Below, in pieces: positions 1-64,000 of a stretch of DNA of 64,000 bases. Numbering within the stretch: the stretch's first letter is position 1; each line of letters starts with the position of its first letter. Source of the DNA: Desulfuromonadales bacterium. Lineage in GTDB: Bacteria > Desulfobacterota > Desulfuromonadia > Desulfuromonadales > UBA2197. Location: positions 17,711 through 81,710 of the forward strand of contig JACUTW010000002.1 of assembly GCA_014859605.1 (NCBI GenBank), written 5' to 3'. The notes under the pieces were generated by a model. That model was not told the DNA's origin. It made no database searches and saw only the letters and a list, made by a program, of their open reading frames with translations. Made by a program: the position numbers and the translations under genes.

Positions 1-896
1 GGTGGTGGGACGACATGATCGGGCCGGGGAAAGTCCTCGACACCGACCGCTATTTCGTCATCTGCTCCAATGTCATCGGCTCCTGCAAAGGCTCGACCGG
101 GCCGACCAGCATCAATCCCCGCACCGGCAAACCCTACAACCTCACCTTCCCGGTGCTGATGGTGCGCGATATGGTGCGGGCGCAAAAACTCCTCCTCGAC
201 CGCCTCAATATTCCGACGCTGCGCTGTGTTATCGGCGGCAGCATGGGGGCAATGCAGGCGATCGAATGGGGGATTCATTATCCGCAGATGGTGCAGTCGA
301 TCGTGCCGATTGCCGGGACGGGACGAACTTCGCCGATGGCGATTGCCCTCAATGCCCTGGCGCGGCAGGCGATCTTCAACGATCCGATGTGGAAGAAGGG
401 GAACTATAAGCCCGAGCATCCGCCGGCGGATGGATTGGCGCTGGCGCGGGCCGTCGGCCATATCTCCTTTCTCTCCGATGTTTCGATGCGGATGAAGTTC
501 AACCGCAAATTCTCGGCGCGCGACGGCCTCTTCGATTTCTTTGGCCAGTACGAAGTTGAGCGCTATCTCGAATATAACGGCAAGAATTTCGTCGACCGTT
601 TCGACACCAACTCCTTCCTCTATCTCGCCAAAGCCCTCGATCTTTACGATGTTGCCTGGAACTTCGACAGCCGTGAAGAAGCCTTTTCCCAACTGACCTG
701 TCCGTCGCTGTGGTTCGCTTTTACCTCTGACTGGCTTTATGTCCCCGCCGACACTGAAGAGTGCGTCACCATTCTGCAAAGACTCGGCAAGAACGTCGAG
801 TATCACCTTGTCGATTCCGACTACGGCCATGACTCCTTCCTCGTTGAACCGGAGAAGTTCACCCACCATATCGTTGCTTTTCTCGATCGGCTGTAA
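1..896 (+). CDS. metX: homoserine O-acetyltransferase (5' end cut by window edge)
   Basis: Table ORF 15..896 stays open in frame back to base 3. [12 protein letters not shown] (GxSxG nucleophile elbow) and C-terminal [10 protein letters not shown] are typical of MetX-type alpha/beta-hydrolase acetyltransferases. Confidence 0.85.
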
Positions 897-942
897 TCCT
901 GAAACCTATCAATATAGAATTAGATGTGCTGGAAAAGGTTGA

Positions 943-1134
943 TCAGGACGGCTCGTTTTCTTCACTGAAGAGTTCAAGCTGTTCATCGCGGCGGATCTGG
1001 ATCTTGAAGGGGAAGGGGCGGAAGCGGGGGCATTCAAGGAGGAGGACGGTGACCGGCTGACGACAGCGGCGCACACATTTGCTGCAGAGGGGGTTGGCAT
1101 CCTGACGGGAAAGGAGGGGCTCTGATCTGGCCAT
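943..1134 (-). CDS. hypothetical small Cys-containing protein (63 aa)
   Basis: ATG lies 33 nt downstream of the tatC stop on the same strand. GGAG sits about 10 nt upstream. Four Cys (CSKC..C..C). No family recognised. Confidence 0.25.
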   Translation of the reverse strand: MARSEPLLSRQDANPLCSKCVRRCRQPVTVLLLECPRFRPFPFKIQIRRDEQLELFSEENEPS

Positions 1135-1166
1135 GCCGGTACCGTCTCCGCTAGCAGTGAGGAAGG

Positions 1167-1946
1167 TTAAAGCGTTTCATCGTCATCGTCGTCGTCGTCG
1201 ACCGGGACTCTCTCGGTCATCTTCTTGCCGAAGCAGCGGGCGAGAATAATCCCGACTTCGTAAAGGAGGATAAAGGGGATGGCCAGGGCGGTCTGCGAGA
1301 AGACATCCGGCCCGGGGGTGGCGATCCCGGCGAAGATAAAAGCGATAATGATAAAGTATTTGCGCTTTCCCGATAGCCACTTGGCATCGACGACGCCCAT
1401 GCGGGCAAAGATGAGGATGACGATGGGGGTTTCAAAGATGGCGCCAAAAGCCAGCAACAGCTTCCAGGCAATGGAGAAGTATTCTCCCATCGAGATCATC
1501 GCCGTCACTTCGCCGCCGGCAAGTCCCATCGACAAAAGGACACTGAAGACCAGTGGAAAGATCCAGGTGAAGCCGAGGTAGGCGCCGCCCAGGAAAGAGC
1601 AGTAGGCCGAAGCCACAAAGGGGAGGGCAAAGCGTTTCTCTTTTTTATAGAGCCCCGGGGCGATGAAGCCCCAGATCTGCCACAGGATCACCGGTAAAGC
1701 AACGAGAACCGCGGCCACCGCGGCGATCTTCATGTAGGTAAATAACGGTTCCGTCGGGCTGAGAAAGACCATCTTGCTGCCGGCCGGCAGGACGGTGCGG
1801 AGCGGCTGGGAGATAAAGAGGTAAAGTGGTTCGGAAAAATAGTAGCAGACGACAAAGGCGACCAGCCAACTGCTGGCGGCAATGGTCAGGCGGCGGCGCA
1901 GCTCGAAGAGGTGGGCCATAAAGGGGATCTGCTGCTCAACGCTCAT
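1167..1946 (-). CDS. tatC: twin-arginine translocase subunit TatC
   Basis: 259 aa polytopic membrane protein. N-terminal MAHLFELRRRL motif and overall pattern are typical of TatC. 4-nt overlap with the upstream Tat gene. Confidence 0.9.
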   Translation of the reverse strand: MSVEQQIPFMAHLFELRRRLTIAASSWLVAFVVCYYFSEPLYLFISQPLRTVLPAGSKMVFLSPTEPLFTYMKIAAVAAVLVALPVILWQIWGFIAPGLYKKEKRFALPFVASAYCSFLGGAYLGFTWIFPLVFSVLLSMGLAGGEVTAMISMGEYFSIAWKLLLAFGAIFETPIVILIFARMGVVDAKWLSGKRKYFIIIAFIFAGIATPGPDVFSQTALAIPFILLYEVGIILARCFGKKMTERVPVDDDDDDDETL

Positions 1947-2311
1947 TTTTGCTGCTCCGCAGAATCCGGATTCTTAGGGTCGCTACTTTCGGTCTCCGGC
2001 CCGGTCGTTGCGGCGGTACCCTCGGTCTCCTCGACCTTGGCAGCGTTGGGAGGGGTGAGTTTTCCCGGCTCCTGTGTCCAGGGGGTTTTGTAGATCTCTT
2101 CGAGATTGCGCTTCCCCTCCCGCAAGTGCTCTTCCACGTTGAGGGCGCGCATATCTTTTTCGATACTATTCTTCACTTCATCAAAGGAACGGCGAAATTC
2201 GGCATAACCCTTGGCCAGGGAGCGGGCGAGATCGGGCAGTCGCTCCGGGCCGATAAAGATCAGGGCCAGCGCGAGGATTAAGAGGATTTCTCCAACACCG
2301 AGACCAAACAT
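1943..2311 (-). CDS. tatB: Sec-independent translocase TatA/TatB-family protein (TatB-like by length)
   Basis: Table ORF is 1943..2353. The internal ATG at 2311 gives MFGLGVGEILLILALALIFIGPERLP, the TatA/B N-terminal TM plus amphipathic helix. 122 aa. Overlaps the tatC start. Confidence 0.7.
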   Translation of the reverse strand: MFGLGVGEILLILALALIFIGPERLPDLARSLAKGYAEFRRSFDEVKNSIEKDMRALNVEEHLREGKRNLEEIYKTPWTQEPGKLTPPNAAKVEETEGTAATTGPETESSDPKNPDSAEQQK

Positions 2312-2459
2312 GTGTCTATGCGTCCTTTGTTGAGAAGAGGGAGTGCGGCGCAAGAATAGTCGGAAATCCCTGTAACTGTCAATGGCGGAGTGGCACCTTT
2401 ACGGCGACGAACTTCGGTGGAAGATGCTGCGAATTGGTCGGGTGAACGCGCGGCAAGAA

Positions 2460-2488
2460 TTGACTTGCCGGTGTTTTTGCCCTAACAT
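2460..2488 (+). promoter_or_regulatory. candidate sigma70 promoter for nadA
   Basis: TTGACT (2460-2465), 17-nt spacer, TAACAT (2483-2488), about 30 nt upstream of the nadA ATG. Confidence 0.35.
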
Positions 2489-2519
2489 GACGCACTTTTT
2501 CTTCGATGGGAATGGAACG

Positions 2520-3434
2520 ATGCGAGAGAGCGAACTGAAAGAAAAAATCCGCGCCCTGGCGGCCGAGCGCAATGCCCTGATCCTGGCGCACAACTATCAG
2601 CGCGATGAAATTCAGGAGATCGCCGATATCACCGGTGACTCCCTTGGTCTGTCACAGGAAGCGGCCCGGACCGAACGTCAGGTCATTGTCTTCTGCGGCG
2701 TCCACTTCATGGCCGAAAGCGCCGCCATCCTCGCCCCGCAAAAGCAGGTGATCATCCCGCGCGCCGATGCCGGCTGCCCGATGGCCGACATGGTCGATGC
2801 CGAAGGGATCAAGCAGATGCGCCGGCAACATCCCGGCGCCGTTGTTGTCACCTATGTCAATTCGAGCGCAGCGGTGAAGGCGGAGAGCGATATCTGCTGC
2901 ACCAGCGCCAACGCCGTACGGGTGGTCAACTCCCTGAGTGAGCCCGAGGTCATCCTTATCCCCGACCGCAACCTTGGTCGCTATATTGCCGAGCGGACCA
3001 GCAAGATCTGTCACGTCTGGGATGGCTACTGTCCGACCCACGAGCGCCTCGATGTCATCGAAGTTCTCAGCGCCAAGGCGGCGCATCCGGACGCGCTCTT
3101 TCTCGCCCACCCCGAATGCCCGCCGGCGATCCTCGCCCTCGCCGACCATATCTGTTCAACCAGCGGCATGTATGAATACGTGCAGGGCCGGAGCGAGAGG
3201 ACCTTCATCATCGGCACTGAGGCCGGTATCCTTTACCGTCTGCGCCGGGAGAATCCCGGGAAGACCTTCATCCTCGCCGGGCATCGCCTGATCTGTCCGA
3301 ATATGAAGCTGACTTCCCTCGAAGATCTTTATCAGTCGCTGTTGACCATGAGCCCGACCATCACAGTGGATGCCGATATTGCTGCCCGCGCCCGTATTGC
3401 CCTTGACCGCATGCTGGCTGTCCCTCGCGATTAG
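2520..3434 (+). CDS. nadA: quinolinate synthase NadA
   Basis: Table ORF is 2382..3434. ATG 2520 gives 304 aa starting [46 protein letters not shown] and AHPECP blocks are typical of NadA. Confidence 0.9.
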
Positions 3435-3573
3435 CCGTTGGCGGGAGGTCGTGTTGAGGAACGAAACGCGACAGTTCTCCCCGCGCCAAGGTCGCTTATG
3501 TTGCGTTTCGCGATAAGGCAGCTCAACAGCAACCTACAAATTTATAATTCCCGCTCCGGCAGATCTGTACCCC

Positions 3574-6500
3574 ATGACTGACAAAAGCACCGCCCCGCAC
3601 GAAATCGCTCACGCTACCGTCACGACGGTCAGCAACCAACTCTGCGCTGGTCTCAAATACGGGGAGGTCCTCGGCCTCACCGGCTCGGCTGGCGCCCATC
3701 TTGTCGCCGGTCTTCTCCATCGCGAATCCGCACCCCTGCTGATCATCGCTGCCGAAACCGCTGTTGCCGAACGCTTTGCCGCCGATCTCCTCTTCTACTG
3801 TGGTGACGAACGGCGTATTGCCCTCTTCCCTCCCTGGGATATCCGGCCCTACGACCCCCTCATTCCCCATCCCGAGACCGAAGCGACCCGCCTGGCCACC
3901 CTCGCCGGTCTCCTCGAAAATCGTGTCGATGCCGTAGTGACGACAGTGCGGGCCCTGGCGCAGCGGCTGATCCCTAAAGAGGTGCTGGCTTCCCTTTGTA
4001 CCCGGCTGATCGTCGAAGATGAATACGAGCGGGGGCCGCTCCTCGAAAAGCTCCTCGGTCTCGGCTATCAGCCGACGCCGCTGGTCGAAGATCGCGGCAC
4101 CTTCTCGGTGCGCGGCGATCTCCTCGATATCTTTCTGCCGACCCGCGAAGCGCCGGTGCGCATCGAATTTTTCGGTGATTATATCGAGCGGATGCGCCCC
4201 TTCGACCCGGCGACGCAGCGCTCCGGCGACGAGGAACTGCAGGAACTGGAACTGCTGCCGACCCGGGAGATGATCCTCGCCGGCCCCCATCTGGAGAGCT
4301 TTGCCCGCCGCATCAAGGAGCGTTGCGACCAGCTCGATCTGCCGCGCAGCATCCGTGAAGCCCTCCTCGAAGAGGTGCGGGAAGGGATCCTTGCTCCCGG
4401 CCACGCCTTCCTCCTCCCCTTCAACTATGACCGCCTCGACACTCTCTTCGATTATCTGCCCGCGGGGCGGACAATCGTTCTCGATCCGCCGTCGGTCGAG
4501 AGCGACCTCGATGCCTTCTGTGCCGAAGCCCGCGAAGGGGAGGCGCGCCTTGCCGCCAAGGGGGGAGAACCCTTTGCCCTCGCGTCGCAGCTCTTCCTGT
4601 CAGCCGCCGAGGTCGATGCTGCCCTGGTAAAACGTCCCCGCCTCGATCTCGCTTCACTCCAGGTTTACCGCATCGAGGAAAAGCGCCAGGTCTTTCGTAT
4701 CGAAGGGCAGGGGAACGGCGATCTCCGCGACGAGATGCGTGCCGAAGGGGCCGGGATGGCGGCCCTCGCCGTCCGCCTCAAGGAATGGCAGCGTGAGAAA
4801 TGGCGCGTCCTGCTCGTTTGCCACCAGCGCGGCCAGGCCGAGCGTCTCTGCGATCTCCTTGCCCCTTACGGCCGGCCGCCGGAGATCTTTCCGGAAGTCC
4901 GGCTCAAAGATCTCAAGGCCGGCGAGCTCTTTCTTTGCCTTGGTGACCTCTCCGCCGGTTTCCGCCTTGCCGATGAAAAGATTGCCGTCGTCACCGAAGA
5001 AGAGATCTTCGGCCAGCGCGCTCATCGCCGCGGTCTCGCTTCCGCCAAGGCCCGCGCCCTCCTCGATTCCCTGGCTGAGCTCAAAAGCGGCGATTATGTC
5101 GTCCATACTGATCACGGCATCGCTGTCTACCGTGGCCTCCTTCATCTTCAGGCCGGTGCGATCGAAGGGGATTTTCTCCATCTCGAATATTCCGGCGACG
5201 ACAAGCTCTATGTCCCGGTCGAGCGCATCGAGAAGGTACAGAAGTACGTCGGCGGCGAAGGGCATATCCCCCGTCTCGACAAGATGGGAGGGGGCGCCTG
5301 GGAGAAGGCGAAAGTCAAGGCGCGCGCGGCGGTCGAGGAGCTCGCCCGTGAACTCCTCAAGATCTATGCCCGCCGTGAGATGCACGGCGGTTTCACTTAT
5401 ACGCCGCCGGACCGGACTTTCCGTGAATTCGAAGCGACCTTCCCGCACGAAGAGACCGCCGATCAGCTCGCTGCCATCAATGATGTCCTTGCCGACATGC
5501 AATCGGGCAAGCCGATGGATCGCCTCATCTGCGGTGATGTCGGCTTCGGCAAGACCGAAGTAGCGATCCGTGCCGCTTTCAAGGCGGCGATGGACGGCCG
5601 CCAGGTGGCGGTGCTCGTCCCGACGACGATCCTCGCCAGCCAGCACTATGAAAGTTTTAAGGCGCGCTTCAAGGATTACCCGATCAATGTCGAGATGGTG
5701 TCGCGCTTTCGCTCCGCTGCCGAGCAGAAAGCAATCCTTGCCGCCACCGCCAGCGGCAAGATTGATGTCCTCATCGGCACCCACCGTCTGCTGCAGCGCG
5801 ACGTCCACTTCAAGGATCTCGGCATGGTCATCGTCGATGAAGAGCAGCGCTTCGGTGTCGTCCACAAAGAACGGCTGAAGAAGATGCGCGCCGAGGTCGA
5901 CCTCCTCACCCTCACCGCGACGCCGATCCCCCGCACCCTGCATATGAGCATGATGGGGCTGCGCGATCTTTCGGTCATCGATACCGCCCCGGTCGATCGC
6001 CTGACCATCCGTACTTATGTCACCAAATTCGACGAAGCAGTGATTCGTGAAGCGATCCTGCGCGAGCTGCGGCGTGGCGGCCAGGTCTTCTTTGTTCACA
6101 ATCGCGTGCAGAATATCGAGGCGATGGCGGAATTCCTGCGGGGTCTCGTCCCCGAAGCCAAGGTGGCGGTCGGTCACGGCCAGATGGCGGAGAAGGCGCT
6201 GGAAGGAGTCATGCTCGACTTCATGGCCGGGAGTAGCAATGTGCTGGTCTGCTCGACGATCATCGAGAACGGCCTCGACATCCCCCGCGCCAACACCATC
6301 ATTGTTAATCGCGCCGACTGTTTCGGCCTCGCCCAGCTTTACCAGCTGCGCGGCCGGGTCGGGCGCTCTGACCGCCGCGCCTACGCTTACCTCCTCATCC
6401 CCGGCGAAGGGGTCCTCACCCGCGAAGCGCGCGAACGCCTCCGCGTCCTGCAGGAGCTGACCGAACTCGGTGCCGGCTTCCGCATCGCCAGCCACGACCT

Positions 6501-7077
6501 CGAACTGCGCGGCGCCGGCGACCTGTTGGGTGCCAATCAGTCCGGACAGATCGCCGCCATCGGTTTCGAGATGTACGGTGAACTCCTCGAAGAGACCATC
6601 CTCGAACTCAAAGGCCAGGCGCACGCCGAGAAGATCGACCCCGAGATTCGTCTCGGCCTCTCCGCCTTCCTCCCCGAGAAGTACATTCCCGATCCGAATC
6701 AACGCCTCGTCCTTTACAAGCGGCTGGCGAGCGCCCCTGACACCGAGACCATCTACGCCATTGCCGACGAGCTGCGCGATCGCTACGGCGATCTCCCCGA
6801 AGCCGGCGAGCGCCTCCTGGCGATCATGAAGTTGCGGGTCCTCCTCAAAGAGCTGTGGATTGAAAGTGCTGAATACGACGGCCGTCGTCTCCTCTTTGCC
6901 TTTCACTCGGCGACGCCAGTCGCCCCGGAATCGATTCTCAAGCTGATTCAGGATAAAAGCGGACTGTATCAGTTCTCCCCCGATTACCGGCTGACGATCA
7001 AAAGCGGTAAACTCGAAGGCGAAGAGCTGCTGCAGCGGATAAAAAAGGAATTGCACGGGCTTCGCTGCGCGTGTTAG
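3574..7077 (+). CDS. mfd: transcription-repair coupling factor Mfd
   Basis: 1167 aa. CarD/TRCF RNAP-interaction region (GDYVVHTDHGIAVY). SF2 helicase motifs GDVGFGKTEVA, DEEQRFG, TATPIPRT, QLRGRVGR. C-terminal TRCF domain. Confidence 0.95.
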   Translation: MTDKSTAPHEIAHATVTTVSNQLCAGLKYGEVLGLTGSAGAHLVAGLLHRESAPLLIIAAETAVAERFAADLLFYCGDERRIALFPPWDIRPYDPLIPHPETEATRLATLAGLLENRVDAVVTTVRALAQRLIPKEVLASLCTRLIVEDEYERGPLLEKLLGLGYQPTPLVEDRGTFSVRGDLLDIFLPTREAPVRIEFFGDYIERMRPFDPATQRSGDEELQELELLPTREMILAGPHLESFARRIKERCDQLDLPRSIREALLEEVREGILAPGHAFLLPFNYDRLDTLFDYLPAGRTIVLDPPSVESDLDAFCAEAREGEARLAAKGGEPFALASQLFLSAAEVDAALVKRPRLDLASLQVYRIEEKRQVFRIEGQGNGDLRDEMRAEGAGMAALAVRLKEWQREKWRVLLVCHQRGQAERLCDLLAPYGRPPEIFPEVRLKDLKAGELFLCLGDLSAGFRLADEKIAVVTEEEIFGQRAHRRGLASAKARALLDSLAELKSGDYVVHTDHGIAVYRGLLHLQAGAIEGDFLHLEYSGDDKLYVPVERIEKVQKYVGGEGHIPRLDKMGGGAWEKAKVKARAAVEELARELLKIYARREMHGGFTYTPPDRTFREFEATFPHEETADQLAAINDVLADMQSGKPMDRLICGDVGFGKTEVAIRAAFKAAMDGRQVAVLVPTTILASQHYESFKARFKDYPINVEMVSRFRSAAEQKAILAATASGKIDVLIGTHRLLQRDVHFKDLGMVIVDEEQRFGVVHKERLKKMRAEVDLLTLTATPIPRTLHMSMMGLRDLSVIDTAPVDRLTIRTYVTKFDEAVIREAILRELRRGGQVFFVHNRVQNIEAMAEFLRGLVPEAKVAVGHGQMAEKALEGVMLDFMAGSSNVLVCSTIIENGLDIPRANTIIVNRADCFGLAQLYQLRGRVGRSDRRAYAYLLIPGEGVLTREARERLRVLQELTELGAGFRIASHDLELRGAGDLLGANQSGQIAAIGFEMYGELLEETILELKGQAHAEKIDPEIRLGLSAFLPEKYIPDPNQRLVLYKRLASAPDTETIYAIADELRDRYGDLPEAGERLLAIMKLRVLLKELWIESAEYDGRRLLFAFHSATPVAPESILKLIQDKSGLYQFSPDYRLTIKSGKLEGEELLQRIKKELHGLRCAC

Positions 7078-7132
7078 TTATGCCAATTAAATCATTACTC
7101 TCTTTCTCCCTGGAAAGGACGCCTTCTTTCCC

Positions 7133-8071
7133 ATGACCTGCCGTAAAGTTCTCAGTCTTGCCTGTCTTCTCCTCCTTCTCGGCTCGGTCGCCGCCTGTAA
7201 GGAGAAAGCCGCTCCTCCGGCCGACATCCTGATTAAAGTCGACAATCGTACGGTCACCTTGCAGGATTTTCGCCGCGACTTCGAGCAGATCCTCCCCAAG
7301 GAGCAGCAAAGCAGCGCCGCCGAACGGCAGGAGTTGCAGCGCTCTTTCCTTGCCCAGGTTATCGACCGTGAACTTGCTATCGCGACCGCCGATAAACTCG
7401 GTGTTGTCGTCTCCCCCGCCGAAGTCGATGCCGCTCTGGCAGAACACCAGCGCGATTACCCTGCAGGGGAGTTTGAAGCGAATCTGCAGGAAGGACAATT
7501 AACCCTCGACGAATGGAAACGCGAGCTCTGGGAACGCTTACTGGTCGAGAAACTGGTCAAAAAAGCGGTCGGCGATAAGGAGAAGGTCAGCGACGCTGCC
7601 GTCGCGGCTTATTATCGCGCCAATCGTGATGAATTTGACCGCCCGGCGCAGGTGCGGGCGCGGCAAATCGTCGTTGCCAGCGAAGCTGAGGGTGAAAAAA
7701 TCCTCGCCCTTTTGAACGTGAAGACCCCTTTTGCCGAGGTGGCCAAAGAGTATTCGCTCTCCCCGGATGCAGAAGAGGGGGGTGATCTCGGTTTCTTTGC
7801 TCGCGGTGAGATGCCGGCGGAGTTTGATGCCGTCGTCTTTAATCTGCCGATCGGTCGGCTCAGTCCCTTGATCAAGAGCGAGTACGGCTACCATATCTTC
7901 CTTGTCGAAGAACGCCGCGACGCCGGAAAACTCTCCCTTGCCCAGGCGCATGAAGAGATCCGCGCCCGTCTGCAGTCCGAACTCGAAGAGCGTCTTTATA
8001 GCCAGTGGCTCGATGGATTGCGCGCCAAAGCGAAGATCGAGGTCAACTGGGCGCTCCTGGACAAACGATGA
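7133..8071 (+). CDS. PpiC/parvulin-type peptidyl-prolyl isomerase lipoprotein (PrsA/SurA-like)
   Basis: Lipoprotein signal ...LLLLGSVAAC. Parvulin block VRARQIVVASEAEGEKIL...GGDLGFF...SEYGYHIFLVEE. Confidence 0.8.
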   Translation: MTCRKVLSLACLLLLLGSVAACKEKAAPPADILIKVDNRTVTLQDFRRDFEQILPKEQQSSAAERQELQRSFLAQVIDRELAIATADKLGVVVSPAEVDAALAEHQRDYPAGEFEANLQEGQLTLDEWKRELWERLLVEKLVKKAVGDKEKVSDAAVAAYYRANRDEFDRPAQVRARQIVVASEAEGEKILALLNVKTPFAEVAKEYSLSPDAEEGGDLGFFARGEMPAEFDAVVFNLPIGRLSPLIKSEYGYHIFLVEERRDAGKLSLAQAHEEIRARLQSELEERLYSQWLDGLRAKAKIEVNWALLDKR

Positions 8072-9006
8072 CCCTCCCCCTGATAAGGCCTTTGACGATG
8101 CGTAAAGAATGGTTCTTGTTTCTCCTTTGTCTCCTCCTTCCCTTGAATGCTCCCGCCCTCGAATTAAATCGGGTCGTTGCGGTGATCAATAACGATGCCG
8201 TCACCAGCCTCCAGCTTGACAAAGCTCTGGCCGGGGCCGCGCCGGCGACGCCAGCGATCGATGAGCGCCGCCAGGTGCTGGAGCGTTTGATCGAAGAGAG
8301 TTTGATGCGGCAACGCGCCGAAGAGATCGGTCTGACCGTCAGTGATGAGGAAGTCGAAGCGGCGGTGCAGGATGTCCTCCGCCAAAACCGCCTCACAAAA
8401 GAACAGCTCGATGTCGCCCTGACCCAGCAAGGGATCTCTCCGGACGATTACCGGCAGGGTCTGCGCCGTCAGATTCTCCGCTTCAAGTTGGTCGGTCGCG
8501 AAGTGCAGAGCTTGATCGAGGTCTCGAATCGCGAGATCCAGGATTATTATGCCGCCAATAGTGCGGCTTATCACGAAGCGCCGCGCATCACCCTGCAGCA
8601 CATCAGCTTCCCCCTCACCGGACAGGACGCCAAAGTGCAGGAAGAACGGGCTAACGCTGCCCGCGCCGCCCTGCGCGCCGGGAGCGATTTTGCCAGCGTC
8701 CTTGCCGCGGCGATGCAGGACGGGGCGGATGGCGGTGATATGGGCGAACTTTATCTCGAAGATCTCACCCCGGCTTTTGCCAGCGCGGTCAGGGATCTGC
8801 CGGTCGGGGCGAGCAGTGAGCTGATTGCCACCGAACAGGCTCTGCATCTCCTGATCGTCACGCAGCGCACCCCTGGTCAGGTTCGCAGTCTCGACGCGGT
8901 GCGCGAAGCGATTCGCAACCAGCTTGCCGAACAGAAGCGCGCCACCGCCGCCAAAGATTGGCTGGAGGGCTTGAAAAAGCGCGCCCACATCGAGGTGCGA
9001 TTGTAA
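8068..9006 (+). CDS. SurA-like periplasmic chaperone / PPIase-family protein
   Basis: Start chosen at ATG 8068, which overlaps the upstream stop (ATGA). Signal peptide. SurA_N-like LNRVVAVINNDAVTSLQLD. Degenerate parvulin-like C-terminus. Confidence 0.65.
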   Translation: MTLPLIRPLTMRKEWFLFLLCLLLPLNAPALELNRVVAVINNDAVTSLQLDKALAGAAPATPAIDERRQVLERLIEESLMRQRAEEIGLTVSDEEVEAAVQDVLRQNRLTKEQLDVALTQQGISPDDYRQGLRRQILRFKLVGREVQSLIEVSNREIQDYYAANSAAYHEAPRITLQHISFPLTGQDAKVQEERANAARAALRAGSDFASVLAAAMQDGADGGDMGELYLEDLTPAFASAVRDLPVGASSELIATEQALHLLIVTQRTPGQVRSLDAVREAIRNQLAEQKRATAAKDWLEGLKKRAHIEVRL

Positions 9007-9040
9007 CCTTCATTTGCTATGCGCACTTTGCAAAAAGTTT

Positions 9041-9123
9041 GTCATCCCCGAATGCTTCTATCGGCGATCCAGTATTTTCGACTGAAGAACTGGATTCCCG
9101 ATTAAAATCGCTTCGGGAATGAC
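9041..9123. repeat. 83-bp imperfect palindrome made of two REP/MITE-like hairpins
   Basis: The termini GTCATCCCCGAA...(9041) and ...TTCGGGAATGAC (9123) are inverted repeats. Each half is itself a stem-loop (ATCCCCGA/TCGGCGAT and ATTCCCGA/TCGGGAAT). Confidence 0.6.
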
Positions 9124-9162
9124 AGTGTTAGACTAACAGTCCTTCCCCCTCCCGGAGTATTC

Positions 9163-10281
9163 ATGTCCTTCCCGATATTAACCAGCAGCGCCGAGATCGC
9201 CGCCTTTGCTGCCGACTTACAACGCGAACCGGTCATTGCCGTCGATCTCGAAGCCGATTCGATGCACTCTTACCAGGAGAAGGTCTGTCTCCTGCAATTT
9301 ACGACGCCGCACACAACCCTCCTCATCGACCCCCTGGCCGGCGGTAATCTGTCCCCCTTGGGGCCGGTCCTTGCCAACCCGGCGATCCGCAAGATCTTTC
9401 ATGCCGCTGACTACGATACCCGCTGCCTGCACCGCGATTACGGCTTTACCATCCGTGGCCTCTTCGACACCATGGTCTCCTGCCAGTTCCTCGGCGAAGA
9501 GAAGTTCGGGCTCGCTGATGTTCTCGGCAAATATTACGGTGTCACCCTCGACAAACAGTATCAGCGTGCCGACTGGTCGCAGCGTCCCTTGTCGCCGGAG
9601 ATGATCGCCTATGCTGCCGCCGATACCACCCATCTCCTTCCCCTTGCTGTCCAACTTGAAGAGCGCTTGCGCGAACTCGGCCGTCTCGATTGGGTAACGG
9701 AGGAGTTTGAACTCCTCGAACAGGGACAGTTTACCCAGCATGTCGGCCCCCTCTTCCTCCGCTTCAAAGGGGCGGCGGCCCTCGATCGCCGTCAGTTGGC
9801 GATTCTCGAAGCCTTGCTGCATTGGCGTAATCGCGAAGCAGAGCGCCGTGACAAACCCCCCTTTAAAGTTCTTGGCAATGACTTCCTTCTCCTCCTGGTG
9901 CGGAACGCCCCCATCGATCTTGCCGCGGTCAGTGCCATTGTCGGCCTGCCGGGTTGGGTGGCCGAACGTTTCGGCAAGAGCGTATTGCCGGTGATTGCCA
10001 CCGCTTTGGCGCTCCCCGAAGCCGAGTTGCCGCGCTTCCCCCGCACTGAGCGGCGCGAGCGCGATCCTGCGGTCGATCAACGCCTTGCTGTTCTCAAACT
10101 CTGGCGCACCACTATCGCCAAAGAACTGGCGCTGGAGCCGGGGATTCTGATCAATAACGGTCTCCTCGAAGAGATCGCCCGCAAGCCGCCGCGCAACCTC
10201 GCCGAACTGGAGCAGATCAACATGAAGCGCTGGCAGCGGCGTGTTCTTGGTGCCGGTATCGTCGCAGCCCTGAAGAGTTGA
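9163..10281 (+). CDS. rnd: ribonuclease D (DEDD 3'-5' exonuclease + HRDC)
   Basis: VIAVDLEADSMHSY and KIFHAADYD exonuclease motifs. HRDC-like LAILEALLHWRNREAERRDKPPFKVL. 372 aa. Confidence 0.85.
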   Translation: MSFPILTSSAEIAAFAADLQREPVIAVDLEADSMHSYQEKVCLLQFTTPHTTLLIDPLAGGNLSPLGPVLANPAIRKIFHAADYDTRCLHRDYGFTIRGLFDTMVSCQFLGEEKFGLADVLGKYYGVTLDKQYQRADWSQRPLSPEMIAYAAADTTHLLPLAVQLEERLRELGRLDWVTEEFELLEQGQFTQHVGPLFLRFKGAAALDRRQLAILEALLHWRNREAERRDKPPFKVLGNDFLLLLVRNAPIDLAAVSAIVGLPGWVAERFGKSVLPVIATALALPEAELPRFPRTERRERDPAVDQRLAVLKLWRTTIAKELALEPGILINNGLLEEIARKPPRNLAELEQINMKRWQRRVLGAGIVAALKS

Positions 10282-10297
10282 TTGGAGGAGAATCCCC

Positions 10298-10684
10298 ATG
10301 AAAAAGACCGCTATCCTGCTGATGGCGCACGGCAGCCGTATTGCCGAAGCCAACAAAGCTGCTTACGAAATTGCCGCAATGATCCGCGCCGCCAGTGAAT
10401 TCGAGATTGTCGAAGTCGCTTTTCGCGAAATGCACCCCCCGGATATCCAGAGTGCTATCGACCGCTGCGTTACTCAGGGGGCTGAGCGCATCCTGCTGAT
10501 GCCTTACTTCCTCTTTGTTGGTGCCCATGTGCGGGAAGACCTCCCCGCTGAGATGACCCTGGCGCAGCAGCGCTATCCTCATGTCGAATTTGCCATGGGG
10601 AATCATCTCGGTGCGCATCGCAAGCTTGCCGAGATCGTCATCGAGCGGATTGCCGAAGGGCTGACCGTTCACGGGTGGCAGTGA
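10298..10684 (+). CDS. cbiX: sirohydrochlorin cobaltochelatase, small CbiX type
   Basis: 128 aa. MKKTAILLMAHGSR and LLMPYFLFVGAHV are typical of CbiX(S). Followed directly by cbiC and cbiD. Confidence 0.75.
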   Translation: MKKTAILLMAHGSRIAEANKAAYEIAAMIRAASEFEIVEVAFREMHPPDIQSAIDRCVTQGAERILLMPYFLFVGAHVREDLPAEMTLAQQRYPHVEFAMGNHLGAHRKLAEIVIERIAEGLTVHGWQ

Positions 10685-11328
10685 TGTCGGTGCATCTGCG
10701 CCCGGAAGAGATCGAAGCCGAATCGTTCCGCATCATCGACAGCGAGGCCGGGGCGCATGGCTGGTCAGCAGCGGAATGGCCGATTGTCCGGCGCGCCGTT
10801 CACACCAGTGCTGATTTCGATTATGTGCGCGACCTGGTCATTGCCCCGACGGCGCTGGCCAAGGGGATCACTGCCCTGCGCCGCGGCCGGACGATCGTCA
10901 CCGATACACGCATGGCCAAGGCCGGAATCACCGCGGCGCGGCTCGACCCTTTCGGCATCGAGGTGCGCTGTCTGGTCGATGATCCGGTCGTCGCCAAGAG
11001 TGCCAAACGCCTCGGCGTCACCCGCTCGCTGCTGGCGATGCGGACCGCGGTACAAGTGGAAGATGCCGGCATCTTCGTCATCGGCAATGCTCCGACGGCG
11101 CTCTTTGAGCTGCTGCGGCTGATTCGCGAGGAGGGGGTGCGTCCCGACCTCATCGTCGGCCTGCCGGTCGGCTTTGTCGGTGCGGCCGAAAGTAAAGCCG
11201 AACTCCTGGCGATGGCGGCGGACTATCAGCTGCCGATGATTACCAATCGCGGGCGCAAGGGGGGGTCGAATGTCGCCGCCGCCGTCGTCAATGCCCTCCT
11301 CATCCTTGCTGCCGGAAGCGGGGATTGA
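10684..11328 (+). CDS. cbiC: cobalt-precorrin-8 methylmutase
   Basis: FRIIDSEAG, VHTSADFDY and VIGNAPTAL blocks. ATG 10684 overlaps the cbiX stop (TGATG). The table start 10675 is a GTG alternative. Confidence 0.85.
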   Translation: MSVHLRPEEIEAESFRIIDSEAGAHGWSAAEWPIVRRAVHTSADFDYVRDLVIAPTALAKGITALRRGRTIVTDTRMAKAGITAARLDPFGIEVRCLVDDPVVAKSAKRLGVTRSLLAMRTAVQVEDAGIFVIGNAPTALFELLRLIREEGVRPDLIVGLPVGFVGAAESKAELLAMAADYQLPMITNRGRKGGSNVAAAVVNALLILAAGSGD

Positions 11329-12428
11329 TGGCGGGCCAGGGGGCGCGGCATGGTTACACCACCGGCGCCTGTGCCGCCGCCGCGGCCAAGGGGGCAGCGC
11401 TGTTGCTGCAAGGGCAGGCAGCGGTTGCCGCGGTTGAGATTCTCCTCCCCGCGGGTGAGCGCGTCACCTTCCCTTTGCACGCTCAGAGCTTCGATCCGGA
11501 GCAGGCCCGCTGTTTTGTCATAAAAGATGCCGGCGACGACCCCGATGTCACCAACGGTTGCGAGGTCTGGGCAACGGTTCAGCGCCTTAGCGGTGCCGAG
11601 ATCCTCATCACGGGCGGTGTCGGCATCGGCCGGGTGACCAAGCCGGGACTCGCCGTGCCGATGGGACAATGGGCGATCAATCCGGTGCCGCAGGCGATGA
11701 TCACTGCCGCCCTGCGCGAGGTCTTCCCCGCTGGCGGCGTGCAGGTCGAGATCAGTATCCCCGATGGCGCCGAGCGGGCGCAGCGCACCCTCAATGCCCG
11801 GCTCGGGATCCTCGGCGGGCTCTCCATCCTCGGAACCACCGGCATCGTCAAGCCGATTTCGCATCAGGCCTGGACCGATACCCTGGAAGCGGCCCTTGAT
11901 GTTGCCTGCGCCTGCGGTCAGCGTACCGTCGTCCTTTCGACGGGGCGGACGAGCGAAATGGTGGTGCAGCGCGCCCTTGCCGCCGCCGGGATCCGCCTCG
12001 GCGAAGAAGCCTTCATCATGATGGGCGATCACGTCGGCTATGCCCTGCGCGCCTGTGCCCGCCGCAATATTACCAGGATCATCCTCGCCGGGCAGTTTGC
12101 CAAACTCCTCAAGATCGCCTGCTGCCATGAACAGACCCATGTCAGCGCCTCCCGCCTCGATCTGCAGGAAGTCACCTCCTGGCTGCGGGCAGAGAATTTT
12201 CCGCCAGCAACGATTGCCTTAGCGGCGCAAGCCAATACCGCCCGCCATCTTCTGGCGGATTCTGGTGCCGCCGCCCCGGCACTCTGCGCGTTGATCTCTA
12301 CCCGGGCGCAAAAATTTGCCCAATCCTTTGCTCCGGCGGTGGAGATACAGGTTTTCCTGGCAGGATATGACGGTGAAGTGCTATATTTTTCCCCTACGGA
12401 CCAACTCCAGTCGAGGATAACGGTATAA
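11325..12428 (+). CDS. cbiD: cobalt-precorrin-5B (C1)-methyltransferase
   Basis: N-terminal GYTTGACAAAAAKGAALLL, GGVGIGRVTKPGL, LGTTGIVKP. 367 aa. 4-nt overlap with cbiC. Confidence 0.85.
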   Translation: MMAGQGARHGYTTGACAAAAAKGAALLLQGQAAVAAVEILLPAGERVTFPLHAQSFDPEQARCFVIKDAGDDPDVTNGCEVWATVQRLSGAEILITGGVGIGRVTKPGLAVPMGQWAINPVPQAMITAALREVFPAGGVQVEISIPDGAERAQRTLNARLGILGGLSILGTTGIVKPISHQAWTDTLEAALDVACACGQRTVVLSTGRTSEMVVQRALAAAGIRLGEEAFIMMGDHVGYALRACARRNITRIILAGQFAKLLKIACCHEQTHVSASRLDLQEVTSWLRAENFPPATIALAAQANTARHLLADSGAAAPALCALISTRAQKFAQSFAPAVEIQVFLAGYDGEVLYFSPTDQLQSRITV

Positions 12429-12435
12429 CTCTACT

Positions 12436-13830
12436 ATGACGACACGCGCGATCGGCATCGATTTCGACGGCACTACCTTGCGGGCGGTCGTCCTGCAACT
12501 GGAGAAAGGGAACGAGCGGGTTCTGCAAACCGTCCGCATCCCCTGGGACGGGAGTGCGCCGCTGACGCCCCTTTTGGCGGGAGCGGGGGTGATTCCGGCT
12601 GTCGGTGATCGGGTGACCACAGCGCTGCCGCCGGCCATCGGCTTGACCCGCACTCTGACCTTCCCCTTCAGCGACCGTCGCAAAGTCGCCATTGCTCTCC
12701 CCCTCGAACTCGCCGCTCTTTTGCCGATCCCCCTTGATGATTGTGTGATCGCCCAACAGGAAACGATTGCTCTGGACAATGGCATCAGCGTCGTTGCCGC
12801 CGCAGTGCCGGCGACCGCGGTGGCGCAGCTGGTCGGCCCCTATGATGCCGCCGGCATCCCCCTGCAAACCGTCGATCTCCTCCCCTTTGCCCTGGCTGCC
12901 GGCCTGGCGGCGGAGCTCGGGGACGGGATCGCCCTCTGTCTCAGCCACGGCTGGGGGACGATCCTCCATCTTGTTGCCGGCCGCTTGCACGATTATCGCG
13001 TTATCCCTTTGCCCGCGGATCGCCCCCCGGAAGAACGCGCTGCCGGGTTGCAGCGGGAATTGACGCCGCTGTTGCACGCCAGTCGCAGCACCACCCTGCG
13101 CCTCTTTGGTGCCGAGGTCGATGCTGCCCTCCTTCTCGCCCTGCAGAGTGCTTATCCGCAATTGGCGGTCACAGAGTTGCTGGCAGGGCGGGGGGGCGGA
13201 ACTCTTGCCGGAGAATTCCTGCCGGCCCTGGCTCTCGCCCGCCGCGGGGCACGGAGTCCGGATAATGGCTTCAACTTCCGGCGTGGCGCCTTTTCCCGGC
13301 ATGGGGAGAGCGCGGCGCTGCGATCCCGTCTGCTCCTTCTCGGCGGGATTGTGGCCGCTGCGGTTCTGATCCTTTCGGCTTCGGCGGGAGTCCGCTGGTG
13401 GAGCAAGGCGCAAGGGGCGGAGGCGCTCAAGCAGGAGTTGGCCACTCTCTATCGCCAGGCGATTCCCGGCTCGGGGGCGATTGTCGATGTCACCCTGCAA
13501 CTCAAGGCCCACCTCAACGAACTGACGCGCAGCAGCCGTCCGGGCGGGCAACATCCCTTGCTGCGTCCGGCCGGGATCATGCGCGAAGTTGCCAATCTAT
13601 TGCCGCGGGAGATTCCGGTGACGCTGCGCGACTGGAATATCAGCGCGGAAGAGATCCGGATCGAAGCCCATGCCCCGTCCTTTGAAGCTGCTGACAAGAT
13701 TGCCGCCGCTCTGAGCGCATCCCCCCTCTTCAAGGCGGTGCAGGTGACAGATGCCAAGAGCAGCGCCGATAACAGTCGGGTCGACTTTCGTTTAACCCTG
13801 ACCAGCAAAGCGGCGGAGGAGTTGCCATGA
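12436..13830 (+). CDS. GspL-like type II secretion/type IV pilus platform protein (PilM-like actin-fold N-domain + TM + PilN-like C-domain)
   Basis: N-terminal AIGIDFDGTTLRAVVL (actin-like ATPase fold start). One TM (LLLLGGIVAAAVLILSA). C-terminal PilN/GspL periplasmic-type region. Followed by GspM/N-like genes with 4-nt overlaps. Confidence 0.55.
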   Translation: MTTRAIGIDFDGTTLRAVVLQLEKGNERVLQTVRIPWDGSAPLTPLLAGAGVIPAVGDRVTTALPPAIGLTRTLTFPFSDRRKVAIALPLELAALLPIPLDDCVIAQQETIALDNGISVVAAAVPATAVAQLVGPYDAAGIPLQTVDLLPFALAAGLAAELGDGIALCLSHGWGTILHLVAGRLHDYRVIPLPADRPPEERAAGLQRELTPLLHASRSTTLRLFGAEVDAALLLALQSAYPQLAVTELLAGRGGGTLAGEFLPALALARRGARSPDNGFNFRRGAFSRHGESAALRSRLLLLGGIVAAAVLILSASAGVRWWSKAQGAEALKQELATLYRQAIPGSGAIVDVTLQLKAHLNELTRSSRPGGQHPLLRPAGIMREVANLLPREIPVTLRDWNISAEEIRIEAHAPSFEAADKIAAALSASPLFKAVQVTDAKSSADNSRVDFRLTLTSKAAEELP

Positions 13831-14354
13831 TACAGCGTCTCACGCCCCGGGAAAAACTGGCTGTCGCCGTCGCCGGCGCTGTCGTCTCTCTGACCATCCT
13901 TGTCGCTGGGATTATTCTTCCTTATCGCACCGCCCTGGAGCGTCTTGACCAGCGCATTGCCAGTCGCCAGGGGCAACTCCTTGAGGCCCGCACTTTGCTG
14001 CAGCGCATCAAGGCGATGCAGGGGGAAGTTGCGGTGATGCAGCGCAAGTTGAGCGCGGCGCCCGCCGCCCCTCTGGTGGCAACTCTCGAAGGACTGGTTG
14101 CTGAAATTGCCGGCAAGGAGAAGCTCCTCGGCATCCGGCCGCAAGCGGTGACGGCTCCTTCCGGCTTCCGTCAGGAGAAGGTGGAGATGCAGCTCGAAAG
14201 AGTGCGTCTCGAACAGTTGGTGCAGCTTCTCCACGCGATCGACAGCGCCAAAAGCGTGATGCAGAGTGACAGTCTCAAGATGCGCCCCCGCTTTGAAGAT
14301 CCCGCCCTCCTCGACGTCACCCTCGTCGTCTCTTCCTTTGTCAGGGGATCGTGA
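13827..14354 (+). CDS. GspM/PilO-like bitopic membrane protein
   Basis: 175 aa. N-terminal TM, coiled region, then a ferredoxin-like C-domain pattern. Position directly after the GspL-like gene. Confidence 0.45.
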   Translation: MIQRLTPREKLAVAVAGAVVSLTILVAGIILPYRTALERLDQRIASRQGQLLEARTLLQRIKAMQGEVAVMQRKLSAAPAAPLVATLEGLVAEIAGKEKLLGIRPQAVTAPSGFRQEKVEMQLERVRLEQLVQLLHAIDSAKSVMQSDSLKMRPRFEDPALLDVTLVVSSFVRGS

Positions 14355-15205
14355 TGCAGAAATTGCGTAATTCTCCCTGGGCTCTGGCGGCAGCGGGTTT
14401 ACTTGTGACCCTCCTCGCTTTCCTTGTCGGCTTCACCTTCTTCTTTCCGGCCGAGAGCTTGCGGCCGCGTCTGGAAGCGGAAGCGGCAAAACAGGGGCTG
14501 CGCCTGACGATCAAATCGCTGCAAACCACGTTCCCTCCCGGTTTGATCGCTAAAGAGGTCATGATGAGTGGTATTGCCGCGGAGAGTGTCGGCGTCAAGC
14601 TGGAGCAGCTCTCCCTGGCGCCGGCCTGGTCGCGGCTGCTGATCGGGAAAGCTGCGATCGCTTACGACGCTGCTCTTCTCGGGGGGCGGATCAAGGGGGT
14701 GCTGCAGCGCCCCGGACCTGTGACCCTGCAAGGGACGGGGATTAACTGGCACAGCGCTCTCCCCGGTCTCAGTGGCGGTGCACTGGTCGTGCAGGGCTGT
14801 CGGGGTGATCTCAGGGCGTTCTGGCCGGCGCAGGCGGAAGACGCCACCCTTCTGTCCCTCGACTGCGAGCAGGCAAGGATCGAAGGTCTGTTCGGTGCGA
14901 AAGAGCCCTTGCTCCTCGGCAGTCTGACCGTCAAGGGGAGCGGCAAGGGGAAGGATCTGCGCCTGACCACTTTGGCGGCCAGTGGCGGTCAACTCGGTGT
15001 TGACGGCAGCGGCTCCATCCTTCTCAATGAGCCGCTCGGCCGCAGCCTCCTGAATCTTAATCTCACTCTGCGTAGCCTCCCCGGCCTCGATCCGAACCTG
15101 ACCGAGCTCTTGACCGCTTTCATTCCGCCGGCCGTGGACGGCACTTCGCGCATCCGTTTGACCGGCACCCTGGCGGCTCCGCAGCAGAGTAGCGCGAGTC
15201 GTTAG
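14351..15205 (+). CDS. GspN-like type II secretion protein
   Basis: 284 aa. N-terminal TM (ALAAAGLLVTLLAFLVGFTFFF), beta-rich body ending RIRLTGTLAAPQ. Synteny with the L/M-like genes. Confidence 0.4.
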   Translation: MMQKLRNSPWALAAAGLLVTLLAFLVGFTFFFPAESLRPRLEAEAAKQGLRLTIKSLQTTFPPGLIAKEVMMSGIAAESVGVKLEQLSLAPAWSRLLIGKAAIAYDAALLGGRIKGVLQRPGPVTLQGTGINWHSALPGLSGGALVVQGCRGDLRAFWPAQAEDATLLSLDCEQARIEGLFGAKEPLLLGSLTVKGSGKGKDLRLTTLAASGGQLGVDGSGSILLNEPLGRSLLNLNLTLRSLPGLDPNLTELLTAFIPPAVDGTSRIRLTGTLAAPQQSSASR

Positions 15206-15527
15206 ACGGATGTTGATCCACTGTTTGAAATTCTCCCGCCCCCGCAAACCCTCATAACCAAGGTTATAACTATAACATCGCGGATCAGTCGCCAAGTCCC
15301 CATCCCTGGCGCCCTTTGTCGGTGACTGCCTGGGAAGTTATAACTTGCGCCATACCCCTTCTTATTGGAAAGATAAACGTCTTTTTCGTCTTTCTTGCGA
15401 GAAATCAACGGATTAATCCCCGTCCAAACTTTCGGCACTGCTCTTGCTAACGTCGTTCTATATTCTTTGTCGTCAATTTGACGCTGTCAGGCAGCGCCCG
15501 ACAAATCTCTTCAGCAGAGGTAGAACA

Positions 15528-15731
15528 ATGGAATGGATCAGCATTCATGAGCAGCTCCCCAGTGAAGAAGAACGCGTTCTTCTTTATACCCCCGAGAATG
15601 TTTTTGGTGATGATCATGCCTGTGTCGGCACCCGCGCTGCGATCTTGAGCTGTCAACCCCTCTTTACCCACTGGTTGCCGCTTCCCGATGTCCCTTTTGC
15701 CGCGACAGAGCGATGCTGTTTCCGCGACTAA
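15528..15731 (+). CDS. DUF551-like small protein (phage-associated family)
   Basis: MEWISIHEQLP...VLLYTP...THWLPLPDVP matches the W..LP....vthW.PLP pattern of DUF551. AGAGG lies upstream. Lower-GC surroundings. Confidence 0.45.
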   Translation: MEWISIHEQLPSEEERVLLYTPENVFGDDHACVGTRAAILSCQPLFTHWLPLPDVPFAATERCCFRD

Positions 15732-15895
15732 TCGGAGAGAAACAAAAGCGATTCTATTTTTCACTGGACAGTTATTGGTAGATAGTGAATTCTGAAAATC
15801 ATTTGCTACACTGAATGAGGCAACATTCAAGAGCCGCTGACTGCGACTGATGGCAGCCAAGGTCAGCCACCCACCGCAAAGAGGAGGTACAACAC

Positions 15896-16885
15896 ATGAA
15901 AAAAATGATCAGTCTCTTTTCCCTGGCCGCTTTCGCTCTGGCCACCGTTCTGACATCCCCCCTTCCTGCTGATGCCAAAGAGCGACTTGCTTTCTCGGGG
16001 GGACCTGACGGCGGTACGTTCCAGTACTTCTCCAATGCCATTTCCACCCGCCTTTCGCGCAACCTCCCTGATGTCGAAGTCTCCAACATGGTCTCGGCCG
16101 GTTCCGTTGAAAATCTGCGCCGGGTGAATTCTGGCGAAGCCGATTTCGGTGTGGTTTATGCCGGCGACCTTTATCTCGGCTTGAACGGGAAATTGACGAA
16201 CGATCCCAAGGTGTACAAAAATGTCCATTCCCTGTCGTACCTTTACGGCGCTCCGGCTCATCTGGTTGTGCTCGACGGCAGCGGTATTAACAGCGTCAAG
16301 GATCTCGCCGGAAAGCGCGTCGCGGTCGGTCCTGCCGGATCCGGCGCTGCCGCCTCGGCTCAGCGCTTTTTTACTTCGGTCGGTCTCTGGGACAAGATCA
16401 AGGTGGAGTACATCGGTTATAGCCAGGGCGCCTCGGCGATGGGCGACAAGCTCATCGATGCGATGTGGGTCTTTGCCGGCTATCCCAACTCCTCGATCAT
16501 TCAGGCGGCCGCCAGCAACAAGGTCAAGCTCCTCAATCTCGTTGAGGCCGGTAAGGCTTCCGGCTTCTTTACCGAAAATCCGTTTTACGCTGAAGTGACG
16601 ATCCCCGCCGGCACCTACAGCGGTGTCGACAGCCCGACTTTGACCTTCCAGGACTCCACTATCTGGGTCGCTAATAGTAAGCTCAAGGGAAAACTCGTCA
16701 ACAACGCCCTGAAAGATATCTATTCTCCCGAAGGACTGGCCTTCATGGTCAGCGTCACCACCACCGCTAAAGCGATGTCCGTCAAGGACGGCCTGTACGG
16801 TATTGTTACCCCGGTCCACAAAGACGCGATCAAGTTCTGGACGGAAAAAGGGCTGAGCATCACTCCTGCCCAGCAAGGGAAATAA
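15896..16885 (+). CDS. TAXI-family TRAP transporter solute-binding protein
   Basis: Signal peptide. GGPDGGTFQYFSNAIS and SAGSVENLRRVNSGEADFGVVYAGD are typical of the TAXI (immunogenic protein) family. GAGGAGG RBS. Confidence 0.85.
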   Translation: MKKMISLFSLAAFALATVLTSPLPADAKERLAFSGGPDGGTFQYFSNAISTRLSRNLPDVEVSNMVSAGSVENLRRVNSGEADFGVVYAGDLYLGLNGKLTNDPKVYKNVHSLSYLYGAPAHLVVLDGSGINSVKDLAGKRVAVGPAGSGAAASAQRFFTSVGLWDKIKVEYIGYSQGASAMGDKLIDAMWVFAGYPNSSIIQAAASNKVKLLNLVEAGKASGFFTENPFYAEVTIPAGTYSGVDSPTLTFQDSTIWVANSKLKGKLVNNALKDIYSPEGLAFMVSVTTTAKAMSVKDGLYGIVTPVHKDAIKFWTEKGLSITPAQQGK

Positions 16886-16904
16886 CCGGTCAGAGTCATG
16901 ACCA

Positions 16905-16938
16905 CAAAGCGGGGCTTCGGCCCCGCTTTGTTTCTTTT
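16905..16938 (+). terminator. rho-independent terminator/attenuator after the TAXI gene
   Basis: CAAAGCGGGG-cttcgg-CCCCGCTTTG followed by TTTCTTTT. Confidence 0.7.
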
Positions 16939-16992
16939 CCCCTCTCTCGTAACTAAACATCCCTTTCTTTGCATGTGCCACGGAGTCCGGTA

Positions 16993-19473
16993 ATGTCTGA
17001 CGAATTGAAGGATCTGCAGGACCTCGGTCCGGAAGAGAAGAAAAAACTCAAAGAGTTGATGGAAAAAGAATCCAAGTCCTACCGGTCCCCTACAGGTTTC
17101 TGGTCCGGAGTTGCCGCCCTGCTCGGTGTGGCGCTGGTCCTGTTTTACTTTTACGCTGCCGGGGTGGCATCGGTCGGAACCCAGTACCACTTGGGAATCT
17201 ACGTTTTCATCACTTATGTTCTGGTCTTTCTTCTTTACCCGACCCGCAACGCAATCATGCAGGCGGTCCTCGGTTTTTTCATGGGACTGGTCATTTCGTC
17301 GGTCGCGGCGATGTACACTTTTATGTCCGGCACAACCGATTTCTACAACCGCCTGCAGGTCTTTCGCGACGCGTGGTCGGATTACGGTTTTTTTCAAGCC
17401 CTGCCGCAATTAGCCGGTTTTTGGCCGATCCTCCTCGGCGGCGTCATCATTGGCGCTCTGTTGTGGGTCGGGGACAATTTCGTGCAGAAACGCTGGAAGA
17501 ACAGCCCGACGATTTCCGACGCCCTTTTCGCCCTGGCCGCCGGCGGGACGGTCGCTTACTGGATCAGCCAGTTCGAAGCCCTTAACTATCGCGCCGGCGC
17601 CGAAACTGAACTGGACTTTCTGGTCAGTGTTCTTGGTCTGATTATTTCGATGGAGGTTTGCCGCCGGGTGCTGGGGTGGTCGATGACCTTGATCGGGGTG
17701 ATGATGCTCTCCTTTGCCTACTTCGGCCCTTATCTGCCTGAGCTCTTTGCGCATCGCGGCTTCAGTCTTGAGCGGATCAGCACCTCGCTCTTTATTACCA
17801 CCAACGGCGTCTTTGGTGTCATGGCCAACGTTCTCGCCACTTATGTTATTCTCTTCATCTTCTTCGGCGCCTTTCTCCATAAATCTGGGGCCGGCCGCTT
17901 CTTTATCGATCTGCCTCTGGCTCTGGCCGGACGCTCGACCGGCGGGCCGGCCAAAGTCGCGGTCATCGCCTCGGCCCTCTTCGGCTCGGTTTCCGGCAGT
18001 GCCATCGCCAATACCGTCTCGACCGGGGCCTTCACCATCCCTTTGATGAAGCGCGCCGGATTCAAGCCGCACGTCGCCGGCGCTATCGAACCGGCCGCCT
18101 CGATCGGCGGTATGTTCCTGCCGCCGATCATGGGGGCGGGCGGCTTCCTGATGGCCGAACTCACCGGTCTCCCCTACTCCTATATCATGTTGATTTCGGT
18201 GGGGCCGGCGCTCCTGTACTTCTTCTCGGTCTTCTGCATGATCCATTTTGAAGCCAAAAAACTCGACATTAAAGGGATTGATGCCGCCGAATTCCCGCAC
18301 TGGAAAACGGTGCTGAAGAACGATTGGTATTTTGCTCTGCCTTTGGTGCTGATCACCATCTTGATGGTCATGGGTCGCTCCCCCGGTTTCGCCGCTTTCT
18401 GGGCGACGATCTCCTGCATCGTCATCAGCTGGGTGCGCAAGGAAACCCGGATGGGCATCAAGGAGATCTGGGAAGCGATTCAGGCCGGCGCCCGCAATAC
18501 CCTGATTATTGGCGCCACTGTCGGAGTCATCGGCATCATCGTCGGTATCATCTCTCTGACCGGCATGGGTTTGAAGTTCTCCGATATTATTATCTCCATG
18601 GCTGGCGGCAGCCTCTTTATGGCGATCTTCCTCATCGCCCTGGCGTCCCTGGTGCTGGGGATGGGGGTGCCGGTCACCGCCGCCTACCTGATTGTGGCAG
18701 TCCTTGCGGTGCCGGCTCTCGGTGAATTCGGTGTGGCCGCCATCGTTGCCCATCAGATCGTATACTGGCTGAGTCAGGATTCCAACATCACGCCGCCGGT
18801 CTGTGTCGCCGCTTATGCCGGGGCCGCCATCGCCGGATCTGATCCCTGGAAGACCGGCTGGACCTCCTTCAAGTTTGCCAAGCTTCTTTATGTCATGCCC
18901 TTGCTCTTTGCTTTTACTCCTTCTATTCTCTTTCAGGGGAAGATCGTCGAAACGAAGATGCCTGAAATCGAAAGCGGCGCTCCCTTTGCGACCGTCCTGC
19001 GCTTGAATGTGACGCCCGGGCAGGAATTCGTCGACGGGGATATTCTTGCGCTGGTCCAGATCGGTGACCAGGTTCAGGAAATCAGAGCGGAGAAAGGTGC
19101 CACGGTCCTGCAGTTGCAGGCGACCCCCGGCGCCATGGTCAGTCCTGGCGACACGCTGGTGCGGGCAGAGATTGCCGCCACCCCCTTCCGGATCTTCTCT
19201 TCCTTCTTTTCGGCAATTCTCGGCACCATTGCTTTTTCAAGTCTGACCATGGGCTACTGGATCCGGCGCACGTCCATCGTTGAATGGGTGCTGCTCGTTC
19301 CGGCGACAATCCTCCTTTATTGGCCAACAATCTTCACCGATGTCATCGGCATGGCGATTGTGGCCCTGGTCTGGTTCATGCAGAAAAAGAAGAATAAACG
19401 GGATGCAGCGACCGGAATCACCTCTCCCTCGACGGAACCCCCTGTTGCAACTGCGAATGGAGAAAAAGAATGA
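16993..19473 (+). CDS. TRAP transporter fused (4TM/12TM) permease with a soluble barrel-like insert
   Basis: More than 800 aa polytopic protein immediately after the TAXI receptor, with DctQ/DctM-like fused topology. Start preferred at ATG 16993 (MSDELKD); the table start is 16969. Confidence 0.85.
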   Translation: MSDELKDLQDLGPEEKKKLKELMEKESKSYRSPTGFWSGVAALLGVALVLFYFYAAGVASVGTQYHLGIYVFITYVLVFLLYPTRNAIMQAVLGFFMGLVISSVAAMYTFMSGTTDFYNRLQVFRDAWSDYGFFQALPQLAGFWPILLGGVIIGALLWVGDNFVQKRWKNSPTISDALFALAAGGTVAYWISQFEALNYRAGAETELDFLVSVLGLIISMEVCRRVLGWSMTLIGVMMLSFAYFGPYLPELFAHRGFSLERISTSLFITTNGVFGVMANVLATYVILFIFFGAFLHKSGAGRFFIDLPLALAGRSTGGPAKVAVIASALFGSVSGSAIANTVSTGAFTIPLMKRAGFKPHVAGAIEPAASIGGMFLPPIMGAGGFLMAELTGLPYSYIMLISVGPALLYFFSVFCMIHFEAKKLDIKGIDAAEFPHWKTVLKNDWYFALPLVLITILMVMGRSPGFAAFWATISCIVISWVRKETRMGIKEIWEAIQAGARNTLIIGATVGVIGIIVGIISLTGMGLKFSDIIISMAGGSLFMAIFLIALASLVLGMGVPVTAAYLIVAVLAVPALGEFGVAAIVAHQIVYWLSQDSNITPPVCVAAYAGAAIAGSDPWKTGWTSFKFAKLLYVMPLLFAFTPSILFQGKIVETKMPEIESGAPFATVLRLNVTPGQEFVDGDILALVQIGDQVQEIRAEKGATVLQLQATPGAMVSPGDTLVRAEIAATPFRIFSSFFSAILGTIAFSSLTMGYWIRRTSIVEWVLLVPATILLYWPTIFTDVIGMAIVALVWFMQKKKNKRDAATGITSPSTEPPVATANGEKE

Positions 19474-19922
19474 AGCAGATCAAGAAGATCCTTTACGCCA
19501 CAGACTTGACGGAGAGATCCGAACCGGCCTTTGAGCAGGCGGAGATGCTGGCCAAACTTGCCGGTGCCGAGCTGCATATTCTGCATGTTGTCGCGGAAAT
19601 GGCCGACGCGCGGCGGGGAATGCTGCAGCCGGAGACCTTTGAGATCATGGAGAAAGAGGTGGAAACTCTGGCTCTCAAGGAGATGGATAACTTCTGTAAA
19701 AAAAGACTCAAAGGGAACAATTGCACGACCGAAGTGGTGATCGGGCTCCCTTATGAGCAGATCATCAAGCGGGCCCGGGAGATCAAGGCCGACCTCATCG
19801 TTGTCGGCACCCACGGACAAACAGCCTTAGAGCACATGCTGGTCGGCAGCACGGCGGAACGCGTTGTGCGCCGTTCGGAAATTCCCGTTCTGACCGTACG
19901 TGATTGTCGACCGACACGATGA
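19470..19922 (+). CDS. universal stress protein (UspA family)
   Basis: 150 aa. KKILYATDLTE and DLIVVGTHGQTALEHMLVGSTAERVVRRSEIPVLTV are canonical Usp ATP-binding motifs. Confidence 0.85.
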   Translation: MKQIKKILYATDLTERSEPAFEQAEMLAKLAGAELHILHVVAEMADARRGMLQPETFEIMEKEVETLALKEMDNFCKKRLKGNNCTTEVVIGLPYEQIIKRAREIKADLIVVGTHGQTALEHMLVGSTAERVVRRSEIPVLTVRDCRPTR

Positions 19923-20014
19923 CGGTGCCCCCTTTGTAACAGTAGCCGGATTCCCCACCCCTCCTGCCGCCCTTTACCCCGGCAGAGGGGTGGGGGATAA
20001 ACCCGTGAGTCCTG

Positions 20015-20962
20015 ATGCCTCTCCCTTTCTTCGAAATCCTCCTGATCGTCCTGCCGGTCTTTGTTGTCATTGGCCTTGGCTGGGTACTGTTGCGCATTGG
20101 TCTCATCGATAGTGAGTTCCTCCGGCAAACCAATCGCCTCGTCTATTACGTCTGTCTCCCCCTCCTCCTCTTTTACAAGATTGCCACCGCCGATTTTAGC
20201 AGCAACTTTAACGCGGCTTTGGTCGGGGCCTCGGCTTTGGCGATTGTTGCGGGATTTCTTATCTCTTATGTCTTTGCCTGGCTGCGTCACTATCCGCCCG
20301 CAGTCACCGGCGCTTTTTCTCAAGGATCATTTCGCGGCAATATTGCTTATGTCGGCCTCGCCATCGTCCTCAATGCCTATGGTGAAGCCGGGTTGACCAA
20401 GGCGAGCATGGTCATGGGTTTTATTGTCCCGGTCCTCAACTGGTTCGCCATCCTCGCCCTGCTGTTGCCGCATCGCGGCACGCCGGGAACCCACCCCAGC
20501 GGCGACTGGCGGCGAGCGCTCCTTTTGAACCCCCTTATTCTTGCCTCCCTTGCCGGCCTGGTCTGGAGTTTTCTGCAGCTGCCGATGCCGCGCCTCTTTG
20601 CCAGCAGCCTCCACCTTGCCAGCAGTATGACCCTCCCTCTTGCCCTCCTGGCCATCGGCGGCAGCTTTACCCCGCAACGATTGCGCGGCGATCTCTGGCG
20701 GGCCGGACTCGCCACCGCGATCAAACTGGTCATCGTCCCCCTCTGCGCTGCCGGCCTCCTTTGGCTCTTCGGCCTGCGCGGCATGGACCTCGGTATCGGC
20801 GTCCTCCTCGCGGCCACGCCGACCGCCACCGCCACTTACATTATGGCTGACCAGATGGGCGGAGATGCCGAACTCGCTGGTTCGATCATCATGCTTTCGA
20901 CCCTTGCCGCCGCCGTGACCTATACTCTGGCCCTCTTTCTGCTTCGTGCCGTCGGCGCGTAA
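20015..20962 (+). CDS. AEC (auxin efflux carrier) family transporter
   Basis: 315 aa, about 10 TM. N-terminal FFEILLIVLPVFVVIGLGW and the overall pattern are typical of the AEC/membrane transport family. Confidence 0.75.
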   Translation: MPLPFFEILLIVLPVFVVIGLGWVLLRIGLIDSEFLRQTNRLVYYVCLPLLLFYKIATADFSSNFNAALVGASALAIVAGFLISYVFAWLRHYPPAVTGAFSQGSFRGNIAYVGLAIVLNAYGEAGLTKASMVMGFIVPVLNWFAILALLLPHRGTPGTHPSGDWRRALLLNPLILASLAGLVWSFLQLPMPRLFASSLHLASSMTLPLALLAIGGSFTPQRLRGDLWRAGLATAIKLVIVPLCAAGLLWLFGLRGMDLGIGVLLAATPTATATYIMADQMGGDAELAGSIIMLSTLAAAVTYTLALFLLRAVGA

Positions 20963-21051
20963 AATCTTATTTATCGAAGAAAATTATCCCCTTGCATGCC
21001 GGTAGCGTTCATAATATCCTCGGCGGGATTTGACTGGAATCGGGAGGATTT

Positions 21052-22743
21052 ATGGCAGCAGGGAACGAAAGTGTTTCGTCCTTTTCACGACGACTGTTAA
21101 TCTTCACGACCATTGTCGGGTTTATCGCCGGCGTCGCCTTCCCCCCGATCGCCGCCTACATGGTCGGCCCCGACGCTTATAACTGGCCCTTTGTGGTGAC
21201 TTGTCTGGTGGCCGGGCAGACCTTCGGCGCCATTCTCTTTTTAACCATCCGCTCTTCCCTGACCCGCCAGCTCTGTCAATACCTCCATCTTTTACAATTA
21301 ATCTCTGAAGAGACGATCGTTGCCGACGGCAGTGTCGAAGCGCTTGAAACCTCACTGCAGAAAAGTGTCGACCATATCCGCCAGAACCTTGGCAACCTTT
21401 TGACCTGTATCGATACCTTCCTCCCGCATTATCAGGAACTAGCCCAGGCCAGCGGCTTCCTTTCCAACCGCACTGACCAGGGGCTCAGCGCTGCCCAGGC
21501 GGCCCGCGGCAACATTGAAACCCTCGCCGAAAAACAACGCCAGATTGCCGCCGAGATGGAGCTGCTGCTGCGCCGCAGCCGCGGTGAGACGGTGATCTCG
21601 CAACAACTCTCCAACGCCCTGCAAGAGATGGCGCAAGCGATGGAGCGTTCCAACGATCGTTTTCTCGAAACGACGGCAACGGTTGACGAAATGGCCGGGA
21701 GTGTGCGGCAGGTCGCCAGTGAATCCGAGCAGATTGCCCGGGCTGTCGAAGTGAGTGCGCATGATCTTGGCGGCATCGACGAATCGATGGCGCGGATTCG
21801 TGCCGAGGCGCAAAAAGGGGCCAATGCTGCCGAGTCACTGCGGGGTGATGCCGAAGAGGGGCTGGTTGTTGTCGATGCCGCCATCAGTGAAATGGAGCGG
21901 ATCGATCACGAAGGGGAGAAGACGCGCCTCGCCATGCAGCGTCTGGCGGTGCAGGCGGCGGCGGTGAACAAGATTATCAAGGTGATGAAAGAATTGGTCT
22001 CGGATACCGAGCTGTTAGCCTTTAATGCTGCAATCATTGCCGCCCAGGCCGGTGAAGAGGGGAAAGGGTTTGCCGTTGTCGCCGAAGAGATCGGCGATCT
22101 TGCCGGCCGTACTCGCGAAAACGCCCAGGAGATCGCCGGAATCGTCCAGGCGATTGCCACGGAGAGTGCCGACGTGACTGCCGCGGTCGCTGCCACCGGC
22201 GAGCGAATCGGCGCCGGCAAGGCGCAGTCCCGCAGCGCCGGCAATGCCCTGCGCAAGATTGTTGCCAGTTCCGCTGAAGCGGCGGCAACGACCGCCGCGA
22301 TTGTTGAAGTCACGGAAGAGCAGCAGGAACGCACCCGCACCCTCATTGCCGGGATGGCGCAAGGGACGAGTTCGGTGCGGGCGATTGCCCGGGCGATTCA
22401 TGAACAGCAGATTGCTATCGAGCGGATTCAGCACGGGGTGATCGACATGAAGGGAGCGTCCGACCGGATGGCGGAGGGGATGGAAGAGCAAATCTCGGCG
22501 AAACAGGCTTTTGACGCCGGCCTCTCTGAACGCGGCGAGCAGTTTAAGGCGATCAATGACGCCGTGCGCATGCAGCTGGCGATCAGTGAAAAGGTTCTGG
22601 AACATTTTTCCACCTCCGAGGAGCGCCTCAAGGGGAATGCCGCCCGTACCGCCACCATCGATCGCGAGATCCTGGCTCTCGAAGAGATCGGCAAGTCGCT
22701 GCAACAGGTGGCCGACCGTTACGGGGCGATGCAACGGCGGTAA
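21052..22743 (+). CDS. methyl-accepting chemotaxis protein
   Basis: Two N-terminal TM segments. C-terminal MCP signalling hairpin TELLAFNAAIIAAQAGEEGKGFAVVAEEIGDLAGRT. Confidence 0.85.
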   Translation: MAAGNESVSSFSRRLLIFTTIVGFIAGVAFPPIAAYMVGPDAYNWPFVVTCLVAGQTFGAILFLTIRSSLTRQLCQYLHLLQLISEETIVADGSVEALETSLQKSVDHIRQNLGNLLTCIDTFLPHYQELAQASGFLSNRTDQGLSAAQAARGNIETLAEKQRQIAAEMELLLRRSRGETVISQQLSNALQEMAQAMERSNDRFLETTATVDEMAGSVRQVASESEQIARAVEVSAHDLGGIDESMARIRAEAQKGANAAESLRGDAEEGLVVVDAAISEMERIDHEGEKTRLAMQRLAVQAAAVNKIIKVMKELVSDTELLAFNAAIIAAQAGEEGKGFAVVAEEIGDLAGRTRENAQEIAGIVQAIATESADVTAAVAATGERIGAGKAQSRSAGNALRKIVASSAEAAATTAAIVEVTEEQQERTRTLIAGMAQGTSSVRAIARAIHEQQIAIERIQHGVIDMKGASDRMAEGMEEQISAKQAFDAGLSERGEQFKAINDAVRMQLAISEKVLEHFSTSEERLKGNAARTATIDREILALEEIGKSLQQVADRYGAMQRR

Positions 22744-22748
22744 AATCT

Positions 22749-22836
22749 ACCACCCCTAGCCCCTCCTTGACTAAGGAGGGGAACTGTACGCTTTAACCTC
22801 CCCTCCTTTTTTAAGGAGGGGTCGGGGGTGGTCGCC
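22749..22836. repeat. two inverted copies of a REP-like hairpin element (CCCCTCCTT-loop-AAGGAGGGG plus GGGGGTGGT tail)
   Basis: Copy A stem is 22760-22768/22773-22781 with the tail complement ACCACCCC at its left. Copy B stem is 22800-22808/22813-22821 with tail TCGGGGGTGGTC. A third copy lies at 26986-27025. Confidence 0.75.
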
Positions 22837-24239
22837 TTAATGCGCTTCCCGCTACTTCTTTCCTTGCCGGGGCGAAAATTTTTTTGGCCCTATCGACACC
22901 GTCCTCCCCAAAACGTTTCTCCCGATGCCATATAAAGTCAAGGCTAGCCGTTAATATTTCCTTCAGTATTTACGGTTATGAATTTATGTGTTAATAAGAT
23001 TGAAATACTATTAACGGATAATGCCGATGAGAAGACAAGACCTCAGCCCGGAACGGCAGCAATTACTCGTTCCCCTCACTTCGCATCCAGGGGCGTATGG
23101 TTTGGTTCCACCGCCAACCCCTCTTCATCTCAGTCTGTCGGGCTTGAGAGGTGAGATAACCAGAGCGCATGAGGCCCTGGGGCGACTCCAAGCGGCCACG
23201 GCCTCTCTGCCGAACCGCAATCTTGTGACACGAACCTTCGATCGGCGGGAAGCCGTCCGAAGCAGCCAGATCGAAGGGACCGGATCGGACGTCAACGACC
23301 TCTACACCTACGAAGCCACCGGCAGCGATGCCGGACTGTCGCAGGACGTCGTGGTGACATTGAACTATGTCAAGACCCTTGATTTCGGACTGCAGGAGGT
23401 TACACGGCAAGGTGCCGCTGTGTTGACCACCTCCTTTATTCAGGAGCTGCATGTGCGCCTTATGGATGACGTGCAGGGATACACCGATGTCCCAGGCAGG
23501 CTCAGAAACAGGCAGAACTGGATAGCAGGTCTCAGGATCTACGATGCCAAGTTCGTTCCGCCGCCACCGGATCGCGTGCCGGGATGCCTGGAGGATCTGG
23601 TCTATGCACTCCAGAACCCCACTCAAGAGGAATCGTTTTTCGAGACCCCGCTGGTGATGAGGATGGCGATCGCACACGCGCAGTTTGAAACCATCCACCC
23701 CTTCATGGACGGCAACGGCCGCGTCGGCAGGATACTCCTCACCCTGATGCTTGCCGCAGAAGGGTACCCGCCGGTCTATCTTGCCGGATTCCTGAAGGCA
23801 AACCAGGAGGACTACTACGAGACCCTCGGTCAGGTGCAATTACGGGGAGAATGGACCGAATGGGTGAGATTCCTCGCCACTGGCGTTGAGGTGGCGTGTC
23901 GCGAATCGATAGAAACCGCGACTGAGCTCACCGCGATTTTGGAGAAGTGGAAGACAGCGGTCACTGGCTTGAACCTGCGCGCGGATGCGGCGGCCTATCG
24001 GCTGCCTGAGCTCCTCATTGGAACCCCGGTGGTGACAGTGAACCAGGTAGCAAAGGGGCTGGGGGTGGCATTCCCGGCAGCGAACCGCGCGTTGATCCAA
24101 CTGCAGGATCTCGGTATCCTCGATTCAGTGAAAGAGCAAAAGCGAAATCGGCTCTTTGTTGCCCGCAAGGTGATAGATGTGTTGGATCGTCCGACTATTC
24201 CGGAGATGTTTTGACGAGGTATTCTCCATTTTTTTGAAG
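22837..24239. mobile_element. putative integrated islet (Fic cassette) bounded by a duplicated polA 3' terminus; no integrase present
   Basis: TTAATGCGCTTCCCGC at 22837-22852 is identical to the real polA stop region at 24240-24255 (24/27 identity over 27 nt). The islet carries only the Fic gene and an AT-rich promoter region. Confidence 0.4.
23021..24214 (+). CDS. Fic family protein (AMPylase-type, with N-terminal inhibitory motif and C-terminal wHTH-like region)
   Basis: Fic active-site motif HPFMDGNGRVGR. SSQIEG matches the [ST]xxxE[GN] auto-inhibition motif. 397 aa. Confidence 0.9.
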   Translation: MPMRRQDLSPERQQLLVPLTSHPGAYGLVPPPTPLHLSLSGLRGEITRAHEALGRLQAATASLPNRNLVTRTFDRREAVRSSQIEGTGSDVNDLYTYEATGSDAGLSQDVVVTLNYVKTLDFGLQEVTRQGAAVLTTSFIQELHVRLMDDVQGYTDVPGRLRNRQNWIAGLRIYDAKFVPPPPDRVPGCLEDLVYALQNPTQEESFFETPLVMRMAIAHAQFETIHPFMDGNGRVGRILLTLMLAAEGYPPVYLAGFLKANQEDYYETLGQVQLRGEWTEWVRFLATGVEVACRESIETATELTAILEKWKTAVTGLNLRADAAAYRLPELLIGTPVVTVNQVAKGLGVAFPAANRALIQLQDLGILDSVKEQKRNRLFVARKVIDVLDRPTIPEMF

Positions 24240-26912
24240 TTAATGCGCTTCCCGCCAGTTCTTCCCGACTCCGACCGCGACCGTCAGCGGCACTGAAAGC
24301 GCCATTGCCCCTTCCATCTCCTCCTTGACCAATTTCTGTATAATCTCTACCTCCGCCAGCGGCACATCGAAGACGAGTTCATCGTGTACCTGCAGCAACA
24401 GCTTGCTTCTCAGCCCTTCCTTCTTCATCCGCCCGAAAACATTGAGCATCGCCACCTTGATGATATCCGCCGCTGAGCCTTGCACCGGGTAGTTGACGGC
24501 ATTGCGCTCAGCATAGGCGCGGATGCCGCCGTTGCTGCTGTGGATGTCGGGGACGGCACAGCGCCGACCGAGGATGGTGGTGACATAGAGCAGCTCGCGG
24601 GCCTCGGCCTGTTTGGCGGCGATAAAGTCCTTGACCCGGCTGTAGCGGGCAAAGTAGCTGTCAATGAAGTGCTGCGCGGTTTTGCGATCGACGTTAAGAT
24701 CCTTGGCGAGACTGAAGGCGCCCATGCCGTAAAGGACGGCGAAGTTGATGGTCTTGGCCTGGCGGCGCTGTTCGCTCGTCACCAACTCCGGGAAGATACC
24801 GAAGATCTCGCTGGCGGTGCGGCGGTGGATATCTTCGTCGTGCAGAAAGCTCTCCTTGAGGGCAGGCTCGTCAGCGAGATGGGCGAGGACGCGCAGTTCG
24901 ATCTGCGAATAATCGGCGCAGAGGAGGAGATTCCCTTGCGCCGGGATAAAGGCTTCGCGGATACGTGCCCCTTCTTCGCTGCGGATCGGGATATTCTGCA
25001 GATTCGGATCGCTCGATGACAAGCGGCCGGTGACGGTGATCGCTTGGTTGAAGGAGGTGTGAATCCGCCCGGTCTCGGGATGAATCAGCTTCGGCAGGGC
25101 GTCGGTGTAAGTCCCCTTGAGTTTGGCCAGGGAACGGTAATCGAGGAGGCGGCTGGCGATGATATGCTCGGCGGCAAGATCATTGAGGACATCGACGTCT
25201 GTCGACCAGCCGCTCTTGGTCTTCTTCCCCTTCGGGAGCTGGAGTTTTTCAAAGAGGATCTCGCCAAGCTGCTTCGGTGAAGCAATATTGAAGGGGGTGC
25301 CGGCGAGTTCATGGATTTCCGTTTCGAGGCGGGCGAGTTTGATTTCGATCTCGCGGGAGAGGCCGGCAAGGAGTTCGGCATCGACGCGAATGCCGTTCCA
25401 CTCCATCTCCGCCAGAATCACTGAGAGCGGCATCTCCACCTGATGAAAGAGGTACTCCTGGCCACTCTCCACCAGTAAGGGGGCAAGAAATTCGTAAAGG
25501 CGCCAGGTAACATCGGCATCCTCAGCGGCATAAACGATCGCCTTCTCGATCTCGACTTCGCTGAAGCAGACGCGCTTCTTGCCGGTCCCGGTCATCTCAT
25601 CGTAGGTGATGGTCTTGTAGTCGAGGAGTTCGGCGGCGAGGGCATCCATGCCGTGCGATTTGCTGGTGGGATTGGTCAGGTAGGAAGCGAGCATGGTGTC
25701 GAAATCGAGCCCGGCGACGGTAATCCCGGCGCGGCGGAGAACCAGAGTATCGAACTTGCCATTCTGGGCGACCTTGAGGCGTTGTGGATCGGTCAAGAGC
25801 GGCCGCAAACGTTCCAGAACGACGGCAACATCGAGTTGCACCGGCATACCGAGGTAATGGTGGCGCAGCGGGATGTACCAGCCGCTTTTGGCTTGAGTGG
25901 CAAAGGAGAGACCGACGAGATCGGCACGCAAGGGATCGAGTCCGGTCGTCTCGGTATCGAAGGCAAAGGCCGGGGCGGCGTTCAGCTCTTGCACGAGTTC
26001 GTCCAGATCGGCCAGGGTCAGCACCCCCCGGTAGTTGGAACTGTCGCTCGATTCGGCGCTGGAGAAGGTGTTGAGGAGTTTATGGAACTCCAGCTCTTTG
26101 AAGAGGGCGGTAAGGGCGGGGCGGTTCGGCTCACGCGGCGCCAGGGATTCCAAGTCGTAGGCAATCGGCAGGTCGTCGATGAGGGTAACAAGCTGCCGGC
26201 TGAGGCGCGCCTGCTGCGCAAAGGTTTCGAGATTTTCGCGTTGCTTCCCCTTGAGCTTGTCGGTGTTGGCGAGGAGATTCTCCACCGTCTTGAACTCCTG
26301 AATCAGCTTGACTGCCGTCTTCTCGCCGATGCCGGGGACACCGGGGACATTATCGGAAGAGTCGCCGGCCAGGGCCTGCACCTCAATGACGATCGATGGC
26401 GGCCCGCCGAAGCGCTCGGCGACTTCGGCCATGCCGGTGAACTTCTCCTTCATGGTGTCGAGGAGGCGCACCTGCGGGGTGACGGTCTGCATCAGATCCT
26501 TGTCGCCGGTGACGATCGTCACTTTCAACTCGTCACTGGCAAAGCGTTTCGCTAAAGTGGCAATCAGATCATCGGCTTCAAAACCGGCTTCTTCGAGGAC
26601 CGGCAGGTTGAGGGCGGCGACGACCTCCTTGATCTTGGGGATCTGCGGGATGAGATCGTCCGGCATCGAAATCCGGTTCGCTTTGTAGGCAGGATAAAGC
26701 TCCTTGCGGAAGGTCGGCCCGCGCGGATCGAAGACAACCGCCAGGTAATCGGGCTGCTCGTCGCGGACGATCTTGAGGAGCATAGTGGTAAAGCCGTAGA
26801 TGGCGTTGGTCGGAAAGCCCTTGCCGTTGGAGAGGTGGCGGATGGCGTAATAAGCGCGATAGATGTAGCTGGAGCCGTCGATGAGATACAGCCGTTTGCA
26901 TTGGTCAGACAT
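24240..26912 (-). CDS. polA: DNA polymerase I
   Basis: 5'-nuclease (LYLIDGSSYIYRAYYA), 3'-5' exo, and pol domain motifs (DYSQIELRVLAH, RRQAKTINFAVLYG, LQVHDELVF). Start preferred at ATG 26912 (MSDQCKRLY); the table start is 26951. Confidence 0.95.
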   Translation of the reverse strand: MSDQCKRLYLIDGSSYIYRAYYAIRHLSNGKGFPTNAIYGFTTMLLKIVRDEQPDYLAVVFDPRGPTFRKELYPAYKANRISMPDDLIPQIPKIKEVVAALNLPVLEEAGFEADDLIATLAKRFASDELKVTIVTGDKDLMQTVTPQVRLLDTMKEKFTGMAEVAERFGGPPSIVIEVQALAGDSSDNVPGVPGIGEKTAVKLIQEFKTVENLLANTDKLKGKQRENLETFAQQARLSRQLVTLIDDLPIAYDLESLAPREPNRPALTALFKELEFHKLLNTFSSAESSDSSNYRGVLTLADLDELVQELNAAPAFAFDTETTGLDPLRADLVGLSFATQAKSGWYIPLRHHYLGMPVQLDVAVVLERLRPLLTDPQRLKVAQNGKFDTLVLRRAGITVAGLDFDTMLASYLTNPTSKSHGMDALAAELLDYKTITYDEMTGTGKKRVCFSEVEIEKAIVYAAEDADVTWRLYEFLAPLLVESGQEYLFHQVEMPLSVILAEMEWNGIRVDAELLAGLSREIEIKLARLETEIHELAGTPFNIASPKQLGEILFEKLQLPKGKKTKSGWSTDVDVLNDLAAEHIIASRLLDYRSLAKLKGTYTDALPKLIHPETGRIHTSFNQAITVTGRLSSSDPNLQNIPIRSEEGARIREAFIPAQGNLLLCADYSQIELRVLAHLADEPALKESFLHDEDIHRRTASEIFGIFPELVTSEQRRQAKTINFAVLYGMGAFSLAKDLNVDRKTAQHFIDSYFARYSRVKDFIAAKQAEARELLYVTTILGRRCAVPDIHSSNGGIRAYAERNAVNYPVQGSAADIIKVAMLNVFGRMKKEGLRSKLLLQVHDELVFDVPLAEVEIIQKLVKEEMEGAMALSVPLTVAVGVGKNWREAH

Positions 26913-26985
26913 GGGGAGCCTCGCGGGAATAGAATGGCCGGAGTATTTCACAGGCGGGGGAAAAGGTAAAAAGGTTTTGTCAGGT

Positions 26986-27025
26986 TAACTCCCCTCCTGC
27001 CTGAGGAGGGGCTGGGGGTGGTCAG
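26986..27025. repeat. third copy of the REP-like hairpin element
   Basis: ACTCCCCTCCT-gcctg-AGGAGGGGCTGGGGGTGGTCAG, same orientation as copy B at 22796-22836. Lies 74 nt upstream of the polA start. Confidence 0.75.
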
Positions 27026-27162
27026 TTCAGATTTTCTTAGCGAGAGAGGGGGGACGCTGCTTGTTATTTTTCTATTGAGTGAAAATTCGGGGACATTCTC
27101 TTTGACGTTTCCTGTAAAGGCTGTTATCGTTTTCGAAAGAGTGTAATCACTGGAGGTGTATT

Positions 27163-27408
27163 ATGGTCAGAACTCAAATCCAATTACCAGAAGAACAGGT
27201 CTCGACCCTTAAAAATCTTGCCACGCAGCAACATACTTCGATGGCAGAACTGATCCGCAGGGCGATCGATATGTTTACCGCGTCAACGGATACGGTGAGC
27301 CTGCAAGATCATCGCCAACGGGCATTGGCGGCAGCTGGGAAGTTCCGTTCCGGGCATGGCGACCTCTCTGCCAAGCATGACCACTATCTCGCCGAGGTTT
27401 ACAAATGA
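27163..27408 (+). CDS. vapB: ribbon-helix-helix (CopG-like) antitoxin
   Basis: 81 aa. MVRTQIQLPEEQVSTLKNLA...MAELIRRAID RHH pattern. 4-nt overlap with the downstream PIN gene. Confidence 0.75.
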   Translation: MVRTQIQLPEEQVSTLKNLATQQHTSMAELIRRAIDMFTASTDTVSLQDHRQRALAAAGKFRSGHGDLSAKHDHYLAEVYK

Positions 27409-27809
27409 AGAGGATCTTCATCGATACCTCTGCCTTTCTCGCCGTCCTTGACGCCGACGATGACTATCACTCCTCGGCAAAGAGCGCATGGGGTGAGATA
27501 CTGACATCCGGATCTCTGTTGGTGGCCAGTAATTACATTCTGATTGAAACCTTTGCTCTGGTACAGAATCGGCTGGGACTTCAGGCGATCAGAGCCTTTC
27601 AGGAAGACATCGTCCCGCTCCTCTCGATCCGGTGGGTCGATGCATCCATTCATGCCGCTGCGACTAGTGCCTTGCTGGCGGCCAACAGAAAGAAGCTCAG
27701 TTTGGTCGATTGTGTTTCGTTCGAAGTCATGCGCCATGCGGCCATCAAGTCGGTCTTTACCTTTGACCGCCATTTTCAGGAGCAGGGTTTTGTCTGTGTG
27801 CCGAAATAA
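27405..27809 (+). CDS. vapC: PIN-domain ribonuclease toxin
   Basis: 134 aa. MKRIFIDTSAFLAVLDADD (first acidic PIN residue), later D/E positions (LVDCVSFEVM, FTFDRHF). Confidence 0.85.
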   Translation: MKRIFIDTSAFLAVLDADDDYHSSAKSAWGEILTSGSLLVASNYILIETFALVQNRLGLQAIRAFQEDIVPLLSIRWVDASIHAAATSALLAANRKKLSLVDCVSFEVMRHAAIKSVFTFDRHFQEQGFVCVPK

Positions 27810-27890
27810 TCACCGAAACACCGATGATTTACTCTCCACAGAGGAAAAGCACTTATCGCTAGGTCGCATTCTCAGGAGAACAGAGAAAAC

Positions 27891-28916
27891 ATGACGAAAC
27901 CTCAAAAACTCCAGATCCGAAACAGCACGGCGGAATTTCTGATTTTTTCCCGACAAGCTGGTGAAAATACCATCGAAGTGCGCGTTGAAGATGAGACCGT
28001 CTGGCTGACGCAAAAGCTGATGGCAGTGCTGTTTGAAGTCGATGTGCGGACGGTCAATGAGCATTTGAGCAATATCTATCAATCGGGTGAAGTGCTTCGG
28101 GATGCAACTATCCGGAAATTCCGGATAGTTCAAAAAGAAGGAGAGCGGGAGGTGTCGCGAACTGTCGATTTTTACAGCCTCGACGCCATTATCTCCGTCG
28201 GCTTTCGCGTCAACTCGGCGCGAGCCACCCAGTTTCGCCAGTGGGCCACCGGTATTTTGCGCGATTTCGCCATCCGGGGTTATGTCCTGGACAAGGAGCG
28301 CCTCAAGAACGGGCAGTTCTTCAGCCAGGAGTATTTTGATGCCCTGATCGCTGAAATTCGCGAGATTCGCGCCAGCGAGCGAAAGTTCTACCAAAAGATC
28401 ACAGACATTTATGCCACGGCCATGGATTACCGCGCCGATAGCGAAACGACCCGTACCTTTTTTGCCACGGTTCAGAACAAGCTTCATTTTGCCATACACG
28501 GACAGACGGCTGCCGAGCTGATCGTCAAACGTGCCGACCACAAGAAAGAACGGATGGGGCTGACTTCCTGGAAGAACGCTCCGGACGGCAAGATTATCAA
28601 AACCGATGTGGTCGTTGCCAAGAACTATCTGAACGAAAAAGAGCTGAAATCTCTCGATCGTTTTGTCACCATGTATCTCGACTACGCCGAAGATCAGGCC
28701 GAGCGCAACATCCCCATGACCATGGCGGATTGGGCGAGCAAGCTAAATGCCTTTCTCCAGTTCAATGAACGGGAGATCCTCGACAATCCTGGAAAAGTCA
28801 CCCAGGAAATTGCTAAAGCCTTTGCTGAAAGTGAATTTGAAAAGTTTCGGGTCGTTCAGGATCGGCTTTTTGAGTCAGATTTTGACAAACAAATCAGGCT
28901 GTTGCTGAAAAAATAA
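27891..28916 (+). CDS. rhuM: RhuM-family (virulence/Fic-DOC-associated) protein
   Basis: 341 aa. N-terminal IEVRVEDETVWLTQKLMAVLFEVDVRTVNEHLSNIY and FRQWAT..LRDFAIRGYVLD blocks are characteristic of the RhuM family. Confidence 0.8.
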   Translation: MTKPQKLQIRNSTAEFLIFSRQAGENTIEVRVEDETVWLTQKLMAVLFEVDVRTVNEHLSNIYQSGEVLRDATIRKFRIVQKEGEREVSRTVDFYSLDAIISVGFRVNSARATQFRQWATGILRDFAIRGYVLDKERLKNGQFFSQEYFDALIAEIREIRASERKFYQKITDIYATAMDYRADSETTRTFFATVQNKLHFAIHGQTAAELIVKRADHKKERMGLTSWKNAPDGKIIKTDVVVAKNYLNEKELKSLDRFVTMYLDYAEDQAERNIPMTMADWASKLNAFLQFNEREILDNPGKVTQEIAKAFAESEFEKFRVVQDRLFESDFDKQIRLLLKK

Positions 28917-28977
28917 TTTTGAATGAAATTCATTCTTTCCATCGTCGCCCTGCTGCTTACAGTCGGGCGATCTGTCT

Positions 28978-30246
28978 TTACTGTTCCCGCAACACCGTCC
29001 TATTCGGCCAGGCGAGGAGCGCGATGCCGAGCAAGCGCCCGCAGACCAGCGCCAAGGCGGCATCGACGGCGCCGGAGTAGGGGGAATAGCGGACCAGGAG
29101 AAAGAGAAGGATAAAGATCGCGGCGGTTTCGAGGAGCGTTGCCAGCGAGATCGGTGTGGTCGTCCGGGCATGGAGGAGGACGCCGCGCTGCAGTGACTGG
29201 GTGAGGGTCAGGGCAGGGAGGATTGCCTGGATGCACAAGGGGGCGAGGGCAAAGGCGGCGAGTTCAGGGGGGAGTCCGGAAAAATCCTCCAGCCAAAGGG
29301 TGGAGAGGGGGGTGAAGGCGATGATGATTAAAGGGAGGGTGGCGCCGATCGCCAGATAAAAGCCGAAGTTGCGGATGCGGCGATAGTTGACGAACTTCAC
29401 CCCCATCAGGGCAATGGCAACTTCCTGATAGGACAGGCCGATGGCGCGGAAAAGGAAGGTCAGGCCGTTGACGACCGGAACGACCGCCAGCGACTGGACC
29501 GGAAAGAGGGCGCGGCCGAGGAAGAAGGTGATCATCGGCTGGACGCTGAGGGCGACGACCGGGGTTAGGGCGAGGGGGAAGTAGAAGGCGCAGAGGTGGC
29601 GCAAAGAGAGTTCGCCGTCGGGATGCGGGGTGGTGCAGGCCTTGATCTTGCGGATAATCCCGGCCGACAGGAAGCGAATGGTCAACACCTCGGCGACCAC
29701 GCCGCAACTGAGGGCGGCACCGCCGATGCGGGTGCCGTCGAGAGATGAGTAAGCGGCGAGGAGGAGGGCGCAACTGCTCATGCCGAGCAGTCGCACCGCG
29801 GTGCCGACAGTGATCCGCTGCGTCTGGCCATGGCGGATCAGCAATCCCTGATAGAAGCGGCGCATGCCGATCGCCGCCGGCCAGGGGAGGAGCAGGAGGA
29901 GGGCGCCGTGCGCATGTTCAGCGACGAGCGGCTGGAGTCCGACAAGATCGATGGCGATGCGGCTGAAGAGCGCCGGGATGCAGAGGATGGCGAGGCAGGC
30001 GGTGACGCCCAGGCAGAGGGACAGAGAAAAATATTTGAGCTGCCGGTAACTGCGCTCTTCCTGCACCAGAGCCGTGGAGGCGCTCATCAACATGATGATC
30101 GGCGCTTCACTGACCAAAGCAAAGGCGTAGGCGACTCCGTAAGCAGCGAGATTGATGGCGGGATCGCCGAGACGGGCGATAATCGCCGCGATCAACGGCC
30201 CCTCCGCCGCCATCATCAGCCACGCCCCCGCCAAGGGGTACCACAT
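28978..30246 (-). CDS. MATE/MOP-superfamily-like polytopic membrane protein
   Basis: 422 aa, about 12 TM. N-terminal PLAGAWLMMAAEGPLIAAIIARLGDPAINLAAYGVA resembles MATE-like exporters. Family assignment is tentative. Confidence 0.5.
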   Translation of the reverse strand: MWYPLAGAWLMMAAEGPLIAAIIARLGDPAINLAAYGVAYAFALVSEAPIIMLMSASTALVQEERSYRQLKYFSLSLCLGVTACLAILCIPALFSRIAIDLVGLQPLVAEHAHGALLLLLPWPAAIGMRRFYQGLLIRHGQTQRITVGTAVRLLGMSSCALLLAAYSSLDGTRIGGAALSCGVVAEVLTIRFLSAGIIRKIKACTTPHPDGELSLRHLCAFYFPLALTPVVALSVQPMITFFLGRALFPVQSLAVVPVVNGLTFLFRAIGLSYQEVAIALMGVKFVNYRRIRNFGFYLAIGATLPLIIIAFTPLSTLWLEDFSGLPPELAAFALAPLCIQAILPALTLTQSLQRGVLLHARTTTPISLATLLETAAIFILLFLLVRYSPYSGAVDAALALVCGRLLGIALLAWPNRTVLREQ

Positions 30247-30301
30247 CCGGCAGATGGTGCGATAACTTAAGGGCGCAGGATGCTCCGCTGTTGGCGATGC
30301 G

Positions 30302-31120
30302 TCAATGACTCTTTCTCCCGAGTTCGCGGGAGCGGTTGGCCGCCGCTGCTACCGCGGCCATCAGGGCTGCCCGCAAACCCTGTTCTTCGAGAGTTTTGAT
30401 GGCGGCGATCGTCGTCCCGCCGGGGGAGCAGACCTTGTCGCGGAGCAGGGCCGGATGTTCGTTACTCTCTTTGACAAGTTGGGCGGCACCAAGGACGGTC
30501 TGGGTAGCCAGGGACAGGGCGATGTCGCGGGGGAGGCCTTGCTGGACGCCGCCATCGGCGAGGGCTTCGATAACCGTGAAGATGTAGGCGGGGCCGGAGC
30601 CGGAGAGACCGGTGACAGCATCGAGCTGCTCTTCGCTGACCAGGCAGGCGATGCCGAAGGTGGTGAAGAGTTGTTGCGCCAGCAAAAGATCGGCCTCACG
30701 GGCATAACGGCCGCGACACAGGCCGGTGGCACCAAAGCCGACCAGCGCCGGGGTGTTCGGCATCGCCCGCACTACGCGGGACGATGGGCCGAGCAGATCT
30801 TCGAGGGTGGCGGTCGCCACCCCGGCAAGGATCGAGATCAGCAGTTTTTCGGCGGTGAAAGCCGGAGCGAGGGCGGCGACAACCGGTGTTGCGATCTGCG
30901 GTTTGATCGCCAGGACGATAATGTCACTGTTACTGACGACCACCAGATTGTCGTCAGTCGTCGCTACGTTGTAGGTGTTGGCCAGAAAGGTGCGGCGGGG
31001 GGCGGCCGGTTCGGCGACCAGGAGATTCGTGGCTGCGTAGCCGCCCTTGAGCAGCCCCTTGATAAAGGCCTCGGCCATGTTGCCGCCGCCGATAAAGCCG
31101 ATCCGTCCTGCATTCTCCAT
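30302..31120 (-). CDS. proC: pyrroline-5-carboxylate reductase
   Basis: Start preferred at ATG 31120 (MENAGRIGFIGGGNMAEA Rossmann motif). C-terminal VCSPGGTTIAAIKTLEE is the ProC signature. Confidence 0.9.
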   Translation of the reverse strand: MENAGRIGFIGGGNMAEAFIKGLLKGGYAATNLLVAEPAAPRRTFLANTYNVATTDDNLVVVSNSDIIVLAIKPQIATPVVAALAPAFTAEKLLISILAGVATATLEDLLGPSSRVVRAMPNTPALVGFGATGLCRGRYAREADLLLAQQLFTTFGIACLVSEEQLDAVTGLSGSGPAYIFTVIEALADGGVQQGLPRDIALSLATQTVLGAAQLVKESNEHPALLRDKVCSPGGTTIAAIKTLEEQGLRAALMAAVAAAANRSRELGRKSH

Positions 31121-31274
31121 GATTTTGACCCTTTCGCTGCCGTCTGAAGTGCCGCTATCTAAAGCGGAAAGAACCTTTGCTGTCAAGCCTTTCCGTGCAT
31201 TGCCTTTTCAGAATCTGCATGCTAAAAAGTTGCATGGGTTTTCGGTTTTTACTGGTAAAGAGAAGGAGTGAACG

Positions 31275-31595
31275 ATGACGCAAGAAGAGTTGGCAGCTTT
31301 CGACGGCCAGTCCGGGCGCAAGGCGTATGTCGCGGTGAACGGCAAGGTTTTTGATGTGACAGCGAGTCCCTACTGGCAGAATGGCAACCACCAGAATGCG
31401 CATCAGGCCGGCACGGATCTAAGTGCCGACCTGCTCAAGGCGCCGCATGTCCGCTCGGTGATCGAGCGTTTTCCGGTCGTCGCTGTACTTGAAGAGGTCC
31501 CGTTACCCAAGGTGAAAGGGGCGGGGGGGAAGACGGGGATGATAATTGCGGCGCTGCTCGGGGCCGCAGCACTGTTCTGGTTGATGCTGCGCTGA
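31275..31595 (+). CDS. cytochrome b5-like haem/steroid-binding domain protein with C-terminal TM anchor
   Basis: LAAFDGQSGRKAYVAVNGKVFDVTAS matches the MAPR/b5-like pattern. Hydrophobic C-terminus. Confidence 0.65.
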   Translation: MTQEELAAFDGQSGRKAYVAVNGKVFDVTASPYWQNGNHQNAHQAGTDLSADLLKAPHVRSVIERFPVVAVLEEVPLPKVKGAGGKTGMIIAALLGAAALFWLMLR

Positions 31596-31597
31596 GC

Positions 31598-32017
31598 TTA
31601 AAACTCTCCGGCGTCTTCCCGGCGAATCAGTTCAGCAAAAGTGTAGTTGCGAAGGATGGTGGAGAACTCTTCCCGGATCTCCCGCCAGACGCCGTGGACC
31701 GGGCAGGAGGTATGGCGGGCGCAGCCCCCTTCTTCAATCAGGCACTGGTTGATGTACAGGGGACCTTCCTGTGAAGCGATGATATCGAAGAGGGTGATCT
31801 CAGTCGGATCTTTGACGAGGAAGAAGCCGCCGCCGACGCCGCGCTGCGAAGCAACGATGCCGCATTTGATCAGGGGCTGGAGGATTTTGGTCAAAAAGGC
31901 CGGGGTTATATCCTGGGCGGCACAGATGTCTTTTTTGTAAACGACTTCCCCTTTCGGCTGTTTTGCCATGTGGAGGATGGCTCGTACGGCATATTCTGTT
32001 GCGCGGGTGATAATCAC
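31598..32017 (-). CDS. Rrf2-family transcriptional regulator (Fe-S type)
   Basis: MIITRATEYAVRAILHMA wHTH. Three clustered Cys (C..x..C.....C) as in IscR/NsrR-type members. Confidence 0.85.
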   Translation of the reverse strand: MIITRATEYAVRAILHMAKQPKGEVVYKKDICAAQDITPAFLTKILQPLIKCGIVASQRGVGGGFFLVKDPTEITLFDIIASQEGPLYINQCLIEEGGCARHTSCPVHGVWREIREEFSTILRNYTFAELIRREDAGEF

Positions 32018-32173
32018 AATAACCTCCGAATGATAACTTTGCCGGTATTATTACTCGGGTTGTCAGCTAGTTGTCAATGTAAAGTTCAGAAAGAGCGCTG
32101 GCTGCTACGTTCCTTGTTTATTCTCCCCCCCTTTTTCTGCTATGGTTAGCCGCCTATAACCAAAGGGGGTTTC

Positions 32174-34669
32174 ATGTCAAAGTTCAACAAGCCACTTCTT
32201 TATCTGCTCTTTGCCCTGTCCGGATTCAGTGCGCTCGTTTATGAAATCCTTTGGACCCGCTACCTTTCCCTGACCTTCGGCACGACGATTGTTGCCGCGA
32301 GTGTGGTTGCTGCCACCTTTATGGCCGGGTTGGCCATCGGCAGTTACCTCCTCGGTCGTTATGCCGATCAGCAAAGCAATCTGCTGCGCGTCTATGCGTT
32401 TCTCGAAATCGGCATCGCCCTCTCCGCTTTCCTCTTCCCCCCGACCCTGCAAATCGTCGAAACCATTTACATCGGCATTCTCCAGGCCTTTCCGCACTAT
32501 CCGGGGATAACTCATCTCCTCCACTTTGCTTTTGCGGCCCTCCTCCTCCTCCCGCCGACGATCTGCATGGGCGGCACCTTTCCGCTCATGTGCCGTTTCT
32601 TTGCGCGGAAAAAATCTGGCGGACAGATCGGCCGTCTTTATGCCCTCAACACCTTCGGCGCTACGGCCGGTGCCTTTCTCGGGGGCTATCTGCTTATTCC
32701 TTCGCTCGGGATCTCGGCCACCGGTTATCTGGCAATCGCCATCAACCTCGGGATTGCCGCGGTCAGCTTCGCCCTTTCCCGGCAAATCGGCCATGCCGAT
32801 CCTCTCGACGTTTCCAGGGCGCGTCGCCCCGAACAGCCCCTGCTCTGGACAAAACACCGGAGCGTCCTTGTCGCCATCGGCTGCATCGGCCTCTTTTCCC
32901 TGGCTTACGAAATTCTTTGGACGCGGCTCTTTCTCCTCTTTTTAGGGAATACCACCTATGCCTTTTCATTGATTCTCAGTGCTTTTCTCATTGGTCTTGC
33001 CGCCGGTGGCGCCCAGTACGCGCGGATCGTCAAGCCGGAACTCAAGGAAAAAGAACTTTTTATTATCCTGACGACCCTGATGGCGCTGGTCGTGCTTTTC
33101 ACCGTCCCCTTTTATGATCAGTTGGCCCAACTTTTTCTCACCGCCCATCAGATTGCTGATGAGAGTTGGTGGCTCCTCTCTTTTCTTTCTTATCTGATAG
33201 TTTTGGTTGTCATCGCCGCCCCGGCGGTCCTTTCCGGTGCCCTCCTCCCGGCCGCAGTGGCGATCATCGATCCAGGAAAAGTGCGCACCGGCGAAGGGGT
33301 GGGGCTCGTCGTGCTGGCGAATACGGTCGGCGCTGTCCTTGGTGCGCTCCTTGCCGGTTTCCTCCTGATTCCTCTTTTGGGCGTGCAGAACAGTTTTCGC
33401 CTGCTCGCCGTCGGCAATCTCATTTTGGGTTTTTATCTTTTCCTGCGCTTTCGCCCGGCTGGAATCCTTCGCTTCCTGTGTCCGGCGTTCCTCGCCTGCG
33501 GACTTTTGGTCGCTATCTTCCCCATGACCTGGCGGCCGGAATTGATGAACAGCGGCGTTTATATCTATGCCCAGAAATATTTGCAGATGGGGGGGCTCGA
33601 CAAAATTCTTGCACAGGAAAGAATTCTCAAGGTTATTGAGGGGCGCGAAACGACCGTTGCCATTCATGAATCCCTCGATGGACAGAGCCGCTTTTTTACC
33701 GTCAACGGCAAGACCGACGGCGGCACCGGTATGGATATGGCGACGCAGATCCTCGTCGGTCAGCTCCCTCTCCTCCTCCATCCCGCCCCGGCGGAGGTGC
33801 TGGTCATCGGTCTTGGCACCGGCATCTCTCTGCATGGTCTGGCCGATCATCCGGTGAAGAAGATCGATTGTGTCGAGATCTCCCCGGAAGTTGTCAAAGC
33901 CTATGATTACTTCAAAGACGTCACCGACGATCCGCTGCAGGATCCTAAAGTTGAACTTCTTATCGATGACGGTCGTAATCACCTTCTGACCACGGCCAAG
34001 CAATATGACGTTATCGTCTCCGAGCCCTCGAATCCCTGGCAAAGCGGCAATGCCAATCTCTTTACCGACGATTTTTATAAAATAGCTGCCGCCCACCTCA
34101 AGCCGGATGGCCTCTTCTGTCAATGGATCGGACTTTACGACATTACCCCGGAAAATTTGCGCACCCTGGCCCGCACCTTTCTGCGCACCTTTCCGCGGGC
34201 GATGGTCTTCTCCGCCGGCAGTGATCTGGTGATTGTCGGCGCCCAGCAGGAACTGATCTTCGATTATGAAGCGCTGAACCGCCGCATGCAGGTGCCCGGC
34301 ATCAAGAATGCTCTGGCCGACATCGGCATTCACTCCCCCGGAGAGCTGATCGCTACTCACTATCTTTATTCTGAAGAGCCCTTTGCCCGGTTGGCGGGAA
34401 ATGCCCGAATCAACAGCGACGACCAGCCGATCCTGGAGTATTCAGCCCGCTATAATCTCGGCGCCAAGACTTTAGGGGAATTTCAAAAAGCGAATACGCA
34501 GTTGGTCCACCAATATCACGACAAAGTCTTTCTGCCGCTGCTCAACCTTGGCGCCACCCCGCTGCAGGTTGCTCAAACCTTGCGCGATCTCGGTCATGGC
34601 TATGCGAAGATCGGCAAGCCGGACGCGGCGCGAAATTTTTTGCGTAAAGCCGAGTCCCTGGAAAATTGA
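32174..34669 (+). CDS. fused polytopic membrane domain + spermidine-synthase-like methyltransferase-fold protein
   Basis: About 450 aa of TM segments, then VLVIGLGTGISL (SAM-type fold) and DVIVSEPSNPW, typical of spermidine-synthase-family fusions. TPR-like tail. Confidence 0.7.
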   Translation: MSKFNKPLLYLLFALSGFSALVYEILWTRYLSLTFGTTIVAASVVAATFMAGLAIGSYLLGRYADQQSNLLRVYAFLEIGIALSAFLFPPTLQIVETIYIGILQAFPHYPGITHLLHFAFAALLLLPPTICMGGTFPLMCRFFARKKSGGQIGRLYALNTFGATAGAFLGGYLLIPSLGISATGYLAIAINLGIAAVSFALSRQIGHADPLDVSRARRPEQPLLWTKHRSVLVAIGCIGLFSLAYEILWTRLFLLFLGNTTYAFSLILSAFLIGLAAGGAQYARIVKPELKEKELFIILTTLMALVVLFTVPFYDQLAQLFLTAHQIADESWWLLSFLSYLIVLVVIAAPAVLSGALLPAAVAIIDPGKVRTGEGVGLVVLANTVGAVLGALLAGFLLIPLLGVQNSFRLLAVGNLILGFYLFLRFRPAGILRFLCPAFLACGLLVAIFPMTWRPELMNSGVYIYAQKYLQMGGLDKILAQERILKVIEGRETTVAIHESLDGQSRFFTVNGKTDGGTGMDMATQILVGQLPLLLHPAPAEVLVIGLGTGISLHGLADHPVKKIDCVEISPEVVKAYDYFKDVTDDPLQDPKVELLIDDGRNHLLTTAKQYDVIVSEPSNPWQSGNANLFTDDFYKIAAAHLKPDGLFCQWIGLYDITPENLRTLARTFLRTFPRAMVFSAGSDLVIVGAQQELIFDYEALNRRMQVPGIKNALADIGIHSPGELIATHYLYSEEPFARLAGNARINSDDQPILEYSARYNLGAKTLGEFQKANTQLVHQYHDKVFLPLLNLGATPLQVAQTLRDLGHGYAKIGKPDAARNFLRKAESLEN

Positions 34670-34755
34670 CCTCCCCCTCGTGCGGTAATTATGCTAATCT
34701 GACTAATCTGCTCAGCATACATGGAGCACGACTCAACTTTACGGAGACTGTCCGC

Positions 34756-36135
34756 ATGCTCGAACCCCGCATCCTCAAAACCCTGATCAGCATTGTCGGA
34801 AAGGAGCAGGTTGCCACCGAACCGGCCGATCTGCTTTGCTACAGTTACGACGCCACCCAGCAATCGTTCCTCCCCGAAGTGGTTGTGCACCCCGCCACTG
34901 CCGCCGAGATCGCCGCGATCATCAAGCTCGCCAATGCCGAATTGATCCCGGTCTTTCCGCGCGGCGCCGGCAGCGGCTTCTCCGGCGGTTCGCTGCCGAC
35001 CAAAGGGGGGATCGTCCTCACCACTGAACGGATGGATCGCATCCTGCAGATCGACGAAGAGAATCTCATTGCTGTCGTCGAGCCCGGAGTGGTGACCGAA
35101 CAGTTTCAACTCGCGGTAGAGAAGGTCGGCCTTTTCTATCCGCCTGATCCCGCTTCCCTGAAGTTTTCGACCCTCGGTGGCAATGTTGCCGAATGCGCCG
35201 GCGGGCCGCGTTGCGTCAAGTACGGCGTCACCAAGGATTACATCCTCGGCCTCGAAGTCATCACTCCGACCGGCGATATCATCACCACCGGCGGCCCGAC
35301 GATGAAGGGGGTGGTCGGCTACGATCTCACCAAACTCCTTTGCGGTTCGGAAGGGACGCTGGGGATTATCAGCAAGATCGTCATCAAACTTCTGCCCCTG
35401 CCGGAAGCGAAGAAGACGATGCTGGTGATGTTCGACTCCATCGACGGCGCCGCCCAGGCGGTCTCGGCGATCATCCGTCACAAGATTATCCCCACCACCC
35501 TCGAATTCATGGATGGCCGCACCATCGACTGCGTCCGGCAGGCGACCGGTCTCGATGTGCCGCTGGCCGCGCGCGCCCTCCTCATCATCGAGGTTGATGG
35601 CGATCGCGATCTCCTTGACAAACAGGCCGCGAAGATCGCCGAGATCATCCGCCCCTTGGGCGTTGTCGAGACCCGCATCGCCACTACCCCGGCGGAGAGC
35701 GAAGCGTTGTGGCAGATTCGCCGCTCGGTCTCGGCGAGTTTGCGCAAGGTCAATCCCGACAAGTTCAACGAGGATATCTGCGTGCCGCGCAGCAAACTGC
35801 CGGAGATGATTCGCAAGATCGACGTCATCGCCGAGAAGTTCAGCATCCCTATCGTCAACTTCGGCCACGCCGGCGACGGCAATATCCATGTCAATATCAT
35901 GATCGACAAGAAGGTGCCGGGGGAGCTGGAGAAAGCGCATCACGCCATTGAAGAGGTCTTCAAGGGGGCGCTGGACCTCGGCGGAACGATGAGCGGCGAG
36001 CACGGCGTCGGTATCGCCAAGGCGCCCTATATCCCCCTGGAGATCACCCCGCAAGCGGCCCTGTACATGAAGACGCTGAAGAAGTCGCTGGACCCCAACA
36101 ATATCCTCAATCCCGGCAAGATTTTTTTAGATTAA
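34756..36135 (+). CDS. FAD-linked oxidase (GlcD / D-lactate dehydrogenase-like)
   Basis: Start preferred at ATG 34756 (MLEPRILKTL). FAD_binding_4 pattern PRGAGSGFSGGSLP. C-terminal GGTMSGEHGVGIAK. Confidence 0.85.
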   Translation: MLEPRILKTLISIVGKEQVATEPADLLCYSYDATQQSFLPEVVVHPATAAEIAAIIKLANAELIPVFPRGAGSGFSGGSLPTKGGIVLTTERMDRILQIDEENLIAVVEPGVVTEQFQLAVEKVGLFYPPDPASLKFSTLGGNVAECAGGPRCVKYGVTKDYILGLEVITPTGDIITTGGPTMKGVVGYDLTKLLCGSEGTLGIISKIVIKLLPLPEAKKTMLVMFDSIDGAAQAVSAIIRHKIIPTTLEFMDGRTIDCVRQATGLDVPLAARALLIIEVDGDRDLLDKQAAKIAEIIRPLGVVETRIATTPAESEALWQIRRSVSASLRKVNPDKFNEDICVPRSKLPEMIRKIDVIAEKFSIPIVNFGHAGDGNIHVNIMIDKKVPGELEKAHHAIEEVFKGALDLGGTMSGEHGVGIAKAPYIPLEITPQAALYMKTLKKSLDPNNILNPGKIFLD

Positions 36136-36192
36136 TTATCAGACGGATCGGTCGGATCGGACTGATCCGTCTGATCTCAAAAGGCAACAGAA

Positions 36193-37455
36193 ATGGCCAA
36201 ACTCAAAGATCTGGAAGATTATCAGGAAGAGATCAACCAGTGCGTCAAATGCGGTGCCTGTCGGGCGCATTGCCCGGTTTTTGCTGCCGAAAAGCGCGAA
36301 GGACGGGTGGCGCGGGGGAAGGTGGCGCTGTGTCAGGCTCTGCTGACCGGCGAGGTCAAGGCGGAAGGGAAGGTGTTGGAAGATCTTTCCCAGTGTCTCC
36401 TTTGCGGCAGCTGCGAAGCGCAGTGTCCGAACAAGGTGCCGACCGACGAGATCGTTGCGGCGGCGCGGCGCCGCATCGTTGAAGAGCGCGGTCTGACCAC
36501 GGTCGGCGCCGCCGTGGCGGCCCTCCTCAGTCGGCCGCGGCTGATGAATCTGGCGGCGAAGACCAGCGGCGCCCTGTCGAACCTCCTCTTCAAGAAGATC
36601 CCGGCCCAGAGCGGTCTGCATCTGCGCTTTCCTGCCCCTTATCTCGAAGGAGGGCGCACCTTGCCCCCCCTCACCGCCAAACCCTTCCGCGAGCGGGTAC
36701 CGGAAGTGATCCCCGGCGACCCCGACCGGCCGACCGTCGCCTTCTTTACCGGCTGCGGCATCAACTACATGTATCCGGAGATCGGCGAGGCCCTGCTTAA
36801 GGTTCTCAAATTCATCGGTGTCACGGTGATTATCCCCAAAGATCAGGTCTGCTGCGGCCTGCCGGCAGTCAGTGCCGGCGCCGGTGCCACGGTTGAAGCC
36901 CTTGCCGCCGAAAATCTTCGCGCCCTGTCCCGCACTCCTGTCGATCAGATCGTCACCGCCTGCGCCTCGTGCAGTGCCGGTCTCGGTAAGATCCATCCGC
37001 AGATGGGGGAAGAGTACGCGGCGCAGGGGAAGAAATGCATCGATATCTTCGTCTTTCTCGTACAGCAGGGACTGGCCGAGAAGCTTGCCGCCCTCCCCAA
37101 GGCCGCACAGCGGACGAAAGTCACCTGGCACGATCCCTGTCATCTCCGCACCCGCGGCATCACCAAAGAGCCCCGCCAGATCCTCGCCAGTCTGCCGCAG
37201 GTCGATTTCGTCGAGATGGCCGGCGCCGCCAGCTGTTGCGGTCTCGGCGGTACTTACTCGGTTTATCATTACCAGCACAGCAAGAAGATCGGCGCCAGAA
37301 AAGCCGTCAACATCAAGGAGAGTGGCGCTGAACTGGTGGCGACCGACTGTCCCGGCTGCATTATGCAGCTGCAGGACAGTATCAACCACCTCGGTGAGCA
37401 GGCCCGCGCCGTGCATCTGCTCGAACTGGTGGTGGCAGCGTTACCGGCAGAGTAA
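36193..37455 (+). CDS. (Fe-S)-binding CCG-domain oxidoreductase subunit (GlcF-like)
   Basis: Two ferredoxin motifs (CVKCGACRAHCP, CLLCGSCEAQCP) and two CCG motifs (QVCCGLP, ASCCGLGG). Confidence 0.8.
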   Translation: MAKLKDLEDYQEEINQCVKCGACRAHCPVFAAEKREGRVARGKVALCQALLTGEVKAEGKVLEDLSQCLLCGSCEAQCPNKVPTDEIVAAARRRIVEERGLTTVGAAVAALLSRPRLMNLAAKTSGALSNLLFKKIPAQSGLHLRFPAPYLEGGRTLPPLTAKPFRERVPEVIPGDPDRPTVAFFTGCGINYMYPEIGEALLKVLKFIGVTVIIPKDQVCCGLPAVSAGAGATVEALAAENLRALSRTPVDQIVTACASCSAGLGKIHPQMGEEYAAQGKKCIDIFVFLVQQGLAEKLAALPKAAQRTKVTWHDPCHLRTRGITKEPRQILASLPQVDFVEMAGAASCCGLGGTYSVYHYQHSKKIGARKAVNIKESGAELVATDCPGCIMQLQDSINHLGEQARAVHLLELVVAALPAE

Positions 37456-37471
37456 GCTTTCGTATATCAGC

Positions 37472-37510
37472 AAAAAAGCGCGATCATCCTCAGGGAAGAT
37501 CGCGCTTTTT
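37472..37510. terminator. bidirectional rho-independent terminator between convergent glcF-like and moaA
   Basis: AAAAAAGCGCGATC-12 nt loop-GATCGCGCTTTTT. Confidence 0.65.
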
Positions 37511-37531
37511 CGTGTGGATTGTGGGGGAAGA

Positions 37532-38572
37532 TCAGCCGCCGATGCCGTGCATCCGGCGACTGGCGGGGGCAAAGTCGTCACTGCCGATACGGTGGCCAAG
37601 AGGTTTATTCCCGGTCGCCTGGAGGAGAAGGTCACGAAGTTCCTGGTCGCTGCCGCCGGCGCGTAGCGGGCTGCGCAGATCGATCTCTTCGGTGGAGAAG
37701 AGACAGGGGCGGAGGCGGCCATCGGCGGTGAGGCGCAAACGGTTACATGCGCCGCAGAAGTGCTGCGAAACAGCCGGGATGATGCCGATTTTTCCGGCAT
37801 AGCCGGAGAGTTGGTAGCAGTTGGCCGGGCCGGCGGTGGCGCTGGTCGGGACGGCTTCGAGGTGTCCGAGTCGCTGCAATCGGGCGATGATTTCCGCGGC
37901 ACCGACACGCTGGCGGCTGTCATACTCCAGACCGGTGCTGACCGGCATGAATTCGATAAAACGGATTTCCCAGGGGTTTTCGCGGGACAGGGCGGCAAAG
38001 GCTTCGATCTCGTCGTCATTGACGCCGCGAATCGCCACCATGTTGATCTTGAGCGGGGAAAAACCGACCGCCGCGGCGCGGTGCAGGCCGGCAAGCACTG
38101 CGTCGAGACCGTCGCGGCGGGAGATTTCGCGAAAACGTTCGGGGTTCAGGGAATCGAGGCTGACATTGATCCGATTCAGTCCCGCCGCTTTCAATGCTTC
38201 CGCCATGCCCGCCAAAAGAATACCGTTGGTGGTCAGGGTGAGTTCCAGGTCCGGATCGAGAGTCCGTAACTGCTGGATAAAGCTGGTCAGGCCCCGCCGG
38301 ACCAGCGGTTCGCCGCCGGTGATACGGACTTTGCGGACACCGAGAGCAACGGCAATCCCGGTGATTCGCAACAACTCTTCATAGCTGAGGACGGCATGGT
38401 GCGGCAGCGATTCAACGCCGTCCTCCGGCATGCAGTAGCGGCAGCGCAGGTTGCAGCGATCGGTGATGGAGAGGCGCAGATAATCGATGGTGCGGCCAAA
38501 ATTATCTTGCAACAAAGGGGGCGTCCTTGAAAAATGCCGGTTTGAGGAGATCGTTCGGGAGTTGAGAAGCAA
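37532..38572 (-). CDS. moaA: GTP 3',8-cyclase MoaA (radical SAM)
   Basis: FGRTIDYLRLSITDRCNLRCRYCMP (CxxxCxxC) and C-terminal CxxC..C cluster (FCGACNRLRLTADG). The true start may be a TTG near 38508. Confidence 0.9.
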   Translation of the reverse strand: MLLNSRTISSNRHFSRTPPLLQDNFGRTIDYLRLSITDRCNLRCRYCMPEDGVESLPHHAVLSYEELLRITGIAVALGVRKVRITGGEPLVRRGLTSFIQQLRTLDPDLELTLTTNGILLAGMAEALKAAGLNRINVSLDSLNPERFREISRRDGLDAVLAGLHRAAAVGFSPLKINMVAIRGVNDDEIEAFAALSRENPWEIRFIEFMPVSTGLEYDSRQRVGAAEIIARLQRLGHLEAVPTSATAGPANCYQLSGYAGKIGIIPAVSQHFCGACNRLRLTADGRLRPCLFSTEEIDLRSPLRAGGSDQELRDLLLQATGNKPLGHRIGSDDFAPASRRMHGIGG

Positions 38573-38582
38573 AAACTGTGCT

Positions 38583-38612
38583 ATTCTTGCAAAGGGCTTG
38601 CGAGCCTGTCAA
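38583..38612 (-). promoter_or_regulatory. candidate sigma70 promoter for moaA
   Basis: On the minus strand: TTGACA (38612-38607), 18-nt spacer, AAGAAT (38588-38583). Confidence 0.3.
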
Positions 38613-38666
38613 GTTCAGGATCTTTTCAGGAGATGACTTATTCAGCCATGTGACGTTCCTGCGCCA

Positions 38667-39386
38667 TTGTCGAAGATTACGCTCATCGGGACGGTGCACC
38701 ATGACCCGCGCAGTGCGGCGCCGTTAGCAGCTCTTCTGACGCAGCTGCAGCCGGACCGACTCACGGTGGAGATCGCGCCGGAGGTCGTCCTTTACCGCCA
38801 AACGCACGGCATCCTATTGCTGCGCAAGTTAGGGATGATCGTTGAGCGATTGGCTGGTTCGGCCGCATTGGCCCCGCTGCTCGCCGAGCATCCCGGCATC
38901 AAAACGATTCGCACCCTCCTCGGCTTGCCTTATGAGTTTAGCGTCGCCTGCAGTTATGCCCGGCAAAGGGGGATAAGGGTGGAGGCCATCGATCAGGCCG
39001 ATAGCTCTCTTGACAAGTTGCGACCGGTCGAAGAACACCTGATCTCGCTGCGCTATTTAAAGAAGATCATCTCTTCCCCCAAGGCAGCGCCTGCAGACAA
39101 TGCCCGCCGCTATGAGCTGGCCCGGCAACTTTTTGCCGCCCCGGATCCCCGGTTGCGGAGCGCCTTCCTGCAAGGCTGTCGCGGCGAGGAAGGGATCGGG
39201 CTGCGCGATCGTCATCTGGCGGAAAAGATCCGCTCGCTGGCGCAGAGTCAGCCCGGTCATCTGGTGCATATCGGTGGCTGGGTGCATCTGCTCGACGATC
39301 CTGCCGGCGAAACCCTTTATTCCCTCCTGGCTGACCTGCAGCCGCGCCGTCTCCTCCTGGATCCCGATCAACCGCTTACTCTGTAA
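38667..39386 (+). CDS. TraB/GumN-like family protein (tentative)
   Basis: TTG start. ITLIGTVHHD (LIGTxH), RDRHLAEKI and HIGGWVHL resemble the three conserved TraB/GumN blocks. Confidence 0.4.
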   Translation: MSKITLIGTVHHDPRSAAPLAALLTQLQPDRLTVEIAPEVVLYRQTHGILLLRKLGMIVERLAGSAALAPLLAEHPGIKTIRTLLGLPYEFSVACSYARQRGIRVEAIDQADSSLDKLRPVEEHLISLRYLKKIISSPKAAPADNARRYELARQLFAAPDPRLRSAFLQGCRGEEGIGLRDRHLAEKIRSLAQSQPGHLVHIGGWVHLLDDPAGETLYSLLADLQPRRLLLDPDQPLTL

Positions 39387-39700
39387 CTGCGCAAAATTTC
39401 CGCGGCATAAGTGCTGACCGCCAGGGTCGGGGAACGCTGCATCAGACGCAACAGGTCGGCGGCGTCATCGACATCTTCCCATTCCCCGATTTCGCTATAA
39501 GGGAGTTGCTGCGCCACGCAGATGGCACGGGTTCGTTCCAGCACCGCGGCGGAGCTCCACGGTACCCCTTGGAAGAGGGACGGGTGATGGCCGCGCTCGC
39601 CGATGAGGACATAACCGCCATCGCGCGCCGGAATCGTTACGACTGCAGCCTGTTCGCCACGGTTGCGGCTCCTTGGCAAAGATCCCGACCGTTCCGGGTT
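39368..39700 (-). pseudogene. relic of a DUF2064 (TIGR04282-type) glycosyltransferase-like gene: internal deletion plus frameshift
   Basis: The N-terminal motif VGIFAKEPQP (frame of ORF 39495..39770) is followed within about 10 codons, in another frame, by the C-terminal blocks PARDGGYVLIG...LFQGVPWSSAAVLERT (ORF 39368..39679). About 100 codons of a normal family member are missing. Confidence 0.55.
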
Positions 39701-39773
39701 GTCCTGTCCACAATGAGATCGAATCGGCTGAAAAGCAGGGGTTTTCCACGTTTTTCACAGGCTTATCCACAGT

Positions 39774-40556
39774 TCAGGGTTTTTCTCCGATTTCGACCAG
39801 GGCGTAAGCGGAATGGTTGTGGATCGACTCAAAATTTTCACACTCGACCTGAAACCAGAAGATCTCCTTCACCGTCGCCAGCTTCTCGGTCAACGCCCGG
39901 ACAATATCCTCGACGAACATCGGATGATCATAAGCCTGCTCGGTCACGGCCTTTTCGTCTTCGCGTTTGAGAACCGAATAGACCGGCGAGCTGGCGCACT
40001 CTTCCAGCCAGGTGACGAGATCTTCGATCCAGACGTGGCCGTGATAGCGGATATTGACGGTAAGGAGGCTACGCTGGTTGTGGGCGCCGCGGGCGCTGAT
40101 CTCTTTCGAGCAGGGACAGAGGGAGGTCACCGGCACGCTGACGCCGAGGACGAAATCTTGCGTCTCGCCGAGGGTGCCGACCATCCGGCACTGGTACTCC
40201 ATGAGGCCGCGGGCCCCGGAGACCGGCGCCGCCTTTTCGATGAAATAGGGAAATTCGAGTTCGAGATGGGCGCGGCTCGCTTCGAGGCGATCCTTCATCT
40301 CCTGGAGGATGGCGTCGATGCGGTCGACGCTGATCTCACCGTGATAAAGGTTGAGAATCTCGACAAAGCGGCTCATGTGCGTCCCCTTGAAGTGGTGGGG
40401 GAGATCGACGTACATGTTGACGCGGGCCACGGTATGTTGATAGCTGCTGTTCCGTTCGAGAACGACGATCGGGTAGCGGATATCCTTGACCCCGACCTTG
40501 TCGATGGGGATGTTGCGCGGGTCGAAACTCTTCTGCAGATCGGGCATATTCGTCAT
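39774..40556 (-). CDS. folE2: GTP cyclohydrolase I type 2 (FolE2/MptA)
   Basis: 260 aa. KVGVKDIRYPIVV, HMSRF and CPCSKEIS motifs are typical of FolE2. Confidence 0.9.
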   Translation of the reverse strand: MTNMPDLQKSFDPRNIPIDKVGVKDIRYPIVVLERNSSYQHTVARVNMYVDLPHHFKGTHMSRFVEILNLYHGEISVDRIDAILQEMKDRLEASRAHLELEFPYFIEKAAPVSGARGLMEYQCRMVGTLGETQDFVLGVSVPVTSLCPCSKEISARGAHNQRSLLTVNIRYHGHVWIEDLVTWLEECASSPVYSVLKREDEKAVTEQAYDHPMFVEDIVRALTEKLATVKEIFWFQVECENFESIHNHSAYALVEIGEKP

Positions 40557-41983
40557 GAGTTAGCCTTTGTCATGTATCGCTGTTTGGAGCTATTAGGTTT
40601 GTCCGGGATCGTCATGATTAGCAGGCTTTTTTCAAGGAGGGGTTGAAGCACTTCGGATCGGAAATGTTCCCGATGTTTCATTCCTAAAAAAAGCTGAATT
40701 TCGCTTCGACTTCTCGCAATGCGGCAAAACTCAAGAACCAGTTCTTCTCGTTTGACTTGCTCGGTGACTTGCTCGGTGACTTGCTCGGTGACTTGCGGGG
40801 TAGCCACAAAGCTGGGAATAAAAACTGACACTCGGAATATCTGTTCTTCTTGCAGTAATGGGTCGTGACCGGCAAAGGCCTTGGCATACCGGAAAAGATT
40901 TCGCACCCCGGAGCCAAGCTCCTCGGCACGCTCCATCTCCTTGAACATTCGGGCAATGACCGGATTTTTTGGCGAGGGCGAAAAGTTCAGCGGATCGATC
41001 AATCCGCTGCCGTGAGGGTTGTTACTGTTTTCTGTGCTCACCCGGTCATGGTAAATGATCAATTTAGCCGGAAAGGGATTGAGATATTCACGGTGAATCA
41101 GCATGTTAGCAACAACTTCACGAAAAATACGGTCCCGCAGGCTGATGCGCAAATCGCCCTCCAGGTAGAAGGGATCGGCGACGTGCTTGGCCACAAACGC
41201 CATCAGGCGATCATAACTTTCGATCAAATTGGTGCGAATATCGTCGCGGTCATCGTAGCGATCGAGGTTATGTACACGCAAAATAGCATCGGTGCGGTGG
41301 TGGGGGACAACACTGAGAATCACCTCGTCCTGCCCGAAGAGCAGCACCGCTGCCATAGAGAAACCTTCCTGGCCGGTGAGGTAATCCTTCTGAAATAAAC
41401 GGGCGCTCTTGAGTAGGGACATATCATCAAGCTGCCCCCAGGGATGGTCAAAGCGTTGCAGGCGCACCAGCTTACGGACCCGTTCAATCAGGTCAGCGCG
41501 CAGATCGCCAAGTGTGACGAAAGGATAAATGCGGTTTTCGCTATAGGTGGTCTGTTTGCGCAAAAAGAGTTCTGAAACCTGTTGTGAATGGCTGGTGATA
41601 TCGAAATCACCCTCTTCGTTGCGGTCAAAGATGCGATTGTTGCAGGTGTGAACTTGAGAGCTTTCCGGCACGGAGAGGACCAGGACGATCCGCCCATCCA
41701 ACTCCACTTCTTCCGGAGCCAGATACATGGGGGGATTAATCTTTTGGCTATTATGAAGCGCCGTTACCAGGTCCGCCTTGATTCGCGCCACGGCATTCGG
41801 TTCGACACCGCAGACTGTGCCGTCATCGGCAACTCCCAGCAGTAACACTCCCCCTTGTCGGTTTAAAAAGGCGCAGATGGTTTCATAGACGTCCCGGTTC
41901 AGCTTCTCGTGGGACTGCTTGAATTCAAGCGTCAGTCCTTCTCCCTGACGAAGCAACTGTTCGAGGTGCAGGGGTGTCATCAA
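40553..41983 (-). CDS. AlbA_2 (Schlafen-like) DNA-binding domain + HATPase_c_4 ATP-binding protein with C-terminal wHTH
   Basis: [10 protein letters not shown]...[20 protein letters not shown] (AlbA_2). ANMLIHREY...[14 protein letters not shown] (HATPase_c_4-like). 4-nt overlaps with both queC and folE2. Visibly lower GC. Confidence 0.7.
40754..40796. repeat. 12-nt tandem repeat x3.6 (GACTTGCTCGGT) inside the AlbA_2 gene, encoding (QVTE)n
   Basis: Direct reading of 40754-40796. The protein shows [15 protein letters not shown]. Confidence 0.9.
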
Positions 41984-42666
41984 TTCCGCTCAACATAGTC
42001 GATAGGATCGCGCATCCCGACTTCGGCAAAGCCCTTCAGGCGCAGGCGACAGGAATCGCAGAGGCCGCAGGCCAGACCCTCCGGGGTCGGATCATAACAA
42101 GAATGGGTGAGGCGATAATCGACGCCGAGGGCCAGGCCGCGTTTGACGATATCGGCTTTGCTTAGCAGGATGAGGGGGGCGTGAATGCGGAATTGCGCAC
42201 TCCCTTCGACCCCGGCGCGGGTGGCGAGATTTGCCATCGTTTCAAAGGCGGCGATAAATTCGGGGCGGCAGTCGGGATAGCCGGAATAATCGAGGGCGTT
42301 GACGCCGATGAAGATGTCCGCGGCGCCGAGGACTTCGGCCCAGCCGAGGGCAAAGGACAAAAAGACCGAGTTGCGGGCCGGGACATAAGTGCTCGGAATG
42401 CTGTCAGCGACTACGCCATCCTTGGGGACTGCCTGCTCGGTGGTCAGCGAGCTGCCGCCGATCAGGCGATAATCAAAATCGATGACAAGATGTTCGCGGG
42501 CGCCGACCCGGGTCGCATTCTCCCGCGCCTTGTCGAGTTCGATCGCATGGCGCTGCCCATAAGAAAAACTCAGGGCGTAGGGGATAAAGCCTGCTTCCCG
42601 GGCGATGGCCATACAGGTGGTCGAATCGAGCCCTCCGCTGTAGAGGACGACGGCTTTACGTTCCAT
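41980..42666 (-). CDS. queC: 7-cyano-7-deazaguanine synthase
   Basis: [16 protein letters not shown]-loop. C-terminal Zn Cys cluster (C..C..C..C: SCYDP...ACGLCDSC). Confidence 0.9.
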
Positions 42667-42686
42667 GGGGGATAAACTTTCTCTGG

Positions 42687-43013
42687 CTAACGATGGTGAT
42701 AGTTGCCGCGCCGCTCGCGATGGCTGCTGTCCGGTTCGTTGTGACAGCGGAAGCAGCGCTCATCCGAGAGGAGCTGCTGTTCGACCGGCGATGTTTCGGC
42801 AGGGAGGACCGATTCGTGCTGTTGCCAGGGCGGCTTGCCATCTTGCCCCGTCAACTGCACCGGAACGATGGTGGCGCGCCAATTGGCGCTGATTGCAACA
42901 GTATGACAGCGATCACAGCCGCCGGGCGGCGGGATCGCTGTCCAGGAACGGAACATGGCGCAGCCACTCAAGACAGCAACCAGCAAAATTACAGTAAATA
43001 GAAATACTTTCAT
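42687..43013 (-). CDS. small dihaem c-type cytochrome lipoprotein
   Basis: Start preferred at ATG 43013 ([18 protein letters not shown] lipobox). Two CXXCH motifs (CDRCH, CFRCH). 108 aa. Confidence 0.7.
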
Positions 43014-43148
43014 GCTTTTCTCCTTTTCCAGACAACCACTTGGTCTTGTATAGCACAGCGGGCGGCATGAGGAAAACCGTAAAACCATTGCTGAAAAACT
43101 TCACTTGTTGCTAGAATGCGCTCTTTCTTTTACTTTTCTGGAGTTTTC

Positions 43149-45548
43149 ATGACACGTCCGTTCAAAATTGCCAAGCTGGTCAAGATTATCCTCATTGTTT
43201 TTGCCCTGCTGATAAGTCTCGTGGCGCTTTCTGTGGTCGGAGCTTATTTCTATATCGACAGCACCCTTCCCAGGGTCGAGACGCTGGCCGACTACCGCCC
43301 GCCGATAGTGACCCGGGTCTTTGCCGATGACGGGACGCAGATTGCCGAATTTTCAAAGGAAAGACGAATCCTTGTCCCGGTCTCCCGGCTGCCGAAGCAG
43401 CTGATTCAGGCCTTTGTCGCTGCGGAAGATGCAAATTTTTACCAGCATTCCGGGATCGATTTTATTTCGATTCTGCGCGCGTCGATCAAGAATATCATGG
43501 CCGGCGGCATTGTGCAGGGGGGGAGTACGATCACTCAGCAGGTGACCAAGGGGCTGCTCCTGACCCCGGAGAAGAAGTTTTCCCGCAAATTCAAGGAAGC
43601 CATCCTTTCCTGGCGGATCGAAAATGCCCTGACCAAAGAGGACATTCTTTATCTTTATCTCAACCAGATCTTCCTCGGGCACGGGTCTTACGGGGTCCAG
43701 GCGGCGGCAGAGAACTACTTTGACAAGAACGTTGAAGATTTGACCCTCGCTGAATGTGCTCTCCTTGCCGGTTTGCCGCAGGCGCCGAGTCGTTATTCTC
43801 CTTACCATAACCTCGCCAAGGCGCAGGAACGGCAGAAATACGTGCTCAGCCGGATGGTCGAGGAAAAGTATATCACCCGCGCCGTCGCCGACAAGGCGCA
43901 GGCGGAGAAGTTGACGATTCATCCCCGCGTCAACAGCCATGCCATCGGTGCCTCTTATTTTGTCGAACAGATTCGCCGTTATCTCGAAGAGACTTACGGG
44001 GCCGAAGCCCTGTACGCCGAAGGGCTGCAGGTTTACACGACGATGAATCTGGAGATGCAGCAGGCGGCGCAGGTCGCGGTCCAGGAGAACCTGCTGGCCC
44101 ATGACCGGCGCCGGGGTTATCGCGGTCCGCTTCAGGTCCTGACGGTGGAAGAGGAAGAAGCTTTTTACGCGGAGCAGGAGAAGTCGCTGGCGGCGACGAC
44201 CGTCAAGGTTGGCGATCAGCTCCAGGCGGTCGTCAGCGAGGTGACAGGACGATCGATCAAGGCCAGGATCGGCAAGCATGACGTGGAAATCGCCTTGAAA
44301 GATGCCGCCTGGGCTTCGCCGATCCTCGGGGTACGGCGTTCGGCCGCGGCCGCCGGCAATGCCACCGGCCGTGCAACGCTGCTGCCGCCGGGTGCGGTCA
44401 TCCTTGTCCGGGTTGTGGAGATCGATAAAGAGCGTTGGAAGTTGGCCCTGCACCAGGAACCGTTAGCGGAAGGAGCTTTGGTGGCGATCGATCCCGAGCG
44501 CGGCTGGGTCAAGGCGCTGGTCGGCGGTTATGACTTTAAGCGCAGTCAGTTCAATCGGGCCGTACAGGCGCGCCGCCTCCCCGGTTCGGCGATCAAGCCG
44601 ATCATCTATGCCGCGGCCATCGACAAGGGCTATATGCCGACTTCCATCTTTCTCGATGCCCCTCTGGTCTTTAACAGCCATAATCCTGCCGGAGAGTTCG
44701 TTTCGTGGAAGCCGCAAAATTATTCCCATAAATACGCAGGACCGACTTCGATGCGGCGGGCGCTCAGTGCTTCCAACAATATCGTGACGATCCGTATTCT
44801 TGAAGCGATCGGCATCGACTATGCGACCGCTTACGCTCGTGCCCTCGGCATAGAGTCGCCGATCGCCCGCGATCTCACCTTTGCGCTTGGCTCCTCGGCG
44901 ATTACGCCGTTGGAGCTGACTTCGGCCTACAGTGTCTTTGCCAGTGGCGGGATCCGGCAAAAGCCGGTTTATATCAGCAAGGTTGTCGATCGCGACGGGC
45001 GCATTCTCGAATCGATCGATCCGGCCGACGCCCTGACCTCAACGGCGACGATTCATCCCCAGACCGCGGAGCGGGTGATGACGCCGGAGAGCGCTTATCT
45101 GATTACCAACATGATGGAGAGCGTGGTGCGGGAAGGGACGGGGGGACGCGCCCTCGGTCTTGCCCGGCCGGTGGCCGGCAAGACCGGAACGACGAACGAG
45201 CTCAAGGATGCCTGGTTTGCTGGCTTTGTGCCGCAGCTCGTCGCGGTTGCCTGGATCGGCTATGATCAGGAAAAGACCCTGGGCGCAGGTGAGACCGGTG
45301 CGCAAGCGGCTCTCCCCGGCTGGGTCACTTTTATGGCGCAGGCGACACGCAATATGGAACCGCTCCCCTTTACGATTCCCGATACTATCGAGTTTCATAA
45401 TATCGACCCGACTACCGGCCTTTTGGCCCCGGATAGTGGCGACCTCAATATCGAAGCTTTCGCCCCCGGCACCGCGCCGACCGAGACTTCAGAGGAAGCG
45501 CAACGCCCCAAGGCCCGGGATTTCAATCGCATGGATCTCGATGAGTAA
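43149..45548 (+). CDS. mrcA: penicillin-binding protein 1A (bifunctional transglycosylase/transpeptidase)
   Basis: GT51 motifs (AAEDANFYQHSGID, GGSTITQQ, RKFKE). Transpeptidase SAIKP, SASN, KTGTT. GGAG lies 5 nt before ATG 43149. Confidence 0.9.
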   Translation: MTRPFKIAKLVKIILIVFALLISLVALSVVGAYFYIDSTLPRVETLADYRPPIVTRVFADDGTQIAEFSKERRILVPVSRLPKQLIQAFVAAEDANFYQHSGIDFISILRASIKNIMAGGIVQGGSTITQQVTKGLLLTPEKKFSRKFKEAILSWRIENALTKEDILYLYLNQIFLGHGSYGVQAAAENYFDKNVEDLTLAECALLAGLPQAPSRYSPYHNLAKAQERQKYVLSRMVEEKYITRAVADKAQAEKLTIHPRVNSHAIGASYFVEQIRRYLEETYGAEALYAEGLQVYTTMNLEMQQAAQVAVQENLLAHDRRRGYRGPLQVLTVEEEEAFYAEQEKSLAATTVKVGDQLQAVVSEVTGRSIKARIGKHDVEIALKDAAWASPILGVRRSAAAAGNATGRATLLPPGAVILVRVVEIDKERWKLALHQEPLAEGALVAIDPERGWVKALVGGYDFKRSQFNRAVQARRLPGSAIKPIIYAAAIDKGYMPTSIFLDAPLVFNSHNPAGEFVSWKPQNYSHKYAGPTSMRRALSASNNIVTIRILEAIGIDYATAYARALGIESPIARDLTFALGSSAITPLELTSAYSVFASGGIRQKPVYISKVVDRDGRILESIDPADALTSTATIHPQTAERVMTPESAYLITNMMESVVREGTGGRALGLARPVAGKTGTTNELKDAWFAGFVPQLVAVAWIGYDQEKTLGAGETGAQAALPGWVTFMAQATRNMEPLPFTIPDTIEFHNIDPTTGLLAPDSGDLNIEAFAPGTAPTETSEEAQRPKARDFNRMDLDE

Positions 45549-45576
45549 CTGATCCCCACCGCCATTATGAGCAAAT

Positions 45577-45613
45577 GAGCCCGCTGCCGGCAATGGTAGT
45601 GGGCTCTTTGCTT
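45577..45613 (+). terminator. probable terminator after mrcA
   Basis: GAGCCCGCT...AGTGGGCTC stem (one mismatch) followed by TTTGCTTTT. Confidence 0.45.
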
Positions 45614-46264
45614 TTAGCGACTTTTTGTGACCCCTTGACGGGGACATAAAGCGAAGATCGGGCAGGTCGAGCAATCCGGGGTCGGGGCTTTACAGAAGGC
45701 CCGACCATGAGCGATGAGAAGGTGGCTGGTGGTGATCCAGTAGCGGCGCGGCAGCAACTCCGCAAGCTCGGTCTCGATGCGGTCAGGATCTCTGGCGGTC
45801 GTCCAGCCGAAGCGCTGCGCCAGGCGGCTGACGTGGGTATCGACGACCATCGCCGGAATTTGGAAGGCGGTGCCGAGGATGACGTTGGCGGTCTTGCGTC
45901 CGACGCCGGGGAGGGAGATCAACTCGCGAAGGGTGGCTGGGACCTTGCCGTGGTGGTGCTGCATCAGCCCTTGCGCACAGCCGATGAGGTGGCGGGCCTT
46001 GGCATGGTAAAAGCCGGTGGAACGGATCAATTCTTCGACCTCGCTGAGCTCCGCCTGACTGAGGTTGGCGGTATCGGGGTAGCGGGTAAAGAGGCTGGGG
46101 GTGACGAGATTGACGCGCCGATCGGTACACTGGGCGGAAAGGATGGTGGCAATGAGGAGCTCAAAGGGGGAGCGATGCGCCAGAGAACACTCGGCGGCCG
46201 GATAAACTTCTGCCAGGCGGTCAAGGAGGGTGGTCGGAGCCCGGGTTAAAGCGGGGGATTTCAC
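45614..46264 (-). CDS. nth: endonuclease III
   Basis: HhH-GPD (LPGVGRKTANVIL) and 4Fe-4S loop CKAPTPDCSTCPIFALC (C-x6-C-x2-C-x5-C). GTG at 46264 lies 1 nt after the hypE stop. The longer table ORF (to 46633) overlaps hypE and is rejected. Confidence 0.85.
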   Translation of the reverse strand: MKSPALTRAPTTLLDRLAEVYPAAECSLAHRSPFELLIATILSAQCTDRRVNLVTPSLFTRYPDTANLSQAELSEVEELIRSTGFYHAKARHLIGCAQGLMQHHHGKVPATLRELISLPGVGRKTANVILGTAFQIPAMVVDTHVSRLAQRFGWTTARDPDRIETELAELLPRRYWITTSHLLIAHGRAFCKAPTPDCSTCPIFALCPRQGVTKSR

Positions 46265-46265
46265 C

Positions 46266-47282
46266 TTAGCAGATCCGCGGCAGCTGTTCGCCGGCGAGCA
46301 TTTCGACGCCGCGGCGTCCGCCGATGGCGGTACGCATGAAGACTTTTCCCGGCGCCGTGGCAGCGACCACACCGATCGCCGCCGCCTGGATTCCTTCGGG
46401 ATGCCGGCGCATGATCGCCAGGGCAGCTTCGGCGCATTCCGGGGCAACGATGGCGAGGAGTTTCCCTTCGTTGGCGACAAAGAGGGGGTCGAGGCCGAGA
46501 ATGGCGCAGGCGCCGGCGACAGCAGCATCGACGGGGAGAACGGCTTCGTCAAGGGTGATGTCAATCTGCGATTGCAGGGCGATCTCTTTGAGGGTGGTGG
46601 CGATGCCGCCGCGGGTCGGATCGCGCAAAACATGAAGTCCGCTCCCGATGGTCTGGATCAATTCGGCAACAATATGGTTGAGGGCGGCACTGTCACTGCG
46701 GATTTCGGAGGCGAGGTCGAGCCCTTCGCGACTGGCCAAAACCGCCATGCCGTGATCGCCGATGCTGCCGTTGATCAGGACAACATCACCGGGTTGGGCG
46801 TTGTTGCCGCGAATGTCGTAGTCATGGTCGATGACGCCGATCCCGGCGGTATTGATAAAGAGTTTGTCCCCTTTGCCGCGCGGCACGACCTTGGTGTCGC
46901 CGGTGACGATCTTGACTCCGGCCTGATCGGCGGCGCGGCGCATCTCAACGAGAATCCGCCGCAGATCGTTGACGGGCAGCCCTTCTTCGATGATCAGGCC
47001 GACGCTCAGCCACTGCGGCCGGGCGCCGACCATGGCGAGGTCGTTGACCGTGCCGTTCACCGCCAGATCGCCGATGCAGCCGCCGGGAAAGAAGAGGGGG
47101 TCAACAACGTAGCTGTCGGTGGTGAAGGCGAGGCGTCCCTTCACCGGCGGCAGGATGGCAGCGTCGTTCTGGTCCTGACCCGCCACCCCGGAGAGGGTCG
47201 GGATGATGACTTCGTCGAGGAGCTGGTGGCTGAGTTTGCCGCCACTGCCGTGGCCGAGGAGGATGACATCTGTTTTTAGCAA
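46266..47282 (-). CDS. hypE: hydrogenase maturation carbamoyl dehydratase HypE
   Basis: ILLGHGSGG N-terminus, AIR-synthase-like fold, C-terminal PRIC motif. TTG at 47282 is preceded by GGAG (7-nt spacer); the table start is 47312. Confidence 0.9.
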   Translation of the reverse strand: MLKTDVILLGHGSGGKLSHQLLDEVIIPTLSGVAGQDQNDAAILPPVKGRLAFTTDSYVVDPLFFPGGCIGDLAVNGTVNDLAMVGARPQWLSVGLIIEEGLPVNDLRRILVEMRRAADQAGVKIVTGDTKVVPRGKGDKLFINTAGIGVIDHDYDIRGNNAQPGDVVLINGSIGDHGMAVLASREGLDLASEIRSDSAALNHIVAELIQTIGSGLHVLRDPTRGGIATTLKEIALQSQIDITLDEAVLPVDAAVAGACAILGLDPLFVANEGKLLAIVAPECAEAALAIMRRHPEGIQAAAIGVVAATAPGKVFMRTAIGGRRGVEMLAGEQLPRIC

Positions 47283-47446
47283 GAGGGAACTCCATAGTCG
47301 AGAGAGAATCAAACTGCAAAAGGGCGTTCCACACGGATTTGACGGATGAAACGGATAAAAGCAGATAAATCCAGACAGCAGCTTTTGGAGCTGTTTGAAA
47401 ATTCGTCAAATCAGATTTCATCCCTGTGCGGCCATGCTTTTACACG

Positions 47447-48544
47447 TCAATCGTGATCGCCGTATTTGTAGGCGGCGGCGCAGGTCCCTTCGCTGGAGAC
47501 CATGCAGGCGCCGACCGGATCCTGCGGCGTGCAGCGCCGGGCAAAGAGGGGGCACTCCGGCGGCGTGATCTTCCCTTTGAGGATGTCGCCGCAGCGGCAA
47601 CCGGCCGGTTCGATCGACTCCTCCACCGTCACTGGTAATTGCACTGCCGCATCGAAGGCCGCGAACTCGGGGCGGAAATCGAGGCCGGAGTCCGGGATGA
47701 TGCCGATCCCCCGCCAGCGCGCGTCGCCCGTGGTAAAGACCCGCTCAAGGAGTTGCTGCGCCTTGCGATTCCCTTTCTGGCGCACCAGGCGGCGGTATTC
47801 AATCTCGACCTCGGCTCTGCAGGCAAGGATCTGGCGGCCAAGCATTTTGATGCCGAGCAGGACATCGAGGGGTTCAAAACCGGTGACGACACAAGGGATG
47901 CGGCAGTTCGCGACCAGCGGCTGGTAGGCATCGGCGCCGATCACCGCGCTGACGTGGGCCGGGGCAAGAAAGCCGCTGACCTGTAGTTCGGGATCGGCCG
48001 CCAGAACCTGCATCGGTGTCGGCATGGTCTTGTGGGCGCCGAGGACAAAAAAGTTGTTCAAGCCGCGGCGCTGCGCTTCCAGGATCGATCCGGCAATGGT
48101 TGGAGCGGTGGTTTCAAAGCCGATGCCGAGAAAGACGATAGCGACCTGGGGATTCTTTTCGGCGAGAGCCACGGCATCGAGGGGGGAGTAGACGATGCGC
48201 ACATCGCCGCCCTGCGCCTTTTCCCGCAACAGGTTGCTGGATGAGCCGGGGACGCGCATCATGTCGCCAAAGGTGGCGATGATCGTTTGCGGGCGCCGGG
48301 CGAGGGCGATGGCATGATCGACATAATCGATCGGCGTAACACAGACCGGACAGCCGGGCCCGGAGATGAGGCGGATCTGCGGCGGCATCAGCGTGCGGAT
48401 GCCGTGCTGATGAATCGCCATGGTATGGGTGCCGCAAACCTCCATCAGTGTCATGATTCCCGCATAGTCGGCAACCAGTTCAGTAATTTCGGCAACGAGT
48501 TTGCCGGCAATGACCGGATCGCGATATTCGCTGCTGTGTTTCAT
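47447..48544 (-). CDS. hypD: hydrogenase maturation protein HypD
   Basis: 365 aa. EYRDP, CGTHTMAI, GPGCPVCVTP and C-terminal Cys cluster are typical of HypD. Confidence 0.9.
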   Translation of the reverse strand: MKHSSEYRDPVIAGKLVAEITELVADYAGIMTLMEVCGTHTMAIHQHGIRTLMPPQIRLISGPGCPVCVTPIDYVDHAIALARRPQTIIATFGDMMRVPGSSSNLLREKAQGGDVRIVYSPLDAVALAEKNPQVAIVFLGIGFETTAPTIAGSILEAQRRGLNNFFVLGAHKTMPTPMQVLAADPELQVSGFLAPAHVSAVIGADAYQPLVANCRIPCVVTGFEPLDVLLGIKMLGRQILACRAEVEIEYRRLVRQKGNRKAQQLLERVFTTGDARWRGIGIIPDSGLDFRPEFAAFDAAVQLPVTVEESIEPAGCRCGDILKGKITPPECPLFARRCTPQDPVGACMVSSEGTCAAAYKYGDHD

Positions 48545-48771
48545 TCCGGCAGGAGTCCCTGATCGAGAACTTCGCGCATCATCCGCAGCGTCTCTTCGGC
48601 TTCGTCCTCATCGATCTTCTCGATGGCAAAACCGGCATGAATGAGGACATAATCGTTGACTTCGATGCCATCGACCATCATCAGACTCGCCTCGCGGCGC
48701 ACCCCGTCAATTTCACAGATGGCGACCTCTCCCTCGATGGTCATAACCCGCATCGGTACAGCCAGACACAT
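48541..48771 (-). CDS. hypC: hydrogenase assembly chaperone HypC
   Basis: 76 aa starting MCLAVPMRV, the invariant N-terminal Cys of HypC/HupF. 4-nt overlap with hypD. Confidence 0.85.
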   Translation of the reverse strand: MCLAVPMRVMTIEGEVAICEIDGVRREASLMMVDGIEVNDYVLIHAGFAIEKIDEDEAEETLRMMREVLDQGLLPE

Positions 48772-48911
48772 AACTTATCTCCATCTCTTATTGGCACTGC
48801 CCGCGTGAAAACTTTGCGCGGACAGGCTGGATTGCGGTATAAAAAGAACTTTTGAAACACAAGAGAAGCGCATTATCGGCAGGTAGCAGCAGCAAGTCAA
48901 CAGGCGGATCG

Positions 48912-50780
48912 ATGATGAGCCCAAAACAGCAATTTTCGCCGCAAGACTATCCGACCCGCCCCGGTGTCTATCTGATGAAGGGGGCTGACGGCGTCGTCCT
49001 TTACGTCGGCAAGGCGCGGAATCTGCGCGCCCGCCTGCGCAGCTATCTGCGCCCGGAGCAGGACAGCCGCCCGCAGATCCGCTTCCTGATGGAACGGACC
49101 AAGAGCATCGAGACGATCGTCACCGATACCGAGAAGGAAGCACTGATCCTCGAAAATACCCTGATCAAGGCGCACCGCCCCCGCTACAATATCGATCTGC
49201 GTGATGACAAAACCTATGTTTCGTTACGGATTGATCTGCGCGAGCCTTATCCCGGTCTGCGCGTCGTTCGTCAGGTCACGGCTGACGGCGCCCTTTACTT
49301 TGGCCCCTTCTCCTCCTCGACGGCGGTCAAGGAGACCCTTAAGCAGCTTTATCGCATCTTCCCGCTGCGGCGCCTCTCGGCCGACTATTGTGCGCGACGG
49401 CAGCGTCCCTGCCTCTACTTTCAGATCGGTCAATGCAGCGCTCCCTGTCACGGCAAGATCAGCCCTGAGGATTACGCCGAGCTGGTGCGCGGCGCCATCG
49501 CCCTCCTTTCCGGTCGCGAAGACGACGTGCTCAAACTGTTGCAGGGGCAGATGCAGACCGCTGCCAAAGAGATGCGTTTTGAAGAGGCGGCGCTGCTGCG
49601 CGACCGGATCGAGGCGATCAAGGCGACGGTCGAGCGGCAGAAGGTTGTCGCCCATGGCGGCGGCGATTGTGATGTCTTCGGGCTCTGGGGGGACGGACGT
49701 GAATCGGCCATCGTCGTCCTGCTTATCCGCCGTGGCCGCCTCATCGACCGGCGCAGCTACCGCCTGCACAGCGCCATGGAGGAACCGGAGCTGCTGGGTC
49801 TTGCTCTGCAGCAATTTTATGATCACGGCAATACGCCGCCGCCCCGGATTCTTCTCCCGGTGCCTTGTGCCAGTAGTGAGGTCCTGAGTGAATGGCTGGG
49901 AGAAAGAAGCGGCGTCCGGGTCCGGTTGATCGTTCCGCAGCGCGGCGACAAACACGATCTGCTCGAACTGGCGCGGCAAAATGCCCGGGAACACTTTGGC
50001 GAAAAAGGACCAGAGGAGATCGCCGGCGCAATTTTGCAGGAGATCGCGACCCGGCTGGGGTTGCACAAGCTGCCGGCGCGCATGGAGTGTTTTGATATTT
50101 CGAATATGCAGGGGGGGAATATTGTCGGTTCGATGGTTGTCTTTATCGACGGCCTGCCGGCGAAAGAGGCCTACCGGCGCTATGAGCTCAAGACTCTGGC
50201 CGGGCACGCCGATGATTATGCCGCCCTCAACGAAGTCCTGGGCCGGCGCCTTGACCGGGCGCAGCAGGAAGGGGTCTTCCCCGATCTTATCCTCGTCGAC
50301 GGCGGCCGTGGGCAGTTGGGAATTTTAAGTGAGTTGATCGCCAGGAAGGGGTTGATGCCGCCGATTGAGATTGCTTCCATTGCCAAGGCGCGGCGGGAAA
50401 AGGTCGCCGGGAAGGCCACCCTGCGCAGCCAGGAACGCTTCTTCCGCCCCGGCAGCCCAGCTCCAATCCTCTTTCCTCCCGGCTCGGCGGCTTTGCGTAT
50501 GCTTCAGCGATTACGCGACGAGGCACATCGCTTTGCCATTACGTATCACCGGCAAAAGCGCAAGGCGAGGTTGCTGGGCTCGCAGCTGGAGCAGATTGCC
50601 GGTATCGGACCGAAGACCCGTCTTGAGCTGCTGCGCTATTTTGGCAGCTTGCGCCAGTTGCGCGCCGCGACCATAGAAGAACTTGCGGCTGCGCCGGGAA
50701 TCGGCAGTAAAACAGCCCAACGTATTTATGAGGGACTACGTCAGCCCGGGTGCAACGACTTGGGCGACACCAATCCGTGA
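48912..50780 (+). CDS. uvrC: excinuclease ABC subunit C
   Basis: GIY-YIG (PGVYLMKGADGVVLYVGKARNLRARL), UVR domain, endonuclease V-like and C-terminal (HhH)2. Start preferred at ATG 48912. Confidence 0.9.
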   Translation: MMSPKQQFSPQDYPTRPGVYLMKGADGVVLYVGKARNLRARLRSYLRPEQDSRPQIRFLMERTKSIETIVTDTEKEALILENTLIKAHRPRYNIDLRDDKTYVSLRIDLREPYPGLRVVRQVTADGALYFGPFSSSTAVKETLKQLYRIFPLRRLSADYCARRQRPCLYFQIGQCSAPCHGKISPEDYAELVRGAIALLSGREDDVLKLLQGQMQTAAKEMRFEEAALLRDRIEAIKATVERQKVVAHGGGDCDVFGLWGDGRESAIVVLLIRRGRLIDRRSYRLHSAMEEPELLGLALQQFYDHGNTPPPRILLPVPCASSEVLSEWLGERSGVRVRLIVPQRGDKHDLLELARQNAREHFGEKGPEEIAGAILQEIATRLGLHKLPARMECFDISNMQGGNIVGSMVVFIDGLPAKEAYRRYELKTLAGHADDYAALNEVLGRRLDRAQQEGVFPDLILVDGGRGQLGILSELIARKGLMPPIEIASIAKARREKVAGKATLRSQERFFRPGSPAPILFPPGSAALRMLQRLRDEAHRFAITYHRQKRKARLLGSQLEQIAGIGPKTRLELLRYFGSLRQLRAATIEELAAAPGIGSKTAQRIYEGLRQPGCNDLGDTNP

Positions 50781-51008
50781 TATTCCACGATTTCAGTCTT
50801 TGGTTGTTGTTGCTGACGATCTTTATGGTAATTTTTTCATGGCCCTTAGTGGCGCATGGAGTCTCTGGAGGTTTGTAATAAATCTTTCCTGGTCAATTAA
50901 TGGAGGAGGACGGGGAATGGGCACCCTTTTTGCTTTTATCGGAATCGCATCAATAAAATATCATCGATTAGGAAATATAAGATTTAAAGCCACTTAGGAG
51001 GCGCCGAT

Positions 51009-54000
51009 ATGAAACGGCTCGGACAAAAAATTTGTGTAGCAGTAGCGTTATCGCTGGCGTTTGTAGCCATATGGCACGATTCGGCGCAGGCCGCAATGCC
51101 GGTTATCAGCTCCCTTGGGCAAATCAAGAATAGTTCGGTTGTTACTCCGACCCGCATCGATGTTGATGCGGCCGGAACGATCTATCTTTGTGACGGTACT
51201 TTGAACGGGGTGGCGCGCTTTGATAAATATGGCAAAGCGCTTCAGGTTCTCAGGGGTGGATACAAGGTCAGGTCGAATGGTGTCGCTGTTACACCGGACG
51301 GAAGCCGTGTTTTTGTTTCTGTTTCCGAGCCGAACAGCGCTGTTGCCACTGCAGTTGCAGTCATTAACGGGTCTACTGGCGAGTTAATCGGCTATCTCGG
51401 TGGTGGTTTTGGCGAGTTTAAAGGGATTAGAGAGATTGACCTGGATGCGGCCGGAAATATCTATGTCGGTAATTACGATAAGGGCAAGACTGTCGCTACG
51501 GTCGCAGCCAATTTTGACACGACCGCTCAGATTGATGTTTATGATGGTGTCACCTACGCAAAGACACACTCCTTTGGTGCTCCCGCTTCGAATCTTGTCA
51601 ACGGCTATTATTTGCCTCTGGCCGGAGAGTTCGGTGAAATTGGCGGTTTGACGGTCGATGTTGTTAATCAGGAAGTCATCATCGCTGAGGGTTGGAATAA
51701 CAACGGGATTACCCGCGCGCAGGTTTTTTCTCTTGATGGAACATTGAAACGTCTCTTGACCGAGGCGGAAGTCTCCGGAACCCAGATTAACTGTAAGCCG
51801 GTGGGATTGACGGTCGATCCCACCGGTCGAGTTTACATGCTCAGTATTTTAACCAGTACCATTCATGCCTTTACCATTAATCCGGTGGTTCAGTATCTGG
51901 GGAAATTCACCAGTGGGACTCCTGACCCGGCTTATGATCCTATCACCGGGAAGGTTTATCCCTGGACGGTCGGGATGATTCCCTCCCCGGCTTTTGATGT
52001 GGTCTATGATTCTTTGACCAATCGTATCTTTGTCGTGACAGACGGTAACGGTATCCAGATCTTCTCGGTAGATGGTTCGACTAATCCGGTAAAGACCAAT
52101 AATGCTCCTGAAGCACCGGCTCTGATCAGCCCTGTTCAGGACGTTGTCGTCGCCACACTAACCCCGACTCTGCAGTGGTCGGCGGCCGTAGATGCAGATA
52201 ATGATGTTCTTTCCTACAATGTTCAGATCATGGCGTTAGATGGCACGATCGTCAGCAGTAACTCTAATATTGCAGCGACCAGTCATCCGGTTGCCGCCGG
52301 TAAATTGGTTGAAAATAGCTGGTACACCTGGCAGGTTCAGGCCGCTGATGCCGAGTTGACTTCGCCCTACAGTGCTGTCGGGAGTTTTTGGGTCAATGCG
52401 GTTGAGGAAGCGCCGACCGCAGCGCTCCTCCTTTCACCCGACAACGCTACCAGGGCCGACAAGGATACAATTTTCAGTTGGCAGGCGGCAACGGATGCCG
52501 ACCCCTTGAGCTCAATCAGTTACCGTTTGGAAATTGCCCGAAATGCGGATTTCACCGCACCAATCATCAGGATTGAACAGAGCGGGCTTAGCAGTGCCCC
52601 TCTGTCGACTTTGCCCGGTTATGACGACCTGCAATCCGGGACCACCTACGACTGGCGAGTTGTTGCAGTTGACAATAGTGCTAGCCGCTTGATCTCAACC
52701 AGTGCTGTCCGCTCCTTCTTTAGTAACAGCGCCCCCGAAATTCCGGTGATGCTCAGTCCGCTTCAGGGTGACGAAGTTGCAACCTTGACGCCGGATTTGC
52801 AGTGGGCGGCCCCTGTCGATGCCGATGGCGACACCCTGCGTTACAATGTCAGGATCGTTGATGCTGCCGGCGTGGTCGTGAGTACCAACAACTCTGTTGC
52901 GACGACAAACTTTATGGTTACGGGCGGAGTTCTCCTTGAAAACAATCAATATGGCTGGCAGGTCCAGGCCGATGATGGCAAGCTCACCTCTGACTTTAGC
53001 GAAATTAAATACTTCTGGGTCAATGCCGTTGAGGAGGCGCCGACCGCGCCAGCCCTTGACGCTCCGGCAGCTGTAATCAATGCTGACAAGGACACGACTT
53101 TTCATTGGCAGGCAGCAAGCGATCCTGATCCCCTTGCCTTCATCAGTTACCGTCTGGAAATTGCCCGGGATAGCGATTTCGCGACGCCAGTGATTGTTGT
53201 TGAGCAAGCGGAACTCTTCAGTGCCGTCCTCTCAGAAATGGCCGGTTATGACGACTTACAGGCGAATACAACGTACCAATGGCGTGTTCTTGCTATTGAT
53301 AATACCGGCTTGAGTACAGCGAGCGAAGTTCGCGCATTGACTTATGTCAGTACGATTCTGACGATTGACGCCACCTTCCCCGGCGCCAAAGTCTATCTCG
53401 GCGGCAATAGCGCTTATAGTGGTCGCTATGTTGGCGAAGTGCCGGTGGCGCTACGCGACATCGATCCCGGAACGATCGAAGTTGTTGTCGAACTTGCCGG
53501 TTTTGAACCGTGGATCAAAAGTGTTGTTGTGAACCAGTGGCAGGGTGTTGTTGTGACTGCCGACCTCGTCGTCGCCATTCTCCCCGGCGAGTTCAAGAAG
53601 GCCTCCCTGTTCGCCGGTGGTGTAAAGATTCAGGGCGGGCCTGAGGCTGCCCCGGTGCTTGTCGATTTCGATAGTGACGGAATCGATGATCTTCTCGTTG
53701 CCGATGGCAGCGGAAAACTCCTTCTCTACAAAGGGCTGGCCGGAGATGTCTGGTCGCTGGCGGCCGCTGTTCAGCTCCCGGGGGTGACTCTCCCTGTCGG
53801 TGCTGTTCCTTTTGTTGCTGATTGGAATAATGACAATCGGAAAGACCTCCTGGTCGGAGCCGCGGATGGTTCGGTCTCTCTTGCTCTCAATGTCGGGACA
53901 CAGGAATCGCCGGTCTTTGCCGCACTCATCTCGTTGCAGGCTGACAATGCTCCCTTGAGTGTCGGCAGCAATGCCGCCCCGCTCCTTTTTGATCTTGACG

Positions 54001-54710
54001 CTGACGGTGCTAAAGATCTTCTGGTCGGGAGTGGCGATGGTACACTCTACAGCTTCCGCAATATCGGTAGTGATGCGACCCCGGTCTTTGCGGCCCGCGA
54101 AGTGCTGATTGCCGCCGCTGCCGGCGCCTCGAATGCTTCAGCGCTTGTGTCGGATTGGGATGCGGATGGCAGTAAAGAGATCCTCCTCGCGGCAAATCAG
54201 GAAATTGCTTTGTATGAGCGTCAAGATGACGCTTATGTTAAAGGGGATCCTCTCCTCGTTCATCAGTCTCTCTATAATACTCGCTTGCGTTCATACGAAA
54301 TGCAGAGCAGCAGCTTCGGCGAAAAAATCCGTATGATTGCAGCTAATCCGGATGGCAAGTTTGGCAAAGACTTGCTGATAGGCAATGCCGCCGGAGAAAT
54401 TTTGTTGGCAAATTCGACGATGAATAAATCGCGGGCGATCTCTCCTCATTTTGATCTGGCATTAATGGCAACGGTCGCTGAAATCGAAGCACTGATTCAG
54501 GAGAATAGCTTGAACACGCCACTGCTCACCTTGACCTTGAGTCAGTTAAAGACGAATATTCAGTCACAGGCTGTCAATAAGTTGAAGAGCTACGATAAAG
54601 CCAAACAAAATGTGCTCTCTATGCAGTCCGCACTGCAAGAAAACACGGAAATTTCCGCAGTCATCAGTAAACTGCAGACCCAACTGAACAGCAAGATTCC
54701 TTTGAAATAA
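51009..54710 (+). CDS. secreted 1233-aa multidomain protein: NHL-like beta-propeller + 2x(approx. 209 aa) FN3/Ig-like tandem + PEGA + five FG-GAP/VCBS repeats + helical tail
   Basis: TAGGAGG RBS. Signal peptide ...WHDSAQA. NHL-like blades (IDVDAAGTIYLCD, IDLDAAGNIYVGN, LTVDPTGRVYMLS). PEGA-like ILTIDATFPGAKVYLGG...VVVELAGFEPW. FG-GAP repeats (VDFDSDGIDDLLVADGSGKLLLY, FDLDADGAKDLLVGSGDGTLYSF, etc.). Confidence 0.8.
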   Translation: MKRLGQKICVAVALSLAFVAIWHDSAQAAMPVISSLGQIKNSSVVTPTRIDVDAAGTIYLCDGTLNGVARFDKYGKALQVLRGGYKVRSNGVAVTPDGSRVFVSVSEPNSAVATAVAVINGSTGELIGYLGGGFGEFKGIREIDLDAAGNIYVGNYDKGKTVATVAANFDTTAQIDVYDGVTYAKTHSFGAPASNLVNGYYLPLAGEFGEIGGLTVDVVNQEVIIAEGWNNNGITRAQVFSLDGTLKRLLTEAEVSGTQINCKPVGLTVDPTGRVYMLSILTSTIHAFTINPVVQYLGKFTSGTPDPAYDPITGKVYPWTVGMIPSPAFDVVYDSLTNRIFVVTDGNGIQIFSVDGSTNPVKTNNAPEAPALISPVQDVVVATLTPTLQWSAAVDADNDVLSYNVQIMALDGTIVSSNSNIAATSHPVAAGKLVENSWYTWQVQAADAELTSPYSAVGSFWVNAVEEAPTAALLLSPDNATRADKDTIFSWQAATDADPLSSISYRLEIARNADFTAPIIRIEQSGLSSAPLSTLPGYDDLQSGTTYDWRVVAVDNSASRLISTSAVRSFFSNSAPEIPVMLSPLQGDEVATLTPDLQWAAPVDADGDTLRYNVRIVDAAGVVVSTNNSVATTNFMVTGGVLLENNQYGWQVQADDGKLTSDFSEIKYFWVNAVEEAPTAPALDAPAAVINADKDTTFHWQAASDPDPLAFISYRLEIARDSDFATPVIVVEQAELFSAVLSEMAGYDDLQANTTYQWRVLAIDNTGLSTASEVRALTYVSTILTIDATFPGAKVYLGGNSAYSGRYVGEVPVALRDIDPGTIEVVVELAGFEPWIKSVVVNQWQGVVVTADLVVAILPGEFKKASLFAGGVKIQGGPEAAPVLVDFDSDGIDDLLVADGSGKLLLYKGLAGDVWSLAAAVQLPGVTLPVGAVPFVADWNNDNRKDLLVGAADGSVSLALNVGTQESPVFAALISLQADNAPLSVGSNAAPLLFDLDADGAKDLLVGSGDGTLYSFRNIGSDATPVFAAREVLIAAAAGASNASALVSDWDADGSKEILLAANQEIALYERQDDAYVKGDPLLVHQSLYNTRLRSYEMQSSSFGEKIRMIAANPDGKFGKDLLIGNAAGEILLANSTMNKSRAISPHFDLALMATVAEIEALIQENSLNTPLLTLTLSQLKTNIQSQAVNKLKSYDKAKQNVLSMQSALQENTEISAVISKLQTQLNSKIPLK
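52098..53352 (+). repeat. in-frame tandem duplication (period about 627 nt) within the 1233-aa protein gene
   Basis: NNAPEAPALISPVQDVVVATLTPTLQWSAAVDADNDVLSYNVQI... is repeated as SNSAPEIPVMLSPLQGDEVATLTPDLQWAAPVDADGDTLRYNVRI... Both units end with a second module (FWVNAVEEAPTA...ISYRLEIAR..DF). Confidence 0.85.
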
Positions 54711-54745
54711 TACAGGGACTATCGATGCAAAACTGGAGAAAAAAG

Positions 54746-55522
54746 ATGCTTAGAAAATCCGTACTGGTTGTTGCTCTGCTTCTGGTCGCAACAAATCTAT
54801 GGGCGGCGAAAACCATGGATGTCTCAGGGACACGACATAATCTGTCGTCAACCTCGGTCAATATCCCCGGCGGCAACTATTATATGGCGACGAATGAAGA
54901 TGAAGTCTGCATCTTTTGCCATACGCCGCATGGTGGCACCATGAACACCCCCTTGTGGAACCGTGCCGTCCCGACCGGAACCGGTTTTACTCACTACACC
55001 AGTGCCACCCTTTCCGGCTATATGACGGGAGCAGGGATGTCGACCCGACCCGTCAATGCTGAGTCGCTCCTTTGTATGTCGTGTCACGATGGCTCTACGG
55101 CGATGAACAGTATCATCAATAACAGTAATCGCACTGCCGCTGCCCCGGATAATACGAGTAATATCCAACCCATGTTCTTTGCCATCGGCGGTGCGATCGG
55201 TGATGCTCCAGATCCAAGTGGGTGGGGCTTTTTAGGGGACACCAAAAACCTTTCCGACGATCATCCGATCTCCTTCAGTTATTCTTCATCTTATAACCAC
55301 ACGGATAACACCGGTGAGTTTCGTGCGCCGGCCGATGCCAAGACCTCGGGGATTCGCTTTTTTGGTGCGGATATTGCCACCGGTAATTTTGTCGAATGTT
55401 CGTCGTGCCATGATCCGCATGTGAATTACGAAGCCGCAAATGGTGGCGATACTGCTTATACTCCCTTTCTAGTAACACCGAACACCGGCAGTGCTCTTTG
55501 TCTCGCTTGTCACATTAAATAG
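54746..55522 (+). CDS. tetrahaem c-type cytochrome (two paired-CXXCH-like halves)
   Basis: GGAG lies 7 nt before ATG 54746. Signal MLRKSVLVVALLLVATNLWA. Haem motifs CIFCHTPH, CMSCHDG, CSSCHDPH, CLACH (last five residues before IK-stop). Confidence 0.85.
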   Translation: MLRKSVLVVALLLVATNLWAAKTMDVSGTRHNLSSTSVNIPGGNYYMATNEDEVCIFCHTPHGGTMNTPLWNRAVPTGTGFTHYTSATLSGYMTGAGMSTRPVNAESLLCMSCHDGSTAMNSIINNSNRTAAAPDNTSNIQPMFFAIGGAIGDAPDPSGWGFLGDTKNLSDDHPISFSYSSSYNHTDNTGEFRAPADAKTSGIRFFGADIATGNFVECSSCHDPHVNYEAANGGDTAYTPFLVTPNTGSALCLACHIK

Positions 55523-55533
55523 AAAGCTTGCAA

Positions 55534-55572
55534 GTGTTTAAAAAGCCCCAAAAGTCGGGGCTTTTTAAACAC
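55534..55572. terminator. strong bidirectional-type terminator hairpin
   Basis: Perfect 16-bp stem GTGTTTAAAAAGCCCC / GGGGCTTTTTAAACAC with a 7-nt loop (55550-55556). Confidence 0.75.
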
Positions 55573-55642
55573 ACATATCATTAGAAAAATTGAATTGAAA
55601 TATTTTCCTAAAAAGTTTTTGCTCTGACAGGAGTACGCAATT

Positions 55643-58600
55643 ATGCGCTTTCATGAAAATTTACTTGGTATAGTCCTGGCCATAAGTTTGTGTTTACCCC
55701 TGTCTGCCTTTGCAGCCAAAGTACATGATCAGGGATGTAATAACTGTCATCGGAGTGGCGCTAATCCCCGCACCTTAGCGAATCTGTGTACTCCCTGTCA
55801 TCTCTCCTTTGGATTAACAAAAGCGAGTGCCGCCTTGGGGAGTCATCCCTCTCCTCCAGAACCAATCTCCGGCGCAGAGACGGTCCATTTCTGGGGAGGA
55901 TCAACGACAACACAGCTAGAGGCGGGAGCAACCAATCCGCCGACGGCTTTTTATACCAGTCGCTATTCCATATCAAAAAACCGCGTGACCTGTACAATAT
56001 GCCACGATCCGCATGCTGATAAGGTCGTCAAGCCCACACTGCTTCGTGCCACAGCGGACGGAGACCTGATTTGCCAGCAATGTCACAGCAGCAGATTCGT
56101 TTCGAATGTCCCGGATACCAATGCCACCCTGACCCATCCCCTTGTCAGTGATTATGAAGCCTTTGCAGCCGCTAATCCGACTAAATACAAAACGCTGAGC
56201 AATTCAGCCAGCGGCGCTGTTCGTCTGGTTGCGGGTGATGTATCCTGTACCTCCTGTCATTCTCCGCACTTTGCAGACTCCTCCTCTGCGACAGAAGACG
56301 GTTTGTTAAATATTGCTGGACTGACTTCCGGAGACGGCTATCTCCTCCGTTCTGACGGTCCGCTCCGTACCGGCGCTAACCGCGACGGTGCTACCGGCAC
56401 GGGTCAGCTTCGCTCCAACCTCTGTCAGGCCTGTCATACTTACAAGATGCACGGAAAAGGTGGCAACCAGCAGATGATCGGTTGTCTCGACTGTCACGGT
56501 GGACATTCCTACAATAACGGAGCGATCAGCGCCTACGTTCTTGCCGGTAAGTCGCCGGATGCCGTACCGGTACGCGCCCTTCGTGCTCCGGCCGGGACAG
56601 CTCAGGTCACTTATGCGGCCTTTCCTGACGGCGGCAGTGTTAGAACCAAGTGGTCTGACAATACCAAGGGAACGGCTAACGGGTTCTGCGAAAAGTGTCA
56701 TGGTGATGTTCAGAATGATGGCCCTGGCGGACTTGGCAATATTGAACTTGAGCATTTGGAGGGCGGTTTAGCCGAATGTACCACTTGCCACAAACATGGT
56801 GAAACCACCTTCAGTTTTGCCAATGACGCAAACGCCGCCACCTGCGGCCAGTGTCATGGTTTCCCCCCTTATAAAAATATCAGCGGCTTCCGTAGCGAAA
56901 TCGGTGATGCGAATGACGGCGGCTGGGCGGATAACAATGTTGATTTGCCCCGCTATGGTTATACCGATAGCAGTCATTTCCTGGATGAATCAAAAGCCGG
57001 GCATAAAACCCATGCCGGCGCCAAACTGGCGGTGAATCCGGGTGAATGGTACTTTGTCGGCACCTCCGGCATCGACAACTGCAAACCTTGTCACGGTAAT
57101 CAGTCTGGCTCCCTCGCCGGCGGCCATCGTGTTCCGCTGTCAACCGATGCCAATACTTTCCGTGATGTTCATTTTGCTTCCACAGCAACTGTTGGTGGTT
57201 TGGTTCCCTCCTATAATACTGTTGCTCACAAGTGTGACAACACCTACTGTCACTCCAATGGTGGAAAACGCACTGGAGATGGACCGGTCCGCAGTTATGC
57301 TGCCCACACCACTCCGGCTTGGGTCGGCACCGGTGCTAACTACACCGCTGGCGGTTATGGTTCAATCTTCCTGCAACCGGTTGCAACCCGTTGCGCCGAC
57401 TGCCACGGGTACAGCGCAGCGACGATGACAGCACAGGGGAATTCGCCGGTACATAACGCCCATCTCGGCGCCGGTGCCACAGGGATCACTTACGAATGCG
57501 ACGTTTGTCATGTCGCAACGGCCGATAGCACAAGAGCATCAAAGCTGAAACTGGATGCGACCGATGGTCAAAAAGGTGGTAAACACGTCAACGGACAAAT
57601 CGAAGTCGGTTACAAAACCAGTGGTAACGCTTTGTTCGCGTCACTGGCAACTAATGCTGTCGGACCGAATTATGATCCTGTCACCGGTACCTGTTCTGTC
57701 TATTGTCACGATCCGGCTGATATCGGATTGACAGCAGATTGGGATGATACCACCGACATGCAGTGCGATACCTGTCACGGTGGTATCGCGACGGATACCT
57801 CTGCCAATGGCGGAATCGGGATCATCACCTCCGGATCTCATACCAGACACATCACCACCGCTAACGGTGGCCCCGGGCTTTCCTGTGAAGTCTGTCATGG
57901 CGCCAATACCACTGCCGGCACCCATAGCGGCCATCTCGACGGCATGAATAACATGGTGCCGCCGGTGGATGGTGTCAATTTCGCGGATGTCTGTGATGAA
58001 TGTCACGGCTATGACGCACAAGCCGGCGAAGTCAAACCAATCTGGGGAAATCCGGCGACAACCGACTGCGCCACCTGCCATTCCGGAACGCATAAGTCCT
58101 CGGGATGGGTCGGGGCACCGAATGCTCCACTCTTTGCGCTCGATCGCACGACTGGACATGGTCGTCCCGCCGCCAGCGGCAACTATCCGGTCACCGGCAA
58201 TGCGCCGGGTAACTCGGCCTGTCTCGATTGCCATGTCGCCACCGCCAGCGGTCACTTCAGCGGCGGGCTGGGTGATGCGCTGATGCTGCGCACCGACCTC
58301 GGCTTCCCGGCAACCTACAGCGGCAATGAAAATGCTTTCTGTGCCAACTGCCACGGCACCGCGCCGGCGCATCCGACCAAAACAGCCAGTGCCGCAACCC
58401 GCAATATCGGCACCCATGCGGCAAAGCGTTGCATCGGCTGTCATGACCTGCACGGCACAGCGAACATTCATATGGTCACGGAACTAAGGGCCACCCAGAA
58501 TGTCAAGGATAACTCCGCCACCGGTAAATATAGCGGCAACGTCTCCTTCCTGCAGATAACCGGTCTTAATTCCTACGACGAGGATGACGGGGAGGTTGGC

Positions 58601-61600
58601 GGCGCTGGTGAAGTCAACGCTGATGATATCTGCGCCACTTGTCATACCGTGGCTGGCGGCGTCCTGCACAACAACAGCAATAATTCGGCCGTTGATCACT
58701 TCCAGGGGAAAGATTGTATCACCTGTCACGGCAATCATCAGATCAGCGGCAATGCTTTCAAGGTCAGGCAGTGCGACGATTGTCACGGTGGTATCAGTAC
58801 TGATACTTCTGCAGACGGCGGAGTCGGGGTCATCACCACCGGTTCCCATACTCGTCACATTACCACCGCCAACGGCGGTCCGGGCCTGTCCTGCGACATC
58901 TGTCACGGCGCAAATGCAACAATCGGCACCCACCCCGGCCACATCGACGGCACAAATAACATGGTACCGACCAACTATCCGGCCAGCTTTGCCGATATCT
59001 GCGATGAGTGCCATGGCTATGACAACGAACCCGGCGAGGTCAAACCGATCTGGGGCTCCCCGGCAACCACCGATTGTGCCACCTGTCACGCCGGATCTCT
59101 GATCAGTGATGGCTGGCCCGGTGCAGCCAATCCCCCGACCTTTACCTTTGCCCGCACCAGCGGCCACGGACGTCTCCCGGCCAGCGGCACCTACCCGGTC
59201 TCCGGCAATGCCGCCGGTAACTCCAACTGTCTTGACTGCCATGTAGCGACGGGCAGTGGCCACTTTAGCGGCGGACTTGGCGATGCATTGATGCTGCGCA
59301 CCGACGTCGGCTTCCCGGCAACCTACACCGGCAACGAAAATATCTTCTGCGCCGCTTGCCATAGTGCGGCCCCGACCCATCCGACTAAATCGGCAACTGC
59401 CGCGACCCGCGGTATCACCACCCATGCGGGAAAAACCTGCATTGCCTGTCACGACCTGCATGGCACCGGCAATATCCAGATGGTGATTGCCTCGCAGACA
59501 GAGCAAAATACCAAAGACAATTCATCAAACGGTCAATATACCGGCAGTGTTTCGTTCCTGGCGATTACCGGCGCCAACTCCTATGACGAAGACGATGGTG
59601 CAGCCGGCGGTGCCGGAGAAATCAACGGCGACGATATCTGCGCCACCTGCCATCTCCTGGCAGAAGGGGTTACCCACAATAACAGCAATAATTCAACTGG
59701 TAACCATTACCAGGGTGAGGATTGCTTTACCTGTCATTCCGGCCACAAAAATGCGACCAACTCCTTCATCGCAGGTGCCGGTACGGCTTGTAACGATTGT
59801 CATGGCAACCCGCCGAATACTGGTGCGCACGGTACCGGCAGTAACAAACACACCCGGGTTTCGTCGAATGACCGAACCCTCGAAGATCTGACCGATTGTG
59901 CTTACTGTCACACCGGCGCGAACGATTACACCTACGATCTTGGCGCTGACCAAGGCGCCGTTGGTGCCCGCGCCAACCACGGCAGCGGCAATCGCGTCGC
60001 GGTCCTTGCCACGTCCATCGGTTACAGCCAGAGCGGTAACCTTTGGGGCTGCGCCAACGTTTGTCACACCTCGTCGGCAGCCGATAGTTTCTGGTTCGAT
60101 AAGAGTAGCGGCAGTGACCCGGCGACCTGGATCAAAGATACCAACGGCATTTCCTGTAATGCCTGCCACTTCTATGCGCCGACCGTTTCTGCGGCCAGTG
60201 TTCCGAACAATCTTTCGGATGTTCACGACGAGCACTTTGCCGCCGGCAAAGGGTGCGCCGAATGCCACCCGATGACCGGTGACTACAACAGCGGCGTCGG
60301 GCATGCAGGACCGTTGACCCATATCGACAGTTTCGATTTCGGTAGCGGTAAAGATGACAATGACGGCCTGGCCCTCGTCGATATGGCGCAGGCAACTCAG
60401 GATGAAGCCGGCTACGACAAAGGCGGCGGCGTTCGCGATGTCGTCCGTGCCGGGATGACCTATACCGATGCCAATACCTGCTCGGGCGGTATCGGTCTCG
60501 GTTGCCATGCCACCGGAGTTCCGGATTGGGATATTCCTATCCCCAACAACAATGCCGGTTGCCTGGAATGTCACACCGACACCAACAACGGCGCGGTTGG
60601 CAACCCTGTCTCCGGTATTCATGACAACAGTCCCAACGGCCCGACAGTCACCGGCGTCGCTCACGACGGCAGCTTCGATAACGGCAGCGGCGGAATTGCC
60701 GATTGCGTGACCTGCCACTCCCTTACCCCGACAGTTGTCGCTGCCAATCACATGAATGGCACCATCAACACCGGCACGGCGATCACCGTTCTCCCCATCG
60801 CCGGCTATAACCAGGCAACCAGCAGCTGTACAACTGCCTGCCACAGCGCTGGTACGGCCTGGGCTTACAAGTGGTCGTTGAGCGCATACGCTACCAACGG
60901 GACCGAGTGTGCCAACTGTCACGGTGACTATGCTACCGGTTGGGTCAGTGGCGTGGCGCCACATACCGAGAACCCGACCCGCGGCAGCAAGCACAACGCG
61001 ACCGGCAATTTGACCTATCCCTGCGCCGAATGTCATGGCATTGGATCTCCCGGCTACAAATGGACGACCATGTGGGATCCGACCGGCGCCACCAGCCATC
61101 ATGGCGACGACAAGATCACCATGAGCAATTCGGCAGTACATACTTTTGCCATCGACACCGCCCCGAACCCGGATCGTGCCGGCTGTACAACTACGAGTTG
61201 CCACGGCAACGACAGCTTGCACAACTTCCGCGTTACGACGACATCCCTGCCGACGGCAACAGTTACCGGCATCGAGGCGGCGATTCTCTGTTCAAGCTGT
61301 CACGGCGGTTATGTCGGCACCAATGCCAACGGCTACTGGCCGGACGGTGCCAACGCTGTCGATAATGGTAGCGAAGACAACAGTGGTGCCCACTTAAAGC
61401 ATATGGTCTATCTCGCGAAGTCGATCTACGATGAGGATCTTGCCGGGCTGCTGACCGATAATGGCAAGGGAGACGCTGATGCAAAACAGAAGGAACTCTG
61501 TTCCTACTGTCATAATGCGCCTGGTTCCGACGGTGACCATGGCCCGGTTGCCAGCCTGCCGGCCGAAGTCAATAGCATGTACAAAGGTTGGCTGCCGAAG

Positions 61601-64000
61601 ACCGCTGACAACGGCGTCTGGAGCGCCGCCAGCAAGACCTGTGCGACGGTCGATTGTCACTTTAACAAAACGACTCCGACAACCAACGACTGGTACGCCC
61701 CGCTTAACAACGGCAACTGCGCTATGTGCCATGTCGATGTGACGGTTGAAACCGCCCACACCAAACATACCTCGGCGGCGACCGCGACCACCTTCGGGCG
61801 CGCCTCCCTCTGCTCCGATTGCCATGAAGCCGCGACCAACTGGGGGACCAACACCGGTCCGGCCACAGGTCACATTGACGGTGTTTATACGGTCGCCGGC
61901 AGCAAAATGACCTCCTATGTCGGCTTTACTTATCCGGCGGTGAAGGGCACCTGCGGCACCAACGCTTGTCACAACAACGGCATTGGCGGCGCACCGATTA
62001 TCGATCCGGTCTGGGGAACGACGCAGGCAAACTGTACAATCTGTCACGCAGGCACCCCGGCGACCGGCACGCACGTCAAGCACATGAGCAACACGGCATG
62101 GGTGTCGGGTGGCTGCAGCGACTGTCACACCGACTCGACAGCTTCTGTAATATCGGCATCTACTCACATGGATGGCGTCCGTAACGCCGGCGGTAGCAAG
62201 AATGTTGTCAATAACGCCAACGGTTCCTGCACCAATACCTGCCATCTCTCTGCCGAGGCCGGGAACTGGACCGGCAACAGCAGCAATATTACTTGTACGG
62301 ACTGCCACAGCGGCAGCGGCGCGTCGGCTTATATCGGCGGCAACAAGACCAGCGTTGGCGGTCCCAACTACATGCCGCAGTACAACATGCACCTGACGGT
62401 TCCGACGGTCTCTGGCAAGGTCCATACGGCTGCCGGTCTTGCCACCGCCTGTACCACCTGCCACAGCAATCTCGCTGACAAGACCACCCACATGAACGGG
62501 GTCTGGACAGCAGATGATGCCGACAACACCAATGACCAGCACCGTGGTCTCTTTGCCGGCTTCACTGACGGGACGGTTCCGACCTGTAACACCGCCTGTC
62601 ACAGTGCCGGTGCCGCCTGGGCCTACAAGTGGTCCGCTACTGCCGGGGCGACGAACGGCACTCAATGCGATAACTGCCACGGTCGCTTCTCAACCGGCTT
62701 TAACGCCGGAGTTATGCACCAGCTCATGGACAGCCGTGGCAATAACGCGCATACCAACAGTGGCAACCTTGCTTATCCCTGTACCGACTGCCACGCGATC
62801 GGTGCCAGCAGCGGTAATTATCCCTTCGCCAATATCAGCAACGACTGGAAAGCGACCGACGCCGGTGCAACCACTCCACACGGCGATGGTTTCATCACCC
62901 TGAACAGCAACGGAACCACCTGGGCCCGCCTTGGCGGTCGCTCCGGTTGCTCTGCCTGCCACGCTGGCGCGACCGGTACGGCGAATAATTATGATTATCC
63001 GACAACTGCCTGGACGTCTCAAACGGTTCTCGGCGATCCGCCTGACGTGAGCGGCAGTTGCACCGCCTGCCATGGCGGCGCGGAATACTGGCCAGACGGC
63101 ACAGTCGCTCCGGATCGTACCGGAAAACATTCCGCCCATGTCCACGCCATTGCGGTTCAACTCGGCGGCGACACGGCGGGGAATCGTAACGCAACCTGTT
63201 CCTATTGCCACCCCAATCCAGGTGAATCCGGGCACAATGACGGCGGCTCGGCCGAAGTCGGACTGTTCAAGAATATCCTCACCGGCGCCTTTACCGATCC
63301 TGACGGGGTCCTCAATACTGCCGACTCAACCTGCAGTCTGGTCGATTGCCACTTTAATAATGCCGTCACTCCGCATTGGTATACCGACATCTATCCGCCG
63401 GCACAGGTGACCTTGACCGCCACCACCGGTGTTGCTGCCAAGCCGCGTTCGATCAATGTCAGTTGGACCTCGCCGGGTGATGACGCTAACGTCGCCAACA
63501 CCACGGTGCACCGTTACGATATGCGTTACGGTACCAGCAGCGCGATTGCCAGCGATTTTGGTCGTACGGACAATTATGCTGGCGGGTTACCTTTGGCTTA
63601 TGCCCAGGGGACGCTCCAGGATGTCACTATTGATAACCTGACGCCGGGAACGACCTACTACTTCAGCCTGCGCAGTCAGGATGTTGCCGGTAACTGGTCA
63701 ACGCCATCCGCTGTCGTCAGCGCCGTGGCGAGCGGTGATACGGTTGTACCGTACTTCGGTGGCGTCAACCGTGCGGCCAAGGCCGATGAATCACAAACCA
63801 TCAATGTCGAATGGTCGCCGGCTGAAGACCACACCATGCCGATCACCTACAAGATCTGGGTCAAGCCGGTTTCGTCCGGTGCCCTTGATATGGATATTGA
63901 TGCACCGCTGTTGACCGGCGTCAAAGGCTACAAGTACCAATTGACCTCTGCCAACGGCGTCGTCAATGACATGATTTATCAGGTTGGTGTGCGTGCTTGT
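55643..64000 (+). CDS. giant multihaem c-type cytochrome, 3' end beyond the window (at least 2,786 codons); NOT in the supplied ORF table
   Basis: Frame +2 is open from ATG 55643 to 64000, with an in-frame TGA at 55625-27 and AGGAG at 55629-33. Frame checked at 56762, 57764, 60002 and 63002. Signal MRFHENLLGIVLAISLCLPLSAFA. Hand count is 52 CXXCH + 11 CX3/4/7CH. FN3-like modules from about 63395. No other +2-frame ORF appears in the table for this span. Confidence 0.9.
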   Translation, partial: MRFHENLLGIVLAISLCLPLSAFAAKVHDQGCNNCHRSGANPRTLANLCTPCHLSFGLTKASAALGSHPSPPEPISGAETVHFWGGSTTTQLEAGATNPPTAFYTSRYSISKNRVTCTICHDPHADKVVKPTLLRATADGDLICQQCHSSRFVSNVPDTNATLTHPLVSDYEAFAAANPTKYKTLSNSASGAVRLVAGDVSCTSCHSPHFADSSSATEDGLLNIAGLTSGDGYLLRSDGPLRTGANRDGATGTGQLRSNLCQACHTYKMHGKGGNQQMIGCLDCHGGHSYNNGAISAYVLAGKSPDAVPVRALRAPAGTAQVTYAAFPDGGSVRTKWSDNTKGTANGFCEKCHGDVQNDGPGGLGNIELEHLEGGLAECTTCHKHGETTFSFANDANAATCGQCHGFPPYKNISGFRSEIGDANDGGWADNNVDLPRYGYTDSSHFLDESKAGHKTHAGAKLAVNPGEWYFVGTSGIDNCKPCHGNQSGSLAGGHRVPLSTDANTFRDVHFASTATVGGLVPSYNTVAHKCDNTYCHSNGGKRTGDGPVRSYAAHTTPAWVGTGANYTAGGYGSIFLQPVATRCADCHGYSAATMTAQGNSPVHNAHLGAGATGITYECDVCHVATADSTRASKLKLDATDGQKGGKHVNGQIEVGYKTSGNALFASLATNAVGPNYDPVTGTCSVYCHDPADIGLTADWDDTTDMQCDTCHGGIATDTSANGGIGIITSGSHTRHITTANGGPGLSCEVCHGANTTAGTHSGHLDGMNNMVPPVDGVNFADVCDECHGYDAQAGEVKPIWGNPATTDCATCHSGTHKSSGWVGAPNAPLFALDRTTGHGRPAASGNYPVTGNAPGNSACLDCHVATASGHFSGGLGDALMLRTDLGFPATYSGNENAFCANCHGTAPAHPTKTASAATRNIGTHAAKRCIGCHDLHGTANIHMVTELRATQNVKDNSATGKYSGNVSFLQITGLNSYDEDDGEVGGAGEVNADDICATCHTVAGGVLHNNSNNSAVDHFQGKDCITCHGNHQISGNAFKVRQCDDCHGGISTDTSADGGVGVITTGSHTRHITTANGGPGLSCDICHGANATIGTHPGHIDGTNNMVPTNYPASFADICDECHGYDNEPGEVKPIWGSPATTDCATCHAGSLISDGWPGAANPPTFTFARTSGHGRLPASGTYPVSGNAAGNSNCLDCHVATGSGHFSGGLGDALMLRTDVGFPATYTGNENIFCAACHSAAPTHPTKSATAATRGITTHAGKTCIACHDLHGTGNIQMVIASQTEQNTKDNSSNGQYTGSVSFLAITGANSYDEDDGAAGGAGEINGDDICATCHLLAEGVTHNNSNNSTGNHYQGEDCFTCHSGHKNATNSFIAGAGTACNDCHGNPPNTGAHGTGSNKHTRVSSNDRTLEDLTDCAYCHTGANDYTYDLGADQGAVGARANHGSGNRVAVLATSIGYSQSGNLWGCANVCHTSSAADSFWFDKSSGSDPATWIKDTNGISCNACHFYAPTVSAASVPNNLSDVHDEHFAAGKGCAECHPMTGDYNSGVGHAGPLTHIDSFDFGSGKDDNDGLALVDMAQATQDEAGYDKGGGVRDVVRAGMTYTDANTCSGGIGLGCHATGVPDWDIPIPNNNAGCLECHTDTNNGAVGNPVSGIHDNSPNGPTVTGVAHDGSFDNGSGGIADCVTCHSLTPTVVAANHMNGTINTGTAITVLPIAGYNQATSSCTTACHSAGTAWAYKWSLSAYATNGTECANCHGDYATGWVSGVAPHTENPTRGSKHNATGNLTYPCAECHGIGSPGYKWTTMWDPTGATSHHGDDKITMSNSAVHTFAIDTAPNPDRAGCTTTSCHGNDSLHNFRVTTTSLPTATVTGIEAAILCSSCHGGYVGTNANGYWPDGANAVDNGSEDNSGAHLKHMVYLAKSIYDEDLAGLLTDNGKGDADAKQKELCSYCHNAPGSDGDHGPVASLPAEVNSMYKGWLPKTADNGVWSAASKTCATVDCHFNKTTPTTNDWYAPLNNGNCAMCHVDVTVETAHTKHTSAATATTFGRASLCSDCHEAATNWGTNTGPATGHIDGVYTVAGSKMTSYVGFTYPAVKGTCGTNACHNNGIGGAPIIDPVWGTTQANCTICHAGTPATGTHVKHMSNTAWVSGGCSDCHTDSTASVISASTHMDGVRNAGGSKNVVNNANGSCTNTCHLSAEAGNWTGNSSNITCTDCHSGSGASAYIGGNKTSVGGPNYMPQYNMHLTVPTVSGKVHTAAGLATACTTCHSNLADKTTHMNGVWTADDADNTNDQHRGLFAGFTDGTVPTCNTACHSAGAAWAYKWSATAGATNGTQCDNCHGRFSTGFNAGVMHQLMDSRGNNAHTNSGNLAYPCTDCHAIGASSGNYPFANISNDWKATDAGATTPHGDGFITLNSNGTTWARLGGRSGCSACHAGATGTANNYDYPTTAWTSQTVLGDPPDVSGSCTACHGGAEYWPDGTVAPDRTGKHSAHVHAIAVQLGGDTAGNRNATCSYCHPNPGESGHNDGGSAEVGLFKNILTGAFTDPDGVLNTADSTCSLVDCHFNNAVTPHWYTDIYPPAQVTLTATTGVAAKPRSINVSWTSPGDDANVANTTVHRYDMRYGTSSAIASDFGRTDNYAGGLPLAYAQGTLQDVTIDNLTPGTTYYFSLRSQDVAGNWSTPSAVVSAVASGDTVVPYFGGVNRAAKADESQTINVEWSPAEDHTMPITYKIWVKPVSSGALDMDIDAPLLTGVKGYKYQLTSANGVVNDMIYQVGVRAC
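57764..59788 (+). repeat. in-frame tandem duplication of a 336/339-codon, nine-CXXCH unit inside the giant cytochrome
   Basis: Unit 1 is 57764-58771 (QCDTCHGGIATDTSANGG...). Unit 2 is 58772-59788 (QCDDCHGGISTDTSADGG...). About three-quarters of residues are identical by eye. The same similarity shows in the antisense shadow ORFs 57641..58471 and 58484..59506. Confidence 0.85.

Follow-up and report, generated by a model that had tools for sequence, protein, structure and literature searches.

How did the final codons of polA, the gene for DNA polymerase I, come to lie on both sides of a Fic gene in a Desulfuromonadales bacterium? We addressed this question in a 64-kb stretch of DNA (the window, meaning the whole of that stretch) and in loci from other assemblies, which are designated by L numbers. 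The window features concerned are the following:

21052–22743, plus strand: methyl-accepting chemotaxis protein (MCP) gene (Pfam MCPsignal, E 7.6e-28)
22749–22832, no strand: inverted REP-like pair (units 22749–22782 and 22799–22832), an inverted repeat between the convergent MCP and polA genes
22837–22863, minus strand: orphan polA terminus (8 codons and stop), 24/27 identity to 24240–24266; the functional polA end lies here in L084
22864–22940, plus strand: cassette left segment, 77 nt, non-coding; in alignments common to L081, L087 and L088, absent from L085
22941–23026, plus strand: AT-rich region upstream of Fic, conserved; inverted repeat CCGTTAATA/TATTAACGG at 22945–22956 and 23009–23020
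23027–24214, plus strand: Fic gene, 395 aa from the second in-frame ATG (ORF opens at 23021); Pfam Fic_N and Fic
24215–24239, no strand: spacer between Fic stop and polA stop, 25 nt, cassette right end; kept in L081, L085, L087 and L088
24240–24266, minus strand: functional polA terminus (G K N W R E A H stop), second repeat copy
24240–26912, minus strand: polA, DNA polymerase I, 890 aa from Met-14 (ORF opens at 26951); Pfam domains
26989–27022, no strand: third REP-like unit, just upstream of the polA start

The end of polA is duplicated around a Fic gene

At up to three mismatches, the 27-mer TTAATGCGCTTCCCGCCAGTTCTTCCC (24240–24266), the reverse complement of the final eight polA codons and the TAA stop, matches a single other place in the window, 22837–22863 (TTAATGCGCTTCCCGCTACTTCTTTCC). 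The two copies agree at 24 of 27 positions, the first 16 nt perfectly, and none of 100 dinucleotide-preserving shuffles contained a 27-mer match, so that none is expected by chance and the repeat recognized in the preliminary description is real. In both ungapped and gapped local alignments the similarity ends exactly at the 27-mer borders on either side, and the border of the duplication coincides exactly with the polA stop. Translated on the polA strand, the orphan copy gives G K K * R E A H *, against G K N W R E A H * in polA. It has accumulated three substitutions, and the stop codon that one of them creates within the reading marks it as a dead copy. By inspection, the 27-mer has no obvious dyad symmetry.

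The orphan remains attached to its ancestral downstream flank (REP-GCC), 4 nt from the REP-like structure. It therefore does adjoin a hairpin, as had been described, but the structure is larger than was recognized and comprises two inverted REP units, which fold as one (−63 kcal/mol, z = −7.65). All three REP-like copies in the window flank the polA–Fic block. The polA ORF is intact despite the insertion at its 3′ end: it contains the 5_3_exonuc_N, 5_3_exonuc, DNA_pol_A_exo1 and DNA_pol_A domains and is listed as 100% identical to MBE0502605.1 (890 aa).

Between the repeats lie 1,376 nt, with one non-coding AT-rich stretch (22864–23020, GC 39% against a window mean of 58%) and a single gene, Fic, which is convergent with polA and stops 25 nt from the polA stop. 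These contents are as first described, and the promoter role then given to the AT-rich DNA is inferred: 22941–23026, with its inverted repeat, is probably a promoter and operator, and the region is also conserved at two unrelated loci, L082 and L083, whose Fic homologues are 76–77% identical. The left segment (22864–22940) has no Rfam match and folds no better than shuffled sequence, and no terminator-like site or significant fold is predicted in the spacer (24215–24239).

The Fic product, whose homologues are likewise 395 aa long, matches Pfam Fic_N (E 9.9e-20) and Fic (E 7.3e-19), and its translation contains HPFMDGNGRVGR, an instance of the active-site motif HxFx(D/E)GNGRxxR. Class II Fic proteins are defined by an N-terminal inhibitory motif, (S/T)xxxE(G/N), which is present here as SSQIEG. 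The PADLOC SoFic model matches over positions 10–360 of 361 (E 3.5e-92), and the NCBIfam SoFic equivalog scores 123.8 bits, below its cut-off of 550. The product is thus a predicted SoFic-like AMP-transferase; its dN/dS is 0.13–0.20.

Empty sites in relatives

Comparing the regions downstream of polA in relatives, as the preliminary description had proposed, identified 11 contigs from close relatives with an empty site, that is, a single polA terminus and no Fic (L084, L089–L095 and L119–L121; polA is 90–93% identical to that of the window at the amino acid level where measured, in L084, L089 and L119). At these sites the order is MCP, a REP pair that may be present or absent, and then polA directly; MCP is the immediate neighbour of polA, with synteny in L084, L089–L094 and L119–L121. 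Three other assemblies (L081, L087 and L088) have the orphan–Fic–polA layout of the window.

The closest correspondence is between L084, which is empty and reads REP-GGTCGCC-TTAAAGTT-[27-mer]-polA, and L087, where the same left flank is followed by the orphan, the Fic cassette and polA. The two share the lineage-specific flank GCC-TTAAAGTT, and their REP pairs are nearly identical. Those 8 nt (TTAAAGTT) are missing from the window and L081, whose 27-nt duplication and cassette ends are nevertheless the same; entry of one cassette into two different alleles of the site would give this pattern.

The segment 22864–24266 (1,403 bp, the cassette and one 27-mer) was therefore inserted at the final 27 nt of polA, and the single-terminus empty sites bear out the proposal that a Fic segment entered at the extreme 3′ end of the gene and displaced its terminus. 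Originally the end of polA directly adjoined the REP hairpin 3′ of the MCP gene, and the REP pair is the ancestral hairpin between MCP and polA. The orphan is the old polA terminus, left behind and decaying, and polA now ends in the second 27-mer copy, adjoining the cassette.

A chance match or an assembly artefact can be dismissed with near certainty. No shuffle reproduced the repeat, the empty sites correspond to it precisely, and the occurrence of the orphan–Fic–polA layout in three independent assemblies (L081, L087 and L088) shows that it was not created by assembly. The only ground for such a worry is that the source is a metagenome-assembled genome, and nothing was found in favour of an artefact.

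Logan assemblies use k = 31. The Logan contig L081 (1,426 bp) starts with GCC + 27-mer + T and ends with G + 27-mer + GAC, which are the break points that a k = 31 de Bruijn graph would give if an allele GCC + 27-mer + GAC, either empty or with other cargo, were present in the same sample. They are evidence for no more than an alternative allele at each of the two repeat boundaries.

Other modules at the polA end

Duplicated polA termini had been tied to Fic, a link that does not hold across the clade. L085 carries a tandem array of AbiE, a 101-nt polA fragment, ParE, a 109-nt polA fragment, Fic and polA, so that AbiE and ParE modules too are set apart by polA fragments. The repeats of L085 take in 30–40 nt of non-polA flank, and its copies share lineage-specific variants. 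Its Fic gene has an orphan of 109–113 nt and a left segment unrelated to that of the window, where the orphan is 27 nt. In L117 and L118, YefM–YoeB lies beside the polA stop together with a 52-nt remnant of the Fic 5′ end, indicating that Fic was once present in the sister lineage of the window; in L117 YefM–YoeB is joined inside the truncated Fic and the orphan is absent. L102 has RelE and an HTH antitoxin at the polA stop. No orphan polA terminus was detected at about 95 more distant polA loci.

With at least five small recombinase-free modules at the site, and cargo genes lying 25–40 nt from the polA stop, the suggestion that the Fic segment is a decayed island is unlikely.

Fic is less diverged than its flanks

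Between the window and L087, dS is 0.20 for Fic, 0.57 for polA, 0.93 for MCP and 0.61 for the AEC transporter gene, and fourfold-site differences are 0.155 for Fic (95% CI 0.107–0.204) and 0.283 for polA (0.240–0.329). Fic is thus 2–4 times less diverged than the three flanking core genes at synonymous sites and 2–3 times less at fourfold sites, with non-overlapping confidence intervals. The lower Fic divergence recurs in the other pairs, GC3 is similar, and codon bias in Fic is not stronger than in the flanking core genes. Identity along the alignment is 90–98% inside Fic and then 86% and 81% over the first 200 nt of polA, and in all comparisons the low-divergence tract stops no more than about 30 nt from the polA stop. 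Fic is present in two polA clades with empty-site lineages between them. Being younger than its flanks at synonymous sites, Fic has moved between lineages into the same spot, and this transfer is more recent than the split of those lineages.

These data bear on a simpler history, in which a single ancient insertion was inherited vertically and later lost precisely between the direct repeats, leaving a cassette that is immobile today. Such a history would account for the identical layout of the Fic–polA junction, with its 25-nt spacer, in all Fic-bearing genomes, for the Fic remnant in L117, for the decay of the window orphan, with its three substitutions including a stop codon, and for a cassette GC content that equals that of the host. 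It is nonetheless improbable given the lower divergence of Fic, its distribution over two clades separated by empty-site lineages, and the L081 break points, which indicate alternative alleles co-existing in one sample.

How the cassette may have entered

The absence of an integrase noted at the outset holds more widely: none of the tested ORFs of the 64-kb window matched an integrase, a transposase or another recombinase family (Pfam, NCBIfam, PHROGs and PADLOC), and none of the called genes of occupied relatives, including L085, L087 and L117, is a recombinase (0 of at least 5 module types). There was no Phage_integrase match in the window or the related loci. Searches with the wobble-degenerate polA-end 27-mer and the cassette-end motifs found no attP-bearing donor in IMG/VR, where the nearest Fic shares 30% identity. 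There was no match among INPHARED phages, and matches to PLSDB plasmids covered only about 5–10% of the query, inside the Fic gene. The locus had been read as the footprint of site-specific integration; insertion is supported, but several mechanisms leave such a footprint, and neither an attP donor nor a recombinase was found.

Our best guess, with a little under even confidence, is att-type recombination in which the cassette brings its own polA terminus and the recombinase acts in trans, as for cis-mobilizable elements (CIMEs). Each cassette would carry a copy of the polA terminus, 27 nt in this Fic cassette and about 100–113 nt in the other modules, and a Campbell-type exchange (attP × attB) between this copy and the chromosomal terminus would regenerate an intact polA and displace the old end. 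Repeated integration events would produce tandem arrays such as that of L085. Since recombinase genes are missing from all cassettes, the enzyme would have to act in trans, from an element located elsewhere in the genome or in the community, and the cassettes would behave like CIMEs.

In favour of this att-type model, position 10 of the 27-mer is T only in Fic-flanking copies (both copies in the window, L081 and L085) and C in all termini not beside Fic, but both L087 copies have C as well. Other features of the repeats weigh against the model. Repeat length is not constant, being 27 nt in one case and 109–113 nt in another for the same Fic gene, and the L085 repeats reach into non-polA flank. 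Within each genome the two repeat copies agree at position 10, and those of L085 have lineage-specific variants in common. Such shared host variants suggest that duplication of host sequence or homologous exchange fits at least as well as attP × attB recombination.

A transposition-type insertion in which an unknown element or enzyme duplicated the host target (a long target-site duplication), would explain why each genome's two copies carry their own position-10 allele and why the L085 copies share lineage-specific variants. It is very unlikely all the same. There are no terminal inverted repeats at the cassette ends and no transposase, as would mark a DDE/IS transposon or MITE; duplications of 27 and 101–113 nt (101–109 nt for the L085 fragments) lie far beyond the staggers known for transposases and vary more in length; and the boundary of the duplication is exactly the polA stop.

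The main rival is integration addressed by homology without a dedicated recombinase, which we regard as rather unlikely. It could take the form of RecA-dependent Campbell integration of looped-out circles carrying a short polA fragment, or of homology-facilitated illegitimate recombination, in which a [module–polA] donor is anchored by conserved polA and its far end joins a few tens of nucleotides inside the recipient polA, whose terminus stays as the orphan. Either would be consistent with the absence of a recombinase in every context, the variable orphan lengths (27, 101 and 109 nt) and the equally variable left end of the Fic-bearing DNA, and the host-specific variants shared by orphan and functional copy, including their agreement at position 10. 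L117, with YefM–YoeB inside a truncated Fic and no orphan, resembles replacement with deletion; of the sequence on either side of the cargo, the 27-mer and the REP pair are conserved best; and the MCP, polA and transporter gene trees conflict, so that homologous exchange is frequent here. The minimum for RecA-dependent exchange in E. coli is about 23–27 bp, however, placing 27 nt at the lower limit. All three kinds of orphan end no more than 113 nt from the stop, although the polA anchor is 2.7 kb; the low-divergence tract always ends no more than about 30 nt from the polA stop rather than at scattered crossovers; and the same 27-nt duplication is found on two left-flank alleles.

Relationship to known systems

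As in integrative elements generally, the locus has direct repeats of the polA 3′ end, an intact target gene and empty sites with a single repeat copy; it differs in that Fic, the only gene between the repeats, is not accompanied by a recombinase of its own. The CIME and accretion model was described for Streptococcus ICE/IME systems (review PMC5704250). Like CIMEs, the polA-end modules are small segments bounded by attL/attR-like repeats of the target gene's 3′ end that lack integration and transfer genes, leave the target gene intact and form tandem arrays split by att copies (L085) (PMC5704250). CIMEs are, however, recognized by a co-occurring functional ICE/IME of the same att specificity, and none was found in the window, about 20 related contigs, IMG/VR, INPHARED or PLSDB; moreover, the polA-end modules are single-function, 0.7–1.7 kb long and bounded by unequal repeats (27 against about 100–113 nt).

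In Dehalococcoides, 16 of 31 ssrA islands have an integration module with a serine recombinase (DsiB) beside attL, so that about half are without one, and the islands share with the polA-end modules an essential single-copy target gene, cargo much younger than the host core, and a tandem arrangement delimited by short direct repeats of the gene's 3′ end (20 bp there) (PMC3146451). They differ in size (about 12 kb, against about 1 kb here), and here no module has a recombinase, the target is protein-coding and the repeats are unequal in length. The 3′ end of an essential gene had been called an unusual attachment site, but tRNA genes and ssrA, the tmRNA gene, are classic targets (PMC3146451, PMC5704250). 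The less common features of the present locus are that polA is used and that a recombinase is consistently missing.

Three further systems offer partial parallels. Some prophages and islands, such as e14 and phage 21 at icd in E. coli, integrate into the 3′ end of a protein-coding gene and supply a replacement end; there too the element-proximal copy completes the gene and the displaced original fragment forms a pseudo-end on the far side, but these elements are tens of kilobases long and encode an integrase and an excisionase. Integron cassette arrays and CALINs likewise comprise small, mostly single-gene cassettes, often toxin–antitoxin genes with their own promoters, with repeated recombination sites between them and a mobilizing enzyme encoded elsewhere. 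The repeats here are polA coding fragments rather than attC hairpins, no IntI-type integrase lies within the 64 kb, the junctions GAAG/TTAATG and CGCC/TTAATG are unlike GTTRRRY by inspection, and spacer plus terminus has no significant fold. Integrase-free hotspots and defence islets turn over by homologous recombination in flanking core genes, and they resemble this locus in having variable defence and toxin–antitoxin genes between two core genes, no mobile-element genes and mosaic flank phylogenies; a duplicated terminus of the flanking gene at each module boundary is not expected there.

SoFic in E. coli is a single-gene anti-phage system acting by abortive infection (PMC12249575). The Fic gene, judged from its sequence, resembles SoFic and class II Fic AMP-transferases in its full-length PADLOC match, its HPFxxGNGRxxR and SxxxEG motifs and its place among other toxin–antitoxin and Abi modules (PMC12249575). 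It differs in falling below the NCBIfam equivalog cut-off (124 against 550 bits) and in lacking a small downstream AS1-like antitoxin gene, since polA follows after 25 nt.

Insertion would have severed polA from its hairpin and left polA and Fic to be transcribed towards each other without an intervening terminator, and Fic may serve as an anti-phage or addiction module of the toxin type, with autoregulation by way of the conserved inverted repeat upstream. Across this genus-level clade of uncultivated Desulfuromonadales, small, self-contained toxin–antitoxin, abortive-infection and defence modules (Fic/SoFic, ParE, AbiE, YefM–YoeB and RelE–HTH) have landed repeatedly at the end of polA, and the hotspot is specific to the clade.

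The polA terminus is duplicated across a Fic gene

A cassette comprising a Fic gene and its non-coding flanks is inserted at the last 27 nt of polA, a site that is a recurrent, horizontally supplied hotspot. The 27-mer that ends polA has a single further match (three or fewer mismatches) in the 64-kb window, with 24 of 27 positions identical and the first 16 nt perfect. Such matches are absent from dinucleotide-preserving shuffles (0/100), which bears out the duplicated polA terminus claimed in the preliminary description; chance and assembly artefact are both excluded as its source. Neither ungapped extension nor gapped local alignment finds similarity past the 27 nt. Read on the polA strand, this orphan copy gives G K K stop R E A H stop, against G K N W R E A H stop in polA, the internal stop marking it as a dead copy. 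That the repeat is a transposon-like target duplication is very improbable, as no feature supports it.

Features of the polA–Fic region
21052–22743, methyl-accepting chemotaxis protein (MCP) gene
22749–22782 and 22799–22832, two inverted REP-like units, jointly one long hairpin (−63 kcal/mol, z = −7.7)
CGCC, 4 bases between the REP pair and the orphan 27-mer
22837–22863, orphan 27-mer
22864–22940, non-coding segment of 77 nt
AT-rich region of ~85 nt upstream of Fic, holding the inverted repeat CCGTTAATA...TATTAACGG (22945–22956 / 23009–23020)
23027–24214, Fic gene, 395 aa
Spacer of 25 nt from Fic to the polA stop, no terminator predicted
24240–24266, last eight codons and TAA stop of polA, plus-strand sequence TTAATGCGCTTCCCGCCAGTTCTTCCC
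24240–26951, minus strand, polA ORF; likely true start Met-14 (26912), giving 890 aa
26989–27022, third REP-like unit, just upstream of the polA start

Each REP-like unit consists of CCCCTCCT, a 5–6-nt loop, AGGAGGGG and a GGGGGTGGT tail, and all three units in the 64-kb window bracket the polA–Fic block. The REP pair is near-invariant across lineages whose neighbouring MCP 3′ ends are only 71–73% identical, and is missing from contig L119. Scans of the region return no tRNA, tmRNA or Rfam family, and a promoter scan yields a single promoter-like match, on the wrong strand and no better than chance. We infer that polA has lost its terminator hairpin and that head-on transcription from the toxin gene now faces it.

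Empty and occupied sites coexist among close relatives

The window derives from a Desulfuromonadales metagenome-assembled genome (polA MBE0502605.1, Fic MBE0502604.1), of which the 64 kb are covered, and all relatives compared are metagenome contigs. In reference genomes the best full-length polA identity is ~68%, with no synteny, and a C-terminal polA query reaches at most 74%; metagenome assemblies hold a clade with polA 89–94% identical to that of the window.

The preliminary description had called for a search of relatives for empty sites in which polA adjoins the hairpin, and such sites are found, supporting the insertion reading. Eight contigs (L084, L089–L095) carry the MCP gene, the REP pair, GGTCGCC-TTAAAGTT, a single 27-mer and polA, without Fic. 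Three others (L119–L121) show the MCP gene, a 20-nt spacer and polA, without REP units or insert. Among occupied contigs, L087 and L088 have the left flank of the L084 type (GCC-TTAAAGTT), after which come an orphan 27-mer, the 77-nt segment of the window, Fic, the 25-nt spacer and polA, and L081 has the window-type flank (GCC directly) with two perfect 27-mers. The same cassette and 27-nt duplication therefore occur on two alleles of the site. These alleles differ by an 8-nt indel, TTAAAGTT, between the REP pair and the polA stop or orphan (L084 12677–12684, L087 9799–9806; absent at window 22836/22837), which is common to an empty-site and a Fic-bearing lineage and is lacking in both the window and L081.

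L081, a Logan contig of 1,426 bp, has GCC+27-mer+T as its exact start and G+27-mer+GAC as its exact end. Logan assemblies use k=31, and a 27-nt repeat cannot by itself break a k=31 de Bruijn graph; the contig ends are the break points expected where a second allele co-occurs, indicating polymorphism at the repeat boundaries. This argument, which hinges on the assembler's k, would place in the sample a second allele (...CGCC+27-mer on the left, 27-mer+GACT... on the right) that is either an empty site or different cargo; excision is not proven.

Fic and its upstream region form a conserved unit

In the Fic protein, Fic_N and Fic domains are accompanied by the active-site motif HPFMDGNGRVGR and an N-terminal inhibitory motif, SSQIEG. 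The PADLOC SoFic model aligns to it over the full length (E 3.5e-92), and its score against the NCBIfam SoFic equivalog, 124 bits, is below the 550-bit cut-off. SoFic is described as a toxic AMP-transferase that confers abortive-infection defence (PMC12249575). A dN/dS of 0.13–0.20 shows the gene to be under purifying selection.

The upstream region (~85 nt with the inverted repeat) is kept in 76–77% identical homologues at unrelated loci (L082 ~3440–3520, L083 ~9920–10000), suggesting that Fic and its promoter/operator are a conserved functional unit. The inverted repeat probably serves as an operator through which the Fic C-terminal domain would regulate its own gene. At these two loci, only the ~85-nt promoter region is shared and no duplication flanks the gene, so we rejected the idea of Fic as a universally repeat-flanked cassette: the polA-linked repeats are a property of the site, not of Fic genes generally. 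One of these homologues lies in a Thoeris/IS21/reverse-transcriptase island and the other adjoins PemK; upstream of the L083 homologue, a 139-aa ORF contains four tandem 33-nt repeats (9528–9659).

The polA end receives other toxin–antitoxin and abortive-infection modules

All cargo observed at the polA end is of toxin–antitoxin (TA) or abortive-infection type. The most elaborate arrangement, in L085, runs from the MCP gene through one REP unit, AbiEii/AbiEi, a 101-nt polA 3′ fragment, ParE with an RHH antitoxin, and a 109-nt polA 3′ fragment to Fic and polA; a common stretch of 30–40 nt (...GCAAAGCAGCCAGTCCCTGCCAAGCGT) precedes both orphans. In L117 and L118, whose polA is the nearest to that of the window (93.7% aa), polA adjoins a YefM–YoeB module with a right end homologous to the L085 motif. 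To the left of this module, 52 nt from the Fic 5′ end survive as a remnant with 94% identity to window 23010–23061, so Fic was formerly present and has since been displaced. An exact 27-mer scan of metagenome contigs gave no match; its wobble-degenerate counterpart recovered L102 as the one informative relative, beside 21 ordinary polA ends. In L102, a RelE-family toxin and an HTH/MqsA-like antitoxin end 27 nt from the polA stop.

The phenomenon is clade-specific, since ~95 other polA loci from across bacteria have no orphan terminus downstream and the first ORF after polA is not a TA or defence gene at any of 10 more distant Desulfuromonadales loci (polA 63–68% aa). Five of those ORFs have ordinary Pfam matches (dehydrogenase, MoaA, cytochrome c and similar) and five have none.

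Directly left of the Fic remnant (616–667) on the reverse strand of L117 is a 5′ fragment of a VOC/glyoxalase-like ORF (~509–616), which contains an 11-mer, TTGCCGGGGCG, that also forms the first bases of the window cassette (22864–22874). The 77-nt left segment is weakly similar to this fragment (p ~0.014 against shuffles for the window, not significant for L087); the similarity, if real, would point to an orphan-less donor arrangement.

The upstream side of polA is variable too (window 27163–30246, L084 6466–9904, L117 86–331, L119 191–5425). Before proC, the window has an RHH–PIN toxin–antitoxin pair (27163–27809), a RhuM-family gene (27891–28916) matching the PADLOC candidate system PDC-S05, and a 422-aa ORF (28978–30246); relatives have AAA_14/DUF4143 with RHH–PIN, RHH–PIN alone, or TusA/SelA/SelB without a TA module. 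This accessory region contains no direct repeats of 18 nt or more. Elsewhere in the window, and unrelated to the polA-end cassette, a 476-aa protein (40553–41983, minus strand) combines SLFN_AlbA_2, HATPase_c_4 and Fic-like_C domains, a kind often found in accessory or defence contexts.

Fic is younger at the site than the flanking genes

Synonymous divergence (dS, Nei–Gojobori); the comparison rests on three flanking genes, not on a genome-wide core
Window versus L087: Fic 0.20, polA 0.57, MCP 0.93, AEC transporter 0.61
L087 versus L085: Fic 0.11, polA 0.45, MCP 0.37, AEC transporter 0.88

Fourfold-degenerate sites show the same contrast between the window and L087, with differences of 0.155 for Fic (bootstrap 95% CI 0.107–0.204) and 0.283 for polA (0.240–0.329); the pattern is alike in other pairs, and Fic GC3 is not above that of the flanks. 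In a sliding comparison, identity is 90–98% over Fic and declines along the first 200 nt of polA, to 86% and then 81%, a drop at the boundary that leaves no sign of a homologous-recombination tract reaching into polA. Fic is present in two polA clades with empty-site lineages between them. The lower divergence of Fic, the boundary drop and the two-clade occurrence together suggest transfer of Fic between lineages that had already diverged, and we infer that it landed against the polA stop codon after each transfer. The dS data speak against purely vertical descent with losses, which is quite improbable.

The gene trees disagree: MCP pairs the window with L084 and L087 with L085, polA pairs the window with L117 and groups L087, L085 and L119, and L085 is an outlier for the AEC transporter. 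The neighbourhood is therefore a recombination mosaic, indicating frequent homologous exchange around polA in this clade.

No recombinase accompanies the cassettes

Pfam was run on ~45 window ORFs, and most ORFs that it left unmatched were searched with NCBIfam, PADLOC or PHROGs. None of the tested ORFs belongs to an integrase, resolvase, transposase or other recombinase family, and the called genes of L085, L087, L117 and other contexts include no recombinase; the earlier remark that no integrase is present holds for the tested window ORFs and for the called genes of occupied relatives. The 422-aa unannotated ORF near polA, considered as a candidate, encodes a polytopic membrane protein instead. 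A donor was sought in phage and plasmid collections: in IMG/VR neither the wobble-degenerate polA-end 27-mer nor the cassette-end motifs have an exact match (the nearest Fic there is 30% identical), INPHARED phages have no match, and matches in PLSDB plasmids are confined to short parts of the Fic gene. A literature search for polA as an integration target found nothing relevant, and we know of no such report.

Discussion

Of the site-specific integration first proposed, insertion at the polA 3′ end stands, on the empty sites and the duplication. For the enzymology we tentatively favour a Campbell-type event, in which a polA terminus carried by the cassette would recombine with the chromosomal terminus, catalysed by a recombinase that would be supplied in trans. 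This reading is suggested by direct repeats whose start coincides exactly with the stop codon of a conserved gene, corresponding empty sites, an identical duplication on two flank alleles, a low-divergence tract ending within ~30 nt of the stop and tandem arrays with repeated termini. It also has precedents in the ssrA islands of Dehalococcoides, half of which have no integration module (PMC3146451), and in the accretion model described for cis-mobilizable elements (CIMEs; PMC5704250).

Several observations argue against the favoured reading. There are at least five module types, none with a recombinase; the repeats are unequal in length, the same Fic gene having an orphan of 27 nt in the window and of 109–113 nt in L085, where the left segment also differs; the repeats of L085 take in non-polA flank; and within a genome the two copies match one another as well as host-specific variants. 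All four fit homology-driven capture, the main rival, in which polA would serve as the anchor for RecA-mediated Campbell integration or homology-facilitated illegitimate recombination, and L117, where YefM–YoeB is joined inside a truncated Fic without an orphan, resembles such a product. However, a 27-nt repeat is of marginal length for RecA, and no orphan extends more than 113 nt from the stop although the anchor is 2.7 kb long; we consider capture of this kind somewhat unlikely.

The duplicated-terminus footprint is itself textbook. The cassette behaves like a CIME in being an att-flanked, recombinase-less island found in tandem arrays at the 3′ end of an essential gene; a cognate mobilising element is, however, part of the CIME definition, and none is seen here. 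Unlike a self-contained integrative element it carries no integrase, and no defining feature of integrons or transposons was recognised in it. The polA end might instead be the address of an integrase-free, integron-like system, in which small TA, Abi and SoFic modules, each with a copy of a conserved essential-gene terminus, insert by short homology or an unrecognised host-encoded enzyme, stack in arrays and swap lineages, guarded from deletion because the anchor gene cannot be lost; we regard this as unlikely.

Defence and toxin–antitoxin genes cluster in hotspots, and to our knowledge their arrival there without mobile-element genes is largely unexplained. At the polA end the footprints are unusually legible: module boundaries each bear an orphan terminus, corresponding empty sites exist, and the cargo is younger than the genes around it. 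Whether a trans-acting recombinase or short-homology capture is at work can be tested, given that a recombinase is consistently missing, that cargo is limited to TA and defence genes, and that empty, occupied and arrayed states are all available in public metagenomes. Were the process to run without a recombinase, the polA end would exemplify a simple, general way for selfish or defence cassettes to anchor on an essential gene.

What the first reader, a model, noticed from the sequence alone, without database searches (positions are those of the whole stretch)
50781..64000. Three-gene candidate extracellular electron-transfer module in a compositionally distinct block
After uvrC the sequence becomes visibly more AT-rich. 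Spot counts of single 60-nt lines give about 50% GC at 51.0 kb versus about 70% at 4.5 kb; this is not a full computation. A/T-ending codons become frequent. The block encodes, all on the + strand and each with a signal peptide: (1) a 1233-aa propeller/FN3-like/PEGA/FG-GAP protein, (2) a tetrahaem cytochrome, and (3) the giant cytochrome with an FN3-like tail. No porin-like or periplasmic MtrA-type partner is visible, so this does not look like a classical porin-cytochrome conduit. The pairing of a large adhesin-like scaffold with a small and a giant cytochrome suggests a surface-anchored or matrix-embedded redox assembly of unknown architecture.
Basis: inference. Interest (0 to 1): 0.85.

Follow-up and report, generated by a model that had tools for sequence, protein, structure and literature searches.

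The report
OmcP/OmcO-type extracellular cytochrome gene module
The three genes form a real, widely conserved unit, an enlarged version of a cytochrome cluster that Geobacter metallireducens needs to respire iron oxide; its small cytochrome is related to the subunit of the OmcE "nanowire", so this is a larger variant of a known kind of system.

Summary
The three + strand genes exist as described. P1 (1233 aa) has an NHL propeller, four Ig/FN3 domains, a PEGA domain, an FG-GAP propeller and a helical tail. P2 has four haem motifs. P3 is a giant cytochrome that runs off the window; its full length is about 4059 aa with 72 haem motifs.

In a rough tree, P2 falls outside the clade of the proven OmcE filaments.

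The order NHL protein, then four-haem cytochrome, then large CxxxxCH/CxxCH cytochrome recurs in 12 of 13 comparable loci across Desulfuromonadia. It matches the published G. metallireducens Gmet_0556-0557-0558 (OmcP/OmcO) cluster, which is needed for Fe(III) oxide reduction. I could not compare those sequences directly.

No porin or beta-barrel gene is adjacent.

The GC drop is real but modest (0.515 against 0.588) and covers only 50.8-57 kb. It recurs in relatives, so it is not evidence of recent transfer.

New here:
- a conserved sigma-54 promoter;
- a strong hairpin after P2;
- P3 collinear with three separate cytochrome genes elsewhere;
- a conserved convergent TPR lipoprotein just past the window;
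- a ninth conserved histidine in P2.

Verdict: a new variant of a known kind, of moderate interest.

The parts
50919..50934 (+). Sigma-54-type -24/-12 promoter element GGGCAC-N5-TTGCT, about 75-90 nt upstream of the P1 ATG.
   Evidence: Read directly from the sequence. It is one of only two GGCAC-N5-TTGC matches in the 64-kb window. The same kind of element lies upstream of the P1-like gene in 9 of 11 related loci. In other lineages a haem sensor kinase and a sigma-54 activator sit directly upstream.
51009..54710 (+). P1, a 1233-aa secreted scaffold or adhesin-like protein with no haem motif. Domains: signal peptide (aa 1-28); NHL-type 6-bladed propeller (aa ~29-365; nt 51093-52103); four Ig/FN3-like domains as a duplicated two-domain unit (aa 366-777; nt 52104-53339); PEGA (aa 782-852); FG-GAP propeller (aa ~860-1136); four-helix tail (aa ~1146-1228; nt 54444-54692).
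   Evidence: Pfam. AlphaFold2 model with mean pLDDT 82.8. Foldseek matches to NHL propellers (6d69 TMt 0.77, Pizza6 TMt 0.81) and to propeller+FN3 ectodomains. Internal duplication of aa 363-570 and 572-777 at 55-59% identity. 100% identical to NCBI 'VCBS repeat-containing protein' from a Desulfuromonadales MAG.
54725..55522 (+). P2, an OmcE/OmcP-family tetrahaem c-type cytochrome of 265 aa (258 aa from the more likely start at 54746), with a Sec signal peptide.
   Evidence: Four CxxCH motifs. Full-length match to the OmcE filament subunit 7TFS (E=5.6e-28) and to D. soudanensis OmcE 9YUQ (E=3.7e-20). H38, H66, H69, H121, H180, H229, H232 and H263 are invariant in 31 relatives. An extra His, H90, is present in 117 of 119 close relatives.
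55534..55572 (+). Perfect 16-bp hairpin flanked by A and T runs, 11 nt after the P2 stop codon. Probable intrinsic terminator or attenuator between P2 and P3.
   Evidence: MFE -25.6 kcal/mol, z = -7.9 against shuffles. Equivalent hairpins occur at the same place in L001 and L003, but not in more distant loci, where the genes abut. The consensus terminator scan did not list it.
55643..64000 (+). P3, a giant CxxxxCH/CxxCH multihaem cytochrome. The window holds the first 2785 codons of about 4059; the gene should end near nt 67,822 beyond the window. It includes a 1008-nt tandem duplication (57744-58751 and 58752-59759) and the first FN3 domain at nt 63404-63712.
   Evidence: ORF and motifs. Pfam and NCBIfam hits to Cytochrome_C7, MtrC/F II-IV, fn3 and TIGR01904. 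Full protein P0160. Internal repeats. The N-terminal ~1050 aa align over the near-full length of 27-haem OmcO-like proteins; the whole protein is collinear with three separate cytochrome genes in L010. No PDB relative.

Best explanation
This is a sigma-54-controlled extracellular electron-transfer module of the OmcP/OmcO type. It is an enlarged relative of the G. metallireducens Gmet_0556 (NHL protein), Gmet_0557 (4 haems) and Gmet_0558 (27 haems) cluster.

Proposed working; every step is inferred unless marked otherwise.
1. An enhancer-dependent sigma-54 promoter drives P1 and P2 as one transcript. The gene gap is 14-35 nt.
2. A strong hairpin after P2 limits read-through into P3, so P1 and P2 are made in excess over the giant protein.
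3. All three proteins are exported by Sec, and haem is attached in the periplasm.
4. P2 has the OmcE sequence pattern: four haem motifs and all eight histidine ligands (shown), including the N-terminal His38. It therefore either polymerises head-to-tail as OmcE does, or docks by histidine donation onto another haem protein.
5. The NHL propeller of P1 handles or holds P2. An NHL propeller gene directly precedes the OmcE-like gene in this clade and in many canonical OmcE-type loci (shown).
6. The Ig-like stalk of P1 has 2, 4 or 6 modules in different relatives. With the PEGA domain, FG-GAP propeller and helical tail, it fixes the assembly to the cell surface or matrix.
7. P3 is a single-polypeptide haem wire. 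It has 62 haem motifs at a steady 5-7 per 250 aa, then a haem-free FN3 spacer, then a 10-haem end domain. It carries electrons outward to minerals or partner cells.
8. A convergent TPR lipoprotein next to P3 in relatives probably helps assembly or export.
For: - P2 is homologous to OmcE over its full length, with eight conserved His.
- The gene order is conserved in the window, L001/L005, L003/L004, L087, L088/L090, L089/L091, L008, L009, L010, L011, L014 and L027. These span two different chromosomal contexts, hypEDC-uvrC and metH-HK-RR.
- P1-like proteins with the same domain order lie directly upstream of the OmcE-like gene in Geoalkalibacter, Geothermobacter and Desulfuromonas loci.
- The P1 propeller aligns end to end with the NHL protein of the Pelotalea cluster (E=7e-14) and more weakly with the NHL lipoprotein of a canonical cluster (E=7e-7).
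- The N-terminal ~1050 aa of P3 match 27-haem OmcO-like proteins (E about 1e-50 to 1e-56), and P3 is collinear with three separate genes in L010.
- A sigma-54 element is found in 9 of 11 loci. My own estimate of the chance expectation is about 0.005 per locus; this was not a tool result.
[quoted passage not shown] OmcE and OmcP are treated as one homologous group (PMC11492766).
Against: - In a rough NJ tree, P2 and the other cluster-type-A cytochromes form a clade separate from both structurally proven OmcE filaments. Polymerisation is therefore unproven for this subfamily.
- The canonical omcE partners are absent: no beta-barrel, no PQQ-type propeller and no octahaems. No export route is visible.
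- I could not compare directly with GSU2912-2914 or Gmet_0556-0558. That link rests on published descriptions (NHL; 4 haems; 27 haems with 67% identity to OmcO) matched to the Pelotalea locus L011.
- OmcP and OmcO are dispensable for Fe(III) oxide reduction in G. sulfurreducens (PMC9070056).
- The physiological role of cytochrome filaments is itself disputed (PMC11077965, title and abstract only, listed).
- One related locus (L007) lacks the giant cytochrome.
- There are no expression or localisation data for this organism, which is known only as a MAG.
Confidence: 0.6

Rival explanations
1. P2 is not a homopolymeric filament subunit. It is instead a nine-histidine OmcE-like cap or adaptor: all four of its own haems are ligated internally, and it donates one extra histidine to an open haem on another protein. 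That partner could be an end of the giant cytochrome P3 or the end of an OmcE filament. P1 would hold this junction.
For: A ninth histidine (H90, motif F-T-H-Y-T/S) is present in 117 of 119 close relatives of P2. Both solved OmcE filaments and the canonical-cluster proteins have Leu, Thr or Met there. The D. soudanensis OmcE preprint argues that a filament 'stopper' should be an OmcE-fold protein with four haems and nine histidines, and names a candidate encoded outside the omcE cluster. P2 always travels with a giant cytochrome rather than with the beta-barrel of filament clusters.
Against: Where H90 lies relative to any haem is unknown; the haem-free AlphaFold2 model was unusable. The Geobacterales members of the same cluster type have Met or Val at this position. 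The hairpin after P2 suggests P2 is made in excess over P3, which suits a polymer better than a 1:1 cap.
Confidence: 0.17
2. The module acts in the periplasm. P3 would be an electron store or a bridge spanning the periplasm, P2 a small shuttle, and P1 a periplasmic scaffold. None of them would be on the cell surface.
For: All three proteins have only Sec signal peptides. No sorting signal, porin or secretion component is encoded nearby. Very large multihaem proteins have been proposed as electron stores (PMC11492766).
Against: P1 has an adhesin or ectodomain-like build: propeller, Ig/FN3 string, PEGA, FG-GAP. P3 contains FN3 domains. By the published estimate of about 350 A for a 27-haem relative, a 62-haem chain would far exceed the stated periplasmic width of about 170 A. 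OmcE is extracellular.
Confidence: 0.1
3. The block is a recently acquired genomic island, and its low GC marks foreign origin.
For: P1 and P2 have GC 0.51-0.52 and GC3 0.53-0.55, against 0.60 and 0.70 for the other genes in the window. The module sits at uvrC in this clade but at metH-HK-RR in other lineages, so it has moved at some point.
Against: The same uvrC-adjacent position and the same low GC of P1 and P2 are seen in relatives with only 55-88% P2 identity, so any move is old. Most of P3 has the window's average GC. There are no tRNA genes in the window and no Rfam element in 48-64 kb. No integrase was seen nearby, though not every ORF was scanned. The only direct repeats found lie inside P3. 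Low GC3 of the tetrahaem gene also holds in Geobacterales loci.
Confidence: 0.05

Closest known systems
G. metallireducens Gmet_0556 (NHL repeat protein), Gmet_0557 (4-haem, OmcP homologue) and Gmet_0558 (27-haem, OmcO homologue); G. sulfurreducens OmcP GSU2913 and OmcO GSU2912
   Same: Same gene order and gene types: an NHL-propeller protein, then an OmcE/P-group tetrahaem, then a CxxxxCH/CxxCH many-haem cytochrome. The Geobacteraceae locus L011 (875-aa NHL/Ig protein, 4-haem, 27-haem) fits the published description. Its proteins are homologous to P1 (propeller), P2 and the N-terminal ~1050 aa of P3. Sigma-54 control is shared.
   Different: P1 carries FN3/Ig, PEGA, an FG-GAP propeller and a helical tail, instead of Glucodextran_B/Big Ig domains. 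P3 is about four times longer (4059 aa, 72 haem motifs) and looks like a fusion of three neighbouring cytochrome genes plus a recent 336-aa duplication. The sensor kinase and sigma-54 activator are not adjacent. A hairpin separates P2 from P3. P2 has a ninth conserved His. I did not compare directly with the Gmet or GSU sequences.
OmcE cytochrome nanowire and its gene cluster (G. sulfurreducens GSU0618, PDB 7TFS; D. soudanensis, PDB 9YUQ)
   Same: P2 aligns with OmcE over its full length and shares the four CxxCH motifs and four distal histidines. An NHL propeller is encoded directly upstream in both cases.
   Different: P2 falls in a sister clade. The published canonical cluster has two small propeller lipoproteins, a large beta-barrel and two multihaem cytochromes, and lies between purHDE/resB-ccsB and ffh. 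Here there is no barrel and no PQQ-type propeller, there is a giant cytochrome instead, and the chromosomal context differs.
osc (omcS companion) assembly cluster for OmcS nanowires (Shen et al. 2025, as cited in PMC13194489)
   Same: A beta-propeller protein (OscD there) accompanies a filament-type cytochrome.
   Different: There is no PPIase chaperone (OscH) and no OscEFG channel here. OmcS is unrelated in sequence to OmcE/P.
Porin-cytochrome conduits (MtrCAB, Pcc/Ext complexes)
   Same: Multihaem cytochromes for electron transfer beyond the outer membrane.
   Different: No porin gene and no periplasmic MtrA/OmaB-type partner lies in or next to the module.
NHL-propeller-plus-cytochrome clusters of Desulfovibrio ferrophilus (DFE_0448-0451, DFE_0461-0465) and the Uet cluster of Ca. 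Tenderia
   Same: NHL propeller proteins are encoded beside outer-surface multihaem cytochromes and have been proposed to stabilise the complex.
   Different: The cytochromes are different. The Uet cluster includes a beta-barrel and a PPIase. I made no sequence comparison.

Membership tests
OmcE-family tetrahaem (OmcE/OmcP homologous group) | Four CxxCH haem-binding motifs in a protein of about 220-300 aa with a signal peptide | tested here: met
   CxxCH at residues 62, 117, 225 and 259; 265 aa.
OmcE-family tetrahaem (OmcE/OmcP homologous group) | Full-length sequence homology to structurally solved OmcE | tested here: met
   7TFS E=5.6e-28 (query 15-265 against chain 10-232); 9YUQ E=3.7e-20.
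OmcE-family tetrahaem (OmcE/OmcP homologous group) | Four distal histidines, giving bis-His ligation with one His donated between subunits | tested here: met
   H38, H69, H180 and H232, plus the four CxxCH histidines, are invariant in the alignments and present in 7TFS and 9YUQ. Which histidine is the inter-subunit donor was not determined.
OmcE nanowire proper (filament-forming clade and its cluster) | Groups with the filament-proven OmcE proteins | tested here: not met
   In the NJ tree, P2 and the other type-A proteins form a separate clade. 7TFS and 9YUQ sit among canonical-cluster proteins. The tree is rough and has no support values.
OmcE nanowire proper (filament-forming clade and its cluster) | Cluster encodes a large beta-barrel, two small propeller lipoproteins and two multihaem cytochromes | tested here: not met
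   Only the NHL propeller is present, as a domain of P1. There is no barrel or PQQ-type propeller in the window or in the flanks of relatives.
OmcE nanowire proper (filament-forming clade and its cluster) | Polymerises into an extracellular haem filament | not testable with these tools
   The haem-free AlphaFold2 model of P2 had pLDDT 47.7. This needs cryo-EM or a haem-aware multimer model.
OmcP/OmcO-type cluster (Gmet_0556-0558; GSU2912-2913) | Gene order: NHL protein, then 4-haem cytochrome, then large CxxxxCH/CxxCH cytochrome | tested here: met
   Seen in the window and in 11 other loci. TIGR01904 domain found in P3.
OmcP/OmcO-type cluster (Gmet_0556-0558; GSU2912-2913) | Large cytochrome homologous to the 27-haem OmcO type | tested here: met
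   P3 residues 6-1049 align with 27-motif proteins of L011 and L027 over nearly their whole length, and with that of L010 over about 80% of its length, at E=1e-50 to 1e-56. The reference sequences GSU2912 and Gmet_0558 themselves were not available.
OmcP/OmcO-type cluster (Gmet_0556-0558; GSU2912-2913) | Direct orthology of P2 to GSU2913 or Gmet_0557 | not tested
   Those sequences could not be obtained with the tools. The link rests on published descriptions.
OmcP/OmcO-type cluster (Gmet_0556-0558; GSU2912-2913) | Required for Fe(III) oxide reduction or interspecies electron transfer | not testable with these tools
   Needs genetics in a cultured carrier.
Porin-cytochrome conduit (Mtr/Pcc/Ext) | Adjacent outer-membrane porin gene and periplasmic multihaem partner | tested here: not met
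   None in the window ORF map or beside the module in relatives.
Genomic island | Atypical composition, plus mobility genes, a tRNA or repeats at the borders, and patchy presence among close relatives | tested here: not met
   Composition is mildly atypical for P1 and P2 only. There are no tRNA genes in the window and no Rfam element in 48-64 kb. No integrase was seen nearby, though not every ORF was scanned. Position and composition are conserved in relatives.

The most novel reading that the evidence does not exclude
The P2 subfamily (four haems, nine conserved histidines) may not be a nanowire subunit. It may be a histidine-donating cap or adaptor that plugs into a terminal haem of the single-polypeptide 72-haem wire P3, or into the end of an OmcE filament. 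P1 would be the surface scaffold and the TPR lipoprotein the assembly factor. That would make a heteromeric 'giant-cytochrome wire plus cap' architecture that works without the beta-barrel of the known nanowire clusters. It could also supply the filament-terminating protein that the OmcE field has postulated but not yet identified.
Probability: 0.15. Interest if true: 0.8.

Novelty: new variant of a known kind. Interest (0 to 1): 0.5.

Why it matters
Three cytochrome nanowires of Geobacter (OmcS, OmcE, OmcZ) have solved structures, but how they are exported, started, ended and connected to the cell is still open. The OmcP/OmcO cluster has a clear genetic phenotype in G. metallireducens and no known mechanism.

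This locus ties those two threads together. The small OmcP-type cytochrome is an OmcE homologue with every haem ligand conserved. It is always paired with an NHL-propeller protein and a very large haem-rich cytochrome, it is under sigma-54 control, and it has no dedicated barrel.

The fused 72-haem version found here is collinear with three separate cytochrome genes in other genomes, which argues that those separate cytochromes act as one chain. The variable Ig-stalk length of P1 and the subfamily-specific ninth histidine give concrete, testable handles.

Cultured carriers exist, including Geothermobacter hydrogeniphilus and Geoalkalibacter species, so the model can be tested by genetics and cryo-EM.

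Tried and rejected
- An exact-sequence look-up of P2 and of the full P3 (P0160) found no contig on record. I could not read the window's own contig past 64 kb; only a short Logan contig with P1 was found.
- The single genome-contig scan returned nothing closer than 47% identity to P2.
- The AlphaFold2 model of P2 from a 31-sequence alignment, without haems, had mean pLDDT 47.7. It was not used for fold search.
- The afdb50 fold library was not available. I had hoped it would link P1 to named Geobacter proteins.
- The PDB fold search with P1 gave only generic propeller and FN3 matches.
- The PDB sequence search with P3 found nothing at E<=0.01.
- The OmcE structure paper (PMC9357133) is not held, and no supplements are held for the cytochrome survey. 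The GSU2913, Gmet_0557 and DSOUD_2415 sequences therefore could not be compared.
- I tested whether the C-terminal third of P3 is a fusion with the ~1250-aa non-haem proteins that follow the cytochromes in L009 and L011. There is no similarity, so I rejected the idea.
- The consensus scan found no sigma-70 promoter for P1 or P3 and did not list the post-P2 hairpin as a terminator, because its T-run is one base short.
- There are no tRNA genes in the window and no Rfam families in 48-64 kb.
- The recent-island reading was rejected.

Full report
WHAT IS IN THE SEQUENCE

Three + strand ORFs follow uvrC (48852-50780; its Pfam domains are confirmed).

- P1 is 51009-54710, 1233 aa, with no haem motif.
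- P2 is 54725-55522, 265 aa, with four CxxCH motifs.
- P3 starts at ATG 55643 and is open to the window end.

P2 more likely starts at ATG 54746, which gives 258 aa. That codon follows a GGAGA ribosome-binding site, and most homologues begin MLKKSVL.

P1 is 100% identical to an NCBI protein named 'VCBS repeat-containing protein' from a Desulfuromonadales MAG, on a contig of 85,704 bp. P3 is the N-terminal 2785 residues of an NCBI 'CxxxxCH/CxxCH domain-containing protein'. The NCBI gene call starts 114 codons too late and loses the signal peptide and two haem motifs. The corrected protein is 4059 aa with 62 CxxCH and 10 Cx3-5CH motifs. All three proteins have Sec-type signal peptides by inspection.

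COMPOSITION

GC is 0.588 upstream, 0.515 for 50781-57000 and 0.582 for 57001-64000. P1 and P2 have GC3 of 0.547 and 0.530, against 0.70 +/- 0.06 for the 32 other genes of at least 200 aa. P3 has GC3 of 0.621.

The same pattern recurs in relatives that share the hypE-hypD-hypC / uvrC context with only 55-88% P2 identity, and in Geobacterales versions of the cluster. There are no tRNA genes in the window and no Rfam element in 48-64 kb. No integrase was seen nearby, though not every ORF was scanned. The low GC is a property of these genes, not a sign of recent transfer. The other low-GC patches in the window are accessory genes: PIN, RhuM, and a Schlafen/Fic-like protein.

P2 IS AN OmcE HOMOLOGUE

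A sequence search of the PDB gave two hits, both cytochrome filaments: G. sulfurreducens OmcE (7TFS, E=5.6e-28, full length) and Desulfuromonas soudanensis OmcE (9YUQ, E=3.7e-20).

The four CxxCH histidines and four further histidines (H38, H69, H180, H232) are invariant in 31 relatives and present in both solved proteins. This matches the bis-His ligation of OmcE, in which one histidine is donated to a haem of the neighbouring subunit (review PMC12954529).

The family is large. There are 3560 clusters at 90% identity with E<=1e-5. Among 50%-identity representatives there are 3926 at E<=1e-3 and only 76 at E<=1e-30.

TWO CLUSTER TYPES

I fetched 80 loci from species-representative genomes and six places from metagenomes, then mapped the neighbouring genes.

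Type B is the published canonical OmcE arrangement: two propeller lipoproteins, a large beta-barrel and two multihaem cytochromes, lying between purHDE/resB-ccsB and ffh (bioRxiv 10.1101/2025.10.22.684050). An example is the Sedimenticola locus L031. It has a 368-aa NHL lipoprotein, the OmcE-like gene, a 598-aa protein with no Pfam hit (probably the barrel), a 374-aa PQQ/BamB-type propeller and two octahaems.

Type A has a large NHL-propeller multidomain protein (875-1437 aa), then the tetrahaem, then one to three large CxxxxCH/CxxCH cytochromes (1043-4660 aa). It is found in the window, L001/L005, L003/L004, L087, L088/L090, L089/L091, L008 (Geothermobacter hydrogeniphilus), L009, L010, L011 (Pelotalea chapellei), L014 and L027. 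L007 (Geoalkalibacter sp.) has the first two genes but no giant cytochrome. L051 is cut off by the end of its contig.

In a rough NJ tree, the type-A tetrahaems, P2 included, form one clade. 7TFS and 9YUQ sit among type-B proteins. P2 is therefore a paralogue of OmcE proper.

LINK TO THE LITERATURE

- A survey of Desulfuromonadia cytochromes treats 'OmcE/OmcP' as one homologous group, and 'OmcH/O' as another (PMC11492766).
- In G. metallireducens, Gmet_0557 (4 haems, OmcP homologue) lies next to Gmet_0558 (27 haems, 67% identical to OmcO). Gmet_0556 is an NHL repeat protein.
[quoted passage not shown] The Gmet_0557 deletion mutant cannot establish interspecies electron transfer with G. sulfurreducens.
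- OmcP and OmcO are dispensable in G. sulfurreducens.

The Geobacteraceae locus L011 has an NHL/Ig protein, a 4-haem protein and a 27-motif protein, which fits that description. I could not obtain the Gmet or GSU sequences, so this identification is inferred rather than tested.

P1

Pfam finds fn3, Ig_Rha78A_N, PEGA and FG-GAP_3.

The AlphaFold2 model is good (mean pLDDT 82.8). It is all-beta up to about residue 1136 and ends in four helices. Foldseek finds NHL propellers (6d69 TMt 0.77; Pizza6 TMt 0.81) and propeller-plus-FN3 ectodomains such as ROS1 and Sevenless.

The N-terminal propeller aligns end to end with that of the Pelotalea NHL protein (E=7e-14), and more weakly with the type-B NHL lipoprotein (E=7e-7). 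An NHL propeller encoded just upstream of the OmcE-like gene is thus common to both cluster types.

The Ig-like stalk is a duplicated two-domain unit (aa 363-570 and 572-777, 55-59% identical). Relatives have 2, 4 or 6 such modules.

Only 39 protein clusters resemble P1 at E<=1e-5.

P3

- Haem motifs run at a steady 5-7 per 250 aa up to about residue 2570. A haem-free FN3/Ig block of about 600 aa follows, then 10 more motifs.
- Residues 6-1049 align with the 27-motif OmcO-like proteins of L011 and L027 over nearly their whole length, and with that of L010 over about 80% of its length (E=1e-50 to 1e-56).
- The three consecutive cytochrome genes of L010 map in order onto P3 residues 3-945, 1968-2537 and 3674-3917. 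P3 therefore looks like a fusion and expansion of what are separate genes elsewhere.
- A 1008-nt tandem duplication (57744-58751 and 58752-59759; 68-82% amino-acid identity) adds nine haem motifs. It accounts for the extra length over the 3727-aa homologue in L005.
- No solved structure is related.
- Desulfuromonadia cytochromes reach up to 87 motifs, so 72 is large but not a record.

REGULATION

GGGCAC-N5-TTGCT lies at 50919-50934, about 75-90 nt upstream of P1. It is one of two GGCAC-N5-TTGC matches in the window, where 0.78 are expected by chance. A similar element (TGGYAY-N5-TTGCA) lies upstream of the P1-like gene in 9 of 11 type-A loci. My own estimate of the chance expectation is about 0.005 per 400-nt region.

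In most other lineages, a sensor kinase with one haem motif and a sigma-54 activator sit directly upstream. In the window's clade uvrC is there instead.

After P2 there is a perfect 16-bp hairpin flanked by A and T runs (55534-55572; -25.6 kcal/mol; z=-7.9). The equivalent hairpin is found only in the window's clade. I infer that P1 and P2 are made in excess over P3.

BEYOND THE WINDOW

In the three relatives where the far side of the giant gene can be seen, a ~450-aa lipoprotein with C-terminal TPRs lies convergent to it. These are L005, L091 and L090, which cover both chromosomal contexts. The lipoproteins are 35-52% identical to one another. This is a probable fourth member of the module. 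No beta-barrel follows.

AN UNEXPLAINED DETAIL

P2 and 117 of its 119 closest relatives carry a ninth histidine (H90). Both solved OmcE filaments and the type-B proteins have Leu, Thr or Met at that position. The Geobacterales type-A proteins have Met or Val.

The D. soudanensis preprint argues that a filament 'stopper' should be an OmcE-fold protein with four haems and nine histidines, and names a candidate encoded outside the omcE cluster. Whether that candidate is of the P2 type could not be checked.

VERDICT

This is a conserved extracellular-electron-transfer module of the OmcP/OmcO kind. Its small cytochrome belongs to the OmcE nanowire family. It is present here in an enlarged form: P1 carries PEGA and FG-GAP, P3 is a fused 72-haem protein, the regulators are detached, and there is an attenuator hairpin.

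Whether P2 polymerises, caps or docks is open. No export route is visible. The physiological role of cytochrome filaments is itself debated (PMC11077965, title and abstract only, listed).

Noticed in passing
L005:21271-22620 (-), L091:22240-23589 (-), L090:22339-23697 (-); predicted in the window's contig just past ~67.8 kb: A ~450-aa lipoprotein with C-terminal TPRs lies convergent to the giant cytochrome in all three relatives where that side is visible. The three proteins are 35-52% identical and occur in two different chromosomal contexts. It is probably a fourth member of the module.
   Followed up: partly
window:54725-55522, residue H90 of P2: A ninth histidine (F-T-H-Y-T/S) is conserved in 117 of 119 close relatives. 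Both solved OmcE filaments and the canonical-cluster proteins lack it. It matches the 'nine histidines, four haems' criterion proposed for an OmcE filament stopper.
   Followed up: partly
window:55643-55984: The NCBI gene call for the giant cytochrome starts 114 codons downstream of the likely ATG. It drops the signal peptide and two CxxCH motifs.
   Followed up: yes
window:57744-59759: A 1008-nt tandem duplication inside P3 (71-76% nucleotide identity, 68-82% amino-acid identity) adds a nine-haem unit. Judging by length, the 3727-aa homologue in L005 lacks it.
   Followed up: partly
window:27405-28916 and window:40553-41983 (-): The other low-GC patches in the window encode a PIN-domain protein, a RhuM-family protein and a Schlafen AlbA_2/Fic-C protein. 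These look like accessory or defence-type genes.
   Followed up: partly
window:42687-43088 (-): A small 133-aa ORF has two CxxCH motifs and no Pfam match. It sits between a 228-aa ORF that I did not characterise and the PBP1-type gene.
   Followed up: no
Many loci, for example L029, L033, L036, L043, L063: In many Gamma- and Betaproteobacterial, Nitrospirota and other loci, the best OmcE-like match lies inside ORFs of 520-930 aa with 11-12 haem motifs. This suggests OmcE-like modules fused to larger cytochromes. It could also be an artefact of my ORF calling.
   Followed up: no
L003:10892-20789: The public gene calls over the giant cytochrome of this metagenome bin are broken into small minus-strand genes. 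An ORF scan gives a + strand ORF of 2374 aa, then an overlapping + strand ORF read for 1016 aa to the locus end, which the public call gives as 2006 aa. A frameshift or assembly error is likely.
   Followed up: partly
L006:1-21025 (ENA bin.7 contig, about 65 kb from its P1-P2 pair): The same organism has two more giant cytochromes (4446 and 3674 aa) in tandem, separated by a 402-aa protein. The closest homologue of the window's P3 is one of these, not the cytochrome next to its own P1-P2 pair.
   Followed up: no
window:15434-15447: This is the only other GGCAC-N5-TTGC match in the window. It lies on the + strand, in a region where the neighbouring ORFs are on the minus strand.
   Followed up: no

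Follow-up and report, generated by a model that had tools for sequence, protein, structure and literature searches.

Three adjacent genes, encoding a large secreted protein (here called X), an OmcE-like tetrahaem cytochrome and a giant multihaem cytochrome, form a conserved cassette. It is somewhat probable that X, which has no haem site, is a structural protein dedicated to a paralogous filament system of OmcE-type cytochromes. The cassette suggests a variant of bacterial electron export with an accessory part not described before. The whole stretch of DNA that was analyzed, 64,000 nucleotides from a Desulfuromonadales bacterium, is referred to as the window. The following features were located in it.

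50919..50934 (+): sigma-54 type promoter (-24 GG / -12 GC), GGGCACCCTTTTTGCT, ending 74 nt before the ATG of X
51009..54710 (+): gene X, 1233-aa secreted protein (open reading frame and translation, Pfam, homologues)
51009..51092 (+): Sec signal peptide of X, aa 1-28, with an AQA/A cleavage site (read from the sequence)
51093..52097 (+): six-bladed NHL beta-propeller, aa 29-363 (profile search, AlphaFold2, Foldseek)
52098..52724 (+): FN3-like unit 1, module A aa 364-463, module B aa 464-572 (Pfam, module HMMs, BLASTP)
52725..53351 (+): FN3-like unit 2, a lineage-specific extra unit, module A aa 573-672, module B aa 673-781 (BLASTP against unit 1)
53352..53564 (+): PEGA beta-sandwich, aa 782-852 (Pfam PF08308; AlphaFold2 strands at model residues 6-74)
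53592..54416 (+): FG-GAP/VCBS-type propeller region, aa 862-1136, five Ca-loop repeats (Pfam FG-GAP_3, AlphaFold2, Foldseek)
54444..54686 (+): C-terminal four-helix region, aa 1146-1226 (AlphaFold2)
54725..55522 (+): OmcE-like tetrahaem cytochrome, 265 aa, four CxxCH motifs (phmmer against PDB)
55534..55572 (+): perfect 16-bp hairpin, terminator- or attenuator-like, directly 3' of the OmcE-like gene (RNA folding)
55643..64000 (+): giant multihaem cytochrome gene, ATG at 55643, with a signal peptide; it continues past the end of the window

Conservation of the cassette

In each of the 16 distinct loci where the DNA downstream of X could be read, the OmcE-like tetrahaem gene directly follows X, and the giant cytochrome comes next in each of the 13 loci that extend far enough, while the identity of X among cassette loci falls to about 35%. 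The reverse look-up gave the same arrangement: three OmcE-like hits, chosen solely for their long contigs, all had X directly upstream. No OmcE-like gene was present in more than 150 loci matching the FG-GAP region alone. The original prediction had tied X to the neighbouring cytochromes and had named homologues in non-cytochrome contexts as the case that would speak against it. The tie is borne out by the 16 loci, and the co-occurrence check turned up no X homologue outside a cytochrome context among the inspected loci.

All of the identified cassette loci belong to Desulfuromonadales-type genomes, including that of the cultured Desulfuromonas soudanensis WTL (CP010802.1, about 751.9-764.0 kb), where ALC15450.1 is the X homologue. 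The gene located 5' of X in the window is uvrC. It was rejected as a component of the system. The upstream flank varies, with uvrC in the clade of the window and a kinase and regulator elsewhere. Genes beyond the giant cytochrome are not conserved between loci, and the gene tables of 12 loci contain no porin-like gene within 10 kb on either side.

The neighbouring cytochromes

By sequence, the product of 54725..55522 is homologous over its full length to OmcE, from which Geobacter builds cytochrome nanowires. In a phmmer search against the PDB, residues 15-265 of the query were aligned with residues 10-232 of 7tfs_A, the OmcE filament of G. sulfurreducens (E 5.6e-28), and 9yuq_N was also matched (E 3.7e-20). 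The four CxxCH motifs and four distal His, which provide the eight ligand His, are invariant in 10 X-linked proteins and both solved OmcE sequences. Identity between the window protein and G. sulfurreducens OmcE is 37-42%, depending on the alignment method. The solved OmcE filament subunit of D. soudanensis shows 39-45% to the same protein in the current work and 41% in the published report (bioRxiv 10.1101/2025.10.22.684050). The OmcE-like protein is therefore about as close to G. sulfurreducens OmcE as the experimentally solved D. soudanensis subunit is.

The OmcE-like proteins form a separate subfamily, with 46-64% identity among themselves and 38-47% to canonical OmcE. In laboratory cultures of D. 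soudanensis, the filaments are built from canonical OmcE, DSOUD_2954; DSOUD_0663, the cassette OmcE-like protein of this species, does not fit the filament map from those cultures.

The giant cytochrome in the window has at least 2785 aa and at least 62 haem motifs, and the complete proteins of its relatives have 1598-3134 aa and 33-81 haem motifs. The hairpin between the two cytochrome genes (-38.7 kcal/mol, z -5.0) is also found in locus L001 and is absent from the clade in which X has one FN3-like unit. Such a strong hairpin suggests that the giant cytochrome gene may be expressed separately in the clade of the window.

Promoter and regulation

Both strands of the 64-kb window were searched with the sigma-54 pattern KGGYAY-N5-TTGCW, and the only match was 50919..50934, upstream of X. 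An equivalent element precedes X in 17 of 17 loci tested, with 74 to 138 nt between its -12 end and the X ATG. Immediately ahead of X, 13 loci from the one-unit clades encode a histidine kinase together with a sigma-54 response regulator; no sigma-54 enhancer-binding activator was detected in the 64-kb window. Where gene calls give them, the gaps between X and the downstream OmcE-like gene are short (14 nt in the window, mostly less than 100 nt).

Architecture of X

The X reading frame (1233 aa) is the only long open frame at 51009..54710 (+), and AGGAGG is located 7 nt ahead of its ATG. The domains are arranged as an NHL propeller, two FN3-like A-B units, PEGA, five FG-GAP repeats and the C-terminal four-helix region. 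The signal peptide, MKRLGQKICVAVALSLAFVAIWHDSAQA followed by AMPV, is of the SPase-I type; it has an AxA site and no lipobox cysteine, and its n-h-c pattern is kept in nearly all homologues. X has no haem site, Pfam detected no catalytic domain or enzyme family in it, and apart from the Sec signal it has neither a beta-barrel nor a sorting motif. Its homologues are single polypeptides of 930-1440 aa. Within the clade, the propellers and PEGA are 75-80% conserved, versus 61-67% for the FN3 modules and the helical tail, a contrast that fits the expectation for binding heads on a spacer.

By profile and by fold, the N-terminal region of X is an NHL-repeat six-bladed propeller. Pfam NHL makes no call on aa 29-363 of the window protein itself and scores above the cut-off in its relatives (26.6-40.8 bits versus 20). 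A profile built from aa 29-363 matched 1665 NHL-type six-bladed propellers, with a best E-value of 1e-44 among matches outside the X family. The AlphaFold2 model of this region (pLDDT 87.9, pTM 0.89) was compared with the PDB by Foldseek, which returned the NHL domains of Thin, Brat, TRIM71 and TRIM2 and the designed Pizza6 at target TM scores of about 0.8; its best fold matches are RNA-binding NHL domains or designed proteins.

Each of the two FN3-like units consists of a module A, recognized by Pfam fn3 (61.5 bits versus a cut-off of 25), and a module B, recognized by Ig_Rha78A_N (59.2 versus 27.4). In BLASTP, 117 of 207 residues are identical between the units (57% amino acid identity, E 4e-81). 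The units are 65% identical in nucleotides, a figure that drops to 44.5% for third codon positions; the duplication is therefore an old one, which excludes both a recent origin and an artefact of assembly. Members of the clade of the window have two units, distant homologues one and the relative P0013 three; a single unit is the common state and probably the ancestral one. Orthology of the first and second units has been maintained across the clade of the window.

The PEGA domain scores 31.6 bits against a gathering score of 20.8. In the region that follows, FG-GAP_3 scores 47 bits (cut-off 26.9) and five DxDxDG-type repeats start at aa 885, 937, 994, 1048 and 1112, so that FG-GAP repeats with predicted Ca-binding loops are present. 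The AlphaFold2 model of aa 778-1233 (pLDDT 87.4, pTM 0.85) consists of a beta-sandwich, five strand-loop-strand repeats and four helices, the latter at model residues 369-388, 394-407, 414-431 and 436-449 (block pLDDT 88-95). Foldseek matched this model to the propellers UmbA4, ITFG2, TcB and PVL lectin with E-values of 1e-8 to 1e-5 and TM scores of only about 0.35; the 275 residues of the FG-GAP region hold only five repeats, and the structures matched at this TM are seven-bladed. The helical region occurs in all X homologues, with a cross-clade identity of only 24%. Some homologues have a Lys/Ala-rich, histone H1-like C-terminal tail.

Most of this layout had been read from the DNA beforehand. 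The original prediction described a secreted protein of 1233 aa, in agreement with the reading frame and the conserved SPase-I signal, and about six NHL-like blades, for which the profile matches and the modelled fold give six. Its 209-codon internal duplication into two tandem two-module copies was recovered by BLASTP (E 4e-81) and the module HMMs. The PEGA-like domain was confirmed above the Pfam gathering score, the five FG-GAP/VCBS repeats by FG-GAP_3 and the five DxDxDG loops, and the helical tail by the four helices modelled in aa 1146-1226. The domain architecture thus stood; the homology to OmcE, the sigma-54 promoter and the lineage-specific nature of the duplication had been missed. 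The functions that it suggested, organizing or anchoring the cytochromes or binding mineral surfaces, are possible ones.

Proposed role of X and alternative explanations

We infer that X most likely has a structural role, tethering the putative OmcE-like filament and the giant cytochrome or assisting in their assembly. Transcription from one sigma-54 promoter would cover X and the OmcE-like gene and probably extend to the giant cytochrome gene; outside the clade of the window, the upstream histidine kinase and sigma-54 response regulator would presumably turn it on. The three products use Sec for export. Both ends of X may bind macromolecules through a propeller: the N-terminal one is NHL, the C-terminal one is FG-GAP accompanied by the helical region, and the FN3-like modules with PEGA form the stalk between them. 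X would keep two partners at a fixed distance, with a spacer whose length would depend on whether one, two or three FN3 units are present. The likely partner at one end is the OmcE-like filament or its subunits, and at the other the giant cytochrome, the cell envelope or a glycan. X would thereby nucleate, tether or organize the wire, and may take the place of the pair of distinct beta-propeller lipoproteins invariably present in canonical omcE clusters. The cassette encodes no outer-membrane beta-barrel as a route to the cell surface, and X could be periplasmic.

A more far-reaching proposal is that X, the OmcE-like subunit and the giant cytochrome constitute a self-contained second nanowire system without its own porin, which we regard as quite improbable. 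X would then be a base plate or tip organizer, in which one of the NHL and FG-GAP heads nucleates or caps the filament and the other docks the 60-80-haem "root" or "tip" cytochrome, with the FN3 count fixing the stand-off distance in the manner of a ruler. Those who solved OmcE from D. soudanensis stated that they had found no initiation or termination component in omcE operons; if this proposal were true, X would be that missing component.

It is unlikely that X acts only transiently, as a periplasmic factor for assembly or export that is left out of the final structure. In that role X would resemble the propeller proteins encoded in the osc (omcS-companion) and Uet clusters, and would assist when the giant cytochrome or the OmcE-like subunit is folded, loaded or handed over. 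The recurrence of NHL propellers as accessory genes in nanowire and extracellular-cytochrome clusters would suit such a factor, as would a signal limited to Sec, with no lipobox, beta-barrel or sorting motif, and a cassette whose gene tables include no porin of its own. However, a variable-length FN3/PEGA stalk, Ca-loop FG-GAP repeats and a second propeller are commoner in exposed structural or adhesive proteins than in chaperones, and the retention of the extra FN3 unit through speciation suggests that length matters. It is distinctly unlikely that X is mainly an adhesin or lectin, whose FG-GAP propeller (with the basic tail in some relatives) binds glycans, exopolysaccharide, cells or minerals and brings the cytochromes to the electron acceptor. 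Among the PDB matches of the C-terminal model are glycan-binding UmbA4 with teichuronic acid and the PVL and PLL lectins, but the TM scores are low (about 0.35). Surface proteins commonly carry PEGA and FN3, adhesin stalks typically vary in how many repeats they have, and the histone H1-like tail ends some homologues; the strict pairing with the OmcE-like gene (16 of 16 loci) nonetheless favours a specific protein partner, with adhesion at the other end still compatible.

Catalysis by X is extremely unlikely. An NHL propeller resembling peptidyl-alpha-hydroxyglycine lyase or the SMP-30/lactonase family might modify the cytochromes or a cofactor, and some X homologues bear the JGI label 'sugar lactone lactonase YvrE', weak SGL matches occur in relatives, and PAL appears at rank 45 of the fold search. 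The SGL matches, however, lie under the threshold and the top fold matches are non-catalytic NHL domains. The invariant propeller residues in the alignment are mostly Gly, Asp and Pro at blade-type repeat positions, with no obvious metal-ligand set, and four-fifths of X consists of binding or spacer modules. The earlier view of X as a binding scaffold and not an enzyme fits both the NHL- and lectin-type fold matches and the lack of a catalytic domain. Adjacency without functional meaning, as gene order inherited inside one bacterial order, is very improbable: every identified locus does come from a Desulfuromonadales-type genome, but the order is held at 35-40% protein identity though both flanks change, the genes share a sigma-54 promoter with short gaps between X and the OmcE-like gene, and the reciprocal look-up succeeded in three of three cases.

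Comparison with known systems

How a nanowire starts, is anchored, ends and connects to the cell is a question in extracellular electron transfer on which the cassette bears; propeller proteins and porins are the candidates suggested by the omcE and omcS clusters known so far. The hypothesis of X as a structural partner is directly testable in cultured, electrode-respiring D. soudanensis WTL, which carries the cassette.

Among individual domains, the FG-GAP region resembles integrin-alpha-like propellers (ITFG2, TcB, UmbA lectins, PVL lectin) in its Pfam FG-GAP_3 match and DxDxDG Ca loops. Those propellers have seven repeats, whereas X has five, flanked by PEGA and the four-helix region, at a TM of about 0.35. 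NHL-repeat proteins are known from the Uet pathway of Ca. Tenderia and Gallionella (UetH and UetI; PMC9900912) and from an outer-membrane cytochrome cluster of Desulfovibrio ferrophilus (PMC5815863). Like X, these propellers are encoded beside extracellular tetrahaem and larger multihaem cytochromes, and they have been proposed as protein-protein interaction sites that stabilize the complex (PMC9900912, PMC5815863). Unlike X, which adds four further kinds of domain, they are single-domain proteins in clusters with a porin and a prolyl isomerase.

In the osc (omcS-companion) cluster of G. sulfurreducens, the propeller protein OscD affects filament morphology and not electron transfer itself, according to the account of Shen et al. 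2025 given in PMC13194489. OscD, compared with X by that description only, is likewise an accessory propeller protein encoded with a nanowire subunit. As described there, the osc cluster differs in having the prolyl isomerase OscH and the channel OscEFG, neither of which is in the gene tables of the X cassette. The recurrence of NHL propellers in the omcE, osc, Uet and D. ferrophilus cytochrome clusters provides a precedent for a structural-partner role of X.

The canonical omcE cluster of Desulfuromonadia comprises two multihaem cytochromes, two beta-propeller lipoproteins, OmcE and a large beta-barrel (bioRxiv 10.1101/2025.10.22.684050). In both this cluster and the X cassette, the tetrahaem subunit is of the OmcE family, with identical haem-ligand His at eight positions, and beta-propeller proteins and further multihaem cytochromes are encoded alongside. 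The gene tables of 12 loci, however, show no beta-barrel gene in the X cassette, so that surveys demanding a nearby porin gene, as the 2025 preprint did (bioRxiv 10.1101/2025.10.22.684050), will miss an entire OmcE-like subfamily. In place of two lipoprotein propellers, the cassette has one polypeptide with NHL and FG-GAP regions, an SPase-I signal and an FN3/PEGA stalk; in place of ordinary multihaem cytochromes, it has one giant cytochrome with 33-81 haem motifs. It also occupies a different genomic site, with a dedicated kinase and sigma-54 regulator. The cassette is thus a minimal three-gene variant with its own regulators, linking an OmcE-family subunit and one large non-haem protein to some of the largest multihaem cytochromes on record.

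Domain architecture of protein X

The open reading frame of X, a secreted protein of 1233 aa, runs from 51009 to 54710 on the plus strand and is the sole long frame there, as the original prediction had it; a strong ribosome-binding site (AGGAGG) lies 7 nt 5' of the start. The N-terminus carries a Sec signal peptide, with cleavage between AQA and A and without a lipobox. Pfam calls for fn3, Ig_Rha78A_N, PEGA and FG-GAP_3 are all above threshold, which bears out the FN3-like, PEGA and FG-GAP domains that had been read from the sequence.

The N-terminal 335 residues of the window protein received no Pfam call. A profile of this region, made from 12 family members, matches 1665 NHL-type propellers, and Pfam NHL is above threshold in relatives. 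The AlphaFold2 model of the region (pLDDT 87.9, pTM 0.89) has as its top PDB matches the NHL domains of Thin, Brat, TRIM71 and TRIM2/3 and the designed six-bladed Pizza6 (target TM about 0.8). Profile and model thus support the six NHL-like blades originally predicted. A second AlphaFold2 model, of residues 778-1233 (pLDDT 87.4, pTM 0.85), consists of a PEGA beta-sandwich, five strand/Ca-loop/strand repeats and four helices, in agreement with the predicted five FG-GAP repeats and helical C-terminus. Its PDB matches are FG-GAP-type propellers (UmbA4, ITFG2, TcB and the PVL/PLL lectins) at a TM of only about 0.35. No PDB sequence matched full-length X in a phmmer search.

Duplication and conservation of the FN3-like units

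Two tandem units, each combining a module A (Pfam fn3) with a module B (Pfam Ig_Rha78A_N), are present in the window protein:

52098-52724, plus strand: FN3-like unit 1, 209 aa, 57% amino acid identity to unit 2 (E 4e-81)
52725-53351, plus strand: FN3-like unit 2, 209 aa, partner copy of unit 1

The predicted internal duplication of 209 codons is therefore real, as established by protein-level comparison. The copies share 65% nucleotide identity, falling to 44.5% at third codon positions, which indicates that the duplication is old. Tandem Repeats Finder reported nothing in the open reading frame because a period of 627 nt is too long for it (limit 500) and the nucleotide sequences of the copies are so dissimilar.

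Nearly all homologues have one A-B unit, including P0021, which is 70% identical; two are found in the window's clade and three in homologue P0013. Across the window's clade unit 1 is orthologous to unit 1 and unit 2 to unit 2; P0013 has its extra copy in the middle. The cluster representatives P0303 (1072 aa) and P0327 (1010 aa) contain two A modules and one B, in the inferred order A-A-B; thus, single modules as well as whole units have been duplicated in this family. Within X, conservation is highest in the propellers and PEGA and lowest in the FN3 modules and helical tail, a pattern that would be expected of a spacer between two functional heads.

An additional C-terminal tail, rich in Ala, Lys and Asp (…AAADKAAADKAAADK…KKNKKNKKDKKH), occurs in the lineage of the homologues L172 6801-9929 and P0036 (locus L003), with a weak Pfam match to the histone H1-like HC2. 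A tail as strongly basic as this could attach to anionic surfaces or polymers.

Conserved gene order

In all 16 distinct loci with downstream DNA, collected from context look-ups and locus scans and including three from the reverse test and one from a cultured organism, X is followed directly by a gene for an OmcE-like tetrahaem cytochrome. A giant cytochrome comes next in 13 of the 13 loci that reach far enough. The predicted position of X directly upstream of two secreted cytochromes is retained wherever the DNA reaches far enough. Among more than 150 loci matching only the generic FG-GAP region, none contained an OmcE-like gene. In the reverse test, OmcE-like matches selected solely for long contigs had X upstream in three of three cases and, where the contig permits, a downstream cytochrome exceeding 3100 aa. 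Genes past the giant cytochrome, a porin among those tested for, are not conserved across loci, and no gene table of the cassette loci lists a porin, a prolyl isomerase or a propeller lipoprotein.

The gene 5' of X in the window is uvrC, which is unrelated to the system. Hydrogenase maturation genes (45614-48544) lie 5' of uvrC, as judged by synteny with the related locus L001:

45614-46633, minus strand: hypE-like gene, synteny with L001
47447-48544, minus strand: hypD-like gene, synteny with L001

The gap between these two genes is about 800 nt in the window and about 130 nt in L001, so the two loci differ in some way at this point.

The cytochrome neighbours

The OmcE-like gene starts 14 nt past the stop codon of X and encodes a tetrahaem protein of 265 aa with full-length homology to OmcE, the nanowire subunit of Geobacter sulfurreducens (PDB 7tfs, E 5.6e-28), and a further match to the D. 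soudanensis OmcE filament (9yuq, E 3.7e-20). An alignment of ten X-linked OmcE-like proteins with the two solved OmcE sequences shows no variation at the four CxxCH motifs or the four distal histidines, among them the N-terminal one of T-x-H-[ND]-L. Identity between the window's OmcE-like protein and G. sulfurreducens OmcE is 37-42%, varying with alignment method; by the same methods the two solved subunits share 39-45% identity (41% as published, bioRxiv 10.1101/2025.10.22.684050). The D. soudanensis protein DSOUD_0663 is 50% identical to the window's OmcE-like protein versus 41% to the OmcE of its own genome, indicating that the X-linked OmcE-like proteins form a separate paralogous subfamily.

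The third gene of the cassette extends past the window edge:

55643-64000 (window edge), plus strand: giant multihaem cytochrome, ATG at 55643, signal peptide, at least 2785 aa, at least 62 haem-binding motifs

The 62 motifs comprise 52 CxxCH, 5 Cx3CH and 5 Cx4CH. Complete relatives have 1598-3134 aa and 33-81 motifs, both maxima being in L172. The motif spacing repeats about every 336 aa, suggestive of internal duplication. That the giant cytochrome carries OmcE-like or X-type FN3 modules was considered and rejected, as similarity to either is not detectable. Several ORFs of 276-509 aa at 57641-62680 on the minus strand, antisense to this gene, are in all likelihood not genes but shadows of its biased and repeat-rich coding sequence. 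At L170 alone, an additional gene of 271 aa (10955-11770) lies between the OmcE-like and giant cytochrome genes; its product weakly matches a carboxypeptidase-regulatory-like (PEGA-related) fold.

Regulation of the cassette

A sigma-54 promoter element, TGGYAY-N5-TTGCW, was found upstream of X in 17 of 17 loci tested, the end of the -12 element being 74-138 nt from the X ATG. Two elements mark the window:

50919-50934, plus strand: sigma-54 promoter element, the sole match in the 64-kb window with both strands scanned
55534-55572, plus strand: perfect 16-bp hairpin (GTGTTTAAAAAGCCCC...GGGGCTTTTTAAACAC), directly 3' of the OmcE-like stop codon, z -5.0

In the clade whose members have a single A-B unit, a histidine kinase and a sigma-54 response regulator stand directly upstream in all 13 loci with enough upstream DNA. 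In the window's clade uvrC occupies their position, and neither gene was found across the window. A k-mer search of upstream regions for an enhancer site common to the promoters mostly recovered the 3' end of the regulator gene.

In form the hairpin is terminator- or attenuator-like. Both the window and L001 have it; the one-unit clade lacks it, and most loci of that clade have a gap of only 8-65 nt at this place. The hairpin may reduce read-through into the giant cytochrome gene and could raise the ratio of X and OmcE-like protein over the giant cytochrome.

Family size and cultured host

The first protein search with X gave 39 matches, of which about 37 belong to the family. An all-against-all search with a profile of the C-terminal half added 35 cluster representatives (clusters at 50% identity), each matching the PEGA/FG-GAP/helical profile without a break from end to end; about 29 are full-length and have every part of the NHL/A/B/PEGA/FG-GAP/helical architecture, the remainder being fragments. 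Counting first-search representatives, including P0025, P0028 and P0031, the family has at least about 40 clusters. A scan of a genome collection gave at least four full-length X loci among the matches listed, all in metagenome-assembled genomes. Restriction to uncultured lineages is ruled out by a cluster look-up: the cluster of P0309 contains ALC15450.1 / WP_053549656.1 from Desulfuromonas soudanensis WTL.

CP010802.1 741,857-764,721: D. soudanensis WTL locus (L173), in the order kinase, sigma-54 regulator, X, OmcE-like gene, 2792-aa cytochrome, another large cytochrome

Here X has 954 aa and 39% identity to the window protein, and its OmcE-like neighbour has 258 aa. Consecutive tag numbers, together with the length of the large cytochrome and its number of haems, lead us to infer that DSOUD_0663 and DSOUD_0664 are genes of this locus. 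DSOUD_0664 was named a 69-haem extracellular cytochrome in the 2016 genome paper (PMC4914508). DSOUD_0663 has the OmcE fold but does not match the map of the filaments from laboratory culture, whose subunit is DSOUD_2954 (bioRxiv 10.1101/2025.10.22.684050). D. soudanensis also has a canonical omcE cluster that includes a porin. The gene upstream of DSOUD_0663 is not discussed in either paper.

The D. soudanensis sigma-54 regulator gene is out of frame at L173 9350-9361 (CP010802.1 about 751,206-751,217). The frameshift, in the complete genome as deposited, falls within nine consecutive C; an orthologue reads CTGCCGCCGCTA here. Either the SMRT assembly contains a homopolymer error or the tract is a slipped-strand switch. 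A genuine shift would silence the cassette, which would fit the lack of DSOUD_0663 filaments in laboratory culture.

Proposed role of X

The architecture of X, the OmcE homology of its neighbour, the strict synteny, the common promoter and the variation in unit number are established. X probably binds the OmcE-like filament, the giant cytochrome or both, and may tether, nucleate or organise them, the length of its stalk possibly setting a distance. This role is supported by the lack of any catalytic or haem-binding feature, by fold matches of binding type and by published precedents: NHL propellers also occur in the omcE (bioRxiv 10.1101/2025.10.22.684050), osc (Shen et al. 2025, as cited in PMC13194489), Uet (PMC9900912) and D. 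ferrophilus (PMC5815863) clusters. Counting against it are the absence of a porin from the cassette and the fact that the sole characterised organism makes no filaments from the OmcE-like paralogue under laboratory conditions.

Other explanations were weighed against this binding role. X could act as a transient periplasmic assembly factor, exported by its Sec signal, which is rather unlikely. Some of the FG-GAP-type fold matches are lectins; that X is itself a lectin or a mineral adhesin is less likely still. Adjacency to the cytochromes as synteny without meaning is highly improbable given its retention in every locus, and an enzymatic function, for a protein with fold matches of binding type, is the least credible of all.

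The binding hypothesis for the cassette is open to direct testing in D. soudanensis. Propeller proteins adjoining nanowire subunits are already known. What could not be found described in the searchable literature, where queries for FG-GAP or PEGA with multihaem cytochromes returned no description of X, is the combination of a fused NHL and putative FG-GAP propeller/FN3/PEGA protein, strictly paired with both a distinct OmcE-like subfamily and giant cytochromes, with dedicated sigma-54 two-component control, and with no porin. The 2025 OmcE survey was confined to genes with a porin nearby (bioRxiv 10.1101/2025.10.22.684050), and the cassette would thus drop out of it.
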